In this document: positions 1-30,664 of the stretch, one piece after another | Layout: every line of letters begins with the position of its first letter | Numbering within the stretch: position 1 is the stretch's first letter | From: a virus | Lineage: Duplodnaviria; Heunggongvirae; Uroviricota; Caudoviricetes | Length of the DNA stretch: 30,664 bases | Strand: one strand, 5' to 3' | Virus record (IMG/VR): IMGVR_UViG_2802429251_000007 | Location: 1 to 30,664 of that record | Position numbers and translations under genes: made by a program | The notes under the pieces: generated by a model | The model's database searches: none | What the model saw: the letters and a program-made list of their open reading frames with translations, nothing else | Told to the model about the DNA's origin: nothing

Positions 1-7329: not shown

Positions 7330-7542
7330 TTAGCCTACCTTACGGTATGGATACACATTTTTAATGAATTGGTGAAAATACTGGCCTTTTGAACTGGCAT
7401 TCATAAGACCCTGATAGATCCTGGATGGAACACCAGAGTATTGATAGATACCTCCATTGTGAAAGGCTATTTCCAGTGTGAGAGTTGCTGAATCATACCC
7501 AACTGACTGGAGATTTGATGATGAAACATAATTACGAATCAA
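7330..7542 (-). CDS. KTSC-domain protein (70 aa)
   Basis: VSSSNLQSVGYDSATLTLEIAFHNGGIYQYSGVP...SKGQYF...YPY matches KTSC domain pattern; start is TTG with GAGGAT upstream; opposite strand to all flanking phage genes. Confidence 0.55.
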   Translation of the reverse strand: MIRNYVSSSNLQSVGYDSATLTLEIAFHNGGIYQYSGVPSRIYQGLMNASSKGQYFHQFIKNVYPYRKVG

Positions 7543-7697
7543 AACAATATCCTCATATTGTGGGGAAAAGTCCCAATGAAATTATTGATATATTTCGGCG
7601 TTATAACTTTGTCGATGATCATGGTCATCGTCTTGAAATGTGCCAGGACTTCATTGACTTAGTTAATGCGAAATCACAACAACATCAGGATGGTTAG
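7518..7697 (+). CDS. small hypothetical protein (59 aa)
   Basis: ATG 7518 with GGAG upstream; 5' end overlaps KTSC gene 5' end on the other strand; no family recognised. Confidence 0.3.
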   Translation: MMKHNYESKQYPHIVGKSPNEIIDIFRRYNFVDDHGHRLEMCQDFIDLVNAKSQQHQDG

Positions 7698-7754
7698 GCA
7701 TTACAGCAGCTCTTCTGTGAGGGGCTGCGATAATGTCACTAAGAGGAAAAATTC

Positions 7755-8504
7755 ATGGCAAAACCGGACTGGGAGGCCATCGAATCGGCATACCGGGCCG
7801 GAGTCCTTAGCCTCCGTGATATAGGCGAGAAATACGGCGTAACAGAAGGGGCTATCAGGAAGAGGGCTAAAAAGCTTGGTTGGGTACGCAGTGGCGGTAC
7901 GCAGGTTTGCAAAAATGGTACGCAAAAAAGAAAAGTGCGTACCAGCAGAAAGCCTGCCATTACTGACCTTACACAAAAAGGTACGCAACCAAAAACAGAA
8001 CCTACACCGGATACGAAACCGATACGCGGAATGCGTACCGATCCCCCGACTAACCCATTCCAACCCGGTAACCAGCAGGCATTAAAACACGGTGGTTATG
8101 CCCGTCGCCTTCTGCTCAAAGATGAGGTGATAGAGGATGCTAAAGCGTTGACGCTCGAGGACGAATTATTTCGCCTTCGTGCTAACAACCTTGTCGCTGC
8201 AGAGAATATTGGTCGGTGGTTGGTGTCGCTGGAAGATGCTAATGGGGACCAGGAAAGGAAGATGCTGATGGAAAATATCAGCGCCGCCGAGAAAGCAATG
8301 ATGCGCAATACAGTTCGTATTGAGTCCATCGTTGGCACGCTTGCGACGGTAGGAAAAATATTTGCTGATACAGCCTACCGCAAGGCCGCCACTGATAAGG
8401 TGTCTCTGGAGGCTGATCGTCTTCGCCGTGATGCAGGTATTGATGATGGCAATGGAGAGCGTGACCTCAATGACTTCTACTCTGACATCCAAACCGACGC
8501 TTAA
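7755..8504 (+). CDS. terminase small subunit
   Basis: N-terminal HTH-like segment (LSLRDIGEKYGVTEGAIRKRAKKLGW); immediately upstream of large terminase; GAGGA RBS. Confidence 0.7.
   Translation: MAKPDWEAIESAYRAGVLSLRDIGEKYGVTEGAIRKRAKKLGWVRSGGTQVCKNGTQKRKVRTSRKPAITDLTQKGTQPKTEPTPDTKPIRGMRTDPPTNPFQPGNQQALKHGGYARRLLLKDEVIEDAKALTLEDELFRLRANNLVAAENIGRWLVSLEDANGDQERKMLMENISAAEKAMMRNTVRIESIVGTLATVGKIFADTAYRKAATDKVSLEADRLRRDAGIDDGNGERDLNDFYSDIQTDA
7883..8039. repeat. cluster of six GGTACGCA/TGCGTACC octamers inside terS (candidate pac or terminase-binding site)
   Basis: Copies at 7883, 7896, 7917, 7980 (direct) and 7936, 8032 (inverted). Confidence 0.5.
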
Positions 8505-9873
8505 TCCGGCTTTACGTAGTTTCTGGACTACGCGGGCACGTAACAAAGTGCTTTATGGTGGCCGGTCATCGTCAAAATCATGGGATGCCGCTGGCATTGC
8601 CATATTTCTGTCGAATAAATACACCCTGCGTTTTTGTTGTGCCCGTCAGATCCAGAATAAAATCGAAGAGTCGGTGTATACCCTGCTCAAAATTCAGATA
8701 GACAGGTTTGGCCTGCGGCACCGTTTCCGGATTCTGAACAACAAAATCATTAACCGGGTTACTGGCTCGGAATTTGTTTTTTATGGATTATGGCGCAACA
8801 TCGAAGAAATTAAGTCACTGGAGGGGATCGACGTGTTGTGGCTGGAAGAAGCCCACGCACTGACTGAATACCAGTGGAAAATTCTGGAGCCAACGATCCG
8901 TAAAGAGGGTTCGGAATGCTGGTTCATATTCAACCCCGGACTTGTTACTGATTTCGTCTGGCGTAACTTCGTTGTTGATCCGCCTGAAGGCACTCTCATC
9001 CGCAAAATTAACTATGACGAAAATCCGTTTCTGTCTGACACCATGCTTAAGGTTATCGACGCGGCGCGACGCCGTGATCCGGATGGTTTTAAACATGTGT
9101 ATGAGGGCGTTCCGGAGTCTGATGATGATGCGGCAATCATCAAACTGTCCTGGATAGAAGCCGCAGTGGATGCGCACAAAACGTTAAATTTCGAACCCAG
9201 TGGAAGAAAGCGTATTGGCTTTGACGTGGCTGACAGTGGTACAGATAAGTGCGCTAACGTTTACCGTCACGGATCCGTTGTTTTCTGGGCCGACGAATGG
9301 AAGGCCAAAGAAGATGAATTACTGAAGAGCTGCCAGCGTACTTATCAGGCGGCGCTGGAGCGTGAAGCAGATATTGTTTACGACTCTATCGGTGTTGGTG
9401 CTTCTGCCGGTGCTAAATTCTCTGAAATTAACGCTGACCGGAAGAGCGAGAATGCATACGCGCGACGTGTGAATTACCAGAGGTTTAACGCCGGCGCTGG
9501 TGTGCATGAACCAGATGACGAATACAACGGCATCCCCAACAAAGACTTTTTCGCAAATCTTAAGGCTCAGGCATGGTGGCTGGTGGCTGACCGTTTCAGA
9601 AATACGTTTAACGCCATTAACAACGGAGAACAGTATCCTGTGGATGAGCTGATCAGCATAGATTCTCGTTGTCCGTTGCTTGAAAAGCTGAAACTGGAAC
9701 TGACAACACCTCATCGTGATTTCGACCGTAACGGACGTGTGATGGTCGAAAGTAAAAAAGACCTCGCAAAACGCGAGATACCGTCACCAAACGTTGCTGA
9801 CGCATTCATTATGGCCTTCGCGCCAATTGATACATCGCTGGATATCTGGGAACAGCTGGGGAGACAGGCCTGA
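8443..9873 (+). CDS. terminase large subunit
   Basis: Walker A-like YGGRSSSKS, ATPase and nuclease motifs by eye; start ambiguous (ATG at 8443, 8452 or 8470). Confidence 0.85.
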   Translation: MMAMESVTSMTSTLTSKPTLNPALRSFWTTRARNKVLYGGRSSSKSWDAAGIAIFLSNKYTLRFCCARQIQNKIEESVYTLLKIQIDRFGLRHRFRILNNKIINRVTGSEFVFYGLWRNIEEIKSLEGIDVLWLEEAHALTEYQWKILEPTIRKEGSECWFIFNPGLVTDFVWRNFVVDPPEGTLIRKINYDENPFLSDTMLKVIDAARRRDPDGFKHVYEGVPESDDDAAIIKLSWIEAAVDAHKTLNFEPSGRKRIGFDVADSGTDKCANVYRHGSVVFWADEWKAKEDELLKSCQRTYQAALEREADIVYDSIGVGASAGAKFSEINADRKSENAYARRVNYQRFNAGAGVHEPDDEYNGIPNKDFFANLKAQAWWLVADRFRNTFNAINNGEQYPVDELISIDSRCPLLEKLKLELTTPHRDFDRNGRVMVESKKDLAKREIPSPNVADAFIMAFAPIDTSLDIWEQLGRQA

Positions 9874-11342
9874 TGGCACGAAACAAACAAGCCCTGCGGC
9901 GAACTGCGCAGGCCACAGCTGATGGTTATGAGAATTTTATTGCCCGCGTAGGGATGCAGACACCTAACCAGCACTCAGCATCCACCTACCGGGCTAATTT
10001 TACCAGTCGTAACCGCATGCTGGTGGAATGGTCCTATCGTTCATCCTGGATCATCGGCGAAGCAGTCGATGCTATCCCGGATGATATGACCCGCAAAGGC
10101 ATTCGCATCACTTCGGAAATTGATGCAAAAGATCGCGGCATTCTCGAATCACAACTTGATGAGTTGCAAATCTGGGATGCGCTGAATGACGTGCTGAAAT
10201 GGTCTCGTCTCTATGGCGGTGCGGTTGGCTTCATCATGATCGAGGGGCAGGCACCAATGACCCCGCTGCGGCTCGAAACCATTGGAGAAGGCAAGTTTAA
10301 GGGCATTCTCCCGCTCGACCGCTGGATGATTAACCCGGTGCTGACCCGCCGCATTAAAGAGATGGGGCCGGATCTCGGCAAACCTGAGTTTTACGATGTG
10401 GTGACCACTGCAACGGGCATCCCGGCCTGGCGCATCCATCACAGCCGCCTGATTCGCTTCGATGGCGTCACGCTGCCATTCCAGCAGAAGATGACCGAGA
10501 ACGAATGGGGAATGTCGGTTGTAGAGCGAATCTGGGATCGGCTTACTGCGTTCGACAGCGCCACTGTCGGCGCGGCTCAGCTGGTCTACAAAGCGCATCT
10601 GCGCACCTACAGCGTGGAGAAGCTGCGCGAGATTATCGCGCTTGGTGGCCCAGCTTTCGAAGCGTTGCTGAAGAACATCGACCTGATCCGCCAGTTCCAG
10701 AGCAATGAAGGCATGACGCTCATGGACTCGCGGGATAAGTTTGAAACGCATCAGTACAGCTTCAGTGGTCTGGATGACATCCTATCGCAGTTTGCAGAAC
10801 AGATTAGTGGCGCTGTTGGTATTCCACTGGTGCGGTTGTTCGGACAGTCCCCGAAAGGATTTTCTACCGGTGATGCAGATCTTGCCAACTATTACGACCG
10901 GGTGAGCTCATTGCAGGAGCGCCGCTTACGGATGCCGATGCGCCGGATACTGGACATTATGCACCGCTCGGAACTCGGTAAGCCGCTGCCGGACGATTTC
11001 ACGTTTGAGTTTAACCCGCTCTGGCAAATGTCTGATGTCGATCGCTCAACGGTGGCGTTAAACACTACCAACGCAATCAGTACGGCGCTGGGTGATGGTC
11101 TGATGACACTGAAAGCCGCTATGACCGATTTGCGCGAAAATTCTGACGTAACCGGCATCGGGGCATCCATTACCGACGAGGACATAGAGAATGCCGAAGA
11201 CGAAGCGCCGCCAGGCATCGGCGAACTTGGCGACAAACCGCCAGAGTCGCCAGGCGGAGATCCGATATCGAACGAGCCTACGGCAGATAGCGCGGGCGGT
11301 CGGGGATATCGTAAATGGGCGCTACGATGGTTCAAACGATAG
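9873..11342 (+). CDS. portal protein
   Basis: 489 aa directly after large terminase; acidic C-terminus; GGGGAG RBS. Confidence 0.75.
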   Translation: MARNKQALRRTAQATADGYENFIARVGMQTPNQHSASTYRANFTSRNRMLVEWSYRSSWIIGEAVDAIPDDMTRKGIRITSEIDAKDRGILESQLDELQIWDALNDVLKWSRLYGGAVGFIMIEGQAPMTPLRLETIGEGKFKGILPLDRWMINPVLTRRIKEMGPDLGKPEFYDVVTTATGIPAWRIHHSRLIRFDGVTLPFQQKMTENEWGMSVVERIWDRLTAFDSATVGAAQLVYKAHLRTYSVEKLREIIALGGPAFEALLKNIDLIRQFQSNEGMTLMDSRDKFETHQYSFSGLDDILSQFAEQISGAVGIPLVRLFGQSPKGFSTGDADLANYYDRVSSLQERRLRMPMRRILDIMHRSELGKPLPDDFTFEFNPLWQMSDVDRSTVALNTTNAISTALGDGLMTLKAAMTDLRENSDVTGIGASITDEDIENAEDEAPPGIGELGDKPPESPGGDPISNEPTADSAGGRGYRKWALRWFKR

Positions 11343-11964
11343 CGTAACCGAAATAATGGATGCGCTGGAGCGCTACAGCGAAATCATCACCCCCTGGGCG
11401 ACGAAGGTAGCTGAGAACTTTACCGCAGACATAGCGCGCCAGAATGAAAAGCAGTGGCGTCAACACAGCCGGAACATCAGCGCAGAGCTGCGCAACATGG
11501 TCGACCGCGCCCCGGTAGGCCAGGTGATGAAATCCATCGTCGCCGAGCAAATTAAGTACATCAAGTCACTGCCTCTTGAGGCCGCCGATCGGGTGTATGA
11601 CATTCAGAACAAGGCCATCGAGGCCGTTGTGTCTGGTGGCCGCGCTGAGCCATTCGCGAAAGAGATAGCTGCGTCCGGTGACGTGTCACGCTCACGAGCG
11701 AACCTTATCGCCCGTACTGAACTTGGACGTGCAACCGGCGCGCTGGATCAGGCGCGTGCGCTGTCAATCGGCTCGAATGGTTATATCTGGCGTACAGCCG
11801 AAGATGGCGACGTCCGGCATTCTCATCGGGAGATGGAAGGTAAGTTTGTCGAATGGGGCAAACCTCCAACGCTTGATGGCATGACCGGTCACGCTGGCGA
11901 GCTCCCGAATTGTCGCTGTTATAAAGAAATCGTTTTTCCCACCTCCCATTCTTATCCCGCCTGA
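11191..11964 (+). CDS. head morphogenesis protein, Mu F/SPP1 gp7-like
   Basis: C-terminal IARTELGRA...WRTAEDGDVRHSHREMEGKFVEWGKPP...PNCRCY typical of MuF-like proteins; start uncertain (11191 overlaps portal by 152 nt; alternative ATG 11356). Confidence 0.7.
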   Translation: MPKTKRRQASANLATNRQSRQAEIRYRTSLRQIARAVGDIVNGRYDGSNDSVTEIMDALERYSEIITPWATKVAENFTADIARQNEKQWRQHSRNISAELRNMVDRAPVGQVMKSIVAEQIKYIKSLPLEAADRVYDIQNKAIEAVVSGGRAEPFAKEIAASGDVSRSRANLIARTELGRATGALDQARALSIGSNGYIWRTAEDGDVRHSHREMEGKFVEWGKPPTLDGMTGHAGELPNCRCYKEIVFPTSHSYPA

Positions 11965-11978
11965 ATCGCAGGTAACAC

Positions 11979-13199
11979 ATGAAATATTTTTTCAATACCC
12001 GGCTGGGGGAAACCCGCTATCAGCTGGCTGACGGCTCGTTGCTGTGCAAAGACGTGCCGATAGGACGAACAGGTAAGCAGCTCTATGGTGCTGATGACCT
12101 GCCAAAACTGAAACCCGATAAGTTCGGTGAAATAGTCGTCACGCGTTCTCCTGAGCAGGTATTCCATCCCGCCACGCTTGCCTCATTCGAAGGAATGAGT
12201 ATCACGGTGTTGCATCCCGAGGATGAAAACGGGGATGTGCGGCTGGTAAATCCCGAGAACTGGAAAGAGCTTGCTGTCGGGCATCTTCAGAATGTGCGGC
12301 GCGGGACCGGTGACCAGTCTGATTTGATGCTGGCTGACCTTATCGTCAAAGACGAAAGCGCCATTCAGCTTATCGAAGATGGCCTGCGCGAAGTGTCGTG
12401 TGGCTATGACGCGGAGTACGAGCAGACCGAGCCAGGTAAAGCCGAGCAGGTCGATATTACCGGAAACCATGTGGCTCTTGTCCCCAAAGGCAGAGCCGGA
12501 AATCGTTGTGCAATTGGAGACAGAGACACAATGGCAAATCAAAAGAAAAACTGGTGGAACCGCATGCGTGCAGCCATCAAGACAGGAGATGCCGACACCA
12601 TGAACGAACTGGTGGAGTCGGCTCCCGCATCGGTTACAGGAGATGAGGGGGATTTGCCGCAGGGCGTTAATCTCAACATCAACCTGTCCCCGCAGCAACC
12701 GCTACCGGACAAAGCACCAGAGATGGGCGGAGGTCCAACCGGCGACAGTGATGATGACCTCAAAACATTACTGAAAGCCCTGCTGGCTAAGCTGGAAGGA
12801 AATGCGACGGGCGATAACGACAATAAGCCTGACGATAATCCGACCGGTGACGGCGAGGACGATGAAGAGGAAACCACGATTACTGGTGACTCAGCCTGGC
12901 GTGCCGAAGTTATCGTTCCGGGTATCGATCTGAGCCGTAAGATGAAACCGACCGCGTTCAAACGTGAGGTTCTGGCTTCTGCTGACAAAACGCTGGTTCG
13001 CCAGATAGTCGGTGATGCGGATATCCGCAAATTACCGAAACAATCGGTCAACATGGCGTTTAATGCCGTGTCTGAGATTGCCAAAGGGCGAAACACCCGC
13101 GCCACCACCGGCGATGCACAGCGCCCAAACATGGGCATGACCAGTATCGCTTCCCTGAACAAACAAAACGCTGAATTCTGGGCAAACCGTAAAGGGTAA
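11979..13199 (+). CDS. putative capsid scaffolding/maturation protein (DUF2213-like)
   Basis: Position between MuF-like gene and capsid genes; acidic low-complexity middle (DDDLKT..GDGEDDEEE). Confidence 0.4.
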   Translation: MKYFFNTRLGETRYQLADGSLLCKDVPIGRTGKQLYGADDLPKLKPDKFGEIVVTRSPEQVFHPATLASFEGMSITVLHPEDENGDVRLVNPENWKELAVGHLQNVRRGTGDQSDLMLADLIVKDESAIQLIEDGLREVSCGYDAEYEQTEPGKAEQVDITGNHVALVPKGRAGNRCAIGDRDTMANQKKNWWNRMRAAIKTGDADTMNELVESAPASVTGDEGDLPQGVNLNINLSPQQPLPDKAPEMGGGPTGDSDDDLKTLLKALLAKLEGNATGDNDNKPDDNPTGDGEDDEEETTITGDSAWRAEVIVPGIDLSRKMKPTAFKREVLASADKTLVRQIVGDADIRKLPKQSVNMAFNAVSEIAKGRNTRATTGDAQRPNMGMTSIASLNKQNAEFWANRKG

Positions 13200-13202
13200 A
13201 AA

Positions 13203-13709
13203 ATGAATAATGTATTTCTGTACCGGATGCCTGTTGGCATTGCCGGGGCCGTCTCTCGCCCGCAGGACTTAACCGTCGAACCGGTGGTCCTTAAATCCGA
13301 TAACGCCTTCGCTGCCTATGGCCTGGCTGGTAAATACGATGATGACGGTTTTTTCGTGCCGCTGGCAGATGGTGATACCGCAGACAAAGTGAAGGGGATC
13401 TACGTGCGCCCTTATCCGACCACTTCGCAGCCGGACATGGTTCGCCAGGTGGGGACTGGCAAGAACTTCCCGGGCGACGCCATGAAGCGTGGCTACGTGA
13501 CCGTTAATCTCGGTTCTGATTTTGATGCCAGCACCATCAAAAAAGGCGACCCGGTATACGTTGTCGTCTCCACTGATGAATCCATCAAAGTGCCGCTGGG
13601 TGGATTCATGGCCACGTCAGTCAGTGGCAAAAACGTGGTGCTGACCAACGCTGAATTCACAGGTGCCGGTGATGCTGACGGCAATGCAGAAATTTCCTGG
13701 AAGATTTAA
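13203..13709 (+). CDS. putative head decoration/cement protein (DUF2190-like)
   Basis: 168 aa directly upstream of major capsid gene. Confidence 0.35.
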   Translation: MNNVFLYRMPVGIAGAVSRPQDLTVEPVVLKSDNAFAAYGLAGKYDDDGFFVPLADGDTADKVKGIYVRPYPTTSQPDMVRQVGTGKNFPGDAMKRGYVTVNLGSDFDASTIKKGDPVYVVVSTDESIKVPLGGFMATSVSGKNVVLTNAEFTGAGDADGNAEISWKI

Positions 13710-13720
13710 GGAACAGACGA

Positions 13721-14662
13721 ATGATTACTTTTGATCAGGCAACCGTTGACAGCTCTGGTGCCTTTCTCATCGGGGAGCTGGAGCGACTCGACCAGACGCT
13801 GAACCTGCCACTGGTGGGGTACACCTGGACCCGCGATATTCAGTTGCGTGAAGATGTCTCCATTGCAGATGACAGTTCCAGCTGGACGAATACCAGCTTC
13901 GCCGCTGCGGGTACTGGTGCAAATCCGAATGGCAAAAACTGGGTAGGCAAAGACTCAACCGCTATTGCTGGCGTGAACGTGGATATCGGCAAATCCGGTA
14001 ACCCGCTGAACCTGTGGGGGATGGAACTTGGCTGGACGGTCATAGAATTGCAGGCTGCTCAGCAGGTCGGCCGCCCGATTGATACGCAGAAGTATGACGG
14101 TATGCAACTGAAATGGCAGATGGATAACGATGAACAGGTATATGTTGGCGATTCCGCATTAAACCTGAAAGGCCTTGTTACCCTGAACGGTGTTCCTGTC
14201 AACAACGCTGCCAAAACGTGGGCAACCTCAACACCGGACGAAATCCGCGCAAGCATTAACCAGGTGCTGTCTGATGCGTGGGCCGCTTCTGGTTACTCTG
14301 TGGTTCCGCGTGATTTGCTGATCCCACCTGAGCAGTTTGCTCTGTTGTCCAGCATCATCGTTTCATCTGCGGGTAACCAGTCCCTGTTGACGTACCTTCA
14401 GACCAACACCATCAGCTATCACCAGAACGGTGTTCCGCTGAATATCCGCGCGGTTAAATGGCTGAAAGGCCGTGGTGTGGGGAATAAGGATCGCATGGTT
14501 GCGTACACCAACGATAAAAAATACGTCCGCTACCCGCTGGTTCCGCTTCAGAGCGTGCCGGTGCAGTATCGCGGTCTGTATCAGATCGTCACTTACTACG
14601 GCAAGCTGGGTGCAGTCGAGCCAGTGTACAAAGAAACCATTTCGTACGTTGATGGCATTTAA
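13721..14662 (+). CDS. major capsid protein
   Basis: 313 aa, position after scaffold and decoration genes, strong RBS AAGGAACAG. Confidence 0.65.
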   Translation: MITFDQATVDSSGAFLIGELERLDQTLNLPLVGYTWTRDIQLREDVSIADDSSSWTNTSFAAAGTGANPNGKNWVGKDSTAIAGVNVDIGKSGNPLNLWGMELGWTVIELQAAQQVGRPIDTQKYDGMQLKWQMDNDEQVYVGDSALNLKGLVTLNGVPVNNAAKTWATSTPDEIRASINQVLSDAWAASGYSVVPRDLLIPPEQFALLSSIIVSSAGNQSLLTYLQTNTISYHQNGVPLNIRAVKWLKGRGVGNKDRMVAYTNDKKYVRYPLVPLQSVPVQYRGLYQIVTYYGKLGAVEPVYKETISYVDGI

Positions 14663-14703
14663 CAGCCACATGGCCCCCTGGCGGGGCCATTAAGGATGAC
14701 CAG

Positions 14704-14925
14704 ATGGCAAAAAATAATGCAGTAATACACGTACATACCCCGTTTGTGCTCACGCTTCCCGACGGTTCACGGCGCGAGTTTGTTAAAGGCCGTCATGCAG
14801 TGGAGGAAGACGTTGCCACGCACTGGTTCACTCGTGCGCACGCGGAAGTATCCGTTGGCAAAGACACTGACGCGCGTAACGAGGTAAAAAATGCCAAAGA
14901 ATCAAAGTCTGCCAGCGGTAAGTGA
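14704..14925 (+). CDS. small structural-module protein (73 aa), unknown
   Basis: ORF with RBS, between capsid and neck genes. Confidence 0.35.
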
Positions 14926-15298
14926 TTTTCGCCGCGACTTCCCGCAGTTTGCTGACCCTGCCAAATATCCCGAAGCGCAAATCCAGTTTCGTCTGAATCT
15001 GGCCGATGAACTGCTGAGCGAAAACGTCACCGGAAAAAAGTTGTTTCCGTACTTTGCCGAGTTGTTCGTGGCTCACTACATGACGCTATGGGCGGCAGAT
15101 AGTCGGGCAATGCTGGTTGGCGGCCCGGGCGGTTCAACCAATGGTGTTCAATCCTCAAAGTCTGTTGACAAGGTAAGCGTCAGTTATGACACCAGCGCGA
15201 CGCTGAATCCTGATGCAGGTTTCTGGAATAACACCCGACATGGCGCTGAATTTTATCAGTTGATCACGATGTTCGGTGCAGGTGGTCGCCAGCTATGA
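14891..15298 (+). CDS. putative head-tail connector/adaptor protein
   Basis: Position; GAGGT RBS before ATG 14891. Confidence 0.4.
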
Positions 15299-15849
15299 GC
15301 TTCAAAAGCGGTGTAACAACGAGGGTGGATAACGCTCAGGCCATTCTGGATGCGCTCAGGTCGCTAACCAAAAAGGATGTGCTGGTCGGCATCCCTTCGG
15401 AAGACAGCGGGCGGGATGATGTTCCGTTTGGTAATGCGGGCATCGGTTACCTCAACGAATACGGCTCACCAGAGCAGAATATCCCGCCACGACCTCACCT
15501 GGTCCCCGGCGTTAAATCGGCAGAAGAGCAGACGGTGCCGCAGCTCAAAGCCGCGGCGCAGGCTGCACTTGATGGTAATGCTGCGGGAGCAGAAAGTGCA
15601 CTCAACCGTGCCGGAACGCTGGCCGCTAATGGCGTCAGGCGTTACATGACCATTACCGGCTTTACGCCGCTTGCTGACAGTACTGTTGAAGCCCGGGCTC
15701 GTCGGGGGCGCAAGGGGGCAACACTGGAACTTGCCCGGCGTGCTGCTGGCGAATCTCCGGGAACCGATCTGGCGAAACCATTAATTGACACCGGGCAATA
15801 TCGCAGAGCCATTACCCATGTTGTGAGGGATAAAGATGCCGACTCTTGA
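15295..15849 (+). CDS. putative neck/head-completion protein
   Basis: ATGA-type overlap with upstream gene; position. Confidence 0.35.
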
Positions 15850-16225
15850 TGTAACAGATGTGCTTTTTGACCCCGATTTTTGCGACTTCAATTTGTGGGT
15901 AACACGCCGAGTGCAAACGGTGGATGAGGACGGGATCGGCAGCGACAGTGAAGTTAAAAAGCAGTTTGCCGGAGTCGTAACTGTTGATCGCTCTCTGGAA
16001 AACCGCCGTATGCAGGCAGGGCAGGTAATCAGTGGTGCAATTCTGATTGTGACGACTGAGCGACTGACGCAGGGACAGACTGGCCGTGATTCCGATATCG
16101 TGACGTATCAGGGCCGTGATTACCGTGTGACCTTCGTCGACCCGTATACAGCTTATGGTGCCGGATTCGTTCAGGCGCATTGTGAGTTGCTGCCGTTTGA
16201 TGGGGGAATTCCGGTTGAGCAATAA
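15836..16225 (+). CDS. putative neck/tail-completion protein
   Basis: Overlapping start with upstream gene; position. Confidence 0.35.
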   Translation: MPTLDVTDVLFDPDFCDFNLWVTRRVQTVDEDGIGSDSEVKKQFAGVVTVDRSLENRRMQAGQVISGAILIVTTERLTQGQTGRDSDIVTYQGRDYRVTFVDPYTAYGAGFVQAHCELLPFDGGIPVEQ

Positions 16226-16763
16226 CACCAGCACAGAGCGCGGATGGCTGATACCAACCAGTGGCGATCCGGATTATGACGAAGCGCTCGACAGGCTGTT
16301 AAGCCAGTGGATGCGTAACGTTTCCGGTCTGTCTGCCGGGATGGTTCGTCCGCGCTGGCAGAAAGAGCAACCGCCACTGCTACCAGCTGAAACGAACTGG
16401 TGTGCGTTTGGGGTTATCGGATGGTCAGGTGATGACAGCCCGGCATTCACCAGACAGACCGATGATGGCTCTCAGCTCTGGCGGCATGAAACGATTGAGT
16501 GTATGGCTTCGTTTTATGGTCCGGCGGGGATGGTGTATGCGTCCCGGTTTCGTGACGGTATATCTGTACCGCAGAACAACGCAGCACTGAATGCGCTGGG
16601 GCTGTCTCTTGGCGATTACACAGGTCTGACTCCCTTCCCTGAACTTATTAATCAGCAATGGGTCCGCCGCTACGATATGACGGTGCGTCTGCGCCGGAAG
16701 GTTGTGCGCGAGTACGGTATTAAATCGCTGGTGGAAGCACCAGTCATCTTTTTCGGAGATTAA
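16200..16763 (+). CDS. putative tail terminator/neck protein
   Basis: ATG 16200 (MGEFRLSNN...); ORF-track start 16155 is an extension. Confidence 0.35.
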   Translation: MGEFRLSNNTSTERGWLIPTSGDPDYDEALDRLLSQWMRNVSGLSAGMVRPRWQKEQPPLLPAETNWCAFGVIGWSGDDSPAFTRQTDDGSQLWRHETIECMASFYGPAGMVYASRFRDGISVPQNNAALNALGLSLGDYTGLTPFPELINQQWVRRYDMTVRLRRKVVREYGIKSLVEAPVIFFGD

Positions 16764-16766
16764 GCT

Positions 16767-17912
16767 ATGGCACAGGGCTTGCCTGTATCAAACGTTGTTA
16801 ATGTTGATGTGATCATGTCGCCGCGTGCAGCATCAGGGCGAAATTTTGGTGCATTACTCATTCTCGGCCCGTCCACAATCATTCCGGTAAGTGAGCGCAT
16901 TCGCCGTTATTCTGCCGCGGAAGATATTGGAAAAGATTTTGGCGTGGAATCACCAGAATATAAGGCTGCGCAGGTGTTTTTCTCACAATCACCGAAACCT
17001 CAGGAGGTTTTTGTTGGTCGTTGGGTGAAAACGAAGGGAGACAGCGAACAGGCCACGCCTGAGACGCTGGAGCAGGCTGTGAATGCCATGCTCGATTATA
17101 CTTCATGGTATGGGCTGGGGATTGCAGACGATGAAGATATTCCGGATGCAGACTGGCTGAAAGTGGCTGCGGCGATCGAATCCTCTTCTGTAAGCCGTAT
17201 TCTGGCGATTACGACAAGCGATGAGAAATGCCTGCAGACTGCATCCAGCGATGATTTGGCATCAAAACTGAAAACCGCCGGATATTCACGCAGTTTTATT
17301 CAGTATTCATCGGGTAATAAATACGTTGCGTTATCTGCATTTGGCCGGGCATTCACGGTTAATTTCAATGGCAGTAATACCGCGATTACGCTCAAGTTTA
17401 AGCAGGAGCCGGGTGTCGGGTATGAAACACTGACAGTCAGCCAGGCATCGGCACTTGATGCAAAAAACTGCAATGTGTTCGTGTACTACCAGAATGATAC
17501 GGCTATCCTCCAGCAGGGAGTGATGGCTAACGGCGATTTCTTTGATGAACGCCACGGCCTGGACTGGTTACAGAATTATGTGCAGACCAACCTCTATAAC
17601 CTGCTTTATACCAGTACCACGAAAGTTCCCCAGACTGAAGCCGGTATTACCCGACTGTTATCAAATGTTGAAAAATCACTGGATCAGGCCGTTCAGAATG
17701 GACTGATTGCTCCGGGCGTATGGAACGGGGGCGACCTTGGTCAGTTGTCATCAGGTGACACACTGCCCAAAGGTTATTACGTATACGCTCAGCCGCTGGA
17801 TGAACAGGCTCAATCAGAACGTGAAGCCCGTAAGGCTCCGGTGATTCAGGCTGCAATAAAACTTGCAGGCGCGGTTCATTACGCTGACGTACAGATTAAC
17901 GTTGTTCGCTAA
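16767..17912 (+). CDS. putative tail sheath protein (DUF3383-like)
   Basis: 381 aa immediately before tube-like and chaperone genes; family recalled, not verified. Confidence 0.45.
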
Positions 17913-17922
17913 GGGGAAGTGA

Positions 17923-18363
17923 ATGTCTACCTATTCTTTTATGGATGTCACTGCGACGCTGACCGGGCCGACCGGTTCGATTGACCTCGGGTACGGTTCG
18001 GCAAGTTCTGAAGAGGGGATTGTGGTTGCGATGGGCGGTCCTAAAAACACCATGACCATCGGTGCTGATGGCGAAGTGATGCACAGTCTCCATGCAGATA
18101 AAAGCGGGACGATTACCGTTAACCTTCTGAAGACATCACCGACAAATAAAAAATTGTCGCTGGCGTATAACGCACAGAGCCAGTCTTCTGCCACATGGGG
18201 GAATAACGTTATCGTGATCCGCAACAAGGTCAGCGGCGACATCATCACGGCACGCAGTGTTGCGTTCCAGAAACAACCGGATAACGCCAACGCTAAAACC
18301 GGTAATACGATGCCGTGGGTATTTGACTGCGGCAAGATTGACCAGGTTCTCGGGGAGTTTTAA
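17923..18363 (+). CDS. putative tail tube protein (DUF3277-like)
   Basis: 146 aa between sheath-like and chaperone genes. Confidence 0.45.
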   Translation: MSTYSFMDVTATLTGPTGSIDLGYGSASSEEGIVVAMGGPKNTMTIGADGEVMHSLHADKSGTITVNLLKTSPTNKKLSLAYNAQSQSSATWGNNVIVIRNKVSGDIITARSVAFQKQPDNANAKTGNTMPWVFDCGKIDQVLGEF

Positions 18364-18366
18364 TAC

Positions 18367-18819
18367 ATGGAATTCGAAATCAAAGGCGTGAAATATCGCG
18401 TGGCAAAACTCAGCGTTTTTGACCAGCTGAAAGTGACCCGCAAACTTCTGCCGGTGCTGGCAGGAATGATGTCAGATTTCGGGAGCATTCGCTCCCGTTT
18501 GCCTGCTGATGGCAAAATCGACACCGTGAAATTCGAGCAGTTAAAACCGGTGTTTGAAACCATGCTCCCGCGTATCGCTGAGGAACTGTCTTCCCTGACC
18601 GAAGATGACACCGATGCGATTATTCATCCCTGTCTTGCGGTGGTGTCGCGGCGTCATATGGACGGATGGGTGCCGGTATTTACCCGGGGCGAACTGATGT
18701 TTGATGATATTGACCTGCTGGTCATGCTTCATCTGGTGGCGCGGGTGGTCGCCGATTCGCTGGGAAATTTTTTGCCTACACCCCTTACCAGCACGACGCA
18801 GAGCCTGCAACAGGGCTGA
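18367..18819 (+). CDS. tail assembly chaperone (G-like)
   Basis: 150 aa directly upstream of tape measure gene; carries slippery run near 3' end. Confidence 0.55.
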   Translation: MEFEIKGVKYRVAKLSVFDQLKVTRKLLPVLAGMMSDFGSIRSRLPADGKIDTVKFEQLKPVFETMLPRIAEELSSLTEDDTDAIIHPCLAVVSRRHMDGWVPVFTRGELMFDDIDLLVMLHLVARVVADSLGNFLPTPLTSTTQSLQQG

Positions 18820-19007
18820 CGTTTAACAGCCTGCCGGACGGGCTGTCCTACCTTCTCAATCCGGTTGACGCCGGGTTAATTCCTTATACAGCACTTAAAG
18901 ATGGCTCTGTCGATTTGTACGACATTGCTCTCTTGAATGACCATCTGGCGGTAAAAGCGGATAACCAGCGGCGCATTGAGAAATGGAGAGAGGATAATGA
19001 ACGCTGA
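18762..19007 (+). other. candidate programmed -1 frameshift site (GGGAAATTTTTTG) and 80-codon -1-frame extension (GT-like fusion)
   Basis: Overlapping XXXYYYZ heptamers at 18762-18774; -1 frame stays open from 18765 to TGA at 19005-19007. Confidence 0.5.
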
Positions 19008-20985
19008 AACTATTAAAGATTTCCTCGTCTCGCTTGGCTTCAGTGTGGATGATGCAGGAGCGAAAAAGTTCGGTTCTGTCCTCGCCGGTACAACGGCAAA
19101 TGTCATCAAAATGGGGCTGGCCGTTGAAGGAGCCGCGCTGTCCGTGGTGGCCTTCACGGCTAAGATCGCCTCCGGTCTGGATAATCTTTACTGGGCGTCA
19201 CAGCGCACCGGCGCGACAGTCCAGGGAATTCAGTCTATTGGCTATGCGGTTTCGCAGGTTGGCGGCAGCGTGGACGCTGCGCGATCTTCTCTGGAAAACC
19301 TCTCCCGGTTTATTCGTAATAATCCCGGGGCGGAGGGATTTCTGAATCGCCTGGGCGTACAGACCCGTGATGCCAGCGGTAACATGCGTGACATGGCCGC
19401 TATCTTTACGGGCGTTGGACAGAAACTCAGCAGCATGCCGTATTACCGGGCTAACCAGTATGCGCAGATGCTGGGCATTGACGAAAATACCCTTATGGCG
19501 ATGCGCCGGGGTGTGGGTGGCTTCTCCGGGCAGTACAGCGCAATGGCGAAAGCTATCGGCTTCAATGCTGACGAGGCGGCCAGAAGCTCCAACAAATTTA
19601 TGACCTCCTTGCGTGAGTTTAGCGCGATGGCAGGCATGGCCCGTGACAAAATCGGCTCTAATCTTGCGGGTGGGCTTGCAGGTTCGCTGGACACCCTGCG
19701 CCGCCATATCCTGGACAACTTCCCTCGTATCGAGCAGACCCTGACGAAAGCCATAAAAGGCATTCTGGCGCTCGGGGATATTATCGGGCGGCTGTTCTTC
19801 AGACTGATTGAGGGGACATCAGGCCTTATCACCTGGTGGCAATCGCTGGATAAGCAAACGCGGGAGTTGATCTCGCTGTTTGGCGCACTGACGATTGCGC
19901 TGCGCATTCTGAACAGTACGTTCTGGATGTCGCCGGTTGGCCTCATTACCGCGCTGGCGGCGGGGATTGCCCTCCTGTGGGAGGACTATCAGACCTGGAA
20001 GGAAGGCGGCGACAGCCTGATTGACTGGGGCAAGTGGAAACCGGAGGTCGATGCCGCGCTGAAGATGGTTCGTGACCTTAAAACGACCGTTAACGATCTG
20101 GCGAAAGCGCTGGCGAAACTACTCAATATTGACCCCAAATCATGGTCCCTGAAGTGGGATTTCAGCAACTTCATCGACCAGATGGGCGAATTCAGCAAAA
20201 TGCTGAACATGATCGCCGACCTGCTCAACGCTATCAAAGATGGACGCTGGGCTGATGCCGTCAGCATCGGCAAACAGATACTTAATCAGGGCAGCGAAAA
20301 TCCGTCAGCGATGCCGATGGTTACAGACAGCGCTAACAGTACTGCCGACTGGATTAAAGAGCACTGGGGATTCGATCCCCGCAGTGTGGGCCGGACGGTA
20401 CGCGGCTGGTTTGGTGATGATGAGCCGGAACAACATGCACAGGCTACGAAACGAGGAGAACGGAATAACAATCCGGGAAACCTTAATTTTGCTGGTCAGG
20501 CGGGGGCTTCTCTTGAACACCCGGGCGGGCGATTTGCCAGATTTGAAACTGCCTTTGATGGATTACGGGCTCTTGCTCGTCAGTTAATGTTGTACGCCGG
20601 GCGAGGAATAAACAGTGTGGAAAAAATTATCTCTACCTGGGCACCTGCCTCTGATAATAACAACACAACTGCGTATATCAGGGCTGTATCGCAACGACTG
20701 GGAGTGGATCCCCGGGCTGCCCTGAATATGAGCGATCCGAAAACCATGTCAGCATTGATGAGCAGCATTATCCAGCATGAAAATGGAAGAAATATCTATT
20801 CTCGAGAGCTGATTAATAAGGCTGCCGTGGCGGGAATTAGTGGCAAAATGACAGAGGTTAACCAGCAAAATACCTACCACATTTACGGTGGCGGAGATCC
20901 GCACGCTGTCGGTAATGAGGTTGCACGTCGGCAACAGTCTGCAAATGCTCAGGTTATGCGAAGTAATCAGGTGAGGGTGGGTTAG
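18997..20985 (+). CDS. tail tape measure protein
   Basis: 662 aa; hydrophobic TM-like central segments; follows chaperone; ATG 18997 with GGAGAGAGG upstream (ORF-track start 18976 is TTG). Confidence 0.8.
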   Translation: MNAETIKDFLVSLGFSVDDAGAKKFGSVLAGTTANVIKMGLAVEGAALSVVAFTAKIASGLDNLYWASQRTGATVQGIQSIGYAVSQVGGSVDAARSSLENLSRFIRNNPGAEGFLNRLGVQTRDASGNMRDMAAIFTGVGQKLSSMPYYRANQYAQMLGIDENTLMAMRRGVGGFSGQYSAMAKAIGFNADEAARSSNKFMTSLREFSAMAGMARDKIGSNLAGGLAGSLDTLRRHILDNFPRIEQTLTKAIKGILALGDIIGRLFFRLIEGTSGLITWWQSLDKQTRELISLFGALTIALRILNSTFWMSPVGLITALAAGIALLWEDYQTWKEGGDSLIDWGKWKPEVDAALKMVRDLKTTVNDLAKALAKLLNIDPKSWSLKWDFSNFIDQMGEFSKMLNMIADLLNAIKDGRWADAVSIGKQILNQGSENPSAMPMVTDSANSTADWIKEHWGFDPRSVGRTVRGWFGDDEPEQHAQATKRGERNNNPGNLNFAGQAGASLEHPGGRFARFETAFDGLRALARQLMLYAGRGINSVEKIISTWAPASDNNNTTAYIRAVSQRLGVDPRAALNMSDPKTMSALMSSIIQHENGRNIYSRELINKAAVAGISGKMTEVNQQNTYHIYGGGDPHAVGNEVARRQQSANAQVMRSNQVRVG

Positions 20986-21572
20986 TGGATATTCTCTCTA
21001 CACTTTTTCATCAGCAGAGCAGAAAAATAGGAATGATTGTTCCCAGTGTTGTTATTTCAGAGAAGCATACAGATATGCTTGAAATAACCGAGCATCCGGT
21101 AGAGGTTGGGGCTGCTGTCGCTGATCATGCCTATAAAAAACCGTCAGAAGTGGTGATGGAGGTTGGTTTCGCCGGTGGCGGCACATTGCTGGATTTTGCC
21201 AGTAACCTGACGGCTACCAGCCTGCTCGGCCTGAGTCCTCAGCAGACGTATCAGGAGCTACTGGATTTGCAGGAAAGCCGTATCCCCTTCGATGTGGTAA
21301 CCGGTAAACGGCTGTACAGCAACATGTTGATCCGGGCGCTGGAAGTGACGACGGACAAGACAACCGAAAATGTCCTGTCCGCCGTCCTTACCCTGAGGGA
21401 GGTCCTTATCTCCCGGACACAGCAGATTACCGTCGCGGATAAAACCAACATGAAGGAAGGGGCCAGCACGTCGGCGGTACAGAATAGCGGCAACAAAACC
21501 ACAAAGCCTCCAGATACTTCACTGCTGAAAAGCATTACGGGTAACGTGGCGTCATTACTGGGGGGCGGCTAA
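20985..21572 (+). CDS. tail/baseplate assembly protein, unknown family
   Basis: GTG start overlapping tape measure stop; position. Confidence 0.35.
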   Translation: MDILSTLFHQQSRKIGMIVPSVVISEKHTDMLEITEHPVEVGAAVADHAYKKPSEVVMEVGFAGGGTLLDFASNLTATSLLGLSPQQTYQELLDLQESRIPFDVVTGKRLYSNMLIRALEVTTDKTTENVLSAVLTLREVLISRTQQITVADKTNMKEGASTSAVQNSGNKTTKPPDTSLLKSITGNVASLLGGG

Positions 21573-21874
21573 TGACAATTCAGGAAATTCCGCTGACAGC
21601 GGACAATCAGCAGTTCAGCATCGTCCTGGGTGGTGTCACCTGGCGGATTAGCATCATATGGCGCGATCTGTACTGGATTATGGACCTGCAGAACGACAGA
21701 GGGGAGCCGGTAATCTCCGGTATTCCTCTCGTCACTGGTGCTGACCTGCTGGCGCAGTACGCCTGTATGGGGCTTGGTTTTAAGCTGGTGGTGGTCTGTG
21801 ATGACAACACACAGGATTACCCCACAAAAACTGACCTGGGCGGTCGCAGCCATTTACTGGTATCAACGGAGTAA
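21572..21874 (+). CDS. small tail/baseplate protein, unknown family
   Basis: ATGA overlap with upstream gene. Confidence 0.3.
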   Translation: MTIQEIPLTADNQQFSIVLGGVTWRISIIWRDLYWIMDLQNDRGEPVISGIPLVTGADLLAQYACMGLGFKLVVVCDDNTQDYPTKTDLGGRSHLLVSTE

Positions 21875-21876
21875 GC

Positions 21877-22941
21877 ATGTCACAGAACTGGATGAGACAT
21901 TTCGAGCTGCAGCTTGTGGACGGGAACGGTCAGGGAATTGAGCTAAGTGATTTCAAAGTCACCTTTACGATCGACTGGTTCAACATCAGCAGCGCGTCCC
22001 GGGTAGGGACTATCAAAATTTATAACCTCTCGGCAGATACTGTGAACCGAATCACTGGGAAGGAATTTTCGAAAGTGCGGCTGATTGCCGGTTACGACGG
22101 TATCGCGCCGGAGGTGGCGGCAAGCGACGTCGGGACCGTGCGCGAAGTCGACGCGGCGGACGTGGGCCAGACAGATGGCCGCAACTACGGACTGATTTTC
22201 AGCGGTGAAATTCGCTACTCGGTCACAGGAAAAGACAGTCCGGTTGATACCTACGTCCTGATTCAGGCAGCAGATACTGATCTGGCATTTGCCACCAGTA
22301 TAACCTCACAGACGCTGGCTGCCGGTTACACGGTCGCAGATGTGAACCGTGCGCTGATGAAAGACTTTGAGGCCAAAGGCGCGACCGAAGGACTGACGCC
22401 TGAAATGCCTGCTACCGTATACCCTCGAGGGCGGGTGCTGTTCGGCATGACACGGCATCTTATGGATAACGTGGCCGGACAATGTGGCGCAACATGGCAA
22501 TTTGTGGACGGTCAGCGCCAGATGGTGGCGAATAACGAGTATGTTCACGACGCGATTGTGCTCAACAGCGCCACCGGGCTTATCGGCATGCCGCAGCAGA
22601 CTATCGGCAACGGTGTAAACGTCCGCGCTCTTATTAATCCGAACATCCGGGTTAACGGGCTTATTCAGCTGGATCAGGCTTCCGTGTACCGCACCGCGCT
22701 GTCGAACAATGATATTGCGATGGCTGGTGGGCAGATCACCGACCAGAACACGGACGGAAATATCACGCTAAGCGGCACCACATCGCAGCCTGCCAGCATC
22801 GCAACGGATGGCGTTTATATTGTGCGCGGGATTATGTACACTGGCGACACAAGGGGCCAGGCGTGGTACATGGATATGATGTGCTTTGCTCGAGGTGCTA
22901 GTGATATTCCTAGCCAGTCAGCGATGAATCGAGGTGCATAA
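21877..22941 (+). CDS. putative baseplate hub protein
   Basis: 354 aa; position between tape measure and spike-like gene; GGAG RBS. Confidence 0.4.
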   Translation: MSQNWMRHFELQLVDGNGQGIELSDFKVTFTIDWFNISSASRVGTIKIYNLSADTVNRITGKEFSKVRLIAGYDGIAPEVAASDVGTVREVDAADVGQTDGRNYGLIFSGEIRYSVTGKDSPVDTYVLIQAADTDLAFATSITSQTLAAGYTVADVNRALMKDFEAKGATEGLTPEMPATVYPRGRVLFGMTRHLMDNVAGQCGATWQFVDGQRQMVANNEYVHDAIVLNSATGLIGMPQQTIGNGVNVRALINPNIRVNGLIQLDQASVYRTALSNNDIAMAGGQITDQNTDGNITLSGTTSQPASIATDGVYIVRGIMYTGDTRGQAWYMDMMCFARGASDIPSQSAMNRGA

Positions 22942-22943
22942 TA

Positions 22944-23669
22944 GTGAGCAGGCTTGCGATAACCACAATCGTATTTTCTCTTTTTTTAACTTCATGTAGT
23001 TGGGATCCTAATGGTGCTAAAGCGCAGGGAAAATGGCTATCCCAAAAAAATGAAGAAAAACAAGCGTACGATAAGCAAGTTGAGGAGAGCCAGAAAAGCA
23101 GGCTTCAAATACAGCGCGAAGAAAAGTCTCAATTTGAAGTTTCACATCCAGAGGTTATCGTTGCTGGTGTTGGGAACGAGCTTAAAAGTAAGGGTGCAGA
23201 ATCTTTGCGAGATGCGTACAACAGCATTCCATTCGTAACTCGTTATCCGGGAACCACGGACCCTAACAAAGTTTATACCTATGTCGGTGACTACAAATTA
23301 AATTTGCAACTGGTTAACACATCTGTGCTTTCTCAGATCTCAGATTGCAAACGCATTTCAGCGTATGCCGATGTTGATATTAATCGTACTTGCTTCAATC
23401 AAATTGGAAATGATTTGAGTTTGTTTGCATCTGTAATTAAAGACAAAAATATTACTGGAATTGCAAAAAAAGCAGCTCTACGAGATTCAACTTACGGAAC
23501 TAAAATTGATTTTGGTCATGCTGCGCGTTTAGCAAAAATGCATGCCACTTTATGCCAAAAGCAGGGCGGTAAAGGATTTGTCAAAATGTCGACTGTAGCT
23601 GTGCCTTGCGGCTCTTCAGGCGATGTAATTAACTATCGAAGCGCCGGTAAGATGGGGCTTATAAACTGA
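22944..23669 (+). CDS. lipoprotein (241 aa), moron-like accessory gene
   Basis: Signal peptide plus lipobox LFLTSC, +2 Ser; GTG start with GAGGTG upstream; visibly AT-rich versus flanking genes; own terminator downstream. Confidence 0.6.
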   Translation: MSRLAITTIVFSLFLTSCSWDPNGAKAQGKWLSQKNEEKQAYDKQVEESQKSRLQIQREEKSQFEVSHPEVIVAGVGNELKSKGAESLRDAYNSIPFVTRYPGTTDPNKVYTYVGDYKLNLQLVNTSVLSQISDCKRISAYADVDINRTCFNQIGNDLSLFASVIKDKNITGIAKKAALRDSTYGTKIDFGHAARLAKMHATLCQKQGGKGFVKMSTVAVPCGSSGDVINYRSAGKMGLIN

Positions 23670-23691
23670 AAAGATCAAATTAGTCACATAA

Positions 23692-23716
23692 AACCCGCCG
23701 GATGGCGGGTTTTTTG
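23692..23716 (+). terminator. intrinsic terminator after lipoprotein gene
   Basis: CCCGCC-GGAT-GGCGGG hairpin followed by TTTTTT. Confidence 0.7.
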
Positions 23717-23734
23717 CTTTCTGGAGCCTACTAA

Positions 23735-24487
23735 ATGGCAGTATCTGACCAGACCCGCAGCGGCGACCTTGCCGAAACATTTAAATCTGAACGGGAAACA
23801 ACAAAGAACCAGATCCGTGTCGCCTTGCCAGGCATTGTTCAGTCATTCGCTCCTGATGCGGTGACGGCGGTTGTACAGCCTGCTATCCGTTACGTTGAAA
23901 TTGATAACGACGGCAACCGCATTACCAAAAATTACCCATTGCTGGTGGATGTGCCAGTGGTATTCCCGCGTGGCGGAGGCTGTACGCTAACGTTTCCAGT
24001 TAAAGCCGGTGATGAATGCCTGGTGATTTTTGCCGATCGTTGTATTGATTTCTGGTGGCAGAGTGGCGGGATACAGGAGCCGGTCGATGACCGGGTGCAT
24101 GATTTATCGGATGCTTTCTGTATCGTCGGGCCGCAGTCTCAGGCGCAGAAAATAAGCGGAATAAGCACCAGTGGCGCGCAGCTGCGTAGTGACGACGGCA
24201 GCACCTATTTTGAGCTTAATCCTGATACCAGGAAAATTAAAATTGTCGCTCCGGGTGGTCTTGATGTGGTTGCCCCTCTGGCTGATTTTTCTGAGAAAGT
24301 AACCATTCATGGCCTGTTAACCTGGATGGGGGGCATGGTGGGGTCTGTTGTTTCTGGTGTGGCTTCAAAAATCACTGGTGCTGTTGAGTTTTTGGGTAGC
24401 GTGAAGGCTAACGGCAAGCTAATCGATGATACGCACACTCATGGTGGTGTTCAGCGCGGTGGAAGCAATACCGACGGAGTAAACTGA
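23735..24487 (+). CDS. putative baseplate spike/assembly protein V-like
   Basis: 250 aa, position; GGAG RBS. Confidence 0.45.
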   Translation: MAVSDQTRSGDLAETFKSERETTKNQIRVALPGIVQSFAPDAVTAVVQPAIRYVEIDNDGNRITKNYPLLVDVPVVFPRGGGCTLTFPVKAGDECLVIFADRCIDFWWQSGGIQEPVDDRVHDLSDAFCIVGPQSQAQKISGISTSGAQLRSDDGSTYFELNPDTRKIKIVAPGGLDVVAPLADFSEKVTIHGLLTWMGGMVGSVVSGVASKITGAVEFLGSVKANGKLIDDTHTHGGVQRGGSNTDGVN

Positions 24488-24840
24488 TGCGATACAGACG
24501 TGAAGACGCCGATGGCGATTACACCTTTGGCAGCGGTGATGATACCTGGCTGATTAACTCACCGGAGGCCGTGGCGCAGGCGGTAAAAACGCAATTCGAA
24601 TTGTGGTATGGGCAATGGTTTCTAGACACCACCGAAGGGACTCCGTGGATCCAGTCCGTACTCGGTAAGCAGAAGCCGGAAACCTACAATCTGGCGATCC
24701 GTAAGCGCATCCTCGAAACGCGGGGCGTTAAATCAATCCTCTCTTTCAATACTACAGTGGATACCACGACCCGACGTGTCATGTTTTCCGCTGAAATCGA
24801 CACTCTTTATGGAATAACGACTGTTACATCGGAGGCGTAA
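24487..24840 (+). CDS. putative baseplate wedge protein (gpW/gp25-like)
   Basis: 117 aa; ATGA overlap; position between spike-like and J-like genes. Confidence 0.4.
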   Translation: MRYRREDADGDYTFGSGDDTWLINSPEAVAQAVKTQFELWYGQWFLDTTEGTPWIQSVLGKQKPETYNLAIRKRILETRGVKSILSFNTTVDTTTRRVMFSAEIDTLYGITTVTSEA

Positions 24841-26039
24841 TGGCTCTGAACCTTGATTCTCTCGGTTTATCTGCAAAGGTAACCGCGGAGGGGATCAGTG
24901 CGCCTGATTATCAGACGATACTCAGCACCCTGATTGGCTATTTTCAGCAGATTTATGGCAGTGATGCCTACCTCGAACCGGACAGCAAAGACGGCCAGAT
25001 GGTGGCTCTGATGGCGCTGGCGATTCATGATGCCAATAATATGGCGATAACTGTCTACAACTGTTTTTCACCGGCAACCGGCTATGGGGCTGCACTGACC
25101 AGTAACGTGAAAATAAATGGTATTTCACGTAAAGGCGCAACGAATTCTACGGTTGATTTGCTTCTTACAGGAACTGCCGGAACAACCATCATTAATGGCA
25201 GCGTGAAAGACAGTAATAATGTGATATGGCGTTTGCCTGCTTCAGTGGTGGTCGGCGTGGATGGTACAGTGATGGCGACCGCAACATGTTCCGTCAGTGG
25301 TGCAGTGGCGGCGCTGGCTGGAACTATCACTGAAATTAATACGCCAACCCGTGGCTGGGTTTCGGTAACTAATCCTGCTGCGGCTACTGTGGGCACTCCG
25401 GCAGAAACTGACGCTGAGTTACGTATCCGCCAGTCGCAAAGTGTTGCGTTGCCATCAATAACCCCATTTGAAGCACTGGATGGTGCTGTTTCTAATGTTA
25501 CCGGTGTAACCCGCCACAAACTCTATGAAAACGATACTGGTTCGGAGGACGGTAACGGGTTACCGCCACACTCTGTTGCTGTAATTGTGGATGGCGGTGA
25601 TGTGACGGATATTGCTCAGGCTATCAGAGGGAATAAAGGCCAGGGGACAGCCACTCACGGTACAACATCCGTTACGGTTCCGGATAAATACGGCAATCCC
25701 CATGTAATCAAATTCTCGCGTTCCAGTGATGTACCTGTTTATGCCCGGATTAAATTAAAAGTTTTTACGGGTTATACCTCACAGATAGGGCAGCAGATCC
25801 AGCAGGCTATTTCCGGCTATATCAATAGTCTGATGATTGGTGATTCGGTCCTTTTAAGTCGCATTTACTCACCGGCGAATCTTGGCGTGGTGAGTGGCGG
25901 GAATGCACGCTATTACGATATTCAGGAACTGACGATTGGGAAATCCCCGGGGGCTTTGTCGTCATCAAACATTGATATCAGATACAACGAATCTGCGTCC
26001 TGTACCCCGGAAAATATCGTTATAACGGTGGAGTCATGA
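24840..26039 (+). CDS. baseplate J-like protein
   Basis: 399 aa; position and size consistent with Baseplate_J family. Confidence 0.6.
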   Translation: MALNLDSLGLSAKVTAEGISAPDYQTILSTLIGYFQQIYGSDAYLEPDSKDGQMVALMALAIHDANNMAITVYNCFSPATGYGAALTSNVKINGISRKGATNSTVDLLLTGTAGTTIINGSVKDSNNVIWRLPASVVVGVDGTVMATATCSVSGAVAALAGTITEINTPTRGWVSVTNPAAATVGTPAETDAELRIRQSQSVALPSITPFEALDGAVSNVTGVTRHKLYENDTGSEDGNGLPPHSVAVIVDGGDVTDIAQAIRGNKGQGTATHGTTSVTVPDKYGNPHVIKFSRSSDVPVYARIKLKVFTGYTSQIGQQIQQAISGYINSLMIGDSVLLSRIYSPANLGVVSGGNARYYDIQELTIGKSPGALSSSNIDIRYNESASCTPENIVITVES

Positions 26040-26716
26040 GCAAATACACCGAACTAATCACGAACTACCACGCCACCAAACCTAAATTTCTTGCGCATGT
26101 TGATCTGATGACCCGGCCACTTATTGATGTTGCGGCTGCCACCAGAGGGCTGATTACTGCATTTGATATTGACTCTGCGGTTGGTGTGCAACTTGACATT
26201 CTTGGATTGTGGATCGGACGTAGCCGTGTTGTCAGCCAGCCTATCTCAGGTGTCTATTTCAGCTGGGATACCGACGGGCTTGGATATGATCAGGGGGTAT
26301 GGCGGGGACCATACGATCCTGATTCAGGATACATGTATCTCAGCGATGAAACTTATCGTGTCATTCTTAAAGCGAAGATTGCGATTAATAACTGGGACGG
26401 ACGGAATGATTCGCTTCCGGCAATTCTTGACGCTGCAACAGCAGGATCCGGGCTGCGAATGCAGATAGTCGATAACCAGGACATGACGATATCGGTCTGG
26501 GTCTTTCCTGATACTGATATTTCAGATGTATCGCGTGAGTTAATTGCGGCAATTAAACAGGGGTATCTCACAGTTAAAGCCGCCGGGGTTTGGGCGGGTG
26601 ACATTGAAACACCTTCGGTGAAAACCCCATCGGAAGGCTCAAAATTTTTTGGTTTTGATATGGATAACGAATTTATCAGTGGTTTTGATGTAGGGGCATG
26701 GGGAGTATTACTCTGA
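26036..26716 (+). CDS. baseplate/tail protein I-like (DUF2313, YmfQ-like)
   Basis: 226 aa; position between J-like gene and tail fiber. Confidence 0.5.
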
Positions 26717-27792
26717 TGGCAAAAAATGACTTTAAAGCATTCGCAACGGGTAAAAATGCCAATGTTATGCCGCAGGAGGAATGGGAAGCGTTGCCTGCGC
26801 TTTTATCCGGATTTACAGCAGGGAAAGCATCCAGTGCGCAAGTCAATAAGGTTATTCGGCAGGCCAGCTTTATTGCATCTGCAATAGCACAATATACAGC
26901 AAATGAAAGTGGACTGGATGTACAGGACGATGGCGATCAGGCCGGCTTTATCGCAAAAATGTCGTCTGCATTAGATAAGAACTATCAGAGAATTAATGCC
27001 ATACTTACCGCACTTGCTAATCTTTCAGCATCCGAAAACAAATTACCGTATTTTACCAATCAAGATACCGCTAATTTGGCTGACCTGACACAGGTTGGGC
27101 GAGATATTTTGGCAAAAAGCTCTGTTGCTGATGTCCTTAAATATCTTGGTCTGGAAGATAATTCGACCTTTCCTGTAGGTGCCCCGATCCCGTGGCCATC
27201 AGATACAGTTCCATCTGGTTATGCTCTGATGCAGGGACAGACTTTTGACAAGTCTGCATACCCGAAACTTGCAGCCGCTTATCCGTCAGGCGTGATCCCT
27301 GATATGCGTGGCTGGACGATTAAGGGCAAGCCCGCCAGTGGTCGTGCCGTATTGTCTCAGGAACAGGACGGCATTAAATCGCACACCCACAGCGCCAGCG
27401 TATCCAGTACGGATTTGGGTACGAAAACCACATCGTCGTTTGATTACGGGACGAAAACAACCTCACTATTTGACTATGGGACCAAAACTACCAGTAACGC
27501 CGGGAGTCACACGCATTCAATACCAACATCAGATGGTGCAAACCAGGGGGGGAAAATTCCACTGACATCTGGGCGTCTGGCAACTCAATATACATCAGCA
27601 ACAACAGGTTCCTCTGGCTCACATTCTCATACTGTAGGTATTGGTTCTCATCAGCACACTGTCGGTATTGGTGCACACACGCACTCCGTTGCGATTGGTT
27701 CACATGGACACACCATCACCGTTAACGCTGCTGGTAACGCGGAAAACACCGTCAAAAACATCGCATTTAACTATATTGTGAGGCTCGCATAA
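26716..27792 (+). CDS. side tail fiber protein
   Basis: ATG 26716 overlaps upstream stop (TGATG); C-terminal HxH repeats [34 protein letters not shown]; followed by tail fiber assembly gene. Confidence 0.75.
27418..27501 (+). repeat. 30-nt tandem repeats inside tail fiber gene (GTKTTS-x-FDY, about 2.8 units)
   Basis: Read directly from sequence. Confidence 0.7.
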
Positions 27793-28370
27793 TGGAATTC
27801 AGAATGAGTGAACAACCACAGACCATAAAAATTTATAATCTGCTGGCCGGAACTAATGAATTTATTGGTGAAGGTGATGCATACATTCCACCTCATACAG
27901 GTCTGCCAGCAAACAGTACCGATATTGCACCGCCAGATATTCCGGCTGGCTTCGTGGCTGTTTTCAACACTGATGAGGCATCGTGGCATCTCGTTGAAGA
28001 CCATCGGGGTAAAACCGTCTATGACGTGGCTTCCGGCGACGCGTTATTTATTTCTGAACTTGGCCCATTACCGGAAAATGTCACCTGGTTATCCCCGGAA
28101 GGGGAGTTTCAGAAGTGGAACGGTACATCTTGGGTGAAAGATGCAGAAGCAGAAAAACTGTTTCGGAGCCAGGAGGCGGAAGAAACAAAAAACAGCCTGA
28201 TGCAGGTAGCTAGCGAGCATATTGCGCCACTTCAGGATGCTGTAGATTTGGATATTGCGACGGAAGAAGAGGCATCGTTACTGGCTGCATGGAAGACATA
28301 TCGGGTATTGTTGAATCGTGTTGATACAACAGTAGCAGCGGATATTGAGTGGCCAGTCGCCCCACAATAA
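27792..28370 (+). CDS. tail fiber assembly protein (Tfa)
   Basis: C-terminal [18 protein letters not shown]...WP..P typical of Tfa chaperones; directly after tail fiber. Confidence 0.8.
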
Positions 28371-28379
28371 AAAGAAAAA

Positions 28380-28406
28380 GCCATCGATAGAAATATCGAT
28401 GGCTTT
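28380..28406. terminator. bidirectional hairpin between convergent Tfa and acetyltransferase genes
   Basis: GCCATCGATA-GAAA-TATCGATGGC with T-rich flanks on both strands. Confidence 0.6.
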
Positions 28407-28413
28407 ATGTGCT

Positions 28414-28986
28414 CTATTTATACAATACAACACCGCTCTTTTTAGTTATATATGTGCAGTTCGATGGTATATCTTTATTTATAAAAGACATTGCGCCTAT
28501 TTTTACATTATCCCCAATTTTACGTGATAATCCAATGATGCAACAATTAGCTCCGATATCAACGTTACTACCAATTTTTACTCTTGAACCAGGTATGTCA
28601 CCATCTATCTGTCCAATCGTAGTATTCTGTCGTAACACCAGATTTTCACCAGCATCAACAGCAAAATGAACAACAATTCCAGCGTGATGGGGAATTGTTA
28701 GCCCTTTTCCAATTTTTGCTCCCAGTCCAATCTCGCAACCAAATTTGTTAATTATTTTATTGTTTAACTTTTTAGCAGCTTTCTTATGTAATTTATTACC
28801 ATTAATATACATTTCGTTAGCCAGCCGCCACCAGAAAAGGAAATTCCTGTTACGTTGTTTTTTTTCTCTGAAAAGCCTCCAGATATCCATATACTCCCGC
28901 CGTATTACTTCAGATTTCCAAAAGCTTTTTAAATCAGAAGAATTCCCAAGTAAAACAAAATGAATTGCTATTAAGTAAGATAACAC
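28414..28986 (-). CDS. hexapeptide-repeat acetyltransferase (CysE/WcaB-like)
   Basis: IGLGAKIGKGLTIPHHAGIVV...IGQIDGD...KIGSNVDIGANCCIIG hexapeptide repeats; GTG start with AAGGAG 6 nt upstream; visibly AT-rich. Confidence 0.7.
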   Translation of the reverse strand: MLSYLIAIHFVLLGNSSDLKSFWKSEVIRREYMDIWRLFREKKQRNRNFLFWWRLANEMYINGNKLHKKAAKKLNNKIINKFGCEIGLGAKIGKGLTIPHHAGIVVHFAVDAGENLVLRQNTTIGQIDGDIPGSRVKIGSNVDIGANCCIIGLSRKIGDNVKIGAMSFINKDIPSNCTYITKKSGVVLYK

Positions 28987-29138
28987 GATAATCTCCTTAA
29001 TTATTACTTTCGACCATATTAGCCCTAAATTTAATGAAGTGTAAAATCTGGTTGTTTGTTATTTAAAAGCTAAGTTCGTGATACTTTACGGATGCTGAGG
29101 AGAGCATTATACGATATTTTTCTGCACACTCATAGTAA

Positions 29139-29267
29139 CAAACACCAGAACAATGGGCGCAGGCCGGGCGATTAATTGCATCAGGCGTTCCTCGCCAGAA
29201 GGTGGCTATTATCTATGATGTTGGTGTGTCAACTTTGTATAAGAGGTTTCCGGTCGGAGATAAATGA
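29139..29267 (+). pseudogene. 3' remnant of pin/gin/hin-family DNA invertase gene (C-terminal HTH only)
   Basis: QTPEQWAQAGRLIASGVPRQKVAIIYDVGVSTLYKRFPVGDK matches invertase C-terminal HTH; stop codon directly upstream in frame, no catalytic domain. Confidence 0.65.
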
Positions 29268-29562
29268 AACCGTAGCACGTCGTATGCAAGAACGTGCCAC
29301 GGCTGGCTGATGGACGTTCGATAGCGCGAGTTTGAATGAAAATCAGCCGGCGATGATTTTACATAATTGCTACGGAATTATTCAATACAGGAATTGCTTG
29401 TGTATGCATGGATTGACCTGAAATATTCCCGAAAATTTCTCTAAAAAACTCGAAAAAAATGGTAACTAATTGAATGCATTGGTATGCAATGCTATGTGTT
29501 CAGGATTGAAAAATGCGCGCTTTTTTATTTAATATATTGATTTTAAATGATTTTATTTCTCG

Positions 29563-29595
29563 TTGACGAATACAGGAATCGTGTTCGGTCTCTTT
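29563..29595 (+). ncRNA. sdsR: 3' end/terminator of sdsR (ryeB)-like small RNA (remnant or att-reconstituted)
   Basis: GACGAATACAGGAATCGTGTTCGGTCTCTTTTT matches remembered SdsR 3' hairpin (one G/A difference); upstream sequence does not match the SdsR body. Confidence 0.45.
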
Positions 29596-29731
29596 TTATC
29601 TGTTAAAAGCCAGAAGCATTCCCTTCGCTGACTTTATAGTCAACCATAACACACACTCTACTGTCTGAGTCCAGCGTTTTTTAACATTCTTGTTAAGATT
29701 ATGTGATCTTTAGCGCGGGAGGAAAATATTG

Positions 29732-30388
29732 ATGAAACAGCCTGCGCCCGTTTATCAGAGAGTTGCGGGTCATCAATGGCGACATATCTGGCTTTCAGGC
29801 GATATACACGGTTGTCTTGAGCAGTTGCGCCGCAAATTATGGCATTGTCGTTTTGATCCGTGGCGAGATTTACTTATCTCAGTGGGAGACGTTATCGATC
29901 GTGGGCCGCAAAGTTTACGTTGCCTGCAGTTACTGGAACAACATTGGGTTCGTGCGGTAAGAGGCAATCATGAACAGATGGCGATGGATGCGCTGGCATC
30001 CCAGCAGATGTCATTGTGGTTGATGAATGGCGGCGACTGGTTTATTGCGCTGGCAGATAATCAACAGAAACAAGCGAAAACGGCGCTGGAAAAATGTCAG
30101 TATTTGCCCTTTATTCTTGAAGTACACAGTCGCACCGGCAAACATGTTATTGCCCATGCCGATTATCCGGATGATGTTTATGAATGGCAAAAGGACGTCG
30201 ATTTGCATCAGGTCTTGTGGAGCCGCTCACGATTACGTGAAGGCCAAAAAGGGCAGGGAATTACAGGTGCTGATCATTTCTGGTTTGGTCATACACCGTT
30301 GCGCCATCGCGTGGATATTGGCAACCTGCATTATATTGATACCGGTGCTGTCTTTGGGGGAGAACTGACTCTTGTGCAATTGCAATAA
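29732..30388 (+). CDS. pphA: serine/threonine protein phosphatase 1 (PPP family)
   Basis: GDIHG, GDVIDRG, GNHE metallophosphatase motifs; sequence recalled as E. coli PrpA; GGGAGG upstream of ATG 29732. Confidence 0.8.
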   Translation: MKQPAPVYQRVAGHQWRHIWLSGDIHGCLEQLRRKLWHCRFDPWRDLLISVGDVIDRGPQSLRCLQLLEQHWVRAVRGNHEQMAMDALASQQMSLWLMNGGDWFIALADNQQKQAKTALEKCQYLPFILEVHSRTGKHVIAHADYPDDVYEWQKDVDLHQVLWSRSRLREGQKGQGITGADHFWFGHTPLRHRVDIGNLHYIDTGAVFGGELTLVQLQ

Positions 30389-30580
30389 TTAAAAATCACC
30401 GTACTCCTGTGCAGGTCGCCAGAAACCATCTATAAAATCCTCAATCGGAAAACAACCGCCATGGCGGATCCGTTGATCGCTCATAGAATAAAGACACTGT
30501 TGTTCCGTGTTGTAGACATCCACAACAATATCTTCACAACCGCCATCCAGGTAGCAAACAAAAAGTACCAGCGCGAACAT
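30389..30580 (-). CDS. yebW: YebW-like small protein (63 aa)
   Basis: MFALVLFVCYLDGGCEDIVVDVYNTEQQCLYSMSDQRIRHGGCFPIEDFIDGFWRPAQEYGDF recalled as YebW; convergent with and abutting pphA; ORF-track entry has an N-terminal extension. Confidence 0.65.
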   Translation of the reverse strand: MFALVLFVCYLDGGCEDIVVDVYNTEQQCLYSMSDQRIRHGGCFPIEDFIDGFWRPAQEYGDF

Positions 30581-30664
30581 TTCATCCCCGAAGTGTGGTG
30601 CCGTACCGTTAAGTTTAGGAGAGATTTTACAACGGGGGAATAACCAGGACAAATAACCCGCCAT

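What the first reader, a model, noticed from the sequence alone, without database searches (positions are those of the whole stretch)
7883..8039. Six copies of the octamer GGTACGCA in both orientations within terS: candidate pac site
Within 157 bp of the small terminase gene the octamer GGTACGCA occurs four times directly and twice inverted. This is far beyond chance for an 8-mer. It coincides with a repetitive peptide segment (GTQ/VRT/MRT motifs), so the repeat is constrained at both DNA and protein level. Headful-packaging phages such as P22, Sf6 and P1 place pac inside or near terS and P1 pac consists of short repeated motifs, making this a plausible terminase recognition site.
Basis: partly seen in the sequence, partly recalled or inferred. 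Interest (0 to 1): 0.58.

Follow-up and report, generated by a model that had tools for sequence, protein, structure and literature searches.

The report
Terminase recognition words inside terS
Six copies of an 8-base word inside a prophage's small-terminase gene are very likely the docking sites this protein reads to start packaging the phage genome, and related phages show a simple code linking three of its amino acids to the word's middle letters.

Summary
GGTACGCA occurs at 7883, 7896, 7917 and 7980 (+) and at 7936 and 8032 (-), all inside terS (7755-8504). About 0.005 copies are expected by chance in 157 bp.

The constraint is on the DNA, not the peptide. The word is read in three codon registers on two strands. 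It lies in the coding sequence of a low-confidence, probably disordered linker. It is far better conserved than the spacers between copies.

Across about 180 relatives, the repeated word changes with positions 1, 2 and 5 of the TerS helix-turn-helix recognition helix. There are at least 10 specificity classes. TerS bodies 92-95% identical carry different helix and word pairs.

The same words, in the same 15/12-bp triplet layout, also occur as non-coding arrays. Up to 10 different words sit side by side on satellite-like elements with no TerS at the array.

TerL is Sf6-like, a headful type. Relatives are reported as circularly permuted. No pac site has been described for this family.

Verdict: a TerS-binding array, most likely the pac recognition site. 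It is a new variant of a known kind, closest to lambda cosB R sites. Binding and cleavage remain untested.

The parts
7755..8504 (+). terS, small terminase subunit, 249 aa
   Evidence: phrog_370 E 3.4e-95 over residues 1-248. Gene order is terS, terL, portal. RefSeq annotates it only as 'hypothetical protein'.
7767..7877 (+). N-terminal helix-turn-helix DNA-binding domain (aa 5-41; helices 6-15, 20-27, 31-41)
   Evidence: AlphaFold2 model with pLDDT 80-89 over this domain. Weak Pfam HTH hits at residues 17-41.
7845..7877 (+). Recognition helix EGAIRKRAKKL (aa 31-41). Specificity positions are E31, G32 and R35.
   Evidence: This is helix 3 of the model. Positions 1, 2 and 5 co-vary with the centre of the repeated word across about 180 relatives.
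7883..7890 (+). Word copy 1, GGTACGCA, codon register 2 (W-V-R)
   Evidence: 99% column conservation in 55 close relatives
7896..7903 (+). Word copy 2, GGTACGCA, register 0 (G-T-Q)
   Evidence: 96% conservation
7917..7924 (+). Word copy 3, GGTACGCA, register 0 (G-T-Q)
   Evidence: 100% conservation
7936..7943 (-). Word copy 4, inverted (TGCGTACC on the + strand; reads V-R-T)
   Evidence: 93% conservation
7980..7987 (+). Word copy 5, GGTACGCA, register 0 (G-T-Q). Klebsiella-type relatives have a 7/8 match here.
   Evidence: 89% conservation
8032..8039 (-). Word copy 6, inverted (reads M-R-T). This copy is conserved in most close relatives.
   Evidence: 100% conservation
7896..8060 (+). Coding sequence of the low-confidence, probably disordered TerS linker (aa 48-102) that hosts the array
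   Evidence: pLDDT 28-48 for residues 48-102. The linker length and the number of word copies vary among close relatives.
8431..9873 (+). terL, large terminase. The start codon is not fixed: in-frame ATGs lie at 8431-8470, overlapping the end of terS.
   Evidence: Pfam Terminase_3 E 4.5e-38. Related to Sf6 gp2 (4idh) at E 2.7e-78, nearly full length.
9873..11342 (+). Portal protein gene
   Evidence: Phage_portal_3 E 7.7e-106

Best explanation
The six GGTACGCA words are the cognate binding sites of the helix-turn-helix domain of the TerS protein encoded by the same gene. Together they form the recognition part of this prophage's pac site. In the proposed mechanism, late in infection the TerS oligomer presents several N-terminal HTH domains. 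Each HTH reads one 8-bp word of the form (G)GT-NNN-CA. Recognition-helix positions 1, 2 and 5 (E31, G32, R35) specify the central ACG. Cooperative binding to the clustered direct and inverted words marks the concatemer. This recruits the Sf6-type TerL, which cuts nearby and starts a headful packaging series. The words sit in the coding sequence of TerS's own probably disordered linker, where almost any peptide is tolerated. Shown here: the DNA-level constraint, the uniqueness of the cluster, the helix-word covariation, the domain layout and the TerL type. Inferred: physical binding, the stoichiometry and any wrapping, the position and direction of the first cut, and headful packaging for this particular prophage.
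For: (1) Exact octamer clusters lie at the same place in terS of Klebsiella, Edwardsiella, Aeromonas, Erwinia, Salmonella and E. coli phages, although copy number, spacing and the TerS body differ. (2) The constraint is on the DNA. In the GTACGCA class there are 206 copies in + register 0, 239 in + register 1 and 72 on the - strand. In the linker, 94% of VR and 94% of TQ dipeptides are spelled with the word's codons, against about 4% and 32% expected from codon usage in the same genes. Among 55 close relatives, word columns are 96% conserved against 85% for spacers. At third codon positions the figures are 99.6% against 81% (Mann-Whitney p = 9e-5). (3) Covariation: 15 helix keys map almost one-to-one to words. 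EG.R pairs with GTACGCA, DT.R with GTTCGCA, HA.L with GTAACCA, HN.L with GTGACCA, HG.N with GTATCCA, HT.N with GTTTCCA, HT.Q and HQ.S with GTTGCCA, HV.A with GTTACCA and HV.H with GTTAACA. Mutual information is 2.58 of 2.73 bits, and 0 of 10,000 shuffles reach it. TerS bodies 92-95% identical carry different helix and word pairs. The EG.R helix pairs with GTACGCA in 4 separate body clusters. The code is modular: helix position 2, G versus T, tracks word base 3, A versus T, in two different backgrounds. (4) All copies change together, including inverted and frame-shifted ones. EhrS_49 and ENT1 are an example. (5) Residues 31-41 form helix 3 of a confident three-helix HTH, and the array lies in a linker with pLDDT below 50. 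(6) In whole genomes the word clusters only in terS: HK639 4 of 6 copies, GZ7 6 of 8, the window 6 of 7. (7) The same words with the same 15/12-bp triplet spacing occur in non-coding DNA without a TerS. Up to 10 different class words are juxtaposed on integrase- and replication-bearing elements. (8) A different TerS family (phrog_57, Magnetococcales) has the helix VSEGA(I/V)RK and GGTACGCA arrays just upstream of its gene. (9) TerL is related to Sf6 gp2 at E 2.7e-78. Edno5 is permuted with no termini found by PhageTerm (PMC6372524). HK639 is cited as circularly permuted and terminally redundant (PMC6256558).
Against: There is no direct binding, footprint or end-mapping data for any member of this family. 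All evidence here is comparative. The helix and the array are only about 40-180 bp apart, so part of the covariation could reflect co-inheritance as one recombination module. For the best-studied pac-type TerS (SF6/SPP1 G1P), individual HTH domains bind with little sequence specificity (PMC4737164), so word-specific reading is not the established rule for pac phages. The window's array has irregular spacing (13, 21, 19, 44 and 52 bp), unlike the regular 15/12 triplets of other members. Some family members show no word with 3 or more copies. Headful packaging is inferred for this prophage, not shown.
Confidence: 0.74

Rival explanations
1. The words are TerS-binding sites, but their role is autoregulation of terS/terL expression (operator-like roadblocks or translational coupling) rather than packaging initiation.
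For: The sites lie inside the terS transcription unit, just upstream of terL. The SF6/SPP1 work suggests that TerS binding at pac could also regulate genes (abstract of PMC4737164).
Against: The same arrays occur as non-coding modules on elements with no terS at that place, next to integration and replication genes. In PdC23, PalP_Y7 and the Magnetococcales phages they lie upstream of terS. Ten different specificities juxtaposed on one element make no sense for autoregulation. The two roles are not mutually exclusive.
Confidence: 0.1
2. The selected feature is a peptide repeat (GTQ/VRK-type basic motifs) in the TerS linker, and the DNA repeat is merely its encoding.
For: In HK639-type genes all copies share one register and encode [LEQ]VR[KT], and the peptide repeat co-varies with the helix there as well.
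Against: The same word is read in three registers and on both strands. Synonymous spellings are almost never used: 94% against 4% and 32% expected. Third codon positions in words are 99.6% conserved. Class switches produce different amino-acid changes in each register. The linker is predicted with very low confidence, consistent with disorder. The arrays persist in non-coding DNA.
Confidence: 0.03
3. The array is a neutral product of slippage or duplication in a tolerant linker, and the correlation with the helix is due only to physical linkage.
For: Copy number varies from 4 to 11 among close relatives, and abutting copies such as GGTACGCAGGTACGCA occur. The helix and the array are adjacent.
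Against: The spacers are not repeated, only the words are. Inverted copies exist. The identical word is kept from Klebsiella to Aeromonas and Magnetococcales while the spacers diverge. The residue-base code is modular. Six of six triplet words in the Zoogloea array belong to the 9 class words among the 64 possible GTNNNCA words, which by my own arithmetic has a chance of roughly 1e-6.
Confidence: 0.04
4. The words are bound by some other phage or host protein, or mark a restriction-modification or recombination target.
For: The word contains GTAC, and no binding data exist.
Against: The word differs between phages of the same host and tracks the TerS helix. It is not enriched elsewhere in the genomes. 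No other gene is consistently linked to it: the TerS bodies, TerL types and flanking genes all differ.
Confidence: 0.05

Closest known systems
Lambda-like cosB: R3/R2/R1 sites read by the HTH of gpNu1 (TerS), with lambda, 21 and N15 packaging specificities
   Same: Both have several short TerS-HTH sites clustered next to or within terS, one of them inverted. In both, specificity is set by a few recognition-helix residues matched to a few base pairs, and related phages differ in specificity (PMC4669245). N15 even has an extra R-like site inside its TerS gene.
   Different: Lambda-type phages are cos phages with a lambda-type TerL and a separate cosN nicking site. Here TerL is of the Sf6 headful type and relatives are circularly permuted. 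The words are 8 bp long, number 3 to 11, and lie inside the coding sequence of the TerS linker in several reading registers. At least 10 specificity classes appear here, against three known for lambda-like phages. The TerS is a different family (phrog_370, with no Pfam family).
SPP1/SF6 pac (pacL, pacC, pacR) bound by G1P
   Same: Both belong to headful phages. In both, TerS has an N-terminal HTH on an oligomeric core and the pac region overlaps the 5' part of the TerS gene.
   Different: [quoted passage not shown] Recognition there is attributed to intrinsically bent DNA (PMC4737164). Here a discrete word with a residue-base code is implied.
P22 pac (a sequence inside gene 3) and Sf6 pac (in the gene 1 region)
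   Same: The pac site lies inside the small-terminase gene of a headful phage. The window's TerL is a close relative of Sf6 gp2. The location and nature of the P22 and Sf6 pac sites are from my own knowledge (Wu et al. 2002; Casjens et al. 2004). PMC5261728 quotes the P22 pac sequence.
   Different: P22 pac is a single asymmetric sequence, not an array of repeated words. The TerS proteins are unrelated to this one.
P1 pac: clustered hexamers (TGATCA/G) bound by PacA
   Same: A pac site made of several copies of a short word clustered within about 160 bp (from my own knowledge, Sternberg and Coulby).
   Different: P1 recognition is controlled by Dam methylation of the hexamers and needs IHF/HU. 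The proteins are unrelated. No methylation motif is involved here.
Packaging-signal mimicry by phage satellites (P4, SaPIbov5, EfCIV583, PLE)
   Same: Non-coding copies of a helper's packaging signal sit on small integrative elements that lack a terminase (reviewed in bioRxiv 10.1101/2024.04.22.590561). The multi-word arrays found here have that layout.
   Different: Known satellites mimic one helper's signal. The arrays found here juxtapose up to 10 different TerS words. Their mobility and helper dependence are untested.

Membership tests
pac site of a headful-packaging phage | Lies in or next to the small-terminase gene, at the head of the packaging module | tested here: met
   All six words lie inside terS (7755-8504), directly upstream of terL and the portal gene.
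pac site of a headful-packaging phage | Specifically bound by the cognate TerS | not testable with these tools
   The evidence is only indirect: the word co-varies with recognition-helix positions 1, 2 and 5. EMSA or footprinting is needed.
pac site of a headful-packaging phage | The first cut of the packaging series occurs at or near the site | not testable with these tools
   No virion sequencing reads or end-mapping data are available. SEN34's authors state that its packaging sequences were not identified (PMC5261728).
pac site of a headful-packaging phage | Virion DNA is circularly permuted and terminally redundant | not testable with these tools
   This cannot be tested for this prophage. 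For relatives that carry the same word: Edno5 is permuted with no termini found by PhageTerm (PMC6372524), and HK639 is cited as circularly permuted with terminal redundancy (PMC6256558).
pac site of a headful-packaging phage | The large terminase is of a headful type | tested here: met
   TerL matches Sf6 gp2 (4idh) at E 2.7e-78 over residues 2-439. That Sf6 is a headful phage is from my own knowledge (Casjens et al. 2004).
pac site of a headful-packaging phage | The signal is unique in the genome | tested here: met
   The cluster occurs only in terS. Isolated copies elsewhere are at chance level: HK639 4 of 6 copies in terS, GZ7 6 of 8, the window 6 of 7, with 0.9-1.7 expected per genome.
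lambda-type cos site (cosB + cosN) | An array of TerS HTH sites including an inverted copy | tested here: met
   The window has four direct and two inverted words. Relatives commonly have three direct copies plus one inverted.
lambda-type cos site (cosB + cosN) | A lambda-type TerL and cohesive ends generated at an adjacent cosN | tested here: not met
   TerL is Terminase_3 and Sf6 gp2-like, not lambda gpA-like. Relatives are reported as permuted without termini (PMC6372524).
small terminase subunit (TerS) | Profile match, position before terL, an N-terminal HTH and a helical oligomerisation region | tested here: met
   phrog_370 E 3.4e-95. Gene order. The AF2 model shows an HTH at 6-41 and long helices at 107-226. 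No Pfam family and no solved relative by sequence. The fold search was uninformative.
protein-level tandem repeat | The peptide motif is conserved irrespective of codon choice and reading register | tested here: not met
   Three registers and two strands are used. Synonymous codons are essentially fixed. The peptides differ by register when the word changes.

The most novel reading that the evidence does not exclude
This TerS family uses a modular, readable recognition code: helix positions 1, 2 and 5 specify the three central bases of a (G)GT-NNN-CA word. Packaging specificity would then be switched by small module swaps. Satellite-like mobile elements in Betaproteobacteria and Pseudomonadaceae would exploit the code by carrying 'libraries' of up to about ten captured terS-linker arrays of different specificity. 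Any of many helper phages could then package them. This would be packaging-signal mimicry generalised to many helpers at once.
Probability: 0.45. Interest if true: 0.85.

Novelty: new variant of a known kind. Interest (0 to 1): 0.74.

Why it matters
pac sites are known for only a handful of model phages and are hard to find from sequence. For this widespread TerS family the gene itself is usually annotated 'hypothetical protein', and one paper states the packaging sequence could not be identified (PMC5261728). There are 2244 database relatives at E <= 1e-3, and part of the 2-kb region around terS matches prophages in about 500 complete E. coli genomes.

If the reading here is right, several things follow:
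- The pac recognition site of hundreds of enterobacterial, Pseudomonas and other prophages can be read directly from the sequence.
- Packaging specificity can be predicted from three residues and re-engineered.
- Which DNA a given phage will transduce at high frequency becomes predictable, including plasmids or islands that carry the word array.
- It contrasts with the sequence-independent recognition model derived from SF6/SPP1.
- The multi-word arrays point to a possibly new strategy of satellites for using many helpers.

Tried and rejected
- **Sequence search of TerS against solved structures:** no relative found; only a chance 34-residue match to Cif.
- **Foldseek of the AF2 model against the PDB:** only generic coiled-coil matches, none significant. 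The model has a mean pLDDT of only 63 because of the linker.
- **Literature search for the octamer together with 'terminase':** no paper. Searches for 'small terminase' + 'pac site' + 'recognition helix' + 'repeats', and for Mulock + PhageTerm, also returned nothing.
- **Record ends of virion-derived genomes (Mulock, RCIP0034/0098) as possible pac cuts:** rejected. Their ends coincide with the annotated TerL start or with conventions.
- **Genome-wide scan for three GGTACGCA copies:** mostly returned unrelated, perfectly periodic tandem repeats in Streptomyces, Nostoc and others, which were discarded.
- **Scan for multi-word arrays in IMG/VR viral contigs:** nothing found.
- **Plasmid search with the array:** only 37-42 kb phage-like replicons with the array inside their own terS, so no decoys.
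- **Isolated copy at 3880:** consistent with chance.
- **ORF running through the Zoogloea array:** no family match, and treated as non-coding.
- **Proteins downstream of the satellite-like arrays:** no informative annotation.

Full report
**Observation.** The octamer GGTACGCA is present at 7883, 7896, 7917 and 7980 on the + strand and at 7936 and 8032 on the - strand. One more isolated copy lies at 3880. Dinucleotide-preserving shuffles of the window give 0.74 copies on average, and none of 100 shuffles reaches 7. Base composition predicts 0.005 copies in 157 bp. All six clustered copies lie in the ORF 7755-8504. That ORF is a small terminase (phrog_370, E 3.4e-95). It is followed by a Terminase_3 large terminase and a portal gene.

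**DNA or peptide?** The six copies occupy three codon registers. Copy 7883 reads W-V-R. Copies 7896, 7917 and 7980 read G-T-Q. The two inverted copies read V-R-T and M-R-T. Relatives show the same pattern. In Edwardsiella phage Edno5 and E. coli phage HK639 all copies are read as [LEQ]-V-R-[KT], with no GTQ peptide at all.

Over 91 distinct genes of this word class I counted 206 copies in + register 0, 239 in + register 1 and 72 on the opposite strand. In the linker, 94% of VR dipeptides and 94% of TQ dipeptides are spelled with the word's codons. Codon usage in the same genes predicts about 4% and 32%. Among 55 distinct close relatives, word columns are 96% conserved against 85% for the spacers between them. 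At third codon positions the figures are 99.6% against 81% (Mann-Whitney p = 9e-5).

An AlphaFold2 model places the array in a linker with pLDDT 28-48 (residues 48-102). This linker lies between a confident N-terminal three-helix domain and long C-terminal helices. The repeat is therefore a DNA feature written into a tolerant piece of coding sequence.

**Conservation and uniqueness.** Exact octamer clusters occur at the same place in terS of Klebsiella phages about 88% identical in DNA. They also occur in Edwardsiella Edno5, Aeromonas pAEv1818, Erwinia EhrS_49, Salmonella SEN34, E. coli HK639 and many IMG/VR prophages. Copy number ranges from 2 to 11 and the spacing varies. Direct neighbours are mostly 12, 13 or 15 bp apart, and an inverted copy often follows. 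The site is an 8-bp core, (G/a)GT-NNN-CA, with an A-biased 3' flank. In complete genomes the word clusters only in terS: HK639 has 4 of 6 copies there and GZ7 has 6 of 8.

**The decisive comparative result.** I collected family members with a DNA pattern for the conserved D-W-E-x-I-E-x-x-Y-R-A-G motif, which is independent of the recognition helix. Separately, I determined the most repeated 7-mer around each terS 5' half. The repeated word changes with the helix:

| Helix | Repeated word | Members with 3 or more copies |
|---|---|---|
| EGAIRKR | GTACGCA | 81 of 82 |
| HGAINKR | GTATCCA | 18 of 18 |
| DTAIRKK | GTTCGCA | 12 of 13 |
| HATILKR | GTAACCA | 12 of 13 |
| HNTILKR | GTGACCA | 1 member |
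| HTAINKR | GTTTCCA | 3 of 3 |
| HTAIQKR and HQAISKR | GTTGCCA | 4 of 4 each |
| HVAIAKR | GTTACCA | 3 of 4 |
| HVAIHKR | GTTAACA | 1 member |

These counts are except where marked. Further words, such as TCGCGCA and TCACGCA, go with ...TIRSRA... helices.

Using helix positions 1, 2 and 5 as the key, mutual information with the word is 2.58 of 2.73 bits. None of 10,000 shuffles reaches that value. The word follows the helix, not the rest of the protein. TerS bodies 92-95% identical over their last 100 residues carry different helix and word pairs. The EG.R helix pairs with GTACGCA in four separate body clusters.

The code is modular. Helix position 2, G versus T, goes with word base 3, A versus T, in both the ..R and the ..N backgrounds. 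Helix position 5 sets bases 4-5: R gives CG, N gives TC, L, A or G gives AC, Q or S gives GC, and H gives AA.

All copies of an array switch together, whatever their register or strand. EhrS_49 and ENT1 have nearly identical bodies. Their peptides at matching copies read VR/VR/GTQ/VRT and VT/VT/GNQ/VVT respectively.

The AF2 model shows that residues 31-41 (EGAIRKRAKKL) form helix 3 of the HTH. By alignment with lambda Cro (GVYQSAINK), the covarying residues correspond to Cro Q27, S28 and N31, which contact bases. That correspondence is from my own knowledge.

**Independent support from non-coding arrays.** A scan of one genome per species for three GGTACGCA copies returned mostly unrelated periodic repeats. 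It also returned seven loci with the family's exact 15/12-bp spacing in DNA without any TerS reading frame. Several of these contain consecutive triplets of different words.

The Zoogloea MAG locus L246 has GGTACGCA, GGTTACCA, GGTTCGCA, GGTTTCCA, GGTTGCCA and GGTATCCA triplets within 500 bp. All six belong to the nine class words that I had derived from TerS helices, out of 64 possible GTNNNCA words. By my own arithmetic the chance of that is about 1e-6. The same arrangement recurs in four wastewater metagenome contigs, in Azomonas agilis DSM 375 and in an Acidovorax MAG.

I used the neighbouring phrog_8117 protein as a handle. Locus L350 shows this gene order: integrase, O-like replication initiator, DnaB, phrog_8117, a small ORF, then about 900 bp with at least ten different three-copy word sets, then proteins of unknown function. 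One stretch of that region still reads as a TerS fragment lacking the HTH. The arrays therefore look like captured terS linker pieces.

No TerS, TerL, portal or capsid gene is seen in the visible part. Other array loci sit next to a P4-like primase-helicase, a P4-type integrase arm domain or a rolling-circle Rep. These arrays show that the word triplet works as DNA, independent of coding. Juxtaposing many specificities is what one would expect of an element that wants to be recognised by many different terminases.

In addition, two Magnetococcales prophages encode a TerS of another family (phrog_57). It carries the helix VSEGA(I/V)RK and has GGTACGCA arrays immediately upstream.

**Packaging type.** The window's TerL matches Sf6 gp2 (4idh) at E 2.7e-78, nearly full length. 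From my own knowledge, Sf6 is a characterised headful phage. For relatives with the same word, Edno5 was found permuted and without termini by PhageTerm (PMC6372524). HK639 is cited as circularly permuted and terminally redundant (PMC6256558). For SEN34 the authors state the packaging sequences were not identified (PMC5261728). I found no paper describing this word or a pac site for this TerS family. In RefSeq the gene is a 'hypothetical protein'.

**Mechanism proposed.** The TerS oligomer presents its HTH domains, and each reads one word. Cooperative occupation of the clustered direct and inverted words marks the concatemer. It recruits the Sf6-type TerL, which cuts nearby and starts a headful series. 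What is shown is the DNA-level selection, the uniqueness of the cluster, the helix-word code, the domain layout and the TerL type. What is inferred is binding itself, the geometry, the position and direction of the first cut, and headful packaging in this prophage. I put 0.74 on this explanation. That is roughly 0.8 that TerS binds the words and somewhat less that this is the packaging-initiation signal.

**Rivals.**
- Autoregulation by TerS binding is possible as an additional role. It does not explain the non-coding multi-specificity arrays.
- A peptide-level repeat is contradicted by the register, codon and third-position data.
- Neutral slippage plus linkage does not explain why only the words are conserved and not the spacers. 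It also does not explain the inverted copies, the deep conservation or the modular code.
- Another binding protein is unlikely, because nothing else is consistently linked to the array.

**Comparison with known systems.** The closest analogue is lambda-type cosB. It has three R sites, one inverted, read by the gpNu1 HTH. Its three specificities (lambda, 21, N15) are determined by recognition-helix residues (PMC4669245). The present system is not a member of that family. TerL is of the Sf6 type, relatives are permuted, TerS belongs to a different family, and the sites lie within the linker coding sequence.

It resembles P22 and Sf6 in having pac inside terS, and P1 in using clustered short words. 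It differs from SF6/SPP1, where the HTH domains show little sequence specificity (PMC4737164). The non-coding arrays resemble the packaging-signal mimicry of P4, SaPIbov5, EfCIV583 and PLE (bioRxiv 10.1101/2024.04.22.590561), but with many specificities on one element.

**Verdict.** This is a real, non-random and functionally constrained feature. It is most likely the TerS recognition array of the pac site. It is a new variant of a known kind, with a family-wide recognition code and captured multi-word arrays that I could not find described. Everything rests on comparative sequence analysis. Binding, end mapping and recoding experiments would settle it.

Noticed in passing
L246:1156-1663 (Zoogloea MAG); L344-L347 (metagenomes); L302:305-1598 (Azomonas agilis DSM 375); L335:2833-2924 (Acidovorax MAG); L264:4390-4553; L350:10960-11760; L351:4759-5420: Non-coding arrays made of consecutive three-copy sets with 15/12-bp spacing, carrying up to about 10 different TerS class words (GGTACGCA, GGTTACCA, GGTTCGCA, GGTTTCCA, GGTTGCCA, GGTATCCA, TGTAACA, GGTTAATG, CTAAACA, GGTTACAG). 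They sit on integrase- and replication-bearing elements with no terminase at that place. One stretch still reads as a TerS fragment without its HTH. This may be a multi-helper packaging-signal library on a satellite.
   Followed up: partly
L242:~3880-4000 and L278:~230-370 (Magnetococcales MAGs), coordinates in the orientation that reads GGTACGCA forward: A different TerS family (phrog_57, E 4e-28 and 2e-34) has the recognition helix VSEGA(I/V)RK. It has GGTACGCA arrays, in both orientations, directly upstream of the gene. The same helix-word pairing therefore recurs outside the DWE-type family.
   Followed up: partly
L096:1431-1557 (Pantoea phage PdC23); L100:~1375-1420 (Pseudoalteromonas phage Y7): In some family members the word cluster lies just upstream of the terS start rather than inside the linker coding sequence. 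PdC23 has GTACGCA there and Y7 has TTGCGCG. The position of the array relative to the gene is therefore flexible.
   Followed up: partly
window 7755-8504; E. coli RefSeq genomes and many phage records: This TerS has no Pfam family and is annotated 'hypothetical protein' in RefSeq E. coli chromosomes and in several Klebsiella phage records. Parts of the 2-kb query around terS matched 510 of 5426 complete E. coli genomes, although no match covered 80% of it.
   Followed up: partly
L001-L085 (close relatives of the window's terS): Array architecture varies among genes 85-100% identical: 4 to 11 copies, abutting copies (GGTACGCAGGTACGCA) and linker length differences of 12-45 nt. This suggests frequent expansion and contraction of the array.
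   Followed up: partly
window 7905-7935, 7969-7979 and 7988-7998: A-rich runs flank several words (gcaaaaat, aaaaaagaaaag, cacaaaaa, accaaaaaca). They may contribute intrinsic bending, as proposed for SPP1 pac. This was not analysed.
   Followed up: no
window 8052-8099 (TerS aa 100-115): The motif NPFQPGNQQALKHGGY, just after the linker, is invariant in close relatives and kept in Aeromonas pAEv1818. An 'HGGxSTGP' motif also ends the small ORF that precedes the non-coding arrays (L246:769-1092). Its function is unknown.
   Followed up: no
window 3880-3887: A single extra GGTACGCA copy lies far from terS. It is consistent with the chance expectation of about one per genome and is not part of a cluster.
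   Followed up: yes
window 8431-8504: terL overlaps the 3' end of terS. Several in-frame ATGs (8431, 8443, 8446, 8452, 8470) could be the true start. Annotated relatives use an overlap of 50 to about 90 nt.
   Followed up: no
L348:10001-13024 and L349:10001-15615: The phrog_8117 winged-HTH protein, which neighbours the non-coding arrays, sits immediately upstream of Terminase_2 TerS, TerL and a P22-type portal in Zoogloea and Variovorax prophages that have no word arrays. It may be a packaging-associated accessory protein.
   Followed up: partly

What the first reader, a model, noticed from the sequence alone, without database searches (positions are those of the whole stretch)
11191..11356. 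About 150-nt two-frame overlap between portal 3' end and MuF-like gene 5' end
Both frames are open across 11191-11342: the portal frame encodes an acidic tail and the other frame encodes MPKTKRRQASANLATNRQSRQAEIRYRTSLRQIARAVGDIVNGRY. Either the MuF-like gene starts at 11191 with an unusually long overlap, or at ATG 11356 after the portal stop. A long dual-coding overlap would be unusual.
Basis: seen in the sequence. Interest (0 to 1): 0.22.

Follow-up and report, generated by a model that had tools for sequence, protein, structure and literature searches.

The report
Real portal / MuF gene overlap
In this prophage head-assembly module, the last 50 codons of the portal gene and the first 50 codons of the next gene (a MuF-type minor head protein) share the same 152 bases in two reading frames, and related genomes indicate that both readings are real and under selection.

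Summary
The portal ORF (9873-11342) and the MuF-like ORF (11191-11964, +1 frame) are both open over 11191-11342.

Open frames in one sequence prove little: each has about a 5% chance of being open by accident. The comparative evidence decides it.
- **MuF residues upstream of Met56 are coding.** Residues ~18-55 are conserved down to ~40-50% identity, including in lineages where the portal gene ends before them.
- **ATG 11356 is not the start.** It has no Shine-Dalgarno sequence and is missing in 6 of 40 distinct enterobacterial relatives.
- **ATG 11191 is the likely start.** It sits 8 nt after a GAGGA, and an equivalent ATG or GTG is kept in 35 of 40.
- **The constraint switches frame.** Variation peaks at the portal wobble position upstream and at the MuF wobble position from ~11251.
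- **The portal tail is also constrained.** MuF synonymous sites in the overlap are unusually conserved: rare CTA and ATA codons, invariant TAC that avoids a portal TGA, and GAT-GGT that encodes portal Trp-Phe. These sites change in the one relative whose portal stops early.

This is a genuine, conserved co-directional overlap of about 150 nt. It is uncommon but of a known kind. Database annotations disagree on the start (257, 245, 202 or 176 aa). No expression data exist.

The parts
9873..11342 (+). Portal gene (489 aa; PF06381 Phage_portal_3/DUF1073; TIGR01555 HI1409 family)
   Evidence: The closest solved relatives (Pam3 and E217 portals) align only up to residue ~451.
11191..11964 (+). MuF-like minor head protein gene, long form (257 aa). 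The PF04233/TIGR01641 domain covers residues 137-243. The N-terminal half is family-specific.
   Evidence: phrog_324 aligns residues 5-255. Homologue alignment A1.
11191..11342 (+). Dual-coding overlap of 152 nt: portal residues 440-489 plus stop, and MuF residues 1-51, offset by +1
11178..11182 (+). Shine-Dalgarno GAGGA for the MuF start, built from portal codons Asp-Glu-Asp (gac GAG GAc)
   Evidence: Sequence. Duplex energy with the anti-SD is -5.2 to -6.1 kcal/mol. It precedes the start equivalent to 11191 in all 35 of the 40 distinct relatives that keep that start.
11191..11193 (+). Most likely MuF start codon ATG (portal codons aAT Gcc, Asn-Ala). It is the first start after the in-frame TAG at 11185-11187.
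11227..11229 (+). Alternative in-frame start TTG (Leu13). This is the start used in the 244/245-aa NCBI protein models.
   Evidence: It has a weak SD (-2.1 to -2.5 in close relatives), and 17 of 40 relatives have no start codon at positions 11-15.
11356..11358 (+). Internal Met56 codon. This is the start used in the 202-aa annotations. It is not the gene start.
   Evidence: No SD in most relatives (dG near 0), and the ATG is absent in 6 of 40. The residue is not conserved. The upstream residues are conserved.
11191..11250 (+). 5' sub-zone of the overlap, where both peptides are weakly constrained. The acidic, Pro-rich portal linker (EDEAPPGIGELGDKPPES) is read in +1 as the basic MuF N-terminus (PKTKRRQASANLATNRQS).
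   Evidence: All three codon phases are variable here (0.32-0.47). The reading of both frames comes from the sequence.
11251..11342 (+). 3' sub-zone of the overlap. The MuF frame dominates (its conserved helix-forming segment and the YDGSNDS motif), while MuF synonymous sites are additionally constrained by the portal frame.
11322..11342 (+). Conserved portal C-terminal motif Leu-Arg-Trp-Phe-Lys-Arg plus the TAG stop. In relatives the stop sits at one of three adjacent codons.

Best explanation
The MuF-like minor head protein gene starts inside the portal gene. The most likely start is ATG 11191, served by the GAGGA at 11178-11182. Bases 11191-11342 are therefore translated in two frames. One frame gives the last 50 residues of the portal protein: a disordered-looking acidic, Pro/Gly-rich linker ending in ...DSAGGRGYRKWALRWFKR. 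The other gives the first 51 residues of the MuF-like protein: a basic N-terminus followed by the conserved segment AEIRYRTSLRQIARAVGDIVNGRYDGSND.

Shown here:
- Both frames are open and homologous across relatives.
- The MuF N-terminal segment is ancestral. It is present and conserved in lineages without the overlap.
- The dominant codon-phase constraint switches from the portal frame to the MuF frame at about 11251.
- The portal frame still constrains MuF synonymous sites and its own stop position.

Inferred:
- The overlap arose when the portal tail came to be read across the 5' end of the MuF gene, or the two genes were telescoped together.
- The genetic code made this easy. Acidic GAN codons read in the +1 frame give ANG codons (Lys, Thr, Arg, Met). 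An acidic portal tail and a basic MuF N-terminus are therefore mutually compatible, and Asp/Glu codons supply a Shine-Dalgarno sequence.
- Initiation inside an actively translated ORF should keep MuF synthesis low relative to the portal protein. [quoted passage not shown]
For: (1) MuF coding upstream of 11356.
- Alignment A1 shows near-invariant G38, I40, Y45, D46, S48, N49 and I55 in homologues at 61-97% identity.
- phrog_324 aligns from residue 5.
- tblastn in 73 genomes starts at query residue 1-26, even at 42-53% identity in Alpha-, Beta- and Deltaproteobacteria and in Acidobacteria.
- In lineages where the portal stops before this segment, it is still encoded and conserved. Examples are L047, L050-L052, L054, L055, L060 and L071-L073, some with 4-nt ATGA overlaps and L054 with none.

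(2) Start codon.
- An ATG equivalent to 11191 is present in 32 of 40 distinct enterobacterial sequences, and a GTG in 3 more. All have an SD of -5.2 to -6.1 kcal/mol.
- The other 5 (Xenorhabdus) have their own ATG at position 5/6 behind GGGGAG.
- A start at position 13/14 exists in only 23 of 40.
- The ATG at 56 is missing in 6 of 40 and mostly lacks an SD.
- In phage vB_EcoM-606R2, Met56 is Ile.

(3) Phase switch.
- Diversity by codon phase in the portal-only region is 0.23/0.14/0.56, highest at the portal wobble.
- In 11251-11342 it is 0.40/0.15/0.19, highest at the MuF wobble and near its lowest at the portal wobble.

(4) Portal-frame constraint.
- MuF wobble diversity is 0.40 in the overlap against 0.58 outside. 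22% of wobble sites are near-invariant inside against 2% outside (Mann-Whitney p = 1.3e-5, same sequences).
- Specific codons are fixed: L30 CTA 33/36, I33 ATA 35/36 (background 14-17%), Y45 TAC 36/36 (TAT would create a portal TGA), D46 GAT 34/36 and G47 GGT 34/36 (these encode portal Trp-Phe).
- T at stop-creating wobble sites is 0% in the overlap against 33% outside. T at harmless sites is 20% in the overlap against 29% outside.
- The portal stop falls at MuF residue 46.7-53.7 in 41 of 43 enterobacterial loci.

(5) Natural control.
- In Arsenophonus (L039) the portal stops early, at MuF residue 30.7.
- L039 carries changes at 5 of the 6 otherwise fixed codons.
Against: - There is no expression evidence: no proteomics, N-terminal sequence or ribosome profiling for this phage group. 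The SEN34 paper has none.
- The choice between ATG 11191 and TTG 11227 rests only on SD strength and conservation. NCBI's pipeline often prefers the 245-aa TTG form.
- MuF residues 1-19 are poorly conserved, so they contribute little evidence.
- The stop-avoidance statistic is partly built in, because the overlap is defined by the first portal stop. In one sequence the open run has P of about 0.04-0.07.
- The sequences are phylogenetically related. The wobble comparison is internal to the same tree, but the counts are not independent events.
- The AlphaFold model was too poor (pLDDT 53) to show that residues 20-55 pack into the fold.
Confidence: 0.8

Rival explanations
1. The MuF-like gene starts at TTG 11227 (Leu13). 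This gives a 245-aa protein and a 116-nt overlap. The ATG at 11191 would be an incidental product of the portal Asn-Ala codons.
For: NCBI protein clusters of 244/245 aa with more than 1000 members use this start. MuF residues 1-12 are weakly conserved. Some relatives have an ATG at position 13 or 14 (L004, L011, L012, L020).
Against: 17 of 40 distinct relatives have no start codon at positions 11-15. The SD in the window and its close relatives is weak (-2.1 to -2.5 kcal/mol, against -5.9 for ATG 11191). A basic M-[PR]-K-x-x-[RH]-R N-terminus recurs in distant homologues such as Arsenophonus and Xenorhabdus.
Confidence: 0.13
2. There is no real overlap. The MuF-like gene starts at ATG 11356 after the portal stop, and the upstream open frame is a chance extension conserved only because the portal gene is conserved.
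For: RefSeq/PGAP and phage records annotate the 202-aa form. The ATG at 56 is present in 34 of 40 relatives. The single-sequence chance of 55 open codons is about 5%.
Against: The codon-phase pattern in 11251-11342 is that of the MuF frame and not the portal frame. The same peptide segment is conserved in lineages where it lies outside the portal gene. Met56 is not conserved and has no SD.
Confidence: 0.03
3. The overlap is real, but the portal tail within it is a non-functional read-through. The portal simply runs on to the first stop, and only the MuF frame is under selection.
For: The extent of the overlap varies widely across distant lineages, with the portal stop anywhere from MuF residue -44 to +56. 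The tail is low-complexity and has no structural homologue. The 5' part of the overlap is poorly conserved in both frames. Arsenophonus has a portal truncated at MuF residue 30.7 in L039, a prophage of unknown activity.
Against: MuF synonymous diversity is reduced, and rare codons are fixed exactly where they specify portal residues (Thr, Ser, Trp, Phe) or avoid a portal stop. These sites change in the one lineage with an early stop. A W-x-x-x-W pattern recurs in betaproteobacterial portal tails (L046, L070).
Confidence: 0.12
4. A programmed +1 frameshift within the overlap produces a portal-MuF fusion protein. This would mimic the natural portal-MuF fusions seen in other phages.
For: PHROG families annotated as portal proteins (phrog_2662, phrog_859) match the MuF part in their C-terminal halves, so such fusions do exist elsewhere. 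The MuF frame is +1 of the portal frame in nearly all loci. An SD-like GAGGA lies just upstream.
Against: A conserved ATG with an SD at canonical spacing explains the element more simply. Reading, I saw no conserved slippery or hungry-codon site. The portal stop moves among three adjacent codons. Lineages with 4-nt ATGA overlaps or no overlap use a different frame relation. The RNA fold around the site is not significant (z = -1.5).
Confidence: 0.02

Closest known systems
MuF / SPP1 gp7 / Mu gpF family of minor head proteins (PF04233, TIGR01641)
   Same: The PF04233 domain scores above the gathering threshold. The gene lies immediately downstream of the portal gene, which is the hallmark context of muf genes (PMC5576092). 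It is a short single-domain form without a toxin module.
   Different: The 5' end of the gene lies about 150 nt inside the portal gene. The N-terminal ~135 residues are outside the Pfam and TIGRFAM models. No solved structure matches by sequence.
Brunovirus SEN34-type prophages (Salmonella phage SEN34, Hafnia phage yong1, Citrobacter phage Omnitron, Escherichia phages vB_EcoM-606R2 and others)
   Same: The portal-MuF region is 82-92% identical in DNA. The overlap, the ATG and the SD are the same. A similar region occurs in 339 of 5426 complete E. coli genomes.
   Different: Their records annotate the MuF gene from the Met56 equivalent or later (202 or 176 aa), so the overlap is not shown. The terminase module of this window differs from that of SEN34.
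[quoted passage not shown]
   Same: Two co-directional proteins are read from one DNA stretch in different frames. One frame is the more constrained, and the other encodes low-complexity, probably disordered sequence.
   Different: This is a terminal overlap between two adjacent structural genes and not an embedded gene. At ~150 nt it exceeds the 60-bp limit above which Palleja et al. found no genuine co-directional overlap in 338 prokaryotic genomes. Both partners are old, conserved families, and neither is a de novo gene.
Natural portal-MuF fusion proteins (phrog_2662, phrog_859)
   Same: They combine the same two functional modules in the same order.
   Different: Here the two are separate polypeptides with their own start and stop. 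No evidence for a fusion was found.

Membership tests
MuF / SPP1 gp7 minor head protein family | Phage_Mu_F (PF04233) / TIGR01641 domain above the curated cut-off | tested here: met
   PF04233 scores 66.9 bits against a cut-off of 29.6, over residues 137-243. TIGR01641 scores 45.4 bits against 39.65.
MuF / SPP1 gp7 minor head protein family | Gene immediately downstream of the portal gene in the packaging/head module | tested here: met
   The order is TerS, TerL, portal, MuF, DUF2213, with further head-module ORFs downstream. The criterion is taken from PMC5576092.
MuF / SPP1 gp7 minor head protein family | Low-copy virion protein bound to the portal | not testable with these tools
   This needs virion proteomics or cryo-EM. 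None was found for this phage group.
Phage_portal_3 (PF06381/DUF1073) portal proteins | Portal domain above the curated cut-off, with solved portal relatives | tested here: met
   PF06381 scores 354 bits. The Pam3 portal 8hds matches at E 9e-36 and E217 gp19 at E 1e-13.
Genuine dual-coding gene overlap | Both reading frames open across the shared stretch in the window and in relatives | tested here: met
   In 41 of 43 enterobacterial loci the portal stop falls at MuF residue 46.7-53.7.
Genuine dual-coding gene overlap | The downstream gene's overlap-encoded residues are homologous to the N-termini of orthologues (Palleja's length criterion) | tested here: met
   The segment is also conserved where it is not overlapped.
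Genuine dual-coding gene overlap | Purifying selection detectable in both frames | tested here: met
   MuF frame: phase pattern. Portal frame: reduced MuF synonymous diversity (p = 1.3e-5), fixed rare codons, stop avoidance, and change of the fixed codons in L039. No formal codon model was run.
Genuine dual-coding gene overlap | Both proteins shown to be translated through the overlap | not testable with these tools
   No proteomic or ribosome-profiling data are available.
Programmed ribosomal frameshift fusion | Conserved slippery site with a stimulator, and no independent start for the downstream frame | tested here: not met
   An independent ATG plus SD is conserved. The portal stop position is variable. 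The local RNA fold is not significant. Slippery motifs were checked by eye only.

The most novel reading that the evidence does not exclude
The overlap may be a selected device and not merely a tolerated accident. One possibility is that the conserved portal C-terminal motif (DSAGG...LRWF[KR]) and the conserved MuF N-terminal helix, co-encoded on the same bases, are physically interacting partners whose co-variation is locked by shared nucleotides. Another is that ribosomes translating the portal tail throttle initiation at the embedded MuF start, which would fix a low MuF-to-portal ratio. Either would make this a built-in stoichiometry or co-evolution mechanism for a portal accessory protein.
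Probability: 0.12. Interest if true: 0.55.

Novelty: new member of a known kind. Interest (0 to 1): 0.33.

Why it matters
There are two practical consequences and one conceptual point.

**Annotation.** The MuF-like head protein of a very common enterobacterial prophage group is annotated with four different N-termini. The group occurs in 339 of 5426 complete E. coli genomes and includes SEN34-type phages. The widely used 202-aa and 176-aa models probably lack 55-81 residues, including one of the best conserved segments of the protein. Anyone expressing this protein, modelling it, or fitting it into cryo-EM density near the portal should use the long form.

**Engineering.** Mutations or edits in 11191-11342 hit two structural proteins at once.

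**Concept.** This is a well-supported example of a co-directional overlap of about 150 nt with selection in both frames. That is well above the ~60-bp limit beyond which a survey of 338 prokaryotic genomes found only annotation errors. It also illustrates how an acidic tail and a basic N-terminus are code-compatible in the +1 register. It does not reveal a new kind of system.

Tried and rejected
- **Structure prediction.** An AlphaFold2 model of the 257-aa protein from the 22-sequence alignment gave mean pLDDT 52.9 and pTM 0.40. That is too poor to judge whether residues 20-55 pack into the fold, so no fold search was run.
- **Solved structures.** A PDB sequence search found nothing for the MuF protein. 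Portal relatives align only to residue ~451, so they say nothing about the tail.
- **RNA structure.** A fold around the start, which could couple MuF initiation to portal translation, gave z = -1.5. 18 of 200 shuffles were as stable. Not pursued.
- **Minus-strand ORF.** The 147-aa ORF at 10892-11335 has internal stops in 22 of 37 relatives and was rejected as spurious. The third + frame has stops at 11288 and 11312.
- **Frameshift fusion.** Considered and given low weight; see the rival explanations.
- **Literature.** The SEN34 paper contains no virion proteomics and no mention of the overlap. A search for papers on a portal/head-morphogenesis gene overlap returned nothing relevant.
- **A corrected error.** My first automatic portal-stop calls were wrong for L034, L039, L063 and L065, because tblastn alignments ran through stop codons. 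They were recomputed.
- **Not used.** The large representative-protein search and a metagenome scan were not run, because the 73 genome loci already answered the question.
Full report
**1. The observation**

The window has a 489-aa ORF at 9873..11342 and a 257-aa ORF at 11191..11964, both on the + strand.
- The first is a portal protein: PF06381, 354 bits; TIGR01555.
- The second is a MuF/SPP1-gp7-type minor head protein: PF04233, 66.9 bits; TIGR01641.
- They share 11191-11342 (152 nt), and the MuF frame is +1 relative to the portal frame.
ATG 11356 is Met56 of the long ORF and lies 14 nt after the portal TAG.
- The gene order is TerS, TerL, portal, MuF, DUF2213, followed by further head-module ORFs.

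In this one sequence the double openness is only mildly unlikely: about 5% for 55 open MuF-frame codons and about 6.5% for 50 open portal-frame codons. The case therefore has to be made comparatively.

**2. What the region belongs to**

The portal-MuF stretch is 82-92% identical to Salmonella phage SEN34 (Brunovirus), Hafnia phage yong1, Citrobacter phage Omnitron and several Escherichia phages. A 601-bp piece spanning the junction is found in 339 of 5426 complete E. coli genomes.

Annotators disagree on the MuF start.
- RefSeq records for E. coli FJ_Ec_21, SEN34 and yong1 use the Met56 equivalent (609 nt, 202 aa).
- vB_EcoM-606R2 uses a still later start (176 aa).
- In the large protein collection the same gene appears as 257 aa, 244/245 aa (the TTG at codon 13, clusters with more than 1000 members), 202 aa and 176 aa.

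**3. The MuF gene does not start at 11356**

- Translating the junction in five relatives shows the upstream ATG and the open frame in all of them. In vB_EcoM-606R2, Met56 is Ile, so the 11356 start does not exist there.
- In an alignment of 22 homologues down to 61% identity, the segment AEIRYRTSLRQIARAVGDIVNGRYDGSNDSVTEI (residues 22-55) is among the best conserved parts of the protein. G38, I40, Y45, D46, S48, N49 and I55 are each at least 90% conserved. Position 56 is M, I, L or Q.
- phrog_324 aligns from residue 5.
- A scan of one genome per species returned 73 loci. tblastn matches begin at query residue 1 in Enterobacterales. They begin at residues 17-26 in Alpha-, Beta-, Gamma- and Deltaproteobacteria and in Acidobacteria, at 38-53% identity.
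- In many of those distant loci the portal gene ends before this segment. L051, L052, L055 and L072 have 4-nt ATGA overlaps, L071 and L073 have 11 nt, and Pseudomonas putida L054 has no overlap. The segment is still present and conserved downstream of the portal stop. It is therefore MuF coding sequence in its own right and ancestral to the family.

**4. Which start**

In the window the MuF frame is closed by TAG at 11185-11187. The only candidate starts are ATG 11191, TTG 11227 and ATG 11356. Counts below are among 40 distinct enterobacterial sequences at 55-100% MuF identity.

| Candidate | Presence in relatives | Shine-Dalgarno |
|---|---|---|
| ATG 11191 | ATG in 32, GTG in 3 (Yersinia) | GAGGA, 8 nt spacer; -5.2 to -6.1 kcal/mol in all 35 |
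| TTG 11227 (position 13/14) | a start codon in 23 | weak in close relatives (-2.1 to -2.5) |
| ATG 11356 (position 56) | present in 34, absent in 6 | mostly none (about 0 kcal/mol) |

The five Xenorhabdus loci have a replaced N-terminus with their own ATG behind GGGGAG.

The SD and the ATG at 11191 are built from the portal codons for the conserved motif I-T-D-E-D-I-x-N-A (gac GAG GAc ... aAT Gcc). That portal motif is also conserved where there is no overlap. The acidic codons thus supplied a ready-made ribosome-binding site.

I take ATG 11191 as the start with about 0.75 probability. TTG 11227 is the main alternative, and the overlap would still be 116 nt.

**5. Selection in the two frames**

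I aligned 36 distinct sequences and measured nucleotide diversity by codon phase.

| Region | portal p1 / MuF p3 | portal p2 / MuF p1 | portal p3 / MuF p2 |
|---|---|---|---|
| Portal only (10803-11100) | 0.23 | 0.14 | 0.56 |
| Overlap 5' (11191-11250) | 0.42 | 0.32 | 0.47 |
| Overlap 3' (11251-11342) | 0.40 | 0.15 | 0.19 |
| MuF only, distal (11501-11790) | 0.58 | 0.23 | 0.13 |

- Upstream, the variable phase is the portal wobble. From 11251 it is the MuF wobble, and the portal wobble becomes nearly as conserved as the most constrained phase. This is the MuF signature, as seen downstream.
- In 11191-11250 all three phases vary. Here the portal encodes an acidic, Pro-rich linker and MuF a basic N-terminus, and neither is well conserved.

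The portal frame is not a mere passenger.
- MuF wobble diversity in 11251-11333 is 0.40, against 0.58 in the MuF-only region. 22% of wobble sites are near-invariant, against 2% (Mann-Whitney p = 1.3e-5; same sequences and same tree).
- The fixed synonymous codons are the ones that matter for the portal reading:

| MuF codon | Count | Background usage | Effect in the portal frame |
|---|---|---|---|
| L30 CTA | 33/36 | not measured | portal Thr |
| I33 ATA | 35/36 | 14-17% | portal Ser |
| A34 GCG | 33/36 | not measured | first base of portal Gly (GGC) |
| Y45 TAC | 36/36 | 60-67% | TAT would create a portal TGA |
| D46 GAT | 34/36 | 47-49% | portal Trp |
| G47 GGT | 34/36 | 32-34% | portal Phe |

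- At wobble sites where T would create a portal-frame stop, T is never used in the overlap, against 33% outside. At harmless wobble sites T is used 20% of the time in the overlap, against 29% outside. This statistic is partly built in, because the overlap ends at the first portal stop.
- The portal stop then appears at one of three adjacent codons, 11334, 11337 or 11340. In 41 of 43 enterobacterial loci it falls at MuF residue 46.7-53.7.
- The portal tail consensus ends ...PT.DSAGG...LRWF(K)(R)*.
- There is a natural control. In Candidatus Arsenophonus (L039) the portal stops early, at MuF residue 30.7. That sequence carries changes at 5 of the 6 otherwise fixed codons (CTG, GTC, GCC, GAC, GGA).
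- Betaproteobacterial portals that also overlap by ~150-165 nt (Pandoraea L046, Cupriavidus L070) keep a similar ...AGGR...QWLS.W tail.

**6. How it probably arose and works (inference)**

The MuF N-terminal segment and an acidic, Pro-rich portal tail both exist in lineages without the overlap. The extent of overlap forms a continuum, with the portal stop anywhere from MuF residue -44 to +56. The two genes have therefore been telescoped to different degrees.

The genetic code makes this cheap. GAN-GAN (Asp/Glu) read one base later gives ANG codons (Lys, Thr, Arg, Met). In the window, GAA GAC GAA GCG CCG CCA (E D E A P P) is read as AAG ACG AAG CGC CGC CAG (K T K R R Q).

Initiation at an SD buried 150 nt inside a translated ORF should be inefficient. 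That would suit a protein needed in few copies per portal dodecamer. [quoted passage not shown] This stoichiometry idea is untested.

**7. Other things checked**

- The minus-strand ORF 10892-11335 is interrupted in 22 of 37 relatives.
- The third + frame is closed.
- No significant RNA structure surrounds the start.
- No PDB homologue exists for the MuF protein, and portal structures stop aligning at residue ~451.
- The AlphaFold model was of low confidence.
- A +1 frameshift fusion is conceivable, because portal-MuF fusions exist in other phages. However, the conserved independent start, the shifting stop position and the lineages with other frame relations all argue against it.

**8. Comparison with what is known**

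The protein is an ordinary member of the MuF family in its hallmark position downstream of the portal gene. The unusual part is the gene arrangement.

[quoted passage not shown] The longest real one they found was 56 bp, holD/rimI (PMC2478687). Their main error class, a 5' extension of the downstream gene, is exactly what this looks like at first sight. Here the orthologue-length test comes out the other way.

Out-of-frame overlaps are well known in phages: phiX174, and lambda Rz/Rz1 (general knowledge). The kind is therefore not new, and gene callers already produce the long model in some records. I found no paper describing this overlap.

**9. Verdict**

- This is a genuine, conserved overlap of about 150 nt with dual constraint. 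It is a new, well-supported member of a known kind.
- Its main practical value is correcting the N-terminus of a very common prophage head protein.
- No expression evidence exists. The exact start (11191 or 11227) and the function of the portal LRWF tail remain to be tested.
- Interest is moderate to low (0.33).

Noticed in passing
window 7755-9873 (TerS 7755..8504; TerL ORF 8362..9873): The TerS and TerL ORFs also overlap in different frames. The overlap is 143 nt if TerL starts at TTG 8362, and about 35-65 nt if it starts at one of the internal ATGs (the MMAMESVTSMTST... region). This window's TerL (Terminase_3 type) is not the SEN34 TerL. Only the C-terminal ~250 residues align, at 36% identity, and the last few residues (IWEQLGRQA against IWELLGRQA) are nearly identical. 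A mosaic junction therefore lies near the TerL 3' end and the portal start, and the portal ATG overlaps the TerL stop at 9873.
   Followed up: partly
L018 (Apirhabdus apintestini CP138906.1), locus 2500-3270: This MuF gene is 97% identical, but its match begins only at query residue 68 and lies in the portal's frame. That indicates a frameshifting indel in the N-terminal part. It is either a decaying prophage or a sequencing error.
   Followed up: no
L022, L024, L025, L027, L031 (Xenorhabdus spp.): These five loci lack the ATG and GAGGA equivalent to 11191. They have a different short N-terminus that starts at an ATG about 5 codons later, behind GGGGAG. The portal still overlaps the MuF gene up to about residue 49-54.
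   Followed up: partly
L039 (Candidatus Arsenophonus triatominarum) locus 2501-2646; L036 (Morganella morganii): These are the exceptions to the fixed portal stop position. Arsenophonus has a premature TAA (overlap about 92 nt), and the downstream wobble sites have changed. Morganella reads 9 codons further, to MuF residue 59.7.
   Followed up: yes
protein P0072 (ENA, 388 aa, from a 2148-nt contig): This predicted protein carries PF09950 together with the PF04233 MuF domain and is 99% identical to the window over the MuF part. It may be a fusion or an assembly or gene-calling artefact.
   Followed up: no
window 10892-11335, minus strand: A 147-aa antisense ORF spans the portal 3' end and most of the overlap. 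It is interrupted by stops in 22 of 37 relatives, so it is very probably not a gene.
   Followed up: yes
L058 (Bryobacteraceae DATGMC010000021.1), upstream of the MuF match: The ORF ending just upstream of the MuF gene does not have a portal-like tail (…AHIIAKHVEAQQDFKLEDL…). An extra gene therefore seems to be inserted between the portal and MuF genes in this lineage.
   Followed up: no

What the first reader, a model, noticed from the sequence alone, without database searches (positions are those of the whole stretch)
18762..19007. Candidate programmed -1 frameshift in the tail assembly chaperone producing a GT-like fusion
The chaperone gene contains the run GGGAAATTTTTTG (18762-18774), which holds overlapping XXXYYYZ slippery heptamers in the zero frame (G GGA AAT, A AAT TTT, T TTT TTG). 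The -1 frame is open from there for 80 codons (KFFAYTPYQHDAEPATGLTFNSLPDGLSYLL...EKWREDNER) and ends at 19005-19007, just inside the tape measure start. This mirrors the conserved G/GT frameshift architecture of tailed phages.
Basis: partly seen in the sequence, partly recalled or inferred. Interest (0 to 1): 0.5.

Follow-up and report, generated by a model that had tools for sequence, protein, structure and literature searches.

The report
Tail chaperone G/GT programmed −1 frameshift
The tail-assembly chaperone gene of this E. coli prophage has a conserved slippery sequence where some ribosomes probably slip back one base and make a longer fusion protein; this is a well-known feature of tailed phages, but reference annotation records the second half as a separate small gene.

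Summary
The window is a SEN34-like E. coli myovirus prophage with the gene order sheath, tube, chaperone (18367-18819, Pfam Phage_TAC_15), tape measure (18997-20985). GGGAAATTTTTTG sits at 18762-74 with three in-frame X_XXY_YYZ heptamers. The −1 frame is open from 18714 to 19007.

The −1 extension is real coding sequence. It matches Pfam DUF6889 (E=1e-20). Among 52 close variants, 33 of 43 variable sites fall at its third codon positions. It has no ATG or GTG, and its only TTG starts fall inside the domain.

In an IMG/VR scan, 98 of 100 loci carrying this domain have a TAC_15 gene overlapping it in exactly the frame that makes the domain −1. In 43 of 44 lineages a Phe codon preceded by T (T_TTY) sits at the same spot, within AAATTTT, CCCTTTT or GGGTTTT. 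This favours A_AAU_UUU (18765-71), which belongs to a class that is efficient in E. coli.

The predicted product is a 213-aa GT fusion, join(18367..18771,18771..19007). I found no conserved downstream structure. A strong anti-Shine-Dalgarno match (GGGTGGTC, 18743-50) lies 11-14 nt upstream and may stimulate the shift.

This is an ordinary case. Homologues in phages Mulock and Magia are already annotated as frameshift products. RefSeq instead calls a 54-aa "DUF6889 protein" starting at CTG.

The parts
16767..17912 (+). Tail sheath gene (context)
   Evidence: Pfam DUF3383 E=9e-101; PHROG 205 'tail sheath' E=1.5e-135
17923..18363 (+). Tail tube gene (context; the likely binding partner of the T domain, by analogy with lambda)
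   Evidence: Pfam KPP10_Orf10 (annotated as DUF3277 in RefSeq) E=9e-61; the binding role is inferred, not tested
18367..18819 (+). G: zero-frame tail assembly chaperone ORF, 150 aa
   Evidence: Pfam PF21822 Phage_TAC_15 E=2e-30; PHROG 1688 'tail assembly chaperone' E=1e-64; annotated 'phage tail assembly chaperone' in RefSeq
18743..18750 (+). GGGTGGTC, an internal Shine-Dalgarno-like sequence and candidate 5' frameshift stimulator. It lies 11 nt upstream of heptamer 1 and 14 nt upstream of heptamer 2.
   Evidence: Duplex with the 16S 3' tail is -12.2 to -13.4 kcal/mol, against -7.6 and -8.3 for the real SDs of G and the tape measure gene. Only 0.47% of 12-nt windows in 16767-22941 reach this value, and only 2% of synonymous recodings do. 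It sits in a stretch of raised synonymous-site conservation. The stimulatory role is inferred.
18762..18774 (+). Slippery run GGGAAATTTTTTG with three overlapping in-frame heptamers
   Evidence: invariant in all relatives down to about 70% nucleotide identity
18765..18771 (+). A_AAT_TTT, the favoured shift site (tRNA-Asn in the P site, tRNA-Phe in the A site)
   Evidence: An in-frame T_TTY occupies the homologous spot in 43 of 44 lineages. It sits within AAATTTT (16 lineages), CCCTTTT (11), GGGTTTT (2) or CCCTTTC (1). In several lineages a -1 stop lies 1-2 codons upstream. H_HH.U_UU.Y is a top-efficiency motif class in E. coli (PMC4066793).
18771..19007 (+). T: the -1 frame extension, 78 codons plus stop; the DUF6889 core lies at about 18882-18998
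   Evidence: Pfam PF21829 DUF6889 E=1.3e-20; PHROG 4364 E=2e-23. In 18820-19004, 33 of 43 variable sites are at third positions of the -1 frame, and syn/non is 37/11 there against 6/42 in the G frame.
18997..20985 (+). Tape measure protein gene; its start overlaps the T stop by 11 nt
   Evidence: PHROG 2276 'tail length tape measure protein' E=8e-283; the RefSeq CDS starts at the equivalent ATG

Best explanation
Gene 18367-18819 encodes the tail assembly chaperone of a SEN34-like contractile-tailed prophage. Most ribosomes terminate at 18817-19 and make the 150-aa G protein. A minority slip back one base in the run GGGAAATTTTTTG. The most likely site is A_AAU_UUU (18765-18771): tRNA-Asn and tRNA-Phe re-pair on AAA and UUU, and translation continues in the -1 frame to the TGA at 19005-07. 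The product is a 213-aa fusion, join(18367..18771,18771..19007), with the junction ...ADSLGNF-FAYTPYQ... . It carries the DUF6889 'T' domain on the G body.

By analogy with lambda G/GT and P2 E/E+E', the G part would coat the tape measure protein and the T domain would recruit the tube protein. A fixed low GT:G ratio would be set by the frameshift efficiency, and neither protein would end up in the virion. An unusually strong internal Shine-Dalgarno-like sequence (GGGUGGUC, 18743-50) lies 11-14 nt upstream. It may pair with 16S rRNA in the elongating ribosome and stimulate the slip, as in dnaX. No downstream structure seems to be involved.

What is shown: the anatomy, the coding status of the -1 frame, and the conservation of the architecture and motif. 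What is inferred: that the fusion is made, the exact codon of the slip, the stimulatory role of the SD-like sequence, and the protein functions.
For: - Gene order is sheath, tube, chaperone, tape measure, with Phage_TAC_15 and PHROG chaperone hits.
- Three in-frame heptamers are present, and the -1 frame is open from 18714 to 19007.
- The -1 extension matches DUF6889 (E=1.3e-20) and PHROG 4364.
- Among 52 close variants, changes in 18820-19004 fall at third positions of the -1 frame (33 of 43 sites). Syn/non is 37/11 in the -1 frame and 6/42 in the G frame.
- The -1 ORF has no ATG or GTG. Its only TTG codons fall inside the domain. RefSeq has to use a CTG at 18843, which cuts off the family-invariant Leu-Pro motif at 18831-36.
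- Start codons for the T ORF are not conserved. 12 of 42 lineages have no canonical start at all upstream of that motif.
- The 13-mer is invariant in 10 diverged phages and 80 of 80 close loci.
- Relatives at 26-39% identity in Bordetella, Acinetobacter, Burkholderia, Ralstonia and Providencia phages keep the -1 T ORF.
- In the IMG/VR scan, 98 of 100 loci with the T domain have a TAC_15 ORF overlapping it in exactly the required frame.
- In-frame T_TTY is present at the homologous site in 43 of 44 lineages. The preceding triplet covaries as AAA, CCC or GGG, and -1 stops 1-2 codons upstream pin the site in several lineages.
- The E. coli motif hierarchy places H_HH.U_UU.Y among the best heptamers and U_UU.Y second among tetramers (PMC4066793).
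- The SD-like element gives -12.2 kcal/mol, is reached by 2% of synonymous recodings, and has an 11-14 nt spacer, within the 9-14 nt range reported for -1 shifts (PMC5009743). Synonymous-site conservation rises from about 18724.
- Annotators of Klebsiella phage Mulock and Burkholderia phage Magia already entered joined 'tape measure chaperone frameshift product' CDSs for the homologues.
Against: - There is no direct protein evidence for the fusion in this phage group. I found no paper mentioning DUF6889, and the Mulock genome paper does not discuss the frameshift.
- The exact slip codon is not resolved. The synonymous G at 18762 (the third base of a Leu codon) is invariant in the 10 diverged relatives and is kept in Bordetella and Acinetobacter phages, which suggests G_GGA_AAU also matters. 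T_TTT_TTG is the proven P2 site.
- Some relatives have an ATG or GTG that could start a standalone T protein: Klebsiella phages ST11 and GZ7 and Edwardsiella phage ZHS. A mixed mode of expression cannot be excluded there.
- Support for the SD-like element is only modest family-wide. 42% of 43 lineages have p<=0.2, against 20% expected. The conserved R/K-V-V/I peptide partly forces G-rich codons.
- No downstream stimulator was found, so the efficiency may be low.
Confidence: 0.88

Rival explanations
1. A -1 ribosomal frameshift occurs, but at a different heptamer of the same run. One option is T_TTT_TTG (18768-74), as in phage P2 E/E+E', which would give the junction ...GNFLAYTP. The other is G_GGA_AAT (18762-68), which gives the same protein as the favoured site. 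The shift could also be spread over several of them.
For: - P2 shifts at TTTTTTG in E. coli (Christie 2002, as cited in PMC3091744).
- All 13 nt are invariant in the enteric clade.
- The synonymous G at 18762 is conserved, and three lineages (Bordetella-type) keep G_GGA_AAT but break A_AAT_TTT.
Against: - TTTTTTG is present in only 11 of 44 lineages and GGGAAAT in 14 of 44, whereas T_TTY is present in 43 of 44.
- A_AA.U and U_UU.G are not among the frameshift-prone A-site tetramers in E. coli (PMC4066793).
- The Bordetella-type sequences still carry an in-frame T_TTC one codon downstream.
Confidence: 0.3
2. The DUF6889 ORF is translated on its own as a small (about 54-aa) protein from a non-canonical start, as RefSeq annotates it (CTG at 18843), or by reinitiation after the G stop. 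No frameshift is involved.
For: - PGAP annotates a 'DUF6889 family protein' at the equivalent of 18843-19007 in more than 300 E. coli genomes.
- Protein databases hold only short standalone entries of 46-78 aa.
- A few relatives have an ATG 50-69 codons before the stop.
Against: - The -1 ORF has no ATG or GTG, and its only TTG codons are inside the domain.
- The CTG start lies downstream of the family-invariant Leu-Pro motif.
- Start codons are not conserved in position or presence, whereas the slippery motif and the exact -1 overlap are.
- The stop-start overlap CTGA at 18816-19 is not conserved in SEN34, Mulock or Omnitron.
Confidence: 0.06
3. The frame change happens at the RNA level. RNA polymerase slips on the T6 run, producing a fraction of mRNAs with one base fewer (or two more), and these are then translated normally into the fusion.
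For: A homopolymeric T6 run is present. Transcriptional slippage is a known route to such fusions in some IS elements and in Thermus dnaX (PMC5009743).
Against: Efficient slippage is described for runs of about 9 A or T (PMC5009743). Here the run is 6 nt. Many relatives that keep the same architecture have only T4, for example CCT TTT ATT and AAT TTT ATT. So a run-length-dependent mechanism cannot be the family-wide one.
Confidence: 0.03
4. The arrangement has no function. It is a chance open frame, or a frameshift mutation or sequencing error that split one gene.
For: In-frame heptamers are common: 46 in this window.
Against: The same split, in the same relative frame, is found in 98 of 100 independent loci and 44 lineages. 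There is codon-position-specific purifying selection in the -1 frame and a Pfam domain match. No in-frame fused version was found among the loci examined.
Confidence: 0.01

Closest known systems
Bacteriophage lambda G/GT tail assembly chaperones (Levin 1993; Xu, Hendrix and Duda 2004, 2013, 2014, as summarised in PMC5009743)
   Same: - The position is the same: between the major tail/tube gene and the tape measure gene.
- There are two overlapping ORFs, and the second is in the -1 frame without its own start.
- The slippery heptamer lies near the end of G.
- No downstream structure is needed.
- The first heptamer here (G_GGA_AAU) differs from lambda's G_GGA_AAG by one base. That lambda sequence is recalled from my own knowledge, not checked here.
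   Different: - There is no detectable sequence homology. G here is Pfam Phage_TAC_15 and T is DUF6889.
- This is a contractile-tailed phage.
- The A-site codon of the favoured heptamer is UUU (Phe), not AAG (Lys).
- A strong upstream SD-like sequence is present.
- The product and the ratio have not been measured.
Phage P2 E / E+E' (Christie et al. 2002; cited in PMC3091744)
   Same: It is an E. coli myovirus. The -1 shift in the chaperone gene upstream of the tape measure gene occurs at TTTTTTG, and the same heptamer is present here at 18768-74. No downstream hairpin is present.
   Different: The protein family is different: G hits only PF21822 among Pfam families. In this family TTTTTTG is lineage-specific, and the shared element is T_TTY one codon earlier.
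Klebsiella phage Mulock CPT_Mulock_014/015 and Burkholderia phage Magia gp15/gp16 (GenBank annotations)
   Same: These are true homologues of G and T, at 58% and 26% amino-acid identity in G. They are already annotated as 'tape measure chaperone' plus a joined 'frameshift product'. Mulock has the identical 13-mer.
   Different: Those annotations are bioinformatic only. The Mulock genome paper does not mention the frameshift. Magia uses C_CCT_TTT. RefSeq annotation of the E. coli prophages does not carry the join.
E. coli dnaX and IS3-family -1 frameshift cassettes
   Same: There is an internal Shine-Dalgarno-like sequence 9-14 nt upstream of the shift site (PMC5009743). Here the spacer is 11-14 nt and the anti-SD pairing is very strong.
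   Different: The downstream stem-loop or pseudoknot that those cassettes have is absent. The heptamer is not A_AAA_AAG. The role of the SD-like sequence is untested and only weakly supported outside the enteric clade.

Membership tests
G/GT-type tail assembly chaperone with programmed -1 frameshift (Xu, Hendrix and Duda 2004) | The gene pair lies between the major tail (tube) gene and the tape measure gene | tested here: met
   Tube 17923-18363, G 18367-18819, T ending at 19007, tape measure 18997-20985
G/GT-type tail assembly chaperone with programmed -1 frameshift (Xu, Hendrix and Duda 2004) | The second ORF overlaps the end of the first in the -1 frame and has no start codon of its own | tested here: met
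   The -1 frame is open from 18714 to 19007 and overlaps G by 106 nt. It has no ATG or GTG, and its only TTG codons are inside the domain. Starts are not conserved across 42 lineages.
G/GT-type tail assembly chaperone with programmed -1 frameshift (Xu, Hendrix and Duda 2004) | A slippery sequence in the overlap, in the correct register and conserved in relatives | tested here: met
   Three in-frame heptamers are present. The 13-mer is invariant in close and mid-distance relatives. T_TTY occupies the homologous site in 43 of 44 lineages.
G/GT-type tail assembly chaperone with programmed -1 frameshift (Xu, Hendrix and Duda 2004) | The -1 extension is a real, selected coding sequence | tested here: met
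   DUF6889 E=1.3e-20 and PHROG 4364. 33 of 43 variable sites are at third positions of the -1 frame, and syn/non is 37/11.
G/GT-type tail assembly chaperone with programmed -1 frameshift (Xu, Hendrix and Duda 2004) | The upstream ORF is a tail assembly chaperone | tested here: met
   PF21822 Phage_TAC_15 E=2e-30 and PHROG 1688 E=1e-64. This rests on family names only. No solved homologue was found by sequence, and the fold was not modelled.
G/GT-type tail assembly chaperone with programmed -1 frameshift (Xu, Hendrix and Duda 2004) | Both G and the GT fusion are made in vivo in a fixed ratio, are needed for tail assembly, and are absent from virions | not testable with these tools
   Needs protein detection, reporter assays and genetics. 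No published data were found for this family.
dnaX / IS-type stimulated -1 frameshift cassette | An internal Shine-Dalgarno-like sequence 9-14 nt 5' of the shift site | tested here: inconclusive
   The feature is present and strong in the window: -12.2 kcal/mol, spacer 11-14 nt, 2% of synonymous recodings, top 0.5% of windows. Family-wide enrichment is only modest, and the function is untested.
dnaX / IS-type stimulated -1 frameshift cassette | A stable, conserved stem-loop or pseudoknot 5-9 nt 3' of the shift site | tested here: not met
   Folding of 18775-18860 and 18775-18900 gives z = -1.0. The consensus fold of 10 relatives shows no helix next to the site and no compensatory pairs.
Phage P2 E/E+E' family | Shift at TTTTTTG, and homology to P2 gpE | tested here: inconclusive
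   The heptamer is present in frame. However, G matches only Phage_TAC_15 in Pfam, and TTTTTTG is absent from 33 of 44 lineages. A direct comparison with the P2 E sequence was not run.
Standalone 'DUF6889 family protein' gene (RefSeq/PGAP model) | Its own start codon, with conserved sequence beginning at or after that start | tested here: not met
   The annotated start is CTG at 18843. The invariant Leu-Pro motif and conserved residues lie upstream of it. No canonical start is available.
Transcriptional slippage site | A homopolymer run long enough for polymerase slippage (about 9 nt), kept in relatives | tested here: not met
   The run is T6 here and T4 in many relatives with the same architecture. 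The run-length requirement is taken from PMC5009743.

The most novel reading that the evidence does not exclude
The enteric clade may have evolved a composite, stimulated frameshift cassette rather than a plain lambda-like slippery site. This would be a 13-nt run in which E-, P- and A-site tRNAs (GGG AAA UUU) can all re-pair, with three usable heptamers, driven by an unusually strong upstream anti-Shine-Dalgarno match. It could give a GT:G ratio well above the few per cent seen in lambda. It would also be the first SD-stimulated chaperone frameshift. In addition, Pfam DUF6889 would be defined as the tube-recruiting T domain of the Pam3/E217/KPP10-type simple contractile tails.
Probability: 0.25. 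Interest if true: 0.4.

Novelty: new member of a known kind. Interest (0 to 1): 0.2.

Why it matters
The main value is for annotation. More than 300 complete E. coli genomes carry this prophage module. In the RefSeq records I inspected, the T domain is entered as an independent 54-aa "DUF6889 family protein" with a CTG start. Older records call it "NTP pyrophosphohydrolase". The 213-aa fusion is missing from all of them.

Recognising DUF6889 as the frameshift-encoded T domain of Phage_TAC_15 chaperones gives a function to a domain of unknown function. It also corrects the gene model for a widespread group of simple contractile-tailed phages in Escherichia, Salmonella, Klebsiella, Yersinia, Acinetobacter, Burkholderia, Bordetella and Ralstonia.

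The family also provides a natural covariation series (A_AAU_UUU, C_CCU_UUU, G_GGU_UUU, bare U_UUY) and a candidate Shine-Dalgarno stimulator. These could be used to study how frameshift efficiency is tuned. None of this changes the current understanding of phage tail assembly.

Tried and rejected
- Downstream stimulatory structure. Single-sequence folds of 18775-18860 and 18775-18900 are no better than shuffles (z about -1). The consensus fold of 10 relatives has no helix adjacent to the site and no compensatory pairs. Rejected.
- Upstream hairpin around 18736-18753. It is weak (the fold of 18720-18762 has z = +0.8), so I did not pursue it. The anti-SD reading fits better.
- The search for related loci on genome contigs with alignments of G (A2) and T (A3). 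I replaced them with a degenerate DNA pattern for DIALMND on viral contigs.
- The search for related loci with the single G protein. It returned only relatives at 94-100% identity. These were useful for polymorphism counts but not for depth.
- Literature. No paper mentions DUF6889. The Mulock announcement does not discuss the frameshift. A search for SEN34 plus frameshift found nothing relevant.
- PDB sequence search with the 213-aa fusion. No meaningful hit.
- Structure prediction and fold search were not run.
- Locus L187, the one complete locus lacking a G hit in the expected frame, is a high-GC contig with long spurious open frames. It is not an in-frame GT fusion.
Full report
**What is there.** The window carries the tail module of a contractile-tailed prophage. 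The genes are a sheath gene (16767-17912, DUF3383, PHROG 'tail sheath'), a tube gene (17923-18363, KPP10_Orf10/DUF3277), a 150-aa ORF (18367-18819) and a tape measure gene (18997-20985, PHROG 2276, E=8e-283). After these come Dit-like, Pam3-gp18-like plug and hub genes. The 150-aa ORF is a Pfam Phage_TAC_15 (E=2e-30) and a PHROG 'tail assembly chaperone' (E=1e-64). The DNA is 98-99.6% identical to prophages in about 300 of 5,426 complete E. coli genomes and to induced Escherichia phages. It is 77-84% identical to Salmonella phage SEN34 (Brunovirus) and Yersinia phage YP3.

**Checking the observation.** The zero frame reads CTG GGA AAT TTT TTG at 18760-74. So G_GGA_AAT (18762), A_AAT_TTT (18765) and T_TTT_TTG (18768) are all in the X_XXY_YYZ register. 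The -1 frame opens at 18714 and closes at the TGA at 19005-07, 11 nt inside the tape measure gene. In-frame heptamers are not rare in this window: there are 46. Only 3.9% of codon positions have a -1 frame open for 81 codons or more. The only other heptamers followed by long -1 frames running past the stop are the textbook IS1 site and a trivial overlap with the next gene. That result serves as a positive control for the scan.

**Is the -1 frame coding?** Yes.
- Its translation matches Pfam DUF6889 (E=1.3e-20) and PHROG 4364.
- Among 52 distinct close variants, 33 of the 43 variable sites between the G stop and the T stop fall at third positions of the -1 frame. Changes there are 37 synonymous to 11 non-synonymous in the -1 frame, against 6 to 42 in the G frame.
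- In the 42-nt dual-coded stretch, the -1 frame (11/15) is better preserved than the G frame (5/21).

**Can it be translated on its own?** The -1 ORF has no ATG or GTG. Its only TTG codons lie inside the DUF6889 core. RefSeq solves this by starting a 54-aa 'DUF6889 family protein' at the CTG at 18843. That start cuts off a Leu-Pro motif that is invariant across the family. Across 42 lineages there is no conserved start, and 12 have no canonical start upstream of that motif. A CTGA stop-start overlap at the G stop is not conserved either.

**Comparative evidence.**
- In ten phages or prophages at about 70-99% nucleotide identity, the 13-mer is invariant and lies 45-57 nt before the G stop, while the flanks diverge. 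These are from Escherichia, Salmonella, Yersinia, Citrobacter, Klebsiella, Hafnia and 'Elizabethkingia' hosts.
- All 80 close IMG/VR loci keep the 13-mer.
- Relatives with only 26-39% identity in G still have a -1 ORF encoding the same T domain. These are Bordetella, Acinetobacter, Burkholderia, Ralstonia and Providencia phages.
- A degenerate pattern for the T-domain motif DIALMND retrieved 100 IMG/VR loci with the domain. In 98 of them a TAC_15 homologue overlaps it in exactly the frame that makes T the -1 frame.
- Of the two exceptions, one is cut by a contig end and the other is a GC-rich contig with spurious long frames.

**Which codon slips?** I aligned the homologous 'LG(N/P/G)F' site in 99 sequences, which gave 68 distinct nucleotide variants in 44 lineages at 70% amino-acid identity.
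- The common denominator is an in-frame T_TTY, a Phe codon preceded by T, found in 43 of 44 lineages.
- It is embedded in A_AAT_TTT (16 lineages), C_CCT_TTT (11), G_GGT_TTT (2) or C_CCT_TTC (1). In the remaining 13 lineages the first T_TTY is not part of a canonical heptamer; in some of these the next codon is also TTT, which makes T_TTT_TTT.
- The covariation of the first triplet with a fixed TTT is what tandem slippage predicts.
- In several lineages a -1-frame stop lies one or two codons before the TTT. This leaves no other place to shift.
- GGGAAAT occurs in only 14 lineages and TTTTTTG in only 11.

Published measurements in E. coli rank the tetramers A_AA.G > U_UU.Y > C_CC.Y > A_AA.A. They list H_HH.U_UU.Y among the most efficient heptamers (PMC4066793). 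A_AA.U and U_UU.G are not on that list.

I therefore place the shift at A_AAU_UUU, 18765-71. The product is join(18367..18771,18771..19007), 213 aa, with the junction ...ADSLGNF|FAYTPYQ.

Two caveats apply. The synonymous G at 18762 is conserved wherever GGA AAT occurs in most lineages, which hints that G_GGA_AAU (or E-site re-pairing) contributes. And T_TTT_TTG is the experimentally established site of P2 E/E+E'. Heptamers 1 and 2 give the same protein. Heptamer 3 would give Leu instead of the second Phe.

**Stimulators.** Folds of 18775-18860 and 18775-18900 are no better than shuffles (z about -1). The consensus fold of ten relatives shows no helix next to the site and no compensatory pairs. 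This matches what is reported for P2.

The unexpected feature is upstream.
- Synonymous-site identity among ten diverged relatives rises from 0.35-0.65 over most of G to 0.8-0.88 from about 18724 onward. That is roughly 40 nt before any dual coding begins.
- This stretch contains GGGTGGTC (18743-50), which can pair with the 16S 3' tail (GAUCACCU) at -12.2 to -13.4 kcal/mol.
- That is stronger than the real Shine-Dalgarno sequences of G (-7.6) and the tape measure gene (-8.3). Only 0.47% of 12-nt windows in the tail genes reach it, and no other window in G does.
- Only 2% of synonymous recodings of the same peptide do as well.
- The spacer is 11 nt to heptamer 1 and 14 nt to heptamer 2. This is inside the 9-14 nt range reported for SD-stimulated -1 shifts (PMC5009743).
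- Across the family the signal is weaker: 42% of 43 lineages have p<=0.2 against 20% expected. The conserved R/K-V-V/I peptide favours G-rich codons.

I treat this element as a plausible, lineage-specific stimulator, not as an established part of the mechanism.

**Mechanism and function.** The parts shown here are the anatomy, the selection on the -1 frame and the conservation of the site. The rest is inferred from lambda G/GT and P2 E/E+E' (PMC5009743; PMC3091744):
- G coats the tape measure protein.
- The rarer GT uses its T domain (here DUF6889) to recruit the tube protein.
- The frameshift efficiency fixes the ratio.
- Neither protein stays in the virion.

**Rivals.**
- Independent translation of DUF6889 (the RefSeq model) fails on the missing start and the truncated conserved motif.
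- Transcriptional slippage fails because the run is only T6 here and T4 in many relatives.
- Chance or a pseudogene is excluded by the 98 of 100 result and by the codon-position bias.

**Novelty.** The phenomenon is classical. Homologues in Klebsiella phage Mulock and Burkholderia phage Magia are already annotated with joined 'tape measure chaperone frameshift product' CDSs. The modestly new points are:
- the link between DUF6889 and the T domain;
- the family-wide definition of the site as U_UUY with a covarying upstream triplet;
- the candidate SD stimulator;
- the finding that the RefSeq gene model in the E. coli records I inspected omits the fusion.

The finding is correct and ordinary, and I score its interest as low.

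Noticed in passing
window 3730-4427 (+): An IS1 element is inserted in the prophage. It has InsA (3730-4005; Pfam Zn_ribbon_InsA and HTH_Tnp_IS1) and InsB (3924-4427; DDE_Tnp_IS1). The classic A_AAA_AAC -1 frameshift site lies at 3981-3987 and leads into a 148-codon -1 frame. It was the top hit of my heptamer scan and served as a positive control.
   Followed up: partly
window 18724-18762 (+): Synonymous sites in the roughly 40 nt upstream of the slippery run are much more conserved than in the rest of G (0.8-0.88 against 0.35-0.65). No second reading frame is used there. The stretch contains a very strong anti-Shine-Dalgarno match, GGGTGGTC. This could be a frameshift stimulator, but recent exchange of this segment between phages has not been excluded.
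   Followed up: partly
window 18843-19007 (+); L001 1977-2141: RefSeq/PGAP annotates the T domain as a standalone 54-aa 'DUF6889 family protein' starting at CTG. Older GenBank entries name the same ORF 'NTP pyrophosphohydrolase', which looks like a propagated misnomer.
   Followed up: yes
window 22944-23669 (+): A 241-aa ORF lies between the hub gene and the next baseplate gene. It begins with a lipoprotein-like signal (…FSLFLTSCSW…) and has no Pfam match. It may be an accessory gene ('moron') or an exclusion gene inside the tail module.
   Followed up: no
window 18997-20985 (+): The C-terminal third of the tape measure protein (about residues 440-650) matches PHROG families labelled endolysin, transglycosylase or 'tail injection transglycosylase'. 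RefSeq names the whole protein 'lytic transglycosylase'. It is probably a tape measure protein with a built-in cell-wall-degrading domain.
   Followed up: no
L092 (Edwardsiella phage vB_EpM_ZHS) 1290-1574: This distant relative has GGG GAT TTT at the homologous site, so only the T_TTT tetramer and no canonical heptamer. Its T ORF has its own ATG 69 codons before the stop and is annotated as a separate gene. This lineage may express T both ways, or may have moved to independent expression.
   Followed up: no
L096 (Acinetobacter phage Ab105-1phi) about 1302-1330; L094/L097 (Burkholderia phages) about 1278-1310 and 1398-1430: The dual-coded stretch just after the slip site (TTTTATTCAAGGGCTGCTTAC) is almost identical at the nucleotide level between Acinetobacter and Burkholderia phages, although their hosts are only distantly related (from my own knowledge these host genera also differ widely in G+C content; not measured here). 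This shows how tightly two overlapping frames constrain the sequence.
   Followed up: no

What the first reader, a model, noticed from the sequence alone, without database searches (positions are those of the whole stretch)
22944..23716. AT-rich lipoprotein moron with its own terminator inside the baseplate gene cluster
Between the hub-like gene and the spike-like gene sits a 241-aa ORF with a lipoprotein signal (lipobox LFLTSC, +2 Ser suggesting outer-membrane sorting), a Lys/Glu/Gln-rich linker and a Cys-containing C-terminal domain I cannot assign to any family. It is visibly more AT-rich than its neighbours and is followed by a strong intrinsic terminator (23692-23716), the classic moron signature. 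Lipoproteins at this position in other phages act in superinfection exclusion (receptor blocking) or lysogenic conversion, but this one is much larger than the small Llp/Cor-type proteins. This is my best candidate for an undescribed prophage-encoded function in the window.
Basis: partly seen in the sequence, partly recalled or inferred. Interest (0 to 1): 0.78.

Follow-up and report, generated by a model that had tools for sequence, protein, structure and literature searches.

The report
Variable exported lipoprotein beside phage baseplate hub
A prophage tail-gene cluster carries a real but rare gene for an outer-membrane-type lipoprotein of unknown fold, sitting in a swap-prone slot that in every related phage holds some exported protein; it probably blocks entry of other phages, but that has not been tested.

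Summary
ORF 22944-23669 (241 aa) has a lipobox (LTSC, Ser at +2). It encodes a 46-residue charged helix and a four-cysteine globular domain. Its GC is 0.41 (GC3 0.335) against 0.51-0.55 for its neighbours. A strong hairpin plus T-run lies at 23690-23715.

The "self-contained moron" reading is only partly right:
- The terminator is not the gene's own. It is a backbone element just before the spike gene in nearly all relatives, whatever the cargo.
- No sigma-70 promoter is found. The GTG start lies 2 nt after the hub stop.
- In about 45 distinct related loci, the gene right after the hub always encodes an exported protein. It is this family, a shorter soluble homolog, or the unrelated STY1065 type.
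- Optional defence-type cargo can follow (PDC-M18, YafO).

The family is tiny: 34 clusters among 1.84 billion representatives, all Enterobacterales. It has no Pfam, NCBIfam, PADLOC or PDB match by sequence or fold. It occurs in 12 of 5426 E. coli genomes. It is under purifying selection, was exchanged recently, and is not linked to the tail-fibre type.

Best guess (about 0.4): a periplasm-acting superinfection-exclusion factor held at a fixed distance from the outer membrane.

The parts
22944..23669 (+). Gene for a 241-aa prelipoprotein. This is the 'slot 1' gene of the hub-spike variable region.
   Evidence: ORF. Homologs at 40-99% identity sit at the same position. dN/dS is 0.13-0.17. GC 0.408, GC3 0.335.
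22944..22997 (+). Signal peptide with lipobox LTSC. Cys18 is the predicted lipidated residue. Ser at +2 predicts outer-membrane sorting by the Asp+2 rule.
   Evidence: Sequence. A lipobox is present in almost all family members and none has Asp at +2.
23007..23144 (+). K/E/Q-rich linker, residues 22-67, predicted as one uninterrupted helix. It is a candidate rigid spacer.
   Evidence: AF2 model helix H22-67, block pLDDT 87-94 over residues 31-70, lower (65) at the N-terminal end. The Cys-to-HPEV distance is 50 +/- 1 residues in 24 of 28 short-form homologs despite sequence divergence.
23145..23666 (+). Globular alpha/beta domain, residues 68-241. Conserved motifs are HPEV, N-x3-FVTR, C135-x-R-x-SAY-x8-C150, F-x-HAARLA-x-MH (H192, H200), C204 and C222.
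22931..22936 (+). Shine-Dalgarno sequence GAGGTG for the lipoprotein gene. It lies inside the hub coding sequence, 7 nt before the GTG. The hub stop TAA is at 22939-22941.
   Evidence: Read from the sequence. The gap between the hub stop and the slot-1 start is -9 to +12 nt in all related loci.
22880..22941 (+). Left junction of the exchangeable cassette. The last ~20 codons of the hub gene travel with the slot-1 allele type.
   Evidence: Alignment A4. Hub C-terminal tails are tabulated against slot-1 type. The association is frequent but not strict.
23690..23715 (+). Intrinsic-terminator hairpin plus T-run. It is the right boundary of the cassette and a conserved backbone element 20 nt upstream of the spike start codon.
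   Evidence: -18.9 kcal/mol, z = -3.66. It is present with unrelated cargo and shows compensatory stem variants: CCCACC/GGTGGG, CCTCGCC/GGCGAGG, CCCGTC/GACGGG.
21877..22941 (+). Baseplate hub gene (upstream flank).
   Evidence: phrog_196 E 3.7e-88 and PF22759 E 2e-5.
23735..24487 (+). Membrane-puncturing spike gene (downstream flank). Its Shine-Dalgarno sequence GGAG is at 23723-23726.
   Evidence: PF18352 E 1.3e-42 plus Apex motif. Sequence.
2579..3385 (+). Q-like late antiterminator of the same prophage. It would let late transcripts read through the hairpin.
   Evidence: DUF1133 E 5e-106. The Phage_antitermQ match is weak, E 1.4e-5, just below the family cut-off. The role is an inference.

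Best explanation
**What it is (well supported).** The gene is the 'slot 1' occupant of a recombination-prone variable region. That region lies between the baseplate hub and spike genes of a SEN34/Brunovirus-like temperate myovirus prophage of E. coli. It encodes a prelipoprotein that is exported, lipidated at Cys18 and, by the +2 rule, sent to the inner leaflet of the outer membrane. A helix of about 46 residues (about 7 nm), whose length is conserved, holds a disulfide-bonded globular domain of unrecognised fold in the periplasm. The domain would sit roughly at the depth of the peptidoglycan layer. The gene is translationally coupled to the hub gene, so it is made at least with the late tail operon. 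The hairpin after it belongs to the slot. It would stop any transcription that is not Q-antiterminated before it reaches the spike gene.

**What it does (inferred, not shown).** It acts as a superinfection-exclusion factor at the periplasmic stage of entry. The tethered domain would meet or obstruct the tip of an incoming contractile tail after adsorption. That tip comprises the spike and a tape-measure protein carrying a peptidoglycan-hydrolase domain. Alternatively, the domain would act on the wall at that point. Either way, DNA would not reach the cytoplasm. In logic this resembles T4 Spackle, TP-J34 Ltp and HK97 gp15 rather than the receptor-masking proteins Llp and Cor.
For: **Export**
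- A lipobox is conserved in almost all homologs, and none has Asp at +2.
- The cysteines occur as two pairs, C135/C150 and C204/C222. The second pair is lost together in P0034. This is consistent with periplasmic disulfides.

**Accessory nature and exchange**
- The gene is in 12 of 5426 E. coli genomes. The hub and spike backbone is in 350.
- dS of the gene is 0.006-0.013. dS of the flanking hub is 0.18-0.19 and of the spike 0.15-0.32.
- Alleles are swapped on near-identical backbones: in L021 the hub is 90% identical but the lipoprotein only 48%.

**Hotspot context**
- The same slot carries the PADLOC candidate system PDC-M18A/B (E 1e-130 and 1e-72) and a YafO toxin module in other loci.
- A distant family member sits in an integrase plus primase (satellite-like) element with no tail genes nearby.

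**The target is in the periplasm, not a surface receptor**
- Homologs of the core domain exist as soluble proteins with signal-peptidase-I signals and as long-form lipoproteins.
- The identical allele accompanies at least four different tail-fibre genes.

**Spacer**
- The Cys-to-domain distance is 50 +/- 1 residues in 24 of 28 short-form homologs. The sequence varies but stays 43-59% charged or Gln.
- The helix is predicted with block pLDDT of 87-94 over residues 31-70.

**A possible target exists**
- The tape-measure C-terminus matches the PDB chains 7q47_A 'Endolysin' (E 2e-13) and 9vvp_L (E 2e-20).

**Precedents**
- HK97 gp15, a moron inside a tail operon that blocks genome entry (PMC3594210).
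- Ltp, built as lipid anchor, spacer and active domain, and reported to target the tape-measure protein (PMC3952083).
- T4 Spackle, a periplasmic inhibitor of the tail lysozyme (PMC7677548).

**Read-through of the terminator**
- The prophage encodes a Q-like antiterminator.
Against: - No experiment and no homology link the protein to exclusion.
- No promoter is detectable. The gene is coupled to a late gene, so expression in the lysogen, which classical exclusion needs, is unproven.
- Slot 1 is occupied in every relative examined. This looks more like a function the phage itself needs than an optional host benefit.
- The conserved His192 and His200 and other polar residues could mark an enzyme or a metal site rather than a binding surface.
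- The allele shows no obvious co-variation with the spike or the tape-measure C-terminus. The same 99% allele occurs with spike at 70% or 95% identity, and with tape-measure C-terminus at 82% or 98%.
- Purifying selection (omega 0.13-0.17) gives no sign of an arms race at the whole-gene level.
Confidence: 0.4

Rival explanations
1. Late-phase function for the phage itself. The lipoprotein, like the other slot-1 exported proteins, is made with the tail genes shortly before lysis. It would condition the envelope so that released virions are not wasted on the lysing cell and its debris, or so that lysis and release proceed properly. This is the second role proposed for T5 Llp.
For: - The gene is tightly coupled to the hub gene in all loci, with a gap of -9 to +12 nt.
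- No promoter is found.
- Slot 1 is never empty in about 45 distinct loci. Unrelated exported families substitute for one another there.
- In E. coli the STY1065 type is in 288 genomes, this gene in 12 and the short homolog in 12.
Against: - Protection from debris by receptor masking should follow the receptor-binding protein, and it does not.
- The phage already has a full lysis cassette: two holin-family genes, an M15 endolysin and a small lipobox protein likely to be a spanin.
- Family members also occur in a satellite-like element without tail genes.
Confidence: 0.2
2. Lysogenic-conversion factor unrelated to phages. It would be an outer-membrane lipoprotein that changes host envelope properties such as serum resistance, adhesion or stress tolerance, as lambda Bor or Lom do.
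For: - It has an outer-membrane lipoprotein signature and foreign composition.
- It lies in a hotspot inside a prophage of human and animal E. coli isolates.
- Envelope morons of this kind are known (PMC3594210).
Against: - The family is confined to phage or satellite contexts. It is found in 3 of 100,044 species representatives and 34 clusters among 1.84 billion.
- It always sits next to tail-tip genes, across genera.
- Soluble periplasmic homologs argue against a surface-exposed role.
- No promoter is detected for lysogenic expression.
Confidence: 0.12
3. Periplasmic enzyme or ligand-binding protein that modifies peptidoglycan or another envelope polymer. Any phage resistance would be a consequence of that modification rather than of direct binding to a tail.
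For: - Polar residues are conserved family-wide on one helix (H192, H200), with Y141, K175 and R195 also conserved.
- The fixed-length spacer would place the domain at the depth of the wall. The depth is my inference from the role of Lpp (PMC5736177).
Against: - There is no similarity to any enzyme family or fold.
- R195 is not kept in register in the distant clade.
Confidence: 0.12
4. A structural or assembly component of the baseplate that merely looks foreign.
For: It has a fixed position between hub and spike in all carriers.
Against: - The signal peptide and lipobox send it out of the cytoplasm, where tails assemble.
- It is absent from about 96% of otherwise near-identical prophages. There it is replaced by an unrelated 113-aa exported protein (hhalign probability 0.5%).
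Confidence: 0.02

Closest known systems
HK97 gp15 moron (superinfection exclusion from inside a tail operon)
   Same: Both are accessory envelope proteins encoded in the middle of a tail-gene operon of a temperate coliphage. Both have foreign composition. gp15 is proposed to block genome entry after adsorption, without masking the receptor (PMC3594210).
   Different: gp15 is a small inner-membrane protein of the YebO family. It has its own promoter and terminator. The present gene is a 241-aa lipoprotein with no promoter found and with a terminator shared by the whole slot. There is no sequence relationship.
Ltp of Streptococcus thermophilus phage TP-J34
   Same: Both have a three-part build: lipid anchor, spacer and active domain. 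Ltp excludes by acting on the incoming tail (tape-measure protein), not on the receptor (PMC3952083).
   Different: Ltp is Gram-positive and has a serine-rich flexible spacer and helix-turn-helix-like repeat domains. Here the spacer is a rigid charged helix of conserved length and the domain has a different, unmatched fold. PDB sequence and fold searches returned nothing.
T4 Spackle (Sp)
   Same: Spackle is an exported periplasmic phage protein that neutralises the peptidoglycan hydrolase at the tip of a contractile tail (PMC7677548). The tape-measure protein of this phage also ends in an endolysin-like domain.
   Different: Spackle is a 97-aa soluble early protein of a virulent phage. The only Pfam T4_Spackle hit (P0014, E 0.031, 15.3 bits against a cut-off of 27) lies on the signal peptide and linker and is chance.
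T5 Llp / phi80-T1 Cor receptor-blocking lipoproteins
   Same: Both are phage-encoded outer-membrane lipoproteins encoded within tail or receptor-binding gene regions (PMC9586334 listed; PMC3594210).
   Different: Llp and Cor are small. They are functionally matched to the receptor-binding protein and its outer-membrane receptor. This protein is three to four times larger. Its identical allele occurs with at least four different fibre genes. It also has soluble periplasmic homologs.
P2 Z/fun and P2/P4 defence hotspots
   Same: Both are fixed positions between conserved phage genes, partly in tail modules. Diverse accessory and defence genes are exchanged there (bioRxiv 10.1101/2024.10.15.618418; 10.1101/2021.01.21.427644 listed). 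Here the second position of the slot carries PDC-M18 and YafO modules.
   Different: This hotspot is in a different phage lineage, between hub and spike. It has an obligatory first position for an exported protein, coupled to the hub gene. It ends at a conserved terminator. I found no description of it in the library searched.

Membership tests
Bacterial lipoproteins (Lgt/LspA/Lnt substrates) | N-terminal signal peptide ending in a lipobox [LVI][ASTVI][GAS]C | tested here: met
   The N-terminus is MSRLAITTIVFSLFLTSC, with L-T-S-C at residues 15-18. A lipobox is kept in nearly all homologs.
Bacterial lipoproteins (Lgt/LspA/Lnt substrates) | Actual lipidation and outer-membrane localisation (no Asp at +2) | not testable with these tools
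   Residue +2 is Ser, and no family member has Asp at +2. Localisation itself needs fractionation or globomycin and palmitate labelling.
Moron (Juhala/Hendrix sense; PMC3594210) | Extra DNA present in some but not other closely related phages, with deviating base composition | tested here: met
   The gene is in 12 of about 350 backbone carriers. GC is 0.41 against 0.51-0.55 and GC3 is 0.335. The same dip is seen in all loci.
Moron (Juhala/Hendrix sense; PMC3594210) | Own promoter allowing expression from the repressed prophage | tested here: not met
   No + strand sigma-70-like site is found between 14000 and 28500. The start codon is 2 nt after the hub stop. The consensus scan is weak evidence, so transcript mapping is needed.
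Moron (Juhala/Hendrix sense; PMC3594210) | Own terminator | tested here: not met
   A strong terminator follows the gene. However, it is a conserved backbone element before the spike gene in loci with any cargo.
Llp/Cor-type receptor-blocking exclusion lipoproteins | Small lipoprotein functionally paired with the phage's receptor-binding protein | tested here: not met
   The protein is 241 aa. The identical or 98-99% identical allele is linked to several unrelated fibre C-termini and fibre genes.
T4 Spackle (PF25676) | Match to the family profile over the helical core | tested here: not met
   The window protein has no hit. One homolog hits at E 0.031 and 15.3 bits (cut-off 27), but only on its signal peptide and linker.
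Known anti-phage defence proteins (PADLOC-DB 2.0) | Match to any defence-system profile | tested here: not met
   There are 0 families at E <= 10.
Baseplate structural proteins of E217/SEN34-like myoviruses | Cytoplasmic protein conserved at this position in all relatives | tested here: not met
   It is an exported lipoprotein. In most relatives it is replaced by the unrelated STY1065-type protein.
Superinfection-exclusion proteins in general (functional class) | Expression protects the cell against entry of other phages | not testable with these tools
   This needs plating, adsorption and DNA-entry assays. The evidence gathered here is only contextual.

The most novel reading that the evidence does not exclude
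The hub-spike region of SEN34-like temperate myoviruses has a fixed first position for an exported protein. That protein would work as an immunity-like partner of the phage's own tail tip, much as periplasmic immunity proteins sit next to vgrG in type VI secretion loci. The lipoprotein family found here would be a new fold. A length-conserved helical 'ruler' would place it at the peptidoglycan layer. There it would intercept the peptidoglycan hydrolase or the channel-forming tip of incoming contractile tails. This would be a new, lineage-wide class of entry-blocking proteins with interchangeable alleles (this family, its soluble homologs, and STY1065).
Probability: 0.2. Interest if true: 0.75.

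Novelty: new variant of a known kind. Interest (0 to 1): 0.5.

Why it matters
- **If the exclusion reading is right.** This would add a new protein fold and a new geometry to the few entry-blocking mechanisms understood in Gram-negative hosts. The geometry is a domain tethered to the outer membrane and positioned by a ruler at the depth of the cell wall.
- **For prophage annotation.** The slot architecture explains a recurrent and so far unnamed feature of a prophage lineage present in about 6% of complete E. coli genomes. The architecture is an obligatory exported protein, then optional defence cargo, then a conserved terminator. The second position of the slot is a practical place to look for new defence systems.
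- **For phage therapy.** Such factors decide which phages can enter lysogens.
- **If the late-function rival is right.** It would instead point to an unrecognised periplasmic step in the release or economy of contractile-tailed temperate phages.

Tried and rejected
- **Family searches on the window protein.** Pfam, NCBIfam and PADLOC gave nothing. PHROGs gave only two families of unknown function at E 0.008-0.05.
- **Per-member scans of 20 homologs.** They gave only scattered chance hits at E 0.02-0.2. These include T4_Spackle, which I rejected because it aligns to the signal peptide and linker.
- **PDB by sequence.** The single-sequence search gave nothing. The profile search gave only a designed helical repeat (6e9z, E 4.5e-4 on the Ala-rich helix) and low-complexity matches.
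- **Phage-record searches.** blastn and tblastn of the gene against 50,697 phage records found no match. The long form P0021 also found none. Only the distant P0042 found Hafnia phage yong1.
- **Relationship to the STY1065 family.** Rejected (hhalign probability 0.5%).
- **PGAP names.** 'HMG-box domain-containing protein' for this gene and 'thioredoxin domain-containing protein' for the gp25-like gene are treated as spurious. Nothing in Pfam supports them.
- **Spanin role.** Rejected, because the lysis cassette has its own small lipobox protein.
- **Overlapping ORFs.** ORF 23011-23238 (+, 75 aa, K/R-rich) and ORF 23616-23780 (-) are treated as frame artefacts of an A-rich coding region and of the terminator.
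- **Literature.** Searches for SEN34, STY1065/STY2022, the WP accession, and baseplate hotspots or morons found no description of this slot or protein.
- **Hub tail against slot-1 type.** A strict rule linking the hub C-terminal tail to the slot-1 type was looked for and not found. L032 and L066 are exceptions.
Full report
**1. The observation**

The ORF at 22944-23669 (+, GTG start, 241 aa) is there. Its N-terminus MSRLAITTIVFSLFLTSC-S is a textbook lipoprotein signal: lipobox L-T-S-C, Cys18, Ser at +2.

An AlphaFold2 model built on 14 homologs has mean pLDDT 85.6 and pTM 0.72. It shows:
- a disordered signal peptide;
- a single unbroken helix spanning residues 22-67, the K/E/Q-rich stretch;
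- a compact alpha/beta domain from residue 68 to 241.

The gene has GC 0.408 and GC3 0.335. Fifteen other genes of the same phage have GC 0.47-0.55 and GC3 0.41-0.63. It also has the lowest codon-adaptation value of the set.

The hairpin AAAACCCGCC-GGAT-GGCGGGTTTT plus T-run at 23690-23715 folds at -18.9 kcal/mol (z = -3.66). It is the best terminator-like site in the whole structural module.

The flanks are a baseplate hub (phrog_196, E 3.7e-88) and a membrane-puncturing spike (PF18352, E 1.3e-42, plus Apex motif).

The gene is real. Homologs at 40-99% identity keep the frame and motifs. dN/dS against the 77%-identical alleles is 0.13-0.17.

**2. The phage**

The window is a prophage of the SEN34/Brunovirus-like temperate myoviruses. 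Its gene content is:
- terminase, portal, capsid;
- E217-like sheath and phiTE-like tube;
- tape measure, Dit-like protein, plug and hub;
- the lipoprotein gene under study;
- spike, sheath initiator, baseplate J, wedge, fibre and fibre-assembly protein.

It also has a Q-like antiterminator (2579-3385) and a complete lysis cassette.

The tape-measure protein ends in a domain matching a solved endolysin (7q47_A, E 2e-13; 9vvp_L, E 2e-20). The tail tip therefore carries a peptidoglycan hydrolase.

**3. The slot**

The hub and spike flanks occur in 350 of 5426 complete E. coli genomes. Only 12 of these carry this gene, and all 12 copies are at least 99% identical.

In the other genomes the interval holds different genes. 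Across about 45 distinct loci from E. coli genomes, phage records, IMG/VR and assemblies, the pattern is regular.

- **First position.** The first gene after the hub starts -9 to +12 nt from the hub stop. It always encodes an exported protein. This is one of three types:
  - the present lipoprotein family, as short forms of about 240 aa or long forms of about 375 aa;
  - a roughly 154-aa soluble periplasmic protein with a signal-peptidase-I signal, which is a remote homolog of the same core (hhalign probability 98.7%, E 3e-16);
  - the unrelated 111-113-aa STY1065/STY2022 type (hhalign probability 0.5%).
- **Second position (optional).** It has its own upstream gap and carries cytoplasmic cargo:
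  - the PADLOC candidate system PDC-M18A/B (E 1e-130 and 1e-72);
  - a YafO-toxin module;
  - several two-gene modules of unknown function.
- **End of the interval.** It closes with a GC-rich hairpin plus T-run about 20 nt before the spike start codon.

In E. coli the first-position census is STY1065 type 288 genomes, this lipoprotein 12, and the short homolog 12.

**4. The terminator is the slot's, not the gene's**

Homology between cassettes with unrelated cargo resumes exactly at the hairpin (alignment A5).

The hairpin is kept throughout the lineage with compensatory stem variants: CCCGCC/GGCGGG, CCCACC/GGTGGG, CCTCGCC/GGCGAGG and CCCGTC/GACGGG. A CCCGC-UUCG-GCGGG tetraloop version also occurs.

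At the left end, the last ~20 codons of the hub gene tend to travel with the slot-1 type (A4). The association is not strict.

No + strand sigma-70-like promoter is found anywhere between 14000 and 28500. The GTG lies 7 nt after a GAGGTG inside the hub gene.

By sequence, then, the lipoprotein is a translationally coupled late gene. The 'promoter plus own terminator' criteria for a moron (PMC3594210) are not met. The 'extra DNA of foreign composition' criterion is met.

With a Q-type antiterminator present, late transcripts could pass the hairpin. Other transcripts would stop before the spike gene. This is my inference.

**5. Evolution**

Between the window and two other E. coli carriers:
- dS of the lipoprotein gene is 0.006-0.013;
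- dS of the hub is 0.18-0.19;
- dS of the spike is 0.15-0.32.

The cassette has therefore moved recently between diverged backbones, with crossovers close to its ends.

Elsewhere the opposite is seen. In L021 the hub is 90% identical but the lipoprotein only 48%.

The identical or 98-99% identical allele is found with several unrelated tail-fibre C-termini. It occurs with at least four different fibre genes and integration sites. It is also found with two spike types (L015).

**6. The family**

- A word-indexed search of 5.8 billion proteins found 14 clusters.
- An exhaustive HMM search of 1.84 billion representatives found 34.
- A scan of one genome per species found it in 3 of 100,044: an Enterobacterales MAG, Serratia sp. 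PL17 and Limnobaculum allomyrinae.
- Almost all members have a lipobox.
- In a more divergent lineage, long forms sit one gene earlier, between plug and hub (L044-L047).
- One clade of 356-aa lipoproteins lies in an integrase plus Toprim/DUF927-primase element without tail genes nearby. That is an accessory position of a satellite-like element.

Family-wide conserved features are the Cys135...Cys150 pair with the SAY motif, and a helix carrying H192 and H200.

In 24 of 28 short-form lipoproteins, the distance from the lipidated Cys to the HPEV motif that opens the domain is 50 +/- 1 residues. The linker sequence diverges but stays 43-59% E/K/Q/R/D.

**7. No known relative**

Pfam, NCBIfam, PADLOC and PDB sequence searches are empty or at chance level.

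**8. Interpretation**

*Shown*
- It is an exported, lipobox-bearing accessory protein of a rare family with an unmatched fold.
- It occupies a fixed, always-filled, allele-swapping position next to the tail-tip genes.
- It is coupled to a late gene.
- It is independent of fibre type.
- It has soluble periplasmic homologs.
- It has neighbours that are defence candidates.

*Inferred*
- A helix of 46 residues is about 7 nm long. That is slightly shorter than the Lpp helix that ties the outer membrane to the wall (PMC5736177).
- The domain would therefore sit at about the depth of the peptidoglycan.
- That is where the tip of an incoming contractile tail, with its wall hydrolase, must work.

I therefore favour a periplasm-stage entry block. 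In logic it is analogous to T4 Spackle (PMC7677548), TP-J34 Ltp (PMC3952083) and HK97 gp15 (PMC3594210).

Confidence is about 0.4, for three reasons:
- lysogenic expression is unproven;
- the slot is never empty, which suits a function for the phage itself;
- the conserved histidines could indicate an enzyme.

The rivals are listed with their tests. They are a late-phase function protecting progeny or aiding release, host conversion, an envelope-modifying enzyme, and a structural role (essentially excluded).

**9. Verdict**

The 'self-contained moron with its own terminator' picture needs correcting. The gene is the variable first member of a structured hotspot whose terminator belongs to the backbone.

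Novelty: a new variant of a known kind. It is a phage accessory envelope protein in a tail-module hotspot, but the family, the fold and the slot architecture are not described in the library I could search.

Interest is moderate (0.5). It would be higher if the ruler-positioned, tail-tip-directed exclusion mechanism were demonstrated.

Noticed in passing
window 28377-29045, - strand: A 190-aa ORF (28414-28986, -) has a weak hexapeptide-transferase match. It has a promoter-like site just upstream (29045-29016) and a 13-bp-stem terminator just downstream (28406-28377). It lies between the fibre-assembly gene and the prophage end. It fits the 'own promoter plus own terminator' moron pattern better than the finding does, and could be an acetyltransferase-type conversion gene.
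   Followed up: partly
window 3924-4427: An IS1 transposase ORF lies inside the prophage, shortly downstream of the Q-like antiterminator gene (2579-3385). It may affect late-gene expression of this copy of the prophage.
   Followed up: no
window 5918-7203: The lysis cassette has two holin-family genes (Phage_holin_8 at 5918-6361, Phage_holin_3_7 at 6297-6626) and an M15 peptidase endolysin (6623-7006). An overlapping 84-aa ORF (6949-7203) with lipobox LLVGC is a likely spanin lipoprotein.
   Followed up: partly
window 20398-20982: The C-terminal ~190 residues of the tape-measure protein match a solved endolysin (7q47_A, E 2e-13) and Gp29 of 9vvp (E 2e-20). Pfam did not detect this domain.
   Followed up: partly
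L030/L031 8980-10532: In two IMG/VR relatives, the lipoprotein homolog is followed in the same slot by the two-gene PADLOC candidate defence system PDC-M18A/B (E 1e-130 and 1e-72). The shared terminator follows.
   Followed up: yes
L053 4962-13514 (also L048, L052, L054-L056, L061): An element with an integrase, a second integrase-like gene and a Zn-ribbon/Toprim/DUF927 primase carries a 356-aa distant member of the lipoprotein family. In L053 it lies directly after the portal and DUF2213 head genes of a prophage related to the window.
   Followed up: partly
L042 (Salmonella phage SEN34) 2450-2791; L041 (Hafnia phage yong1) 3088-3564: The deposited annotations start the slot-1 genes too late. 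Reading from the first start codon after the hub stop gives full-length proteins with signal peptides (113 aa in SEN34, 158 aa in yong1).
   Followed up: yes
L001 4068-4793 and 5611-5964 (RefSeq annotation of NZ_AP042480.1): PGAP names the lipoprotein 'HMG-box domain-containing protein' and the gp25-like sheath initiator 'thioredoxin domain-containing protein'. Neither name is supported by the Pfam scans here, so both look like misnomers.
   Followed up: partly
window 23735-24487 and related loci: The spike gene exists in at least two allele classes about 70% identical. They are exchanged on otherwise 90-98% identical backbones (for example L015, L020, L021, L051, L064), independently of the slot-1 allele.
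   Followed up: partly
window 23011-23238 (+) and 23616-23780 (-): A 75-aa K/R-rich ORF lies in another frame inside the lipoprotein gene. A 54-aa antisense ORF lies across the terminator. Both look like artefacts of the A-rich coding sequence and were not pursued.
   Followed up: no

Follow-up and report, generated by a model that had tools for sequence, protein, structure and literature searches.

Which function is served by a gene for a small acetyltransferase that lies on the opposite strand directly after a tail fibre assembly gene, in the genomic slot that holds invertible tail fibre segments in other phages? The question arises near the right-hand end of a 30,664-nucleotide stretch of tailed-phage DNA (referred to as the window, meaning the whole stretch), for which a first-pass annotation had suggested that the enzyme may bring about lysogenic conversion or receptor masking. 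In Enterobacteria, phage serotype conversion is known from membrane proteins of the Gtr/Oac type, which act on O antigen, and from NeuO, which is specific to K1. For the family to which the present gene belongs, published full text yielded no functional study, just annotations, a passage on the P1-like phage JL22 that notes the gene and leaves its presence unexplained (PMC9603915), and an entry in a list of 'fitness' cargo (PMC6456863); the main text of an O157:H7 proteome paper that mentions prophage CP-933T is silent on the protein.

A fibre cassette in place of the inversion module

In L098, an intact relative in E. coli E423 at the same sdsR/pphA site, the genes are ordered fibre-tfa-tfa'-tip'-pinE and all three components of a switch are present, namely a serine invertase, paired crossover sites with a AAACCNNGGTTT core (L098 positions 6753-6777 and 8486-8510, beginning AAACCTTGGTTT) and an inverted alternative fibre/tfa set. 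By blastn, homology between the window and L098 is confined to 24427-26876 and 29142-30664, with 95-97% identity on both flanks. Where the window has the block between them, which contains the acetyltransferase gene missing from L098, that relative has the remainder of its fibre gene, tfa, tfa' and fibre-tip' in inverted orientation, the two crossover sites and pinE up to about codon 143. The features of the region are as follows.

26877-29141, no strand: replacement block relative to L098 (blastn of the window against L098, and L098 annotation)
27171-27791, plus strand: C-terminal, receptor-binding, StfR-like part of the fibre gene (26698-27792); left end of the cassette
27792-28370, plus strand: tfa, tail fibre assembly chaperone of the TfaQ/TfaR type (open reading frame list; RefSeq annotation of L001)
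28377-28406, no strand: hairpin with a 13-bp GC/AT stem between the convergent tfa and acetyltransferase genes (terminator scan and folding)
28414-28986, minus strand: acetyltransferase open reading frame of 190 residues ('sacF'; RefSeq 'serine acetyltransferase'; phrog_2154)
28993-28998, minus strand: Shine-Dalgarno sequence AAGGAG
29016-29045, minus strand: candidate σ70-like promoter, TTTACA-18-TAATAT (predicted by promoter scan, consensus match)
29142-29267, plus strand: remnant of a pinE-type invertase, the last 42 codons with the C-terminal helix-turn-helix, ending EQWAQAGRLIASGVPRQKVAIIYDVGVSTLYKRFPVGDK*, preceded by an in-frame TAA
29567-29597, plus strand: prophage/host junction inside sdsR/ryeA, in the 3' terminator part of sdsR (blastn to MG1655 1920500-1925000)

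The pinE remnant, which is 89-94% identical in nucleotides to pinE of many genomes, including that of e14 in MG1655, and 66% identical in amino acids to Cin of JL22, is missing the catalytic N-terminal domain, and RefSeq calls it a pseudogene in L001, a near-identical locus, and in L099. It begins at the breakpoint 29141/29142, within 3 nt of the position (29138) at which the first-pass annotation had ended its region of interest. Crossover sites with the AAACCNNGGTTT core are absent from this part of the window, and neither the open reading frame list nor the comparison with L098 reveals an alternative fibre cassette in the window. As read from its sequence, the fibre inversion switch is dead, being without crossover sites, an alternative fibre and an invertase catalytic domain. 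A 14-nt inverted repeat (27025-27038/29085-29098) was considered as a relic of the crossover sites, but has no AAACC..GGTTT core. A fibre-tip/tfa/acetyltransferase cassette has thus been recombined into this locus of an E. coli prophage and has displaced a Pin-type inversion module, so that the place of an inversion module, to which the gene had been assigned, is literally the right one. The gene also lies, as had been proposed, between the fibre genes and the host junction, with tfa on one side and pphA (29729-30388) on the other; homology to K-12 begins at 29567, and Rfam SdsR/RyeA matches cover 29502-29601 at sub-threshold scores.

The acetyltransferase gene starts with GTG (28986-28984) and ends with TAG, and the strong AAGGAG reported for it is present 6 nt 5' of the start codon and is kept in three to four other contexts, including L001, L099 and L002. 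Its suspected foreign composition was borne out by a GC content of 0.342 (GC3 0.277), below that of tfa and the fibre gene (0.47) and that of the window (0.501). The hairpin begins 7 nt past the tfa stop codon (28368-28370) and ends 8 nt past that of the acetyltransferase gene, and is stable (ΔG -19.5 kcal/mol; z -7.1 and -7.5 for the two strands; none of 200 shuffles as stable). It had been described as shared by both genes, which holds geometrically; the U-run is found on the acetyltransferase strand only, so that the sequence identifies a canonical intrinsic terminator for the acetyltransferase transcript alone, and this terminator is conserved. The gene has its own ribosome binding site and terminator, and probably a promoter, for which the P2-like context offers a further consensus match (candidate TTGAAT-17-TATAAT) that aligns a little further upstream. 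Deviant GC content, a terminator of its own and presence or absence between near-identical phages are features of a 'moron'. Two Rfam matches obtained on scanning 27500-30664 were set aside as chance, one Qrr-like (28371-28491; E 0.013, 29 bits where the gathering score is 50) and one to CssrB (29241-29301, 30 against 76).

The cassette is mobile between phage types. The part common to P2-like and P1-like phages begins at a protein motif at 27171 and extends, at ~87.5% identity, to 29068 in the P2-like L002 and to 28985 in the P1-like L003, and the cassette is found in P2-like (495 genomes), P1-like and lambdoid prophages. In JL22, the acetyltransferase gene lies within the invertible C segment, between two fibre cassettes; read-through from the alternative fibre operon of JL22 is an unlikely route of expression, given the hairpin after U' and ~480 bp of AT-rich DNA before the gene. 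In total, 530 of 5426 complete E. coli genomes have a RefSeq-annotated copy, including EDL933 (O157:H7), O104:H4 and O111 strains. The open reading frame is unbroken in these 530 genomes and in every context compared, the dN/dS between four phage contexts is 0.05-0.17 and the LbH (left-handed β-helix) domain is near-invariant, indicating purifying selection. A convergent tfa directly downstream of the homologue is found at 64 of 79 IMG/VR loci, including clades at 43-69% identity, and the same arrangement occurs in Gilliamella, Buttiauxella, Salmonella, Orbaceae and Photorhabdus genomes.

Fold, active site and proposed function

The first-pass annotation had assigned the protein to the CysE/WcaB-like LbH acetyltransferases, and profile, model and structure searches agree. 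The Pfam Hexapep match (E=4.7e-6, 26.5 bits) is slightly below the gathering score of 27, and the AF2 monomer model (pLDDT 95.4) consists of five N-terminal helices followed by an LbH with regular short strands from residue ~85 on, which Foldseek matches to serine acetyltransferase structures with a probability of 1.0 and a TM-score of ~0.7. On sequence and model, the 190-residue protein is thus an LbH acetyltransferase with a helical N-domain of the CysE/WcaB type. Members of this superfamily are homotrimers with active sites at the subunit interfaces. A check of the catalytic residues, the loss of which would have spoken against the assignment, found them retained: in the alignment with CysE, His100 falls on the catalytic His and is conserved in at least 90% of 43 homologues, and Glu85 falls on the Asp of the CysE dyad, a position at which the 22 aligned members listed have either D or E. 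The length and sequence of the acceptor loop vary across the family. In PHROGs, the sole match is phrog_2154, a compact family (17 clusters at E<=1e-30) annotated as 'unknown function'.

The neighbourhoods of relatives point to a surface glycan as substrate. A chromosomal homologue in Zophobihabitans (43% identical) is in a row with pyruvyltransferase and GT25 genes and adjoins two heptosyltransferase genes, whilst Halopseudomonas homologues are located between hldE/msbA and a nonulosonic-acid cluster. In a Xenorhabdus prophage, the acetyltransferase gene and a GT25 gene form a tandem on the same strand, convergent on the tail fibre gene and adjoining the integrase gene. In K-12, the annotated acceptor of WcaE, whose gene neighbours wcaB, is 2/3-O-acetyl-Fuc-Glc-PP-Und, placing acetylation in the WcaB pathway on an Und-PP-linked intermediate. 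Surface polysaccharide, the substrate suggested earlier, is in this way the best-supported one, by guilt by association with relatives that are just 43-49% identical to the phage protein.

We give an even chance to the following reading: that the gene is a functional moron encoding a soluble, acetyl-CoA-dependent LbH enzyme that O-acetylates an envelope-glycan precursor, leading to conversion or receptor masking. Expression in the lysogen, the acceptor and the phenotype are each what we infer. The prophage would express the enzyme, which would O-acetylate a sugar of an envelope-glycan intermediate on the cytoplasmic face of the inner membrane. The acceptor is probably the LPS core prior to its flipping by MsbA, with Und-PP-linked O-unit, ECA or colanic-acid intermediates as alternatives. 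The altered surface would change a phage receptor or an antigen, and the outcome may be lysogenic conversion, superinfection exclusion or the sparing of released progeny from re-adsorption. Carrier strains span many O types (O157, O111, O104, O22 and O26), which argues against an O-unit-specific target but is no proof of a core target; if the LPS core rather than O antigen or capsule is modified, the enzyme would function in hosts of any serotype. More tentatively, and as less likely than not, phrog_2154 might represent an unrecognised class of lysogenic-conversion enzymes, soluble, single-gene LPS-core O-acetyltransferases welded to fibre/chaperone cassettes, so that receptor specificity and masking are exchanged together between P2-like, P1-like, lambdoid and other prophages of the myovirus type; in the P1-like phage-plasmids, the segment that holds the gene is the invertible one that sets host range.

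Alternative readings

Unlikely, and still deserving of weight, is the reading in which the enzyme does acetylate a glycan but its gene owes its place by the fibre genes to hitch-hiking alone: as a moron that landed 44 bp from tfa, it would be dragged along by cassette recombination. The benefit would then go to the host, for example as serum, immune or bile resistance or as biofilm formation, and have nothing to do with the receptor that the phage itself uses. The fibre-tip type is found in 3900 genomes and the tfa type in 4680 of 5426, against 530 for the acetyltransferase gene; a link to a private fibre-tip allele is out, the StfR/TfaQ-R-type tip and tfa being common without the gene. The spacing between the acetyltransferase gene and tfa is identical across all E. 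coli contexts, and in the CP-933T remnant of EDL933 the acetyltransferase gene is intact alongside a fibre gene cut by IS3 and a frameshifted tape-measure gene. Homologues also occur at sites away from fibre genes, including bfp/EAF plasmids of EPEC, a prophage end next to hok, an island in Salmonella and a chromosomal position conserved in Rahnella, so that adjacency to fibre genes may itself be hitch-hiking. Synteny with tfa or fibre genes, however, is kept by homologues as distant as 43% protein identity and in four or more phage architectures, which exceeds the expectation for a neutral neighbour, and the analogous genes for NeuO (PMC3046976) and T5 Llp likewise adjoin receptor-binding genes.

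It is similarly improbable that the target is an intracellular non-glycan molecule (a signal, nucleotide, antibiotic or protein), making this an exclusion, anti-defence or resistance gene whose link to the fibre is merely positional. The idea draws on the P2-type phages, where the gene follows the fibre chaperone gene G in the slot that holds the accessory gene Z/fun in P2 itself; other morons use this slot too, such as a methyltransferase gene in L100, and relatives on plasmids and islands sit beside toxin-antitoxin genes. A PADLOC-DB v2 scan, however, returned no defence families at E<=0.1, the NCBIfam results contain no similarity to xenobiotic (Vat/CatB) hexapeptide acetyltransferases, and the closest characterised relatives all acetylate hydroxyls of small polar acceptors or sugars. 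The location of chromosomal relatives inside LPS loci likewise favours a glycan.

That the protein is a true serine O-acetyltransferase, an auxiliary metabolic gene product that raises O-acetylserine/cysteine supply or escapes cysteine feedback, is quite improbable, even though CysE proteins are its best sequence and structure matches and the name is used in both RefSeq and the JL22 annotation. Its best NCBIfam matches are to EpsC, CysE and WcaB, and all fall below the curated cut-offs: 62.3 against 210.65 bits (TIGR01172) and 40.2 against 397 bits (NF008349) for CysE, 53.1 against 194.65 bits for WcaB (TIGR04016/NF007564) and 75.1 against 150 bits for EpsC (NF041874). Scores so far under the cut-offs suggest that the RefSeq name is probably a misnomer. 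Consistent with this, the serine-binding Asp, Arg and His of CysE correspond to Pro99, Ser134 and Arg135 in the phage protein, and the variable acceptor loop and the lack of the long CysE N-domain (190 compared to 273 residues) also argue against serine as acceptor. CysE docks into CysK by a C-terminal tail with a final Ile; the phage protein lacks this tail and ends in SGVVLYK, and the C-termini of its homologues are not conserved. Its relatives adjoin LPS or phage genes and never cys genes. Least credible of all is a decaying remnant with no present function, a view prompted by the truncated invertase pseudogene next door at the prophage end and by frameshifted fibre and baseplate genes nearby in L001, but at odds with the intact frames, low dN/dS, near-invariant LbH, conserved Shine-Dalgarno sequence and terminator and the very high AF2 confidence.

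If the preferred reading of a glycan O-acetyltransferase acting on the LPS core is true, a soluble enzyme would provide prophages with a serotype-independent means to re-tune receptor availability, with a bearing on host-range prediction in phage therapy, on the receptor biology of P1-, P2- and Mu-type phages and on LPS-based typing of STEC. About 10% of the complete E. coli genomes searched, O157:H7 EDL933 among them, would then carry a phage-imposed core modification that would affect how susceptible the cells are to phages and perhaps how innate immunity recognises them. The gene is common, under purifying selection and able to survive in decayed prophages, yet it goes by the probably mistaken name of 'serine acetyltransferase'.

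Comparison with known systems

Among its structural relatives, CysE is the best match, likewise built of two domains and with the same catalytic His and acid, but is much longer and has the serine-binding residues and CysK-docking tail that the phage protein is without. WcaB resembles the phage enzyme in being a short, soluble CysE-like protein with the same active-site motif (...E-I...HH..., 35% identity over 109 residues of the LbH); the N-terminal domains, however, do not align, and the gene for WcaB belongs to the wca cluster rather than to a phage.

Phage-borne acetylation of LPS as a means of lysogenic conversion, by a gene near the tail or attachment end, is familiar from Oac of Sf6 and the acyltransferase-3 proteins OafA/GtrC. 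These are polytopic membrane proteins that act on the periplasmic side, whereas the phage acetyltransferase has no Acyl_transf_3 match in Pfam and is modelled as a compact, soluble LbH fold of 190 residues. The llp gene of T5, whose product masks the receptor, adjoins the gene for the receptor-binding protein pb5. A further masking gene is cor of lambdoid phages; Cor is cited in PMC12373910. The analogy with these genes would lie in disabling the phage's own receptor to guard the lysogen or progeny, from a position by the adsorption apparatus; instead of being enzymes, their products, small lipoproteins or membrane proteins, bind to a receptor that is a protein.

The first-pass annotation had held that its cytoplasmic type sets this enzyme apart from known converters, which overlooked a soluble precedent. 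[quoted passage not shown] Like the phage enzyme, it is prophage-borne, acetyl-CoA-dependent and has a catalytic His (PMC3046976, PMC13001214), and both genes are placed beside those of the adsorption organelle. NeuO differs in belonging to another LbH subfamily, without the CysE-like helical N-domain, and no NeuO or OatWY chain is among the 30 PDB sequence matches at E<=1e-3. It is also phase-variable via 5' heptanucleotide repeats (the poly-psi domain), whereas no tandem repeats occur within 28300-29300, and its substrate, K1 polySia, is limited to K1 strains, in contrast to the spread of the acetyltransferase gene across many serotypes.

In genomic position, the closest counterparts are the Gin, Cin and Pin modules (the G segment of Mu, C segment of P1 and P segment of e14), which occupy the same slot and of which the pinE 3' end remains in the window as a trace. 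In the window the switch is dead, and the locus illustrates neatly how a fixed fibre cassette with a cargo gene can overwrite a switch for fibre inversion.

The acetyltransferase gene and the site of the inversion module

The acetyltransferase gene is convergent with the tail fibre assembly (chaperone) gene, tfa, and the region is organised as follows:

27792-28370, + strand: tail fibre assembly gene tfa, convergent with the acetyltransferase ORF
28377-28406, unstranded: 13-bp hairpin separating the ORF from tfa
28414-28986, − strand: acetyltransferase ORF, 190 aa, GTG start at 28986, TAG stop
28993-28998, − strand: perfect AAGGAG Shine-Dalgarno (SD) sequence, 6 bases before the GTG start
29142-29267, + strand: pinE (Pin-type DNA invertase gene) remnant, last 42 codons (HTH domain), right of the acetyltransferase upstream region

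The first-pass annotation had described an AT-rich gene on the opposite strand with an AAGGAG site and a hairpin shared with tfa, and every checkable detail of this description is right. The GC content of the ORF is 0.342 (GC3 0.277), compared with 0.501 for the window and 0.47 for the neighbouring tfa and fibre genes, in keeping with the foreign composition proposed there. The hairpin (dG −19.5 kcal/mol, z about −7, none of 200 shuffles as stable) is followed by a U-run on the acetyltransferase strand only and is thus a canonical terminator for the acetyltransferase and at best a weak one for tfa. An Rfam 'IS009' match (28135-28333, + strand, 189 bits against a gathering score of 117) falls wholly within the tfa coding sequence; this model appears to represent a conserved piece of prophage tfa genes, and not an independent RNA gene here.

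The gene had also been placed where an inversion module is expected, which is literally true: E. coli E423 has a prophage of this type, with a complete module, in the same chromosomal position, and the window retains the pinE remnant. The remnant shares 89-94% identity with pinE 3' ends, that of e14 in MG1655 included, and its translation is the C-terminal helix-turn-helix of the Gin/Cin/Pin invertases (66% identity to Cin of the P1-like phage-plasmid JL22); an in-frame TAA lies upstream of the 42 codons, and this stretch is annotated by RefSeq as a truncated pseudogene in two further genomes. The E423 module has the order fibre (+), tfa (+), tfa' (−), fibre-tip' (−), 555-bp pinE (+) and pphA, with canonical crossover sites (AAACCTTGGTTT core) at each end of the invertible segment. 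The window matches E423 at 97% over 24427-26876 and at 95% over 29142-30664, with no match between, and the crossover-site motif was not found in the 26877-29141 region. As homology is confined to both flanks and the motif is absent, the 26877-29141 block is a replacement. It cost the phage the variable part of the fibre, the two chaperone genes, the two crossover sites and some 143 invertase codons, and brought in a fixed fibre end, a single tfa and the acetyltransferase.

A 14-nt inverted repeat (27025-27038 and 29085-29098, 13 of 14 positions complementary) brackets the fibre-tfa-acetyltransferase block; its left arm falls within the N-terminal portion of the fibre gene, its right arm about 45 nt ahead of the pinE remnant. 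The AAACC..GGTTT crossover core is missing from the repeat, which may be left over from an inverted fibre segment or be due to chance. The integration site of the prophage is the sdsR/ryeA bidirectional small-RNA locus, which lies upstream of pphA; K-12 homology from 29567 on corresponds to the 3' terminator part of sdsR. Rfam SdsR/RyeA matches at 29502-29601 are below threshold (phage side 29502-29566, 30-32 bits), suggesting that a shortened sRNA-like sequence may be rebuilt by the phage end.

Spread of the cassette and its tie to fibre genes

The cassette (27171-28985/29068) consists of the fibre C-terminus from a conserved 10-residue motif, tfa, a 43-bp hairpin spacer and the acetyltransferase, and is about 87.5% identical to the matching stretch in other phage types. 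In a P2-family prophage, the chaperone gene and the tail genes flank the acetyltransferase, whose junction to the gpU gene of that phage is present in 495 genomes, and the cassette is also carried by JL22 and around 35 similar plasmids. In JL22 (L003 3752-9215), where cin is adjacent, the invertible C segment has 602-bp inverted repeats on either side of a unique centre. The gene lies in this centre, between two convergent alternative fibre cassettes and behind a hairpin following U' and about 480 bp of AT-rich DNA, so that DNA inversion turns it round with respect to the remaining genome. A lambdoid prophage of an O111:H21 strain (L099) has the order J-lom-stf-tfa-gene-pinE remnant; its gene/pinE junction is identical to that in the window, which implies that the deletion junction itself passed between phage types. 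The tfa-to-acetyltransferase spacing is identical in all cassette contexts, and conservation extends to the SD and the start codon position but not to the sequences upstream, which contain promoter-like consensus matches only (TTGAAT-17-TATAAT in P2-type copies, TTTACA-18-TAATAT in the window).

By megablast, the gene is present in 530 of 5426 complete E. coli genomes, at 599 places (66 plasmid-borne), and is full length every time. Between its four phage contexts dN/dS is 0.05-0.17, the β-helix being near-invariant and substitutions falling mostly within the first 45 residues. In EDL933 the ORF is intact inside the decayed P2-family prophage CP-933T (L109 10367-18725), where an IS3 replaces or cuts the fibre gene, the tape-measure gene carries a frameshift and gene D is truncated, next to IS30. 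The nearest relative of the window prophage, in E. coli 2014C-3061 (L001 2472-5422, 98% identical over 26000-29311), is inserted elsewhere in the chromosome, near yfhH/tadA, and still has an intact acetyltransferase alongside frameshifts in the baseplate J and fibre genes.

A glycan enzyme whose linkage to fibre genes is mere hitch-hiking is a rather unlikely explanation, on which the distribution of the gene bears in both directions. Genomes with this tfa type number 4680 and those with this StfR-like tip 3900, and most of them lack the acetyltransferase gene, which counts against an obligatory fibre partnership. Relatives at 51-63% identity also occur away from fibre genes: on EPEC bfp/EAF virulence plasmids (L008-L011, 5001-5594; 51%), at a prophage end by copA (L004-L007, 4662-5573; 56%) and in a Salmonella island, adjoining an integrase gene. 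The plasmid homologue lies about 2.3 kb downstream of the bundle-forming-pilus genes among IS66 fragments, and no phage genes were seen near it in these four loci. The 56% homologue, for which the assembly collection has 594 indexed blocks, closes the gene order of a different prophage, with a hok/gef-type toxin gene as neighbour and a host P-type heavy-metal ATPase gene (copA-like) immediately adjoining it.

A convergent tfa lies directly downstream of the homologue in 64 of 79 IMG/VR loci, including separate clades at 69, 65, 61 and 43% identity, which favours a durable fibre association. The same arrangement is found in Gilliamella, Buttiauxella, Orbaceae, Salmonella and Photorhabdus genomes; in a 53% IMG/VR clade the homologue is co-directional, right after the fibre genes, and the Buttiauxella homologue occupies the slot between the P2 G and FI genes. 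Another P2-family prophage (L100-L102, 5617-6605) has a 69%-identical homologue in the post-tfa slot together with a truncated second tfa and a class-I methyltransferase gene, indicating that this slot gathers several cargo genes.

Fold, active site and clues to the substrate

Pfam detects hexapeptide repeats in the 190-aa protein, and its top-ranked NCBIfam families are EpsC, CysE and WcaB, all far under their curated cut-offs (75/150, 62/211 and 53/195 bits, respectively). An AlphaFold2 model built from 43 homologues (pLDDT 95.4) has five N-terminal helices followed by a left-handed β-helix (LbH), and its top Foldseek matches in the PDB are all serine acetyltransferases (TM about 0.7, probability 1.0), in agreement with the CysE/WcaB-like fold first proposed. 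The catalytic residues are also present: when CysE from Neisseria and soybean is aligned with the protein by HMMER, its catalytic histidine falls on His100, which is conserved to at least 90% across the family, and its dyad aspartate falls on Glu85, where the aligned members shown have D or E. The product is therefore predicted, from sequence and model, to be an active O-acetyltransferase of the CysE/WcaB structural class. The CysE residues that hold serine (the Asp before the catalytic His and the acceptor-loop Arg-His pair) are replaced by Pro99, Ser134 and Arg135, and acceptor-loop length differs among homologues. With 80-100 residues fewer than CysE, the protein also has a different C-terminus, ...VVLYK in place of the Ile tail with which CysE docks CysK. 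The gene is already annotated, and its RefSeq name, 'serine acetyltransferase', is probably wrong.

E. coli WcaB is 35% identical to the protein across the β-helix, and both have the E-I...H-H motif; the K-12 annotation of the next enzyme in the WcaB pathway gives 2/3-O-acetyl-Fuc-Glc-PP-Und as its acceptor, placing acetylation in that pathway in the cytoplasm, on a lipid-linked intermediate. Searched exhaustively with HMMER, 1.84 billion representatives yielded no more than 17 clusters at E<=1e-30 and 360 at E<=1e-10, so the family is compact within the very large LbH superfamily. Its PHROGs entry is phrog_2154, 'unknown function'.

In the set of 79 species-level loci, homologues on chromosomes lie again and again among LPS genes, and cys genes were never found adjacent. 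A full-length Zophobihabitans homologue (43% identity) stands in a row with genes for a polysaccharide pyruvyltransferase and a GT25 'LPS biosynthesis' glycosyltransferase, adjoined by two GT9 heptosyltransferase genes. Five Halopseudomonas/Pseudomonas genomes have the homologue between hldE/msbA and a nonulosonic-acid cluster, with Kdo/WaaP-type kinase matches next door. A Xenorhabdus prophage with the baseplate type of the window has the order integrase (−), acetyltransferase (+), GT25 (+) and convergent tail fibre and baseplate genes, which is the classical conversion-gene position. Carrier strains include O157:H7, O111:H8, O111:H21, O104:H4, O22:H8 and O26; with so many O types a target specific to one O unit is unlikely, and a conserved structure (LPS core, ECA or colanic acid) is more plausible.

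Proposed function and known systems

The results show an intact, mobile gene, syntenic with fibre genes and with relatives in LPS neighbourhoods, whose product has the fold and catalytic residues described and a non-CysE acceptor site; we infer expression, acceptor and phenotype as follows. The gene is probably a moron (an autonomous phage accessory gene) with its own promoter, whose soluble, presumably trimeric product would act on the cytoplasmic side, O-acetylating a sugar in an envelope-glycan intermediate; the LPS core before it is flipped is the most probable target, and a receptor or antigen would be changed as a result. The pay-off would be exclusion of core-binding phages and/or progeny spared re-adsorption, with possible side effects on host immunity. 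The general reading is given about even credence, while its specific form, masking of an LPS-core receptor, is less likely than not.

An intracellular role in defence, anti-defence or modification of a small molecule is rather unlikely, and a PADLOC scan for defence genes gave no match. A true serine acetyltransferase, as the RefSeq name has it, is very improbable, being contradicted by the active site and the family scores. A dead remnant is scarcely credible given the selection on the gene.

Full-text literature searching found no functional work on this family; the JL22 paper remarks on the presence of the gene without explaining it (PMC9603915), and it is listed as cargo in Citrobacter rodentium phage NP (PMC6456863). 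The proposed moron is of a known kind, since NeuO of prophage CUS-3, whose structure is available (PMC3046976), is likewise a prophage-borne soluble LbH O-acetyltransferase for surface conversion, and its acetylation of the capsule guards K1 cells against a K1 phage (PMC13001214). The present family differs from NeuO in its fold subclass, its likely target, its lack of phase variation and its behaviour as a cassette.

Follow-up and report, generated by a model that had tools for sequence, protein, structure and literature searches.

Does the short reading frame at 29139-29267 of this prophage descend from a DNA invertase, and if so, what became of the tail-fibre switch and of the fibre that the phage expresses? 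A preliminary description of this DNA had read the frame as the C-terminal helix-turn-helix of a pin/gin-like invertase, left behind when a tail-fibre inversion system was truncated. We addressed this in the window, i.e., the whole stretch of 30,664 nucleotides analysed here, whose prophage is a SEN34/vB_EcoM-611R5-like myovirus with ~96% identity to 611R5 over the structural and baseplate genes. We conclude with high confidence that the fragment is a non-functional pinE pseudogene, the C-terminal remnant of a PinE-type switch that was replaced by a block of fibre and acetyltransferase genes, and that the junction is probably older than the prophage.

Identity of the fragment

The features at and around the fragment are as follows (the basis of each assignment is given in brackets).

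29108-29141, plus strand: junction DNA 5' of the remnant (local alignments)
29133-29138, plus strand: two in-frame stop codons, TAG (29133-29135) and TAA (29136-29138), directly 5' of the remnant (sequence, translation)
29139-29267, plus strand: frame between stops, reading QTPEQWAQAGRLIASGVPRQKVAIIYDVGVSTLYKRFPVGDK (sequence and translation)
29142-29267, plus strand: pseudogene remnant, codons 144-184 and stop of a PinE-type serine DNA invertase, HTH_7 domain only (tblastn, Pfam HTH_7, Gin 3uj3, DNA identity)
29268-29362, plus strand: native pinE 3' flank, kept with the remnant (homology to DNA downstream of pinE in L006 and L001, up to 29362)

Using the intact 184-aa PinE of an E. coli prophage as a query, residues 144-184 were found at 29142-29264 on the plus strand with 38/41 identities (93%, E=3e-22, tblastn), followed by the frame's own stop, TGA, at 29265-29267. 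The surviving piece therefore comprises the last 41 codons, which encode the helix-turn-helix DNA-binding domain. The Pfam family HTH_7 (PF02796, resolvase/invertase helix-turn-helix) was matched above its gathering score (E=1.9e-10, 41.1 bits against a cut-off of 23.8), and the remnant aligned with residues 144-181 of the 193-residue Gin structure PDB 3uj3 (E=1.6e-11) and with the Hin DNA-binding domain 1hcr (E=1.2e-7). By Pfam score and by both structures, it thus carries the C-terminal HTH_7 domain of the Hin/Gin/Cin/Pin invertases, as had been proposed, and the matches to PinE, Gin, and Hin are highly significant.

The relationship is also visible in the DNA. Homology to pinE begins abruptly at 29142/29143, is 100% over 89 nt (29142-29230) to several intact pinE alleles, and continues for ~95 nt beyond the stop codon into the pinE 3' flank. 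Short helix-turn-helix motifs are common, and the name given by PGAP, 'helix-turn-helix domain-containing protein', is generic; both would suit a chance resemblance or the gene of a stand-alone regulator. We give this explanation practically no credence, as the PinE tblastn match and the 89-nt identity to intact alleles refute it, together with E-values of 1e-10 to 1e-22 and the sharp onset and downstream extension of the DNA homology.

Upstream of 29142, direct comparison with intact pin revealed no pin-derived sequence, and for the junction DNA at 29108-29141 homology to intact pin was undetectable by this comparison. Of the 34 nt of this junction DNA, 27 are shared with another, diverged remnant of pin that was found in E. 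coli 2015C-3163, within a lambdoid effector prophage; judging from that remnant, 29125-29141 could possibly be decayed pin codons with a 4-nt deletion. Within the 3' flank lies a conserved hairpin (~29270-29301). It was considered as a CssrB-like sRNA and rejected, as the 3' hairpin of Rfam CssrB alone matches (29.6-30.8 bits against a threshold of 76), and as a terminator, since it has no T-run and its fold is no better than that of shuffled sequences (z = -0.12).

Loss of the catalytic part and probable loss of expression

The window was searched in six frames with intact PinE and Cin (tblastn, 30.6 kb), and no other significant match to either protein was obtained. Because residues 144-184 alone were found, the catalytic domain is absent rather than frameshifted, and a frameshifted or displaced copy within the window can be excluded. 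The N-terminal resolvase-type catalytic domain with its serine nucleophile (~residues 1-100) and the E-helix are not in the window; a minus-strand acetyltransferase gene lies 5' of the remnant instead. The earlier statement that an in-frame stop sits just upstream and that the catalytic domain is missing was therefore confirmed by the TAG TAA pair and the tblastn search, and no full-length invertase emerged from the other frames when frame errors were allowed for. In Gin, Hin, and Cin the Fis-dependent recombinational enhancer sits in the 5' coding part of the invertase gene; as this DNA is absent here, the enhancer would have been lost with the 5' part of pin.

No ATG, GTG, or TTG start gives 30 aa or more in the remnant frame (ORF list, minimum 30 aa), which thus lacks the start codon expected of a functional invertase gene. 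The sole internal GTG would yield 21 residues without helix 1 and most of helix 2. Because of the two upstream stops and the lack of a usable start codon, the remnant is, judged by its sequence, almost certainly untranslated and inert. Within the remnant, the copies of a lambdoid prophage (L001) and of strain 2014C-3061 (L002) have a premature stop, which fits neutral decay. The window copy has no such stop, and, being 100% identical to intact pinE over 89 nt, it could be young or refreshed by gene conversion; its state is not by itself proof of decay.

The uninterrupted frame of the window copy and its 93% amino-acid identity to intact PinE could also mean that the isolated helix-turn-helix is kept because it is useful, either as a small peptide that occupies pix/gix half-sites and dampens the inversion driven by a co-resident Pin-family enzyme, or as DNA that provides the divergent promoter of the acetyltransferase gene with a regulatory element or a terminator. 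In favour of such a role, the isolated 52-residue domain of Hin, whose crystal structure is 1hcr, binds hix DNA. Pin invertases are moreover able to act in trans on other prophages (PMC12529663). The stops directly upstream, the lack of a start giving at least 30 aa, and the truncated 21-residue product of the internal GTG nevertheless speak against a peptide, and the downstream hairpin is thermodynamically ordinary and without a T-run. In addition, both other copies examined are interrupted within the domain, and PGAP calls a pseudogene in 16/16 copies. A retained function is therefore very improbable, and we regard the fragment as a pinE pseudogene.

Crossover sites and the tail fibre

The following features of the fibre region and its surroundings bear on the fate of the switch.

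26698-27792, plus strand: single uninterrupted tail fibre gene stf, 364 aa (ORF list)
26877-29141, no strand assigned: block standing in for the invertible switch of E. coli BH100N (blastn of the window and L002 against L013; L013 annotation)
27134-27159, plus strand: stf position aligned with the pixL site of relatives (consensus scan, 13/20, and protein alignment)
27792-28370, plus strand: tail fibre assembly protein Tfa, 192 aa, sole copy in the window (Pfam Caudo_TAP, E=1.4e-41)
28414-28986, minus strand: hexapeptide-repeat (LbH; CysE/WcaB/EpsC-like) acetyltransferase, 190 aa, between tfa and the pin remnant (Pfam Hexapep)

Crossover sites were sought with a self-built 20-position consensus for the 26-bp gix/cix/pix sites, which was checked on loci with working switches. 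Real sites scored 17-19/20 in the e14-type loci L006 and L007, the cix sites of the P1-like JL22 17-18/20, and the two pix sites of the BH100N prophage 19 and 17 of 20. In the window, the best score was 13/20, which is chance level: shuffled copies of the window reach 12-16, and 13/20 is reached or exceeded by shuffled sequence in nearly every trial. Nothing above shuffles was thus found in the fibre gene and its flanks, in agreement with the preliminary description, in which no recognisable gix-type sites had been noted.

Two of the seven top 26-mers lie at suggestive places, one in stf at the pixL-equivalent position (27134) and one in the gap between the acetyltransferase gene and the remnant (29059); both score 13/20 and were rejected as sites. 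The former, 27134-27159, codes for LKYLGLED, as compared to the pixL-coded LENLGLGE of switch-bearing relatives, and its DNA retains the central CTTGG. It may represent the degenerated pixL-equivalent position, with a score indistinguishable from chance. A 14-nt inverted repeat (27025-27038/29085-29098) was dismissed as well, as about one such pair per 3.7 kb is expected by chance according to our estimate.

Long inverted repeats were not found in the window, nor was a second, oppositely oriented fibre C-terminal segment or tfa; the acetyltransferase gene is the sole minus-strand ORF between tfa and the remnant. This agrees with the previously noted absence of alternative fibre segments. As stf and tfa are single intact ORFs, Stf/Tfa would be fixed as one fibre type, and the view that the expressed fibre variant is locked is upheld by the intact genes together with the missing sites and segments. 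Invertases can act on foreign segments, as PinQ acts on the P segment of e14 (PMC12529663). Because the crossover sites are absent, an enzyme supplied in trans by another prophage should not be able to act here.

The fibre gene itself is a mosaic. Residues 1-60 of Stf are common to the switch-bearing relatives, and from 27171, i.e., from the collar domain (residues 161-208, Pfam) onward, the protein is lambda-Stf-like; the homology breakpoints are 26876 and 27171. The tfa gene has ~87% DNA identity to lambda tfa. Rfam 'IS009' matches 28135-28333 at 189 bits, wholly within the tfa coding sequence, and this model appears to have been built on a conserved piece of prophage tfa genes.

Comparison with an intact relative

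E. coli BH100N harbours a prophage of this family (L013) in which the arrangement is complete, with the DUF2612 gene followed by stf, tfa, tfa' (minus), Sv' (minus), and a 184-aa pinE (plus), and with pix sites at 5043 and 6883 of that locus. Two segments of the window align collinearly with this locus, 23704-26876 at 97% identity and, from pin codon 144 on, 29142-29311 at 95%. In between, the 2,265 bp at 26877-29141 stand opposite 2,513 bp in BH100N, where the two pix sites, the two chaperone genes, the alternative end of the fibre, and the first 143 codons of pin are located. The block in the window contains the middle and C-terminus of Stf, Tfa, and the minus-strand hexapeptide acetyltransferase; compared to BH100N, it lacks the C-terminal part of the switch-type Stf including pixL, the tfa, tfa', and Sv' of the switch, pixR, and pin up to codon 143.

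In strain 2014C-3061 the version of the window is present at the chromosomal site that is occupied by the BH100N prophage, with both flanks conserved into host DNA. As the two prophages share site and flanks, the switch-bearing and the replaced states behave as alleles. The proposed truncation of the inversion system is thus substantiated by an intact relative, in which 2.51 kb with stf-tfa-tfa'-Sv'-pinE and two pix sites are present at the place of the 2.27-kb replacement.

Origin and spread of the junction

Among 5,426 complete E. coli genomes, 16 carry the junction of acetyltransferase gene, spacer, and truncated pin, at 93-96% identity; two types of phage are involved, and attachment sites other than that of the prophage described here. 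PGAP labels all of them (16/16) as a pseudogene, 'helix-turn-helix domain-containing protein; incomplete; missing N-terminus'. A lambdoid prophage with the order gpJ-lom-stf-tfa, located near yecD/aspS (L001), shares window positions 27171-29362, and the same-family prophage of 2014C-3061 has the junction at yfhH. The cassette of Stf end, Tfa, and acetyltransferase also occurs in other settings: in a P2-like prophage it is present without the pin stub, with homology stopping at 29068, and in the P1-like JL22 (L003) it is enclosed by the two cix sites of a C segment that is complete and has a full-length cin. The cassette was already noted by the authors of the JL22 study, who described its acetyltransferase as being of unknown role (PMC9603915).

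A further pin stub was observed in E. coli 2015C-3163 (L012, 3001-3211), where an unannotated, ~75% identical C-terminal piece follows nleH and nleF in a lambdoid prophage that has no acetyltransferase gene there. As it shares non-pin junction DNA with the window, this stub looks like an old truncation that spread.

It had been suggested that the truncation was caused by whatever brought in the acetyltransferase segment. The acetyltransferase cassette indeed lies ~155 bp from the remnant, within the block that replaces the switch of BH100N, and a truncation made in situ, in this very prophage, by the event that inserted the acetyltransferase would account for this arrangement. However, an identical junction occurs in the lambdoid prophage at yecD/aspS, in the same-family prophage at yfhH, and in 16 genomes in total, so that an origin in situ is unlikely. 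The same cassette is found inside an intact cix-flanked segment with full cin in JL22 and without any pin remnant in the P2-like prophage (homology ending at 29068), while the diverged stub behind nleF shares 27/34 nt of non-pin junction DNA without an acetyltransferase gene. The causal part of the earlier suggestion is therefore unproven, given the intact switch of JL22 and the nleF stub. The data rather suggest that the truncation is old and spreads by recombination as part of a module, and that it is not demonstrably caused by the acetyltransferase gene. Given its distribution over 16 of the 5,426 genomes, two phage types, and other attachment sites, the junction was probably inherited within a mobile module of ~2.2 kb and not made in the prophage of the window.

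The neighbouring acetyltransferase

The gene between tfa and the remnant belongs to the phage family phrog_2154 (E=1.7e-84), a phrog without assigned function. All NCBIfam equivalog scores are far under their cut-offs, with EpsC as the best (75 bits against 150) and CysE at 62 against 211; the identification as a true CysE was rejected on these scores, as were WcaB and EpsC. As an assignment, the general hexapeptide-repeat fold alone is supported by the sequence. A promoter-like site for the gene is predicted on the minus strand at 29045-29016. In SEN34, an unrelated 364-aa O-acetyltransferase occupies the corresponding position, which makes the gap behind tfa resemble a slot for cargo genes. 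Phages of four unrelated architectures (lambdoid, P2-like, P1-like, and SEN34-like) were observed to have the phrog_2154 acetyltransferase together with Tfa and a lambda-like Stf end.

Prophage boundary and other features of the window

The prophage ends ~300 bp past the remnant.

29567-29597, plus strand: right prophage boundary (attR core), formed by the 3' hairpin and T-run of the sRNA SdsR/RyeB (sub-threshold Rfam SdsR/RyeA matches, terminator scan, host flank)

Host pphA and a yebW-like gene follow, a flank that is present in all E. coli genomes. Integration took place in the 3' end of the SdsR/RyeB-RyeA pair (29530-29601), upstream of pphA, and the SdsR terminator hairpin alone is present at this end. 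The sdsR locus has been reported to be used repeatedly for integration (PMC3333887, with reference to Balbontin et al. 2008). In E. coli 2011C_4037 (L010), a different, lambdoid nleG7 prophage is located at the sdsR site, with 99.3% att-proximal identity over window positions 29275-29420. The host flank at 29300-30664 (pphA, yebW-like gene) is at most ~97% identical to any of the 5,426 complete E. coli genomes, which suggests that the source is a somewhat divergent Escherichia lineage.

Several RNA features were recorded elsewhere in the window. The Rfam sok antitoxin RNA matches 1166-1340 above its gathering score (108.6 bits), which suggests a hok/sok-type toxin-antitoxin locus in the early region of the prophage. 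At 3405-3606, isrK, the C4 antisense RNA, and its a1/b1 targets match above the gathering score; this is an antisense control module like immI of P1/P7 that probably regulates an antirepressor. Two adjacent phage-borne tRNA genes, tRNA-Thr(TGT) and tRNA-Gly(TCC), lie at 5355-5508.

Discussion

In the order of events that we infer, the ancestor of the SEN34/611R5-like prophage would have closed its tail operon with a Mu/e14-style host-range switch, arranged as stf(constant)-pixL-Sv-tfa-tfa'(-)-Sv'(-)-pixR-pin. A 2.27-kb block with a lambda-like Stf C-terminus, Tfa, and the oppositely oriented acetyltransferase gene would then have taken the place of all DNA between Stf codon 61 and pin codon 143, these codons included. 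With this DNA, the phage would have lost the two crossover sites, the alternative segments for fibre and chaperone, and the catalytic domain with its serine nucleophile. The junction travels within a module of ~2.2 kb (27171-29362), which probably recombines between unrelated phages via the conserved fibre collar and the 3' end of pin. The replacement could have been either a single step or an insertion of the acetyltransferase gene followed by a deletion, and the transfer could have gone either from this family to the lambdoid phages or in reverse.

A more far-reaching idea is that the Stf end, Tfa, and the LbH acetyltransferase, whether or not accompanied by the pin stub, form a self-contained module that is exchanged among at least four unrelated architectures, that it links receptor specificity to a surface-modifying enzyme and so protects the lysogen from phages with the same fibre, and that the pin stub is kept as a recombination handle for replacing switches. 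We put this forward as a speculation that is distinctly improbable as a whole.

The fragment is an invertase pseudogene of an ordinary kind, and both the kind and the junction are already recorded in the public annotation of other E. coli genomes. Its importance beyond annotation is small; the fragment should be labelled a pinE pseudogene with a missing N-terminus and the prophage treated as having a single fixed tail fibre. It does provide a clean and mappable case of the loss of a host-range switch, in which the breakpoints are exactly defined by an intact relative and a sister phage has decayed in the mirror-image way. It also demonstrates the movement of fibre cassettes, cargo genes included, from one phage to another, unrelated one.

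Comparison with known systems

Among known systems, PinE of e14 and of Mu-tail-type prophages is the closest counterpart: the 41 residues of the window are 93% identical to its residues 144-184, with DNA identity of 100% over 89 nt, and the 3' flank of the remnant and its orientation relative to stf and tfa correspond to the e14/Mu arrangement stf-tfa-tfa'-Sv'-pin(+). Unlike the PinE systems, however, the window has no counterpart of residues 1-143, which comprise the catalytic domain and the E-helix, and it contains neither the invertible segment nor the two 26-bp pix sites. The invertase pseudogenes of other E. coli prophages include those with the same junction that PGAP annotates in 16 genomes. 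The prophage of the window differs from them in its attachment site (sdsR/pphA), and its copy of the remnant is free of the internal stop seen in L001 and L002, the E. coli copies that were examined.

The C segment of the phage-plasmid JL22 has the same lambda-like Stf C-terminus, Tfa, and acetyltransferase ('sacF'), with 87.5% identity over 27171-28985 (PMC9603915). In contrast to the window, its switch is complete, with 602-bp inverted repeats, two cix sites of 17-18/20, U', Sv', and full-length cin. Finally, vB_EcoM-611R5 belongs to the same family as the prophage described here, has its fibre module at the prophage end, and likewise carries a decayed switch, but the decay is opposite: in 611R5 (L008, 5944-6279), tfa', Sv', and a pix site are retained along with pin residues 1 to ~88, and it is the C-terminus of pin that has been replaced by unrelated DNA.

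What the first reader, a model, noticed from the sequence alone, without database searches (positions are those of the whole stretch)
29380..29600. Prophage-host junction appears to lie inside the sdsR/ryeA small-RNA locus next to pphA
About 135 bp upstream of pphA the sequence GACGAATACAGGAATCGTGTTCGGTCTCTTTTT matches the 3' stem-loop terminator of the sRNA SdsR (RyeB) as I remember it, with one G/A difference. The sequence upstream of it is AT-rich and unrelated to the SdsR body, and continues into prophage DNA. This suggests the element is integrated within the 3' end of sdsR, with this ~33-bp segment being the att core. A partial second copy of the core (AATACAGGAAT at 29384-29394) lies 185 bp upstream and could be the scar of a previous or tandem integration. 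The sdsR/ryeA locus has been reported as an insertion hot spot in enterobacteria, to the best of my recollection.
Basis: partly seen in the sequence, partly recalled or inferred. Interest (0 to 1): 0.6.

Follow-up and report, generated by a model that had tools for sequence, protein, structure and literature searches.

The report
Prophage right end in sdsR terminator

Summary
Confirmed. Window 29567-30664 is Escherichia core DNA: the last 31 nt of sdsR, the ryeA promoter and 5' end on the minus strand, pphA and yebW. Everything to the left is prophage. Identity with an uninterrupted K-12 locus starts at exactly C29567.

The left end is not in the window, because the source contig starts inside the prophage. 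Related lysogens supply it. E. coli RM8082 has the same phage arm next to pphA. Its far end carries a lambda-type integrase and excisionase, then a full-length sdsR rebuilt from a phage copy of the core. A phage genome record (PP818812.1) has exactly the attP predicted from those two junctions.

Of 5426 complete E. coli genomes, 5191 have the empty site, 235 are split at the core, and 227 carry this arm. In IMG/VR, integrase homologues (40-100% identical) lie 75-170 bp from the same core in many arm types.

The site is already published for Salmonella (Balbontin 2008).

The parts
1..29566 (.). Prophage DNA. It runs from the early/lysis region through the head, tail and tail-fibre genes to the P arm. 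The left part, including int and attL, lies off the contig.
   Evidence: About 96% identical in blocks to the 42-kb RM8082 prophage that sits between pphA and yebY. The window is 100% identical to GCA_002966045.1 contig PTRX01000003.1 from position 79 over the 10,792 bases of that contig that were fetched.
29363..29566 (+). P arm of the phage attachment site (the phage side of attR), 29% G+C.
   Evidence: Aligns with 12 other arms of this type, including the attP of phage record PP818812.1. Similarity to unrelated lambdoid phages stops at 29362. G+C. The last ~75 bp are a divergent allele, at most 82% identical to any of 228 E. coli lysogens.
29417..29457 (+). Candidate arm-type integrase binding repeats: CCTGAAAT at 29417-29424, CCCGAAAAT at 29428-29436 and CTCGAAAAA at 29449-29457.
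   Evidence: [CT]CGAA[AT] repeats cluster at -150 to -125 from the core in 24 arm types, and at +50 to +80 in the opposite arm. This is the layout of lambda attP. Binding is inferred, not shown.
29383..29396 (+). It matches the left half-site plus the loop of the core at 13 of the 15 core positions (CGAATACAGGAATCG).
   Evidence: 1 of 5000 shuffles. Intact in 10 of 13 distinct arms of this type. Degenerate in L031, L123 and pPE4 (CAACTCATAGATTG). Absent from 23 other arm types.
29567..29597 (+). Last 31 nt of sdsR (terminator hairpin and U tract). This is the att core as seen at attR.
   Evidence: Identical to K-12 from 29567. Matches the 3' hairpin of Rfam SdsR_RyeB. The hairpin folds at -7.8 kcal/mol here, against -15.8 in intact sdsR, because the phage-side stem lacks one C.
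29572..29582 (.). Interval that must contain the strand exchange (ACAGGAATCGT). The predicted 7-bp overlap is the hairpin loop AGGAATC (29574-29580), flanked by the inverted half-sites CGAATAC and GTGTTCG.
   Evidence: Comparing attB, attP, attL and attR puts the phage/host marker switch between position 29571 (T/A) and 29583 (G/A). The 7-nt loop comes from the fold. The cleavage positions are inferred.
29567..29675 (-). ryeA (sraC) promoter and first ~70 nt of RyeA. The start site is at about 29635-29641. The rest of RyeA is replaced by phage DNA.
   Evidence: Start site placed two ways: +141 relative to sdsR +1, from Choi et al. 2019 (PMC6610125), and 270 nt upstream of the RyeA terminator in K-12. 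Rfam SraC_RyeA aligns well only over its first ~38 positions.
29732..30388 (+). pphA (protein serine/threonine phosphatase 1), a host gene.
   Evidence: NCBIfam NF008516 scores 438 bits against a cut-off of 326. RefSeq annotation of matching genomes agrees.
29256..29362 (.). Double-hairpin element at the border between the tail-fibre module and the int-att module. On the minus strand it is a candidate tI/sib-like terminator.
   Evidence: Shared at 76-83% identity with HK97, HK106, phi80 and HK633. In HK97 it lies about 300 bp from int, and in HK633 it overlaps the annotated attP feature. On the minus strand a 14-bp hairpin is followed by UUUCAUUUAU. Function is inferred.
29151..29267 (+). Remnant of a Pin/Gin-type DNA invertase gene. 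Only the C-terminal helix-turn-helix remains.
   Evidence: Pfam HTH_7, E = 1e-9. RefSeq marks the homologue as an incomplete recombinase.

Best explanation
Window 29363-29597 is attR, the right junction of a roughly 42-kb lambdoid prophage that inserted by site-specific recombination into the terminator hairpin of the host small-RNA gene sdsR (ryeB).

The enzyme is a lambda-type tyrosine integrase with an arm-binding N-domain, helped by an excisionase. The two stem arms of the terminator (CGAATAC and GTATTCG) would serve as the inverted core binding sites. The 7-nt loop AGGAATC would be the overlap where strands are exchanged. The AT-rich 204 bp to the left is the phage P arm with its arm-type repeats.

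The phage carries its own copy of the terminator, so sdsR is rebuilt intact at the other end (attL, next to yebY, int and xis). The end seen here keeps only the last 31 nt of sdsR. It also keeps the ryeA promoter with about 70 nt of RyeA, and pphA.

Expected consequences:
- RyeA loses the roughly 200 nt that are antisense to the rest of sdsR and its upstream region.
- Convergent transcription from the ryeA promoter no longer runs into sdsR.
- pphA is cut off from the sdsR promoter that normally drives it by read-through.

Shown: the junction position, the empty site, attP, attL and attR in relatives, the integrase domains, and the repeat layout. Inferred: the exact cleavage points, integrase binding to the repeats, that this strain's own left end looks like its relatives', and the RNA-level effects. 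The RyeA/RyeB effects were measured only for phage W104 in Salmonella.
For: Junction: colinearity with K-12 and O157 starts at C29567, and upstream is unrelated to sdsR. Rfam finds only the terminator part.

Empty and occupied sites: 5191 of 5426 complete E. coli genomes have the uninterrupted locus. 235 are split, with the yebY-side piece ending at query position 423, which is the end of the core. 227-228 carry this P arm joined to pphA.

Both ends in a relative, RM8082:
- attR is ttGACGAAaACAGGAATCGTGTTCGGTCTCTTTTT.
- attL is the sdsR body followed by CGAATACAGGAATCGTaTTCGGTCTtTTTTT.
- int and xis lie next to yebY.
- sdsR at attL scores 118 bits, full length.

Free attP: PP818812.1 reads TTGACGAAAACAGGAATCGTATTCGGTCTTTTTTT between the tail-fibre genes and int, exactly as predicted from attL and attR.

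Integrase: it has Pfam Arm-DNA-bind_1, Phage_int_M and Phage_integrase domains. The excisionase matches lambda Exc. The integrase is 41% identical to HK022 Int.

Generality: in IMG/VR about 70 contigs show the sdsR body, the core and then phage DNA. In 76 of 81 integrase hits the gene ends 75-170 bp from the core. Arm repeats sit at lambda-like positions.

Literature: phage W104 attaches within the last 23 bp of ryeB and changes RyeA and RyeB levels (PMC7380047). pphA is transcribed by read-through from the sdsR promoter (PMC6610125).
Against: The window holds no integrase, excisionase or attL. The source contig starts inside the prophage, so integration at sdsR is shown for this strain at one junction only.

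The ~75 bp of the arm nearest the core are a divergent allele (at most 82% identical to any complete E. coli genome). The left half-site reads GAATAC like the host, not GAAAAC as in relatives. This phage's own attP is therefore unknown.

The prophage carries an IS1 and a truncated invertase gene, so it may no longer be able to excise.

No RNA data exist for this strain.
Confidence: 0.9

Rival explanations
1. The upstream 11-mer (29384-29394) is a scar left in this chromosome by an earlier or tandem integration at sdsR.
For: The 11-mer is unlikely by chance (1 of 5000 shuffles). It matches the left half-site plus loop and then diverges, as a recombination joint would. Tandem occupancy of this site does occur elsewhere: IMG/VR locus L022 has two cores 8.3 kb apart.
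Against: The motif lies at the same place, 186 bp from the core, in all 13 distinct arms of this type from different genomes. The homologous, degenerate position is inside the attP arm of a phage genome record, between the tail-fibre genes and int. So it travels with the phage. No host or second-phage sequence lies between it and the core, and the intervening DNA holds the arm-type repeats.
Confidence: 0.05
2. The upstream 11-mer is an old relic carried in the phage arm, for example the joint of a past integrase-mediated or module-swapping recombination. It has no present role.
For: It lies only 21 bp inside the border where similarity to other lambdoid phages ends (29362). It varies more than the neighbouring arm repeats: it is degenerate in L009, L123 and L031. 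It is absent from 23 other arm types that use the same core.
Against: There is no direct trace of the supposed event. The flanks show no extended similarity to the core flanks in relatives. The 15-mer D1 repeat is seen only in this window's divergent allele, and the arm is AT-rich. Across the whole survey of 24 arm types, one such hit is not very surprising: my estimate is about 0.3 expected at 2 mismatches or fewer in 13 positions.
Confidence: 0.45
3. The junction is not an attachment site. A prophage remnant came to lie next to a truncated sdsR through deletion or illegitimate recombination.
For: Only one end is visible. The prophage shows decay: an IS1 at about 3730-4427 and an invertase remnant at 29151-29267.
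Against: The breakpoint falls in the same hairpin, to the base, as in 227 other genomes. It matches the attP, attL and attR set of relatives. The arm with its repeats is intact.
Confidence: 0.04
4. The locus is an uninterrupted but divergent sdsR/ryeA locus.
For: Weak Rfam matches span 29502-29601.
Against: Both scores are below the gathering score and only the hairpin aligns. There is no yebY upstream, only tail-fibre genes, an acetyltransferase gene and an invertase remnant.
Confidence: 0.01

Closest known systems
Phage W104 attachment site in ryeB/ryeA of Salmonella Typhimurium DT104 (Balbontin et al. 2008, J Bacteriol 190:4075; known to me through PMC7380047, PMC3333887 and PMC3603311)
   Same: The same host target, the last ~23-31 nt of ryeB (sdsR), internal to ryeA. 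The same consequence for gene layout: ryeB is kept, and ryeA is cut off from its 5' part. A Salmonella element with the same core and a 74%-identical integrase is in the phage collection (OK490361.1).
   Different: The host here is Escherichia/Shigella. The arm sequences and integrase allele differ (74% identity to that Salmonella element).
Lambda/HK022 Int-Xis attP/attB recombination
   Same: An integrase of about 357 aa with arm-binding, central and catalytic domains, plus a lambda-like Xis. int points toward attP. Arm repeats lie at about -150 to -125 and +50 to +80. The core is two inverted half-sites around 7 bp.
   Different: Only 41% identity to HK022 Int. The target is an sRNA terminator, not the gal-bio intergenic site. 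The arm repeats share CCGAA with the core half-sites, whereas in lambda the arm and core sites differ (the lambda comparison is my recollection). The P' arm also carries an extra inverted core-like copy.
Integration into the 3' ends of tRNA and tmRNA genes
   Same: The phage carries a copy of the 3' end of a structured RNA gene and restores the gene at attL. A hairpin supplies the inverted repeat for the core (argued for RNA genes in general in PMC3603311).
   Different: The target is an Hfq-dependent sRNA with a fully overlapping antisense partner, so rebuilding one gene necessarily truncates the other.

Membership tests
attR junction of a lambda-type tyrosine-integrase prophage | The sequence switches from host to phage at a point inside a short block shared by attP and attB. 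| tested here: met
   The switch is at 29566/29567. The shared block is about 32 bp with 3 mismatches between the pPE4 attP and the K-12 attB.
attR junction of a lambda-type tyrosine-integrase prophage | The same core is repeated at the other prophage end (attL) in this genome. | not testable with these tools
   The contig starts inside the prophage. The feature is met in relatives RM8082, S. flexneri SFBU1023 and E. coli ECMA0423.
attR junction of a lambda-type tyrosine-integrase prophage | A tyrosine integrase, and usually an excisionase, lies next to attL. | not testable with these tools
   Not in the window. In RM8082, int (Arm-DNA-bind_1, Phage_int_M and Phage_integrase domains) and xis (Exc) lie next to yebY. 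In IMG/VR, int ends 75-170 bp from the core in 76 of 81 hits.
attR junction of a lambda-type tyrosine-integrase prophage | An unoccupied attB exists in related genomes. | tested here: met
   5191 of 5426 complete E. coli genomes have the uninterrupted locus.
attR junction of a lambda-type tyrosine-integrase prophage | A contiguous attP (P arm, core, P' arm) exists in a phage genome. | tested here: met
   Found in PP818812.1 (L009 2560-2900) and OK490361.1. These are related phages, not this one.
attR junction of a lambda-type tyrosine-integrase prophage | Arm-type repeats in both arms, and inverted half-sites around a 6-8 bp overlap in the core. | tested here: met
   Repeat positions. A 7-nt loop between the arms CGAATAC and GTGTTCG. 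Protein binding was not tested.
SdsR/RyeB sRNA gene (Rfam RF00111) | A full-length match at or above the gathering score of 38 bits. | tested here: not met
   30.3 bits, with only the 3' hairpin aligned. K-12 scores 114 bits and the RM8082 attL scores 118 bits. The window holds a 31-nt fragment, not the gene.
SraC/RyeA sRNA gene (Rfam RF00101) | A full-length match at or above the gathering score of 37 bits. | tested here: not met
   32.2 bits, with only the first ~38 model positions aligning well. The promoter and about 70 nt of the 5' end are kept, and the body is phage DNA.
Phage W104-type insertion in ryeB (Balbontin 2008) | Attachment within the last ~23 bp of ryeB, internal to ryeA. | tested here: met
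   The exchange interval 29572-29582 lies within the last 26 nt of sdsR. The definition is taken from PMC7380047.
Phage W104-type insertion in ryeB (Balbontin 2008) | Lower RyeA and higher RyeB in the lysogen. | not testable with these tools
   This needs a northern blot or RNA-seq.

The most novel reading that the evidence does not exclude
In Escherichia this insertion would do more than disturb RyeA and SdsR as reported for Salmonella. It would disconnect pphA from the sdsR promoter, which normally supplies most of its transcription by read-through (PMC6610125). pphA would then sit behind a weakened terminator hairpin (-7.8 against -15.8 kcal/mol) and be fed only by phage-arm transcription.

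At the same time the sigma-70 ryeA promoter would fire into the phage arm. That would give a chimeric RNA of about 370 nt ending at the tI/sib-like hairpin near 29270, with only about 31 nt still antisense to SdsR. At attL, any int transcription would run antisense through sdsR.

About 4% of complete E. coli genomes in RefSeq would then carry a phage-rewired SdsR/RyeA/PphA stress circuit.

A second, separate oddity is that the arm repeats share CCGAA with the core half-sites, and that many arm types keep an inverted core-like copy in the P' arm. That could mean an unusual way for the integrase to read its sites.
Probability: 0.35. Interest if true: 0.45.

Novelty: already known. Interest (0 to 1): 0.2.

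Why it matters
This is mainly useful for annotation. A sub-threshold Rfam hit to only the 3' hairpin of an sRNA, right at the edge of phage genes, marks an attachment site and should not be called an sRNA gene.

The survey also shows how heavily this one hairpin is used. At least a dozen phage arm types target it, and their integrases are down to 40% identical to the RM8082 integrase. About 4% of complete E. coli genomes are occupied, almost all by one arm family.

In these lysogens the SdsR/RyeA pair, described as an RNA toxin-antitoxin pair, and pphA, which depends on read-through from the sdsR promoter, are physically uncoupled. That gives a ready natural experiment for people who study the circuit. 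It does not open a new question.

Tried and rejected
- Reading Balbontin et al. 2008 directly: not held under its PMC id or DOI. Its content is taken from three papers that cite it.
- Reaching this strain's attL: the only long contig carrying the window's first gene starts 78 nt before the window. The other contigs are short and stop at the immunity region.
- Exact search for the window-specific junction (30-mer) in IMG/VR: no hit.
- Integrase scan of species-representative genomes: only 2 loci, both attL at sdsR. Too few to list genera.
- Looking for the 11-mer, or any core half-site copy, in the P arms of 23 other arm types: nothing at 2 mismatches or fewer.
- Terminator scan between the ryeA promoter and the acetyltransferase gene: the simple scan found none on the minus strand. 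Folding showed a good hairpin with a U-rich tail at about 29262-29300 that the scan's loop limit had missed. I therefore dropped the idea that the ryeA promoter drives the acetyltransferase gene.
- The 15-mer repeat D1 (29354 and 29538) as support for a duplicated att: relatives show no such similarity, so I treat it as AT-rich coincidence.

Full report
**What is in the sequence**

The 33-mer GACGAATACAGGAATCGTGTTCGGTCTCTTTTT lies at 29565-29597. The pphA start codon is at 29732, 135 bp after the last T. I fixed that start by mapping the RefSeq K-12 annotation onto the window.

The whole right end of the window matched every one of 5426 complete E. coli genomes at 97-99% identity. In most genomes the match began at window position 29555 or 29567 and covered pphA and yebW. 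In a four-way alignment with K-12, O157:H7 and a lysogen, colinearity with the two uninterrupted loci begins at C29567. The core itself is identical to both. To the left, the window has nothing in common with the sdsR body.

Rfam agrees. At the gathering threshold there is no sdsR or ryeA hit. With a permissive threshold, SdsR_RyeB scores 30.3 bits (cut-off 38) and SraC_RyeA scores 32.2 (cut-off 37), and only the terminator hairpin aligns. The same search gives 114 and 175 bits on K-12.

K-12 also reads CGTGTTCGG. The A belongs to the Rfam family consensus and to the phage-borne copies of the core described below. The one real difference at the edge is a missing C (GAC-GAAT instead of GACCGAAT). 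It weakens the hairpin from -15.8 to -7.8 kcal/mol.

**What lies to the left**

Going left from the junction:
- 29363-29566 is 29% G+C.
- 29256-29362 is a double-hairpin element also found in HK97, HK106, phi80 and HK633. In HK97 it lies about 300 bp from int, and in HK633 it overlaps the annotated attP feature.
- 29151-29267 is the helix-turn-helix tail of a DNA invertase gene.
- 28414-28986 (minus strand) is a hexapeptide acetyltransferase gene.
- Further left come tail-fibre and baseplate genes.

So the DNA to the left is phage.

**Where the window comes from, and the missing end**

Over the 10,792 bases of the contig that were fetched, the window is 100% identical to contig PTRX01000003.1 of assembly GCA_002966045.1, from position 79. 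That contig begins inside the prophage. The left end of this particular prophage cannot be reached with the tools, so I used relatives.

**Both ends in relatives**

E. coli RM8082 carries a 42-kb prophage about 96% identical to the window in long blocks. It has the same arm next to pphA. At its other end, next to yebY, are an excisionase and a tyrosine integrase.

The two junctions read as follows:
- attL: ...CCATTTCCCTGGACCGAATACAGGAATCGTaTTCGGTCTtTTTTTaattg
- attR: ...ttgttGACGAAaACAGGAATCGTGTTCGGTCTCTTTTTATCTG

Compared with K-12 attB, the host-specific and phage-specific bases swap sides between GAA[T/A]AC and CGT[G/A]TT. The exchange must therefore lie within ACAGGAATCGT, window 29572-29582.

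The attP predicted from these junctions is TTGACGAAAACAGGAATCGTATTCGGTCTTTTTTTAATTG. It is present, base for base, in phage record PP818812.1, between the tail-fibre genes and an integrase 98.9% identical to that of RM8082.

sdsR at the RM8082 attL is full length and scores 118 bits. The species-representative genomes of S. flexneri (SFBU1023) and E. coli (ECMA0423) also show the sdsR body, the core, the phage arm and int.

**Mechanism**

The integrase has the lambda Int arm-binding domain, the central domain and the catalytic domain. The excisionase is lambda-like. The integrase is 41% identical to HK022 Int.

The core is a near-perfect inverted repeat, CGAATAC / GTATTCG, around the 7-nt loop AGGAATC. 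That is the classic layout of two half-sites around a 7-bp overlap, and the loop sits inside the interval defined by the markers.

Across 24 to 28 arm sequence types collected from IMG/VR, CCGAA-containing repeats cluster at -150 to -125 in the P arm and at +50 to +80 in the P' arm. This is the lambda attP pattern. In the window they are at 29417-29457. Binding and cleavage positions are inferences.

**How common it is**

With an 801-bp K-12 probe centred on the core, 5191 of 5426 genomes have the uninterrupted locus. The other 235 are split, and the yebY-side piece ends at the end of the core. Of these, 227-228 carry the window's type of P arm joined to pphA.

About 70 of them show the sdsR body, the core and then phage DNA. 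At least a dozen P' arm types carry the arm repeats. Integrase homologues 40-100% identical to the RM8082 enzyme end 75-170 bp from the core in 76 of 81 hits.

**The second copy**

AATACAGGAAT at 29384-29394 is real. Only 1 of 5000 dinucleotide shuffles of the arm shared 11 bases or more with the core.

It sits at the same place in all 13 distinct arms of this type. It is exact in 10 of them and degenerate in 3. One of the 3 is the attP arm of the phage record, which reads CAACTCATAGATTG. It is absent from the 23 other arm types.

So it is part of the phage arm and not a scar made in this chromosome. It lies 21 bp inside the border where similarity to other lambdoid phages ends. An old recombination relic is therefore my best guess. 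Chance and a minor functional role are not excluded.

**Consequences (inferred)**

Two independent calculations place the RyeA start at about 29635-29641 on the minus strand. The promoter and about 70 nt of RyeA stay with pphA. Only about 31 nt of that stretch is still antisense to SdsR.

Transcripts from this promoter would run into the phage arm. They would probably stop at the 14-bp hairpin with a U-rich tail near 29262-29300.

In E. coli, pphA is transcribed mainly by read-through from the sdsR promoter (PMC6610125). A 42-kb insertion separates the two. For Salmonella phage W104, lower ryeA and higher ryeB expression has been reported (PMC7380047).

**Comparison with what is known**

The site was described by Balbontin et al. 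2008. [quoted passage not shown] It is used as an integration-site label, for example 'Cfr111.52.RyeB', in PMC10111431. I found no paper that describes the E. coli arm family specifically, but it is the same kind of element at the same target.

**Verdict**

The feature is a textbook attachment junction at a published hot spot. The 'scar' idea is not supported as stated. Interest is low.

Noticed in passing
window 3405-4991: A P1/Gifsy-type immunity leader (Rfam c4-a1b1, isrK and C4 at 3405-3606) is followed by an ~813-bp insertion that RM8082 lacks. The insertion is an IS1 (window ~3730-4427). After it comes an ORF6N antirepressor-like gene (4437-4991). The IS1 probably uncouples the antirepressor from its RNA control.
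   Followed up: partly
window 1166-1490: A hok/sok toxin-antitoxin module lies inside the prophage. Rfam sok scores 108.6 bits, and the Hok reading frame is at 1278-1490.
   Followed up: no
window 5355-5508: Two phage-borne tRNA genes sit side by side: tRNA-Thr(UGU) and tRNA-Gly(UCC).
   Followed up: no
window 28414-28986 (minus strand): An AT-rich hexapeptide-repeat acetyltransferase gene (EpsC/CysE/WcaB-like, below all curated cut-offs) lies between the tail-fibre assembly gene and the invertase remnant. It looks like a cargo gene, possibly for modifying a surface polysaccharide. RM8082 has one at the same place.
   Followed up: partly
window 28135-28333: A strong Rfam IS009 match (189 bits) lies wholly inside the tail-fibre assembly gene (27792-28370). 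This 'sRNA' family may simply be modelling conserved phage coding sequence.
   Followed up: no
window 29256-29362: A double-hairpin element is shared with HK97, HK106, phi80 and HK633. In HK97 it lies about 300 bp from int, and in HK633 it overlaps the annotated attP feature. It also gives a weak Rfam CssrB hit. It marks the border between the tail-fibre module and interchangeable int-att modules. On the minus strand it looks like a tI/sib-type terminator for int.
   Followed up: partly
L009 (PP818812.1, 'Actinobacillus phage vB_Apl-pPE4'): This record's int-attP region is 98% identical to E. coli prophages, and its attP core is the enterobacterial sdsR terminator. The Actinobacillus host label looks doubtful.
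   Followed up: no
P' arms of IMG/VR loci, e.g. L004 44300-44400, L090, L034, L012: After three direct CCGAAAWT repeats, many arm types keep an inverted copy (ATATTCGGTCTTTT) that resembles the right half of the core. In L090 it is identical to that half over 16 nt. The arm repeats and the core half-sites (GACCGAATAC) share CCGAA.
   Followed up: partly
L067 (IMGVR_UViG_2728369554_000022): In this attL the core is fused directly to the core-like copy in the P' arm, which removes the three P' arm repeats. The deletion probably locks the prophage in place.
   Followed up: no
L022 (IMGVR_UViG_2667528172_000001) 556-575 and 8867-8886: Two copies of the sdsR core lie 8.3 kb apart. The second is preceded by (GGAAAC)x7 and followed by another phage-type arm. 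This looks like tandem elements, or a small satellite next to a prophage, at the same hot spot.
   Followed up: no
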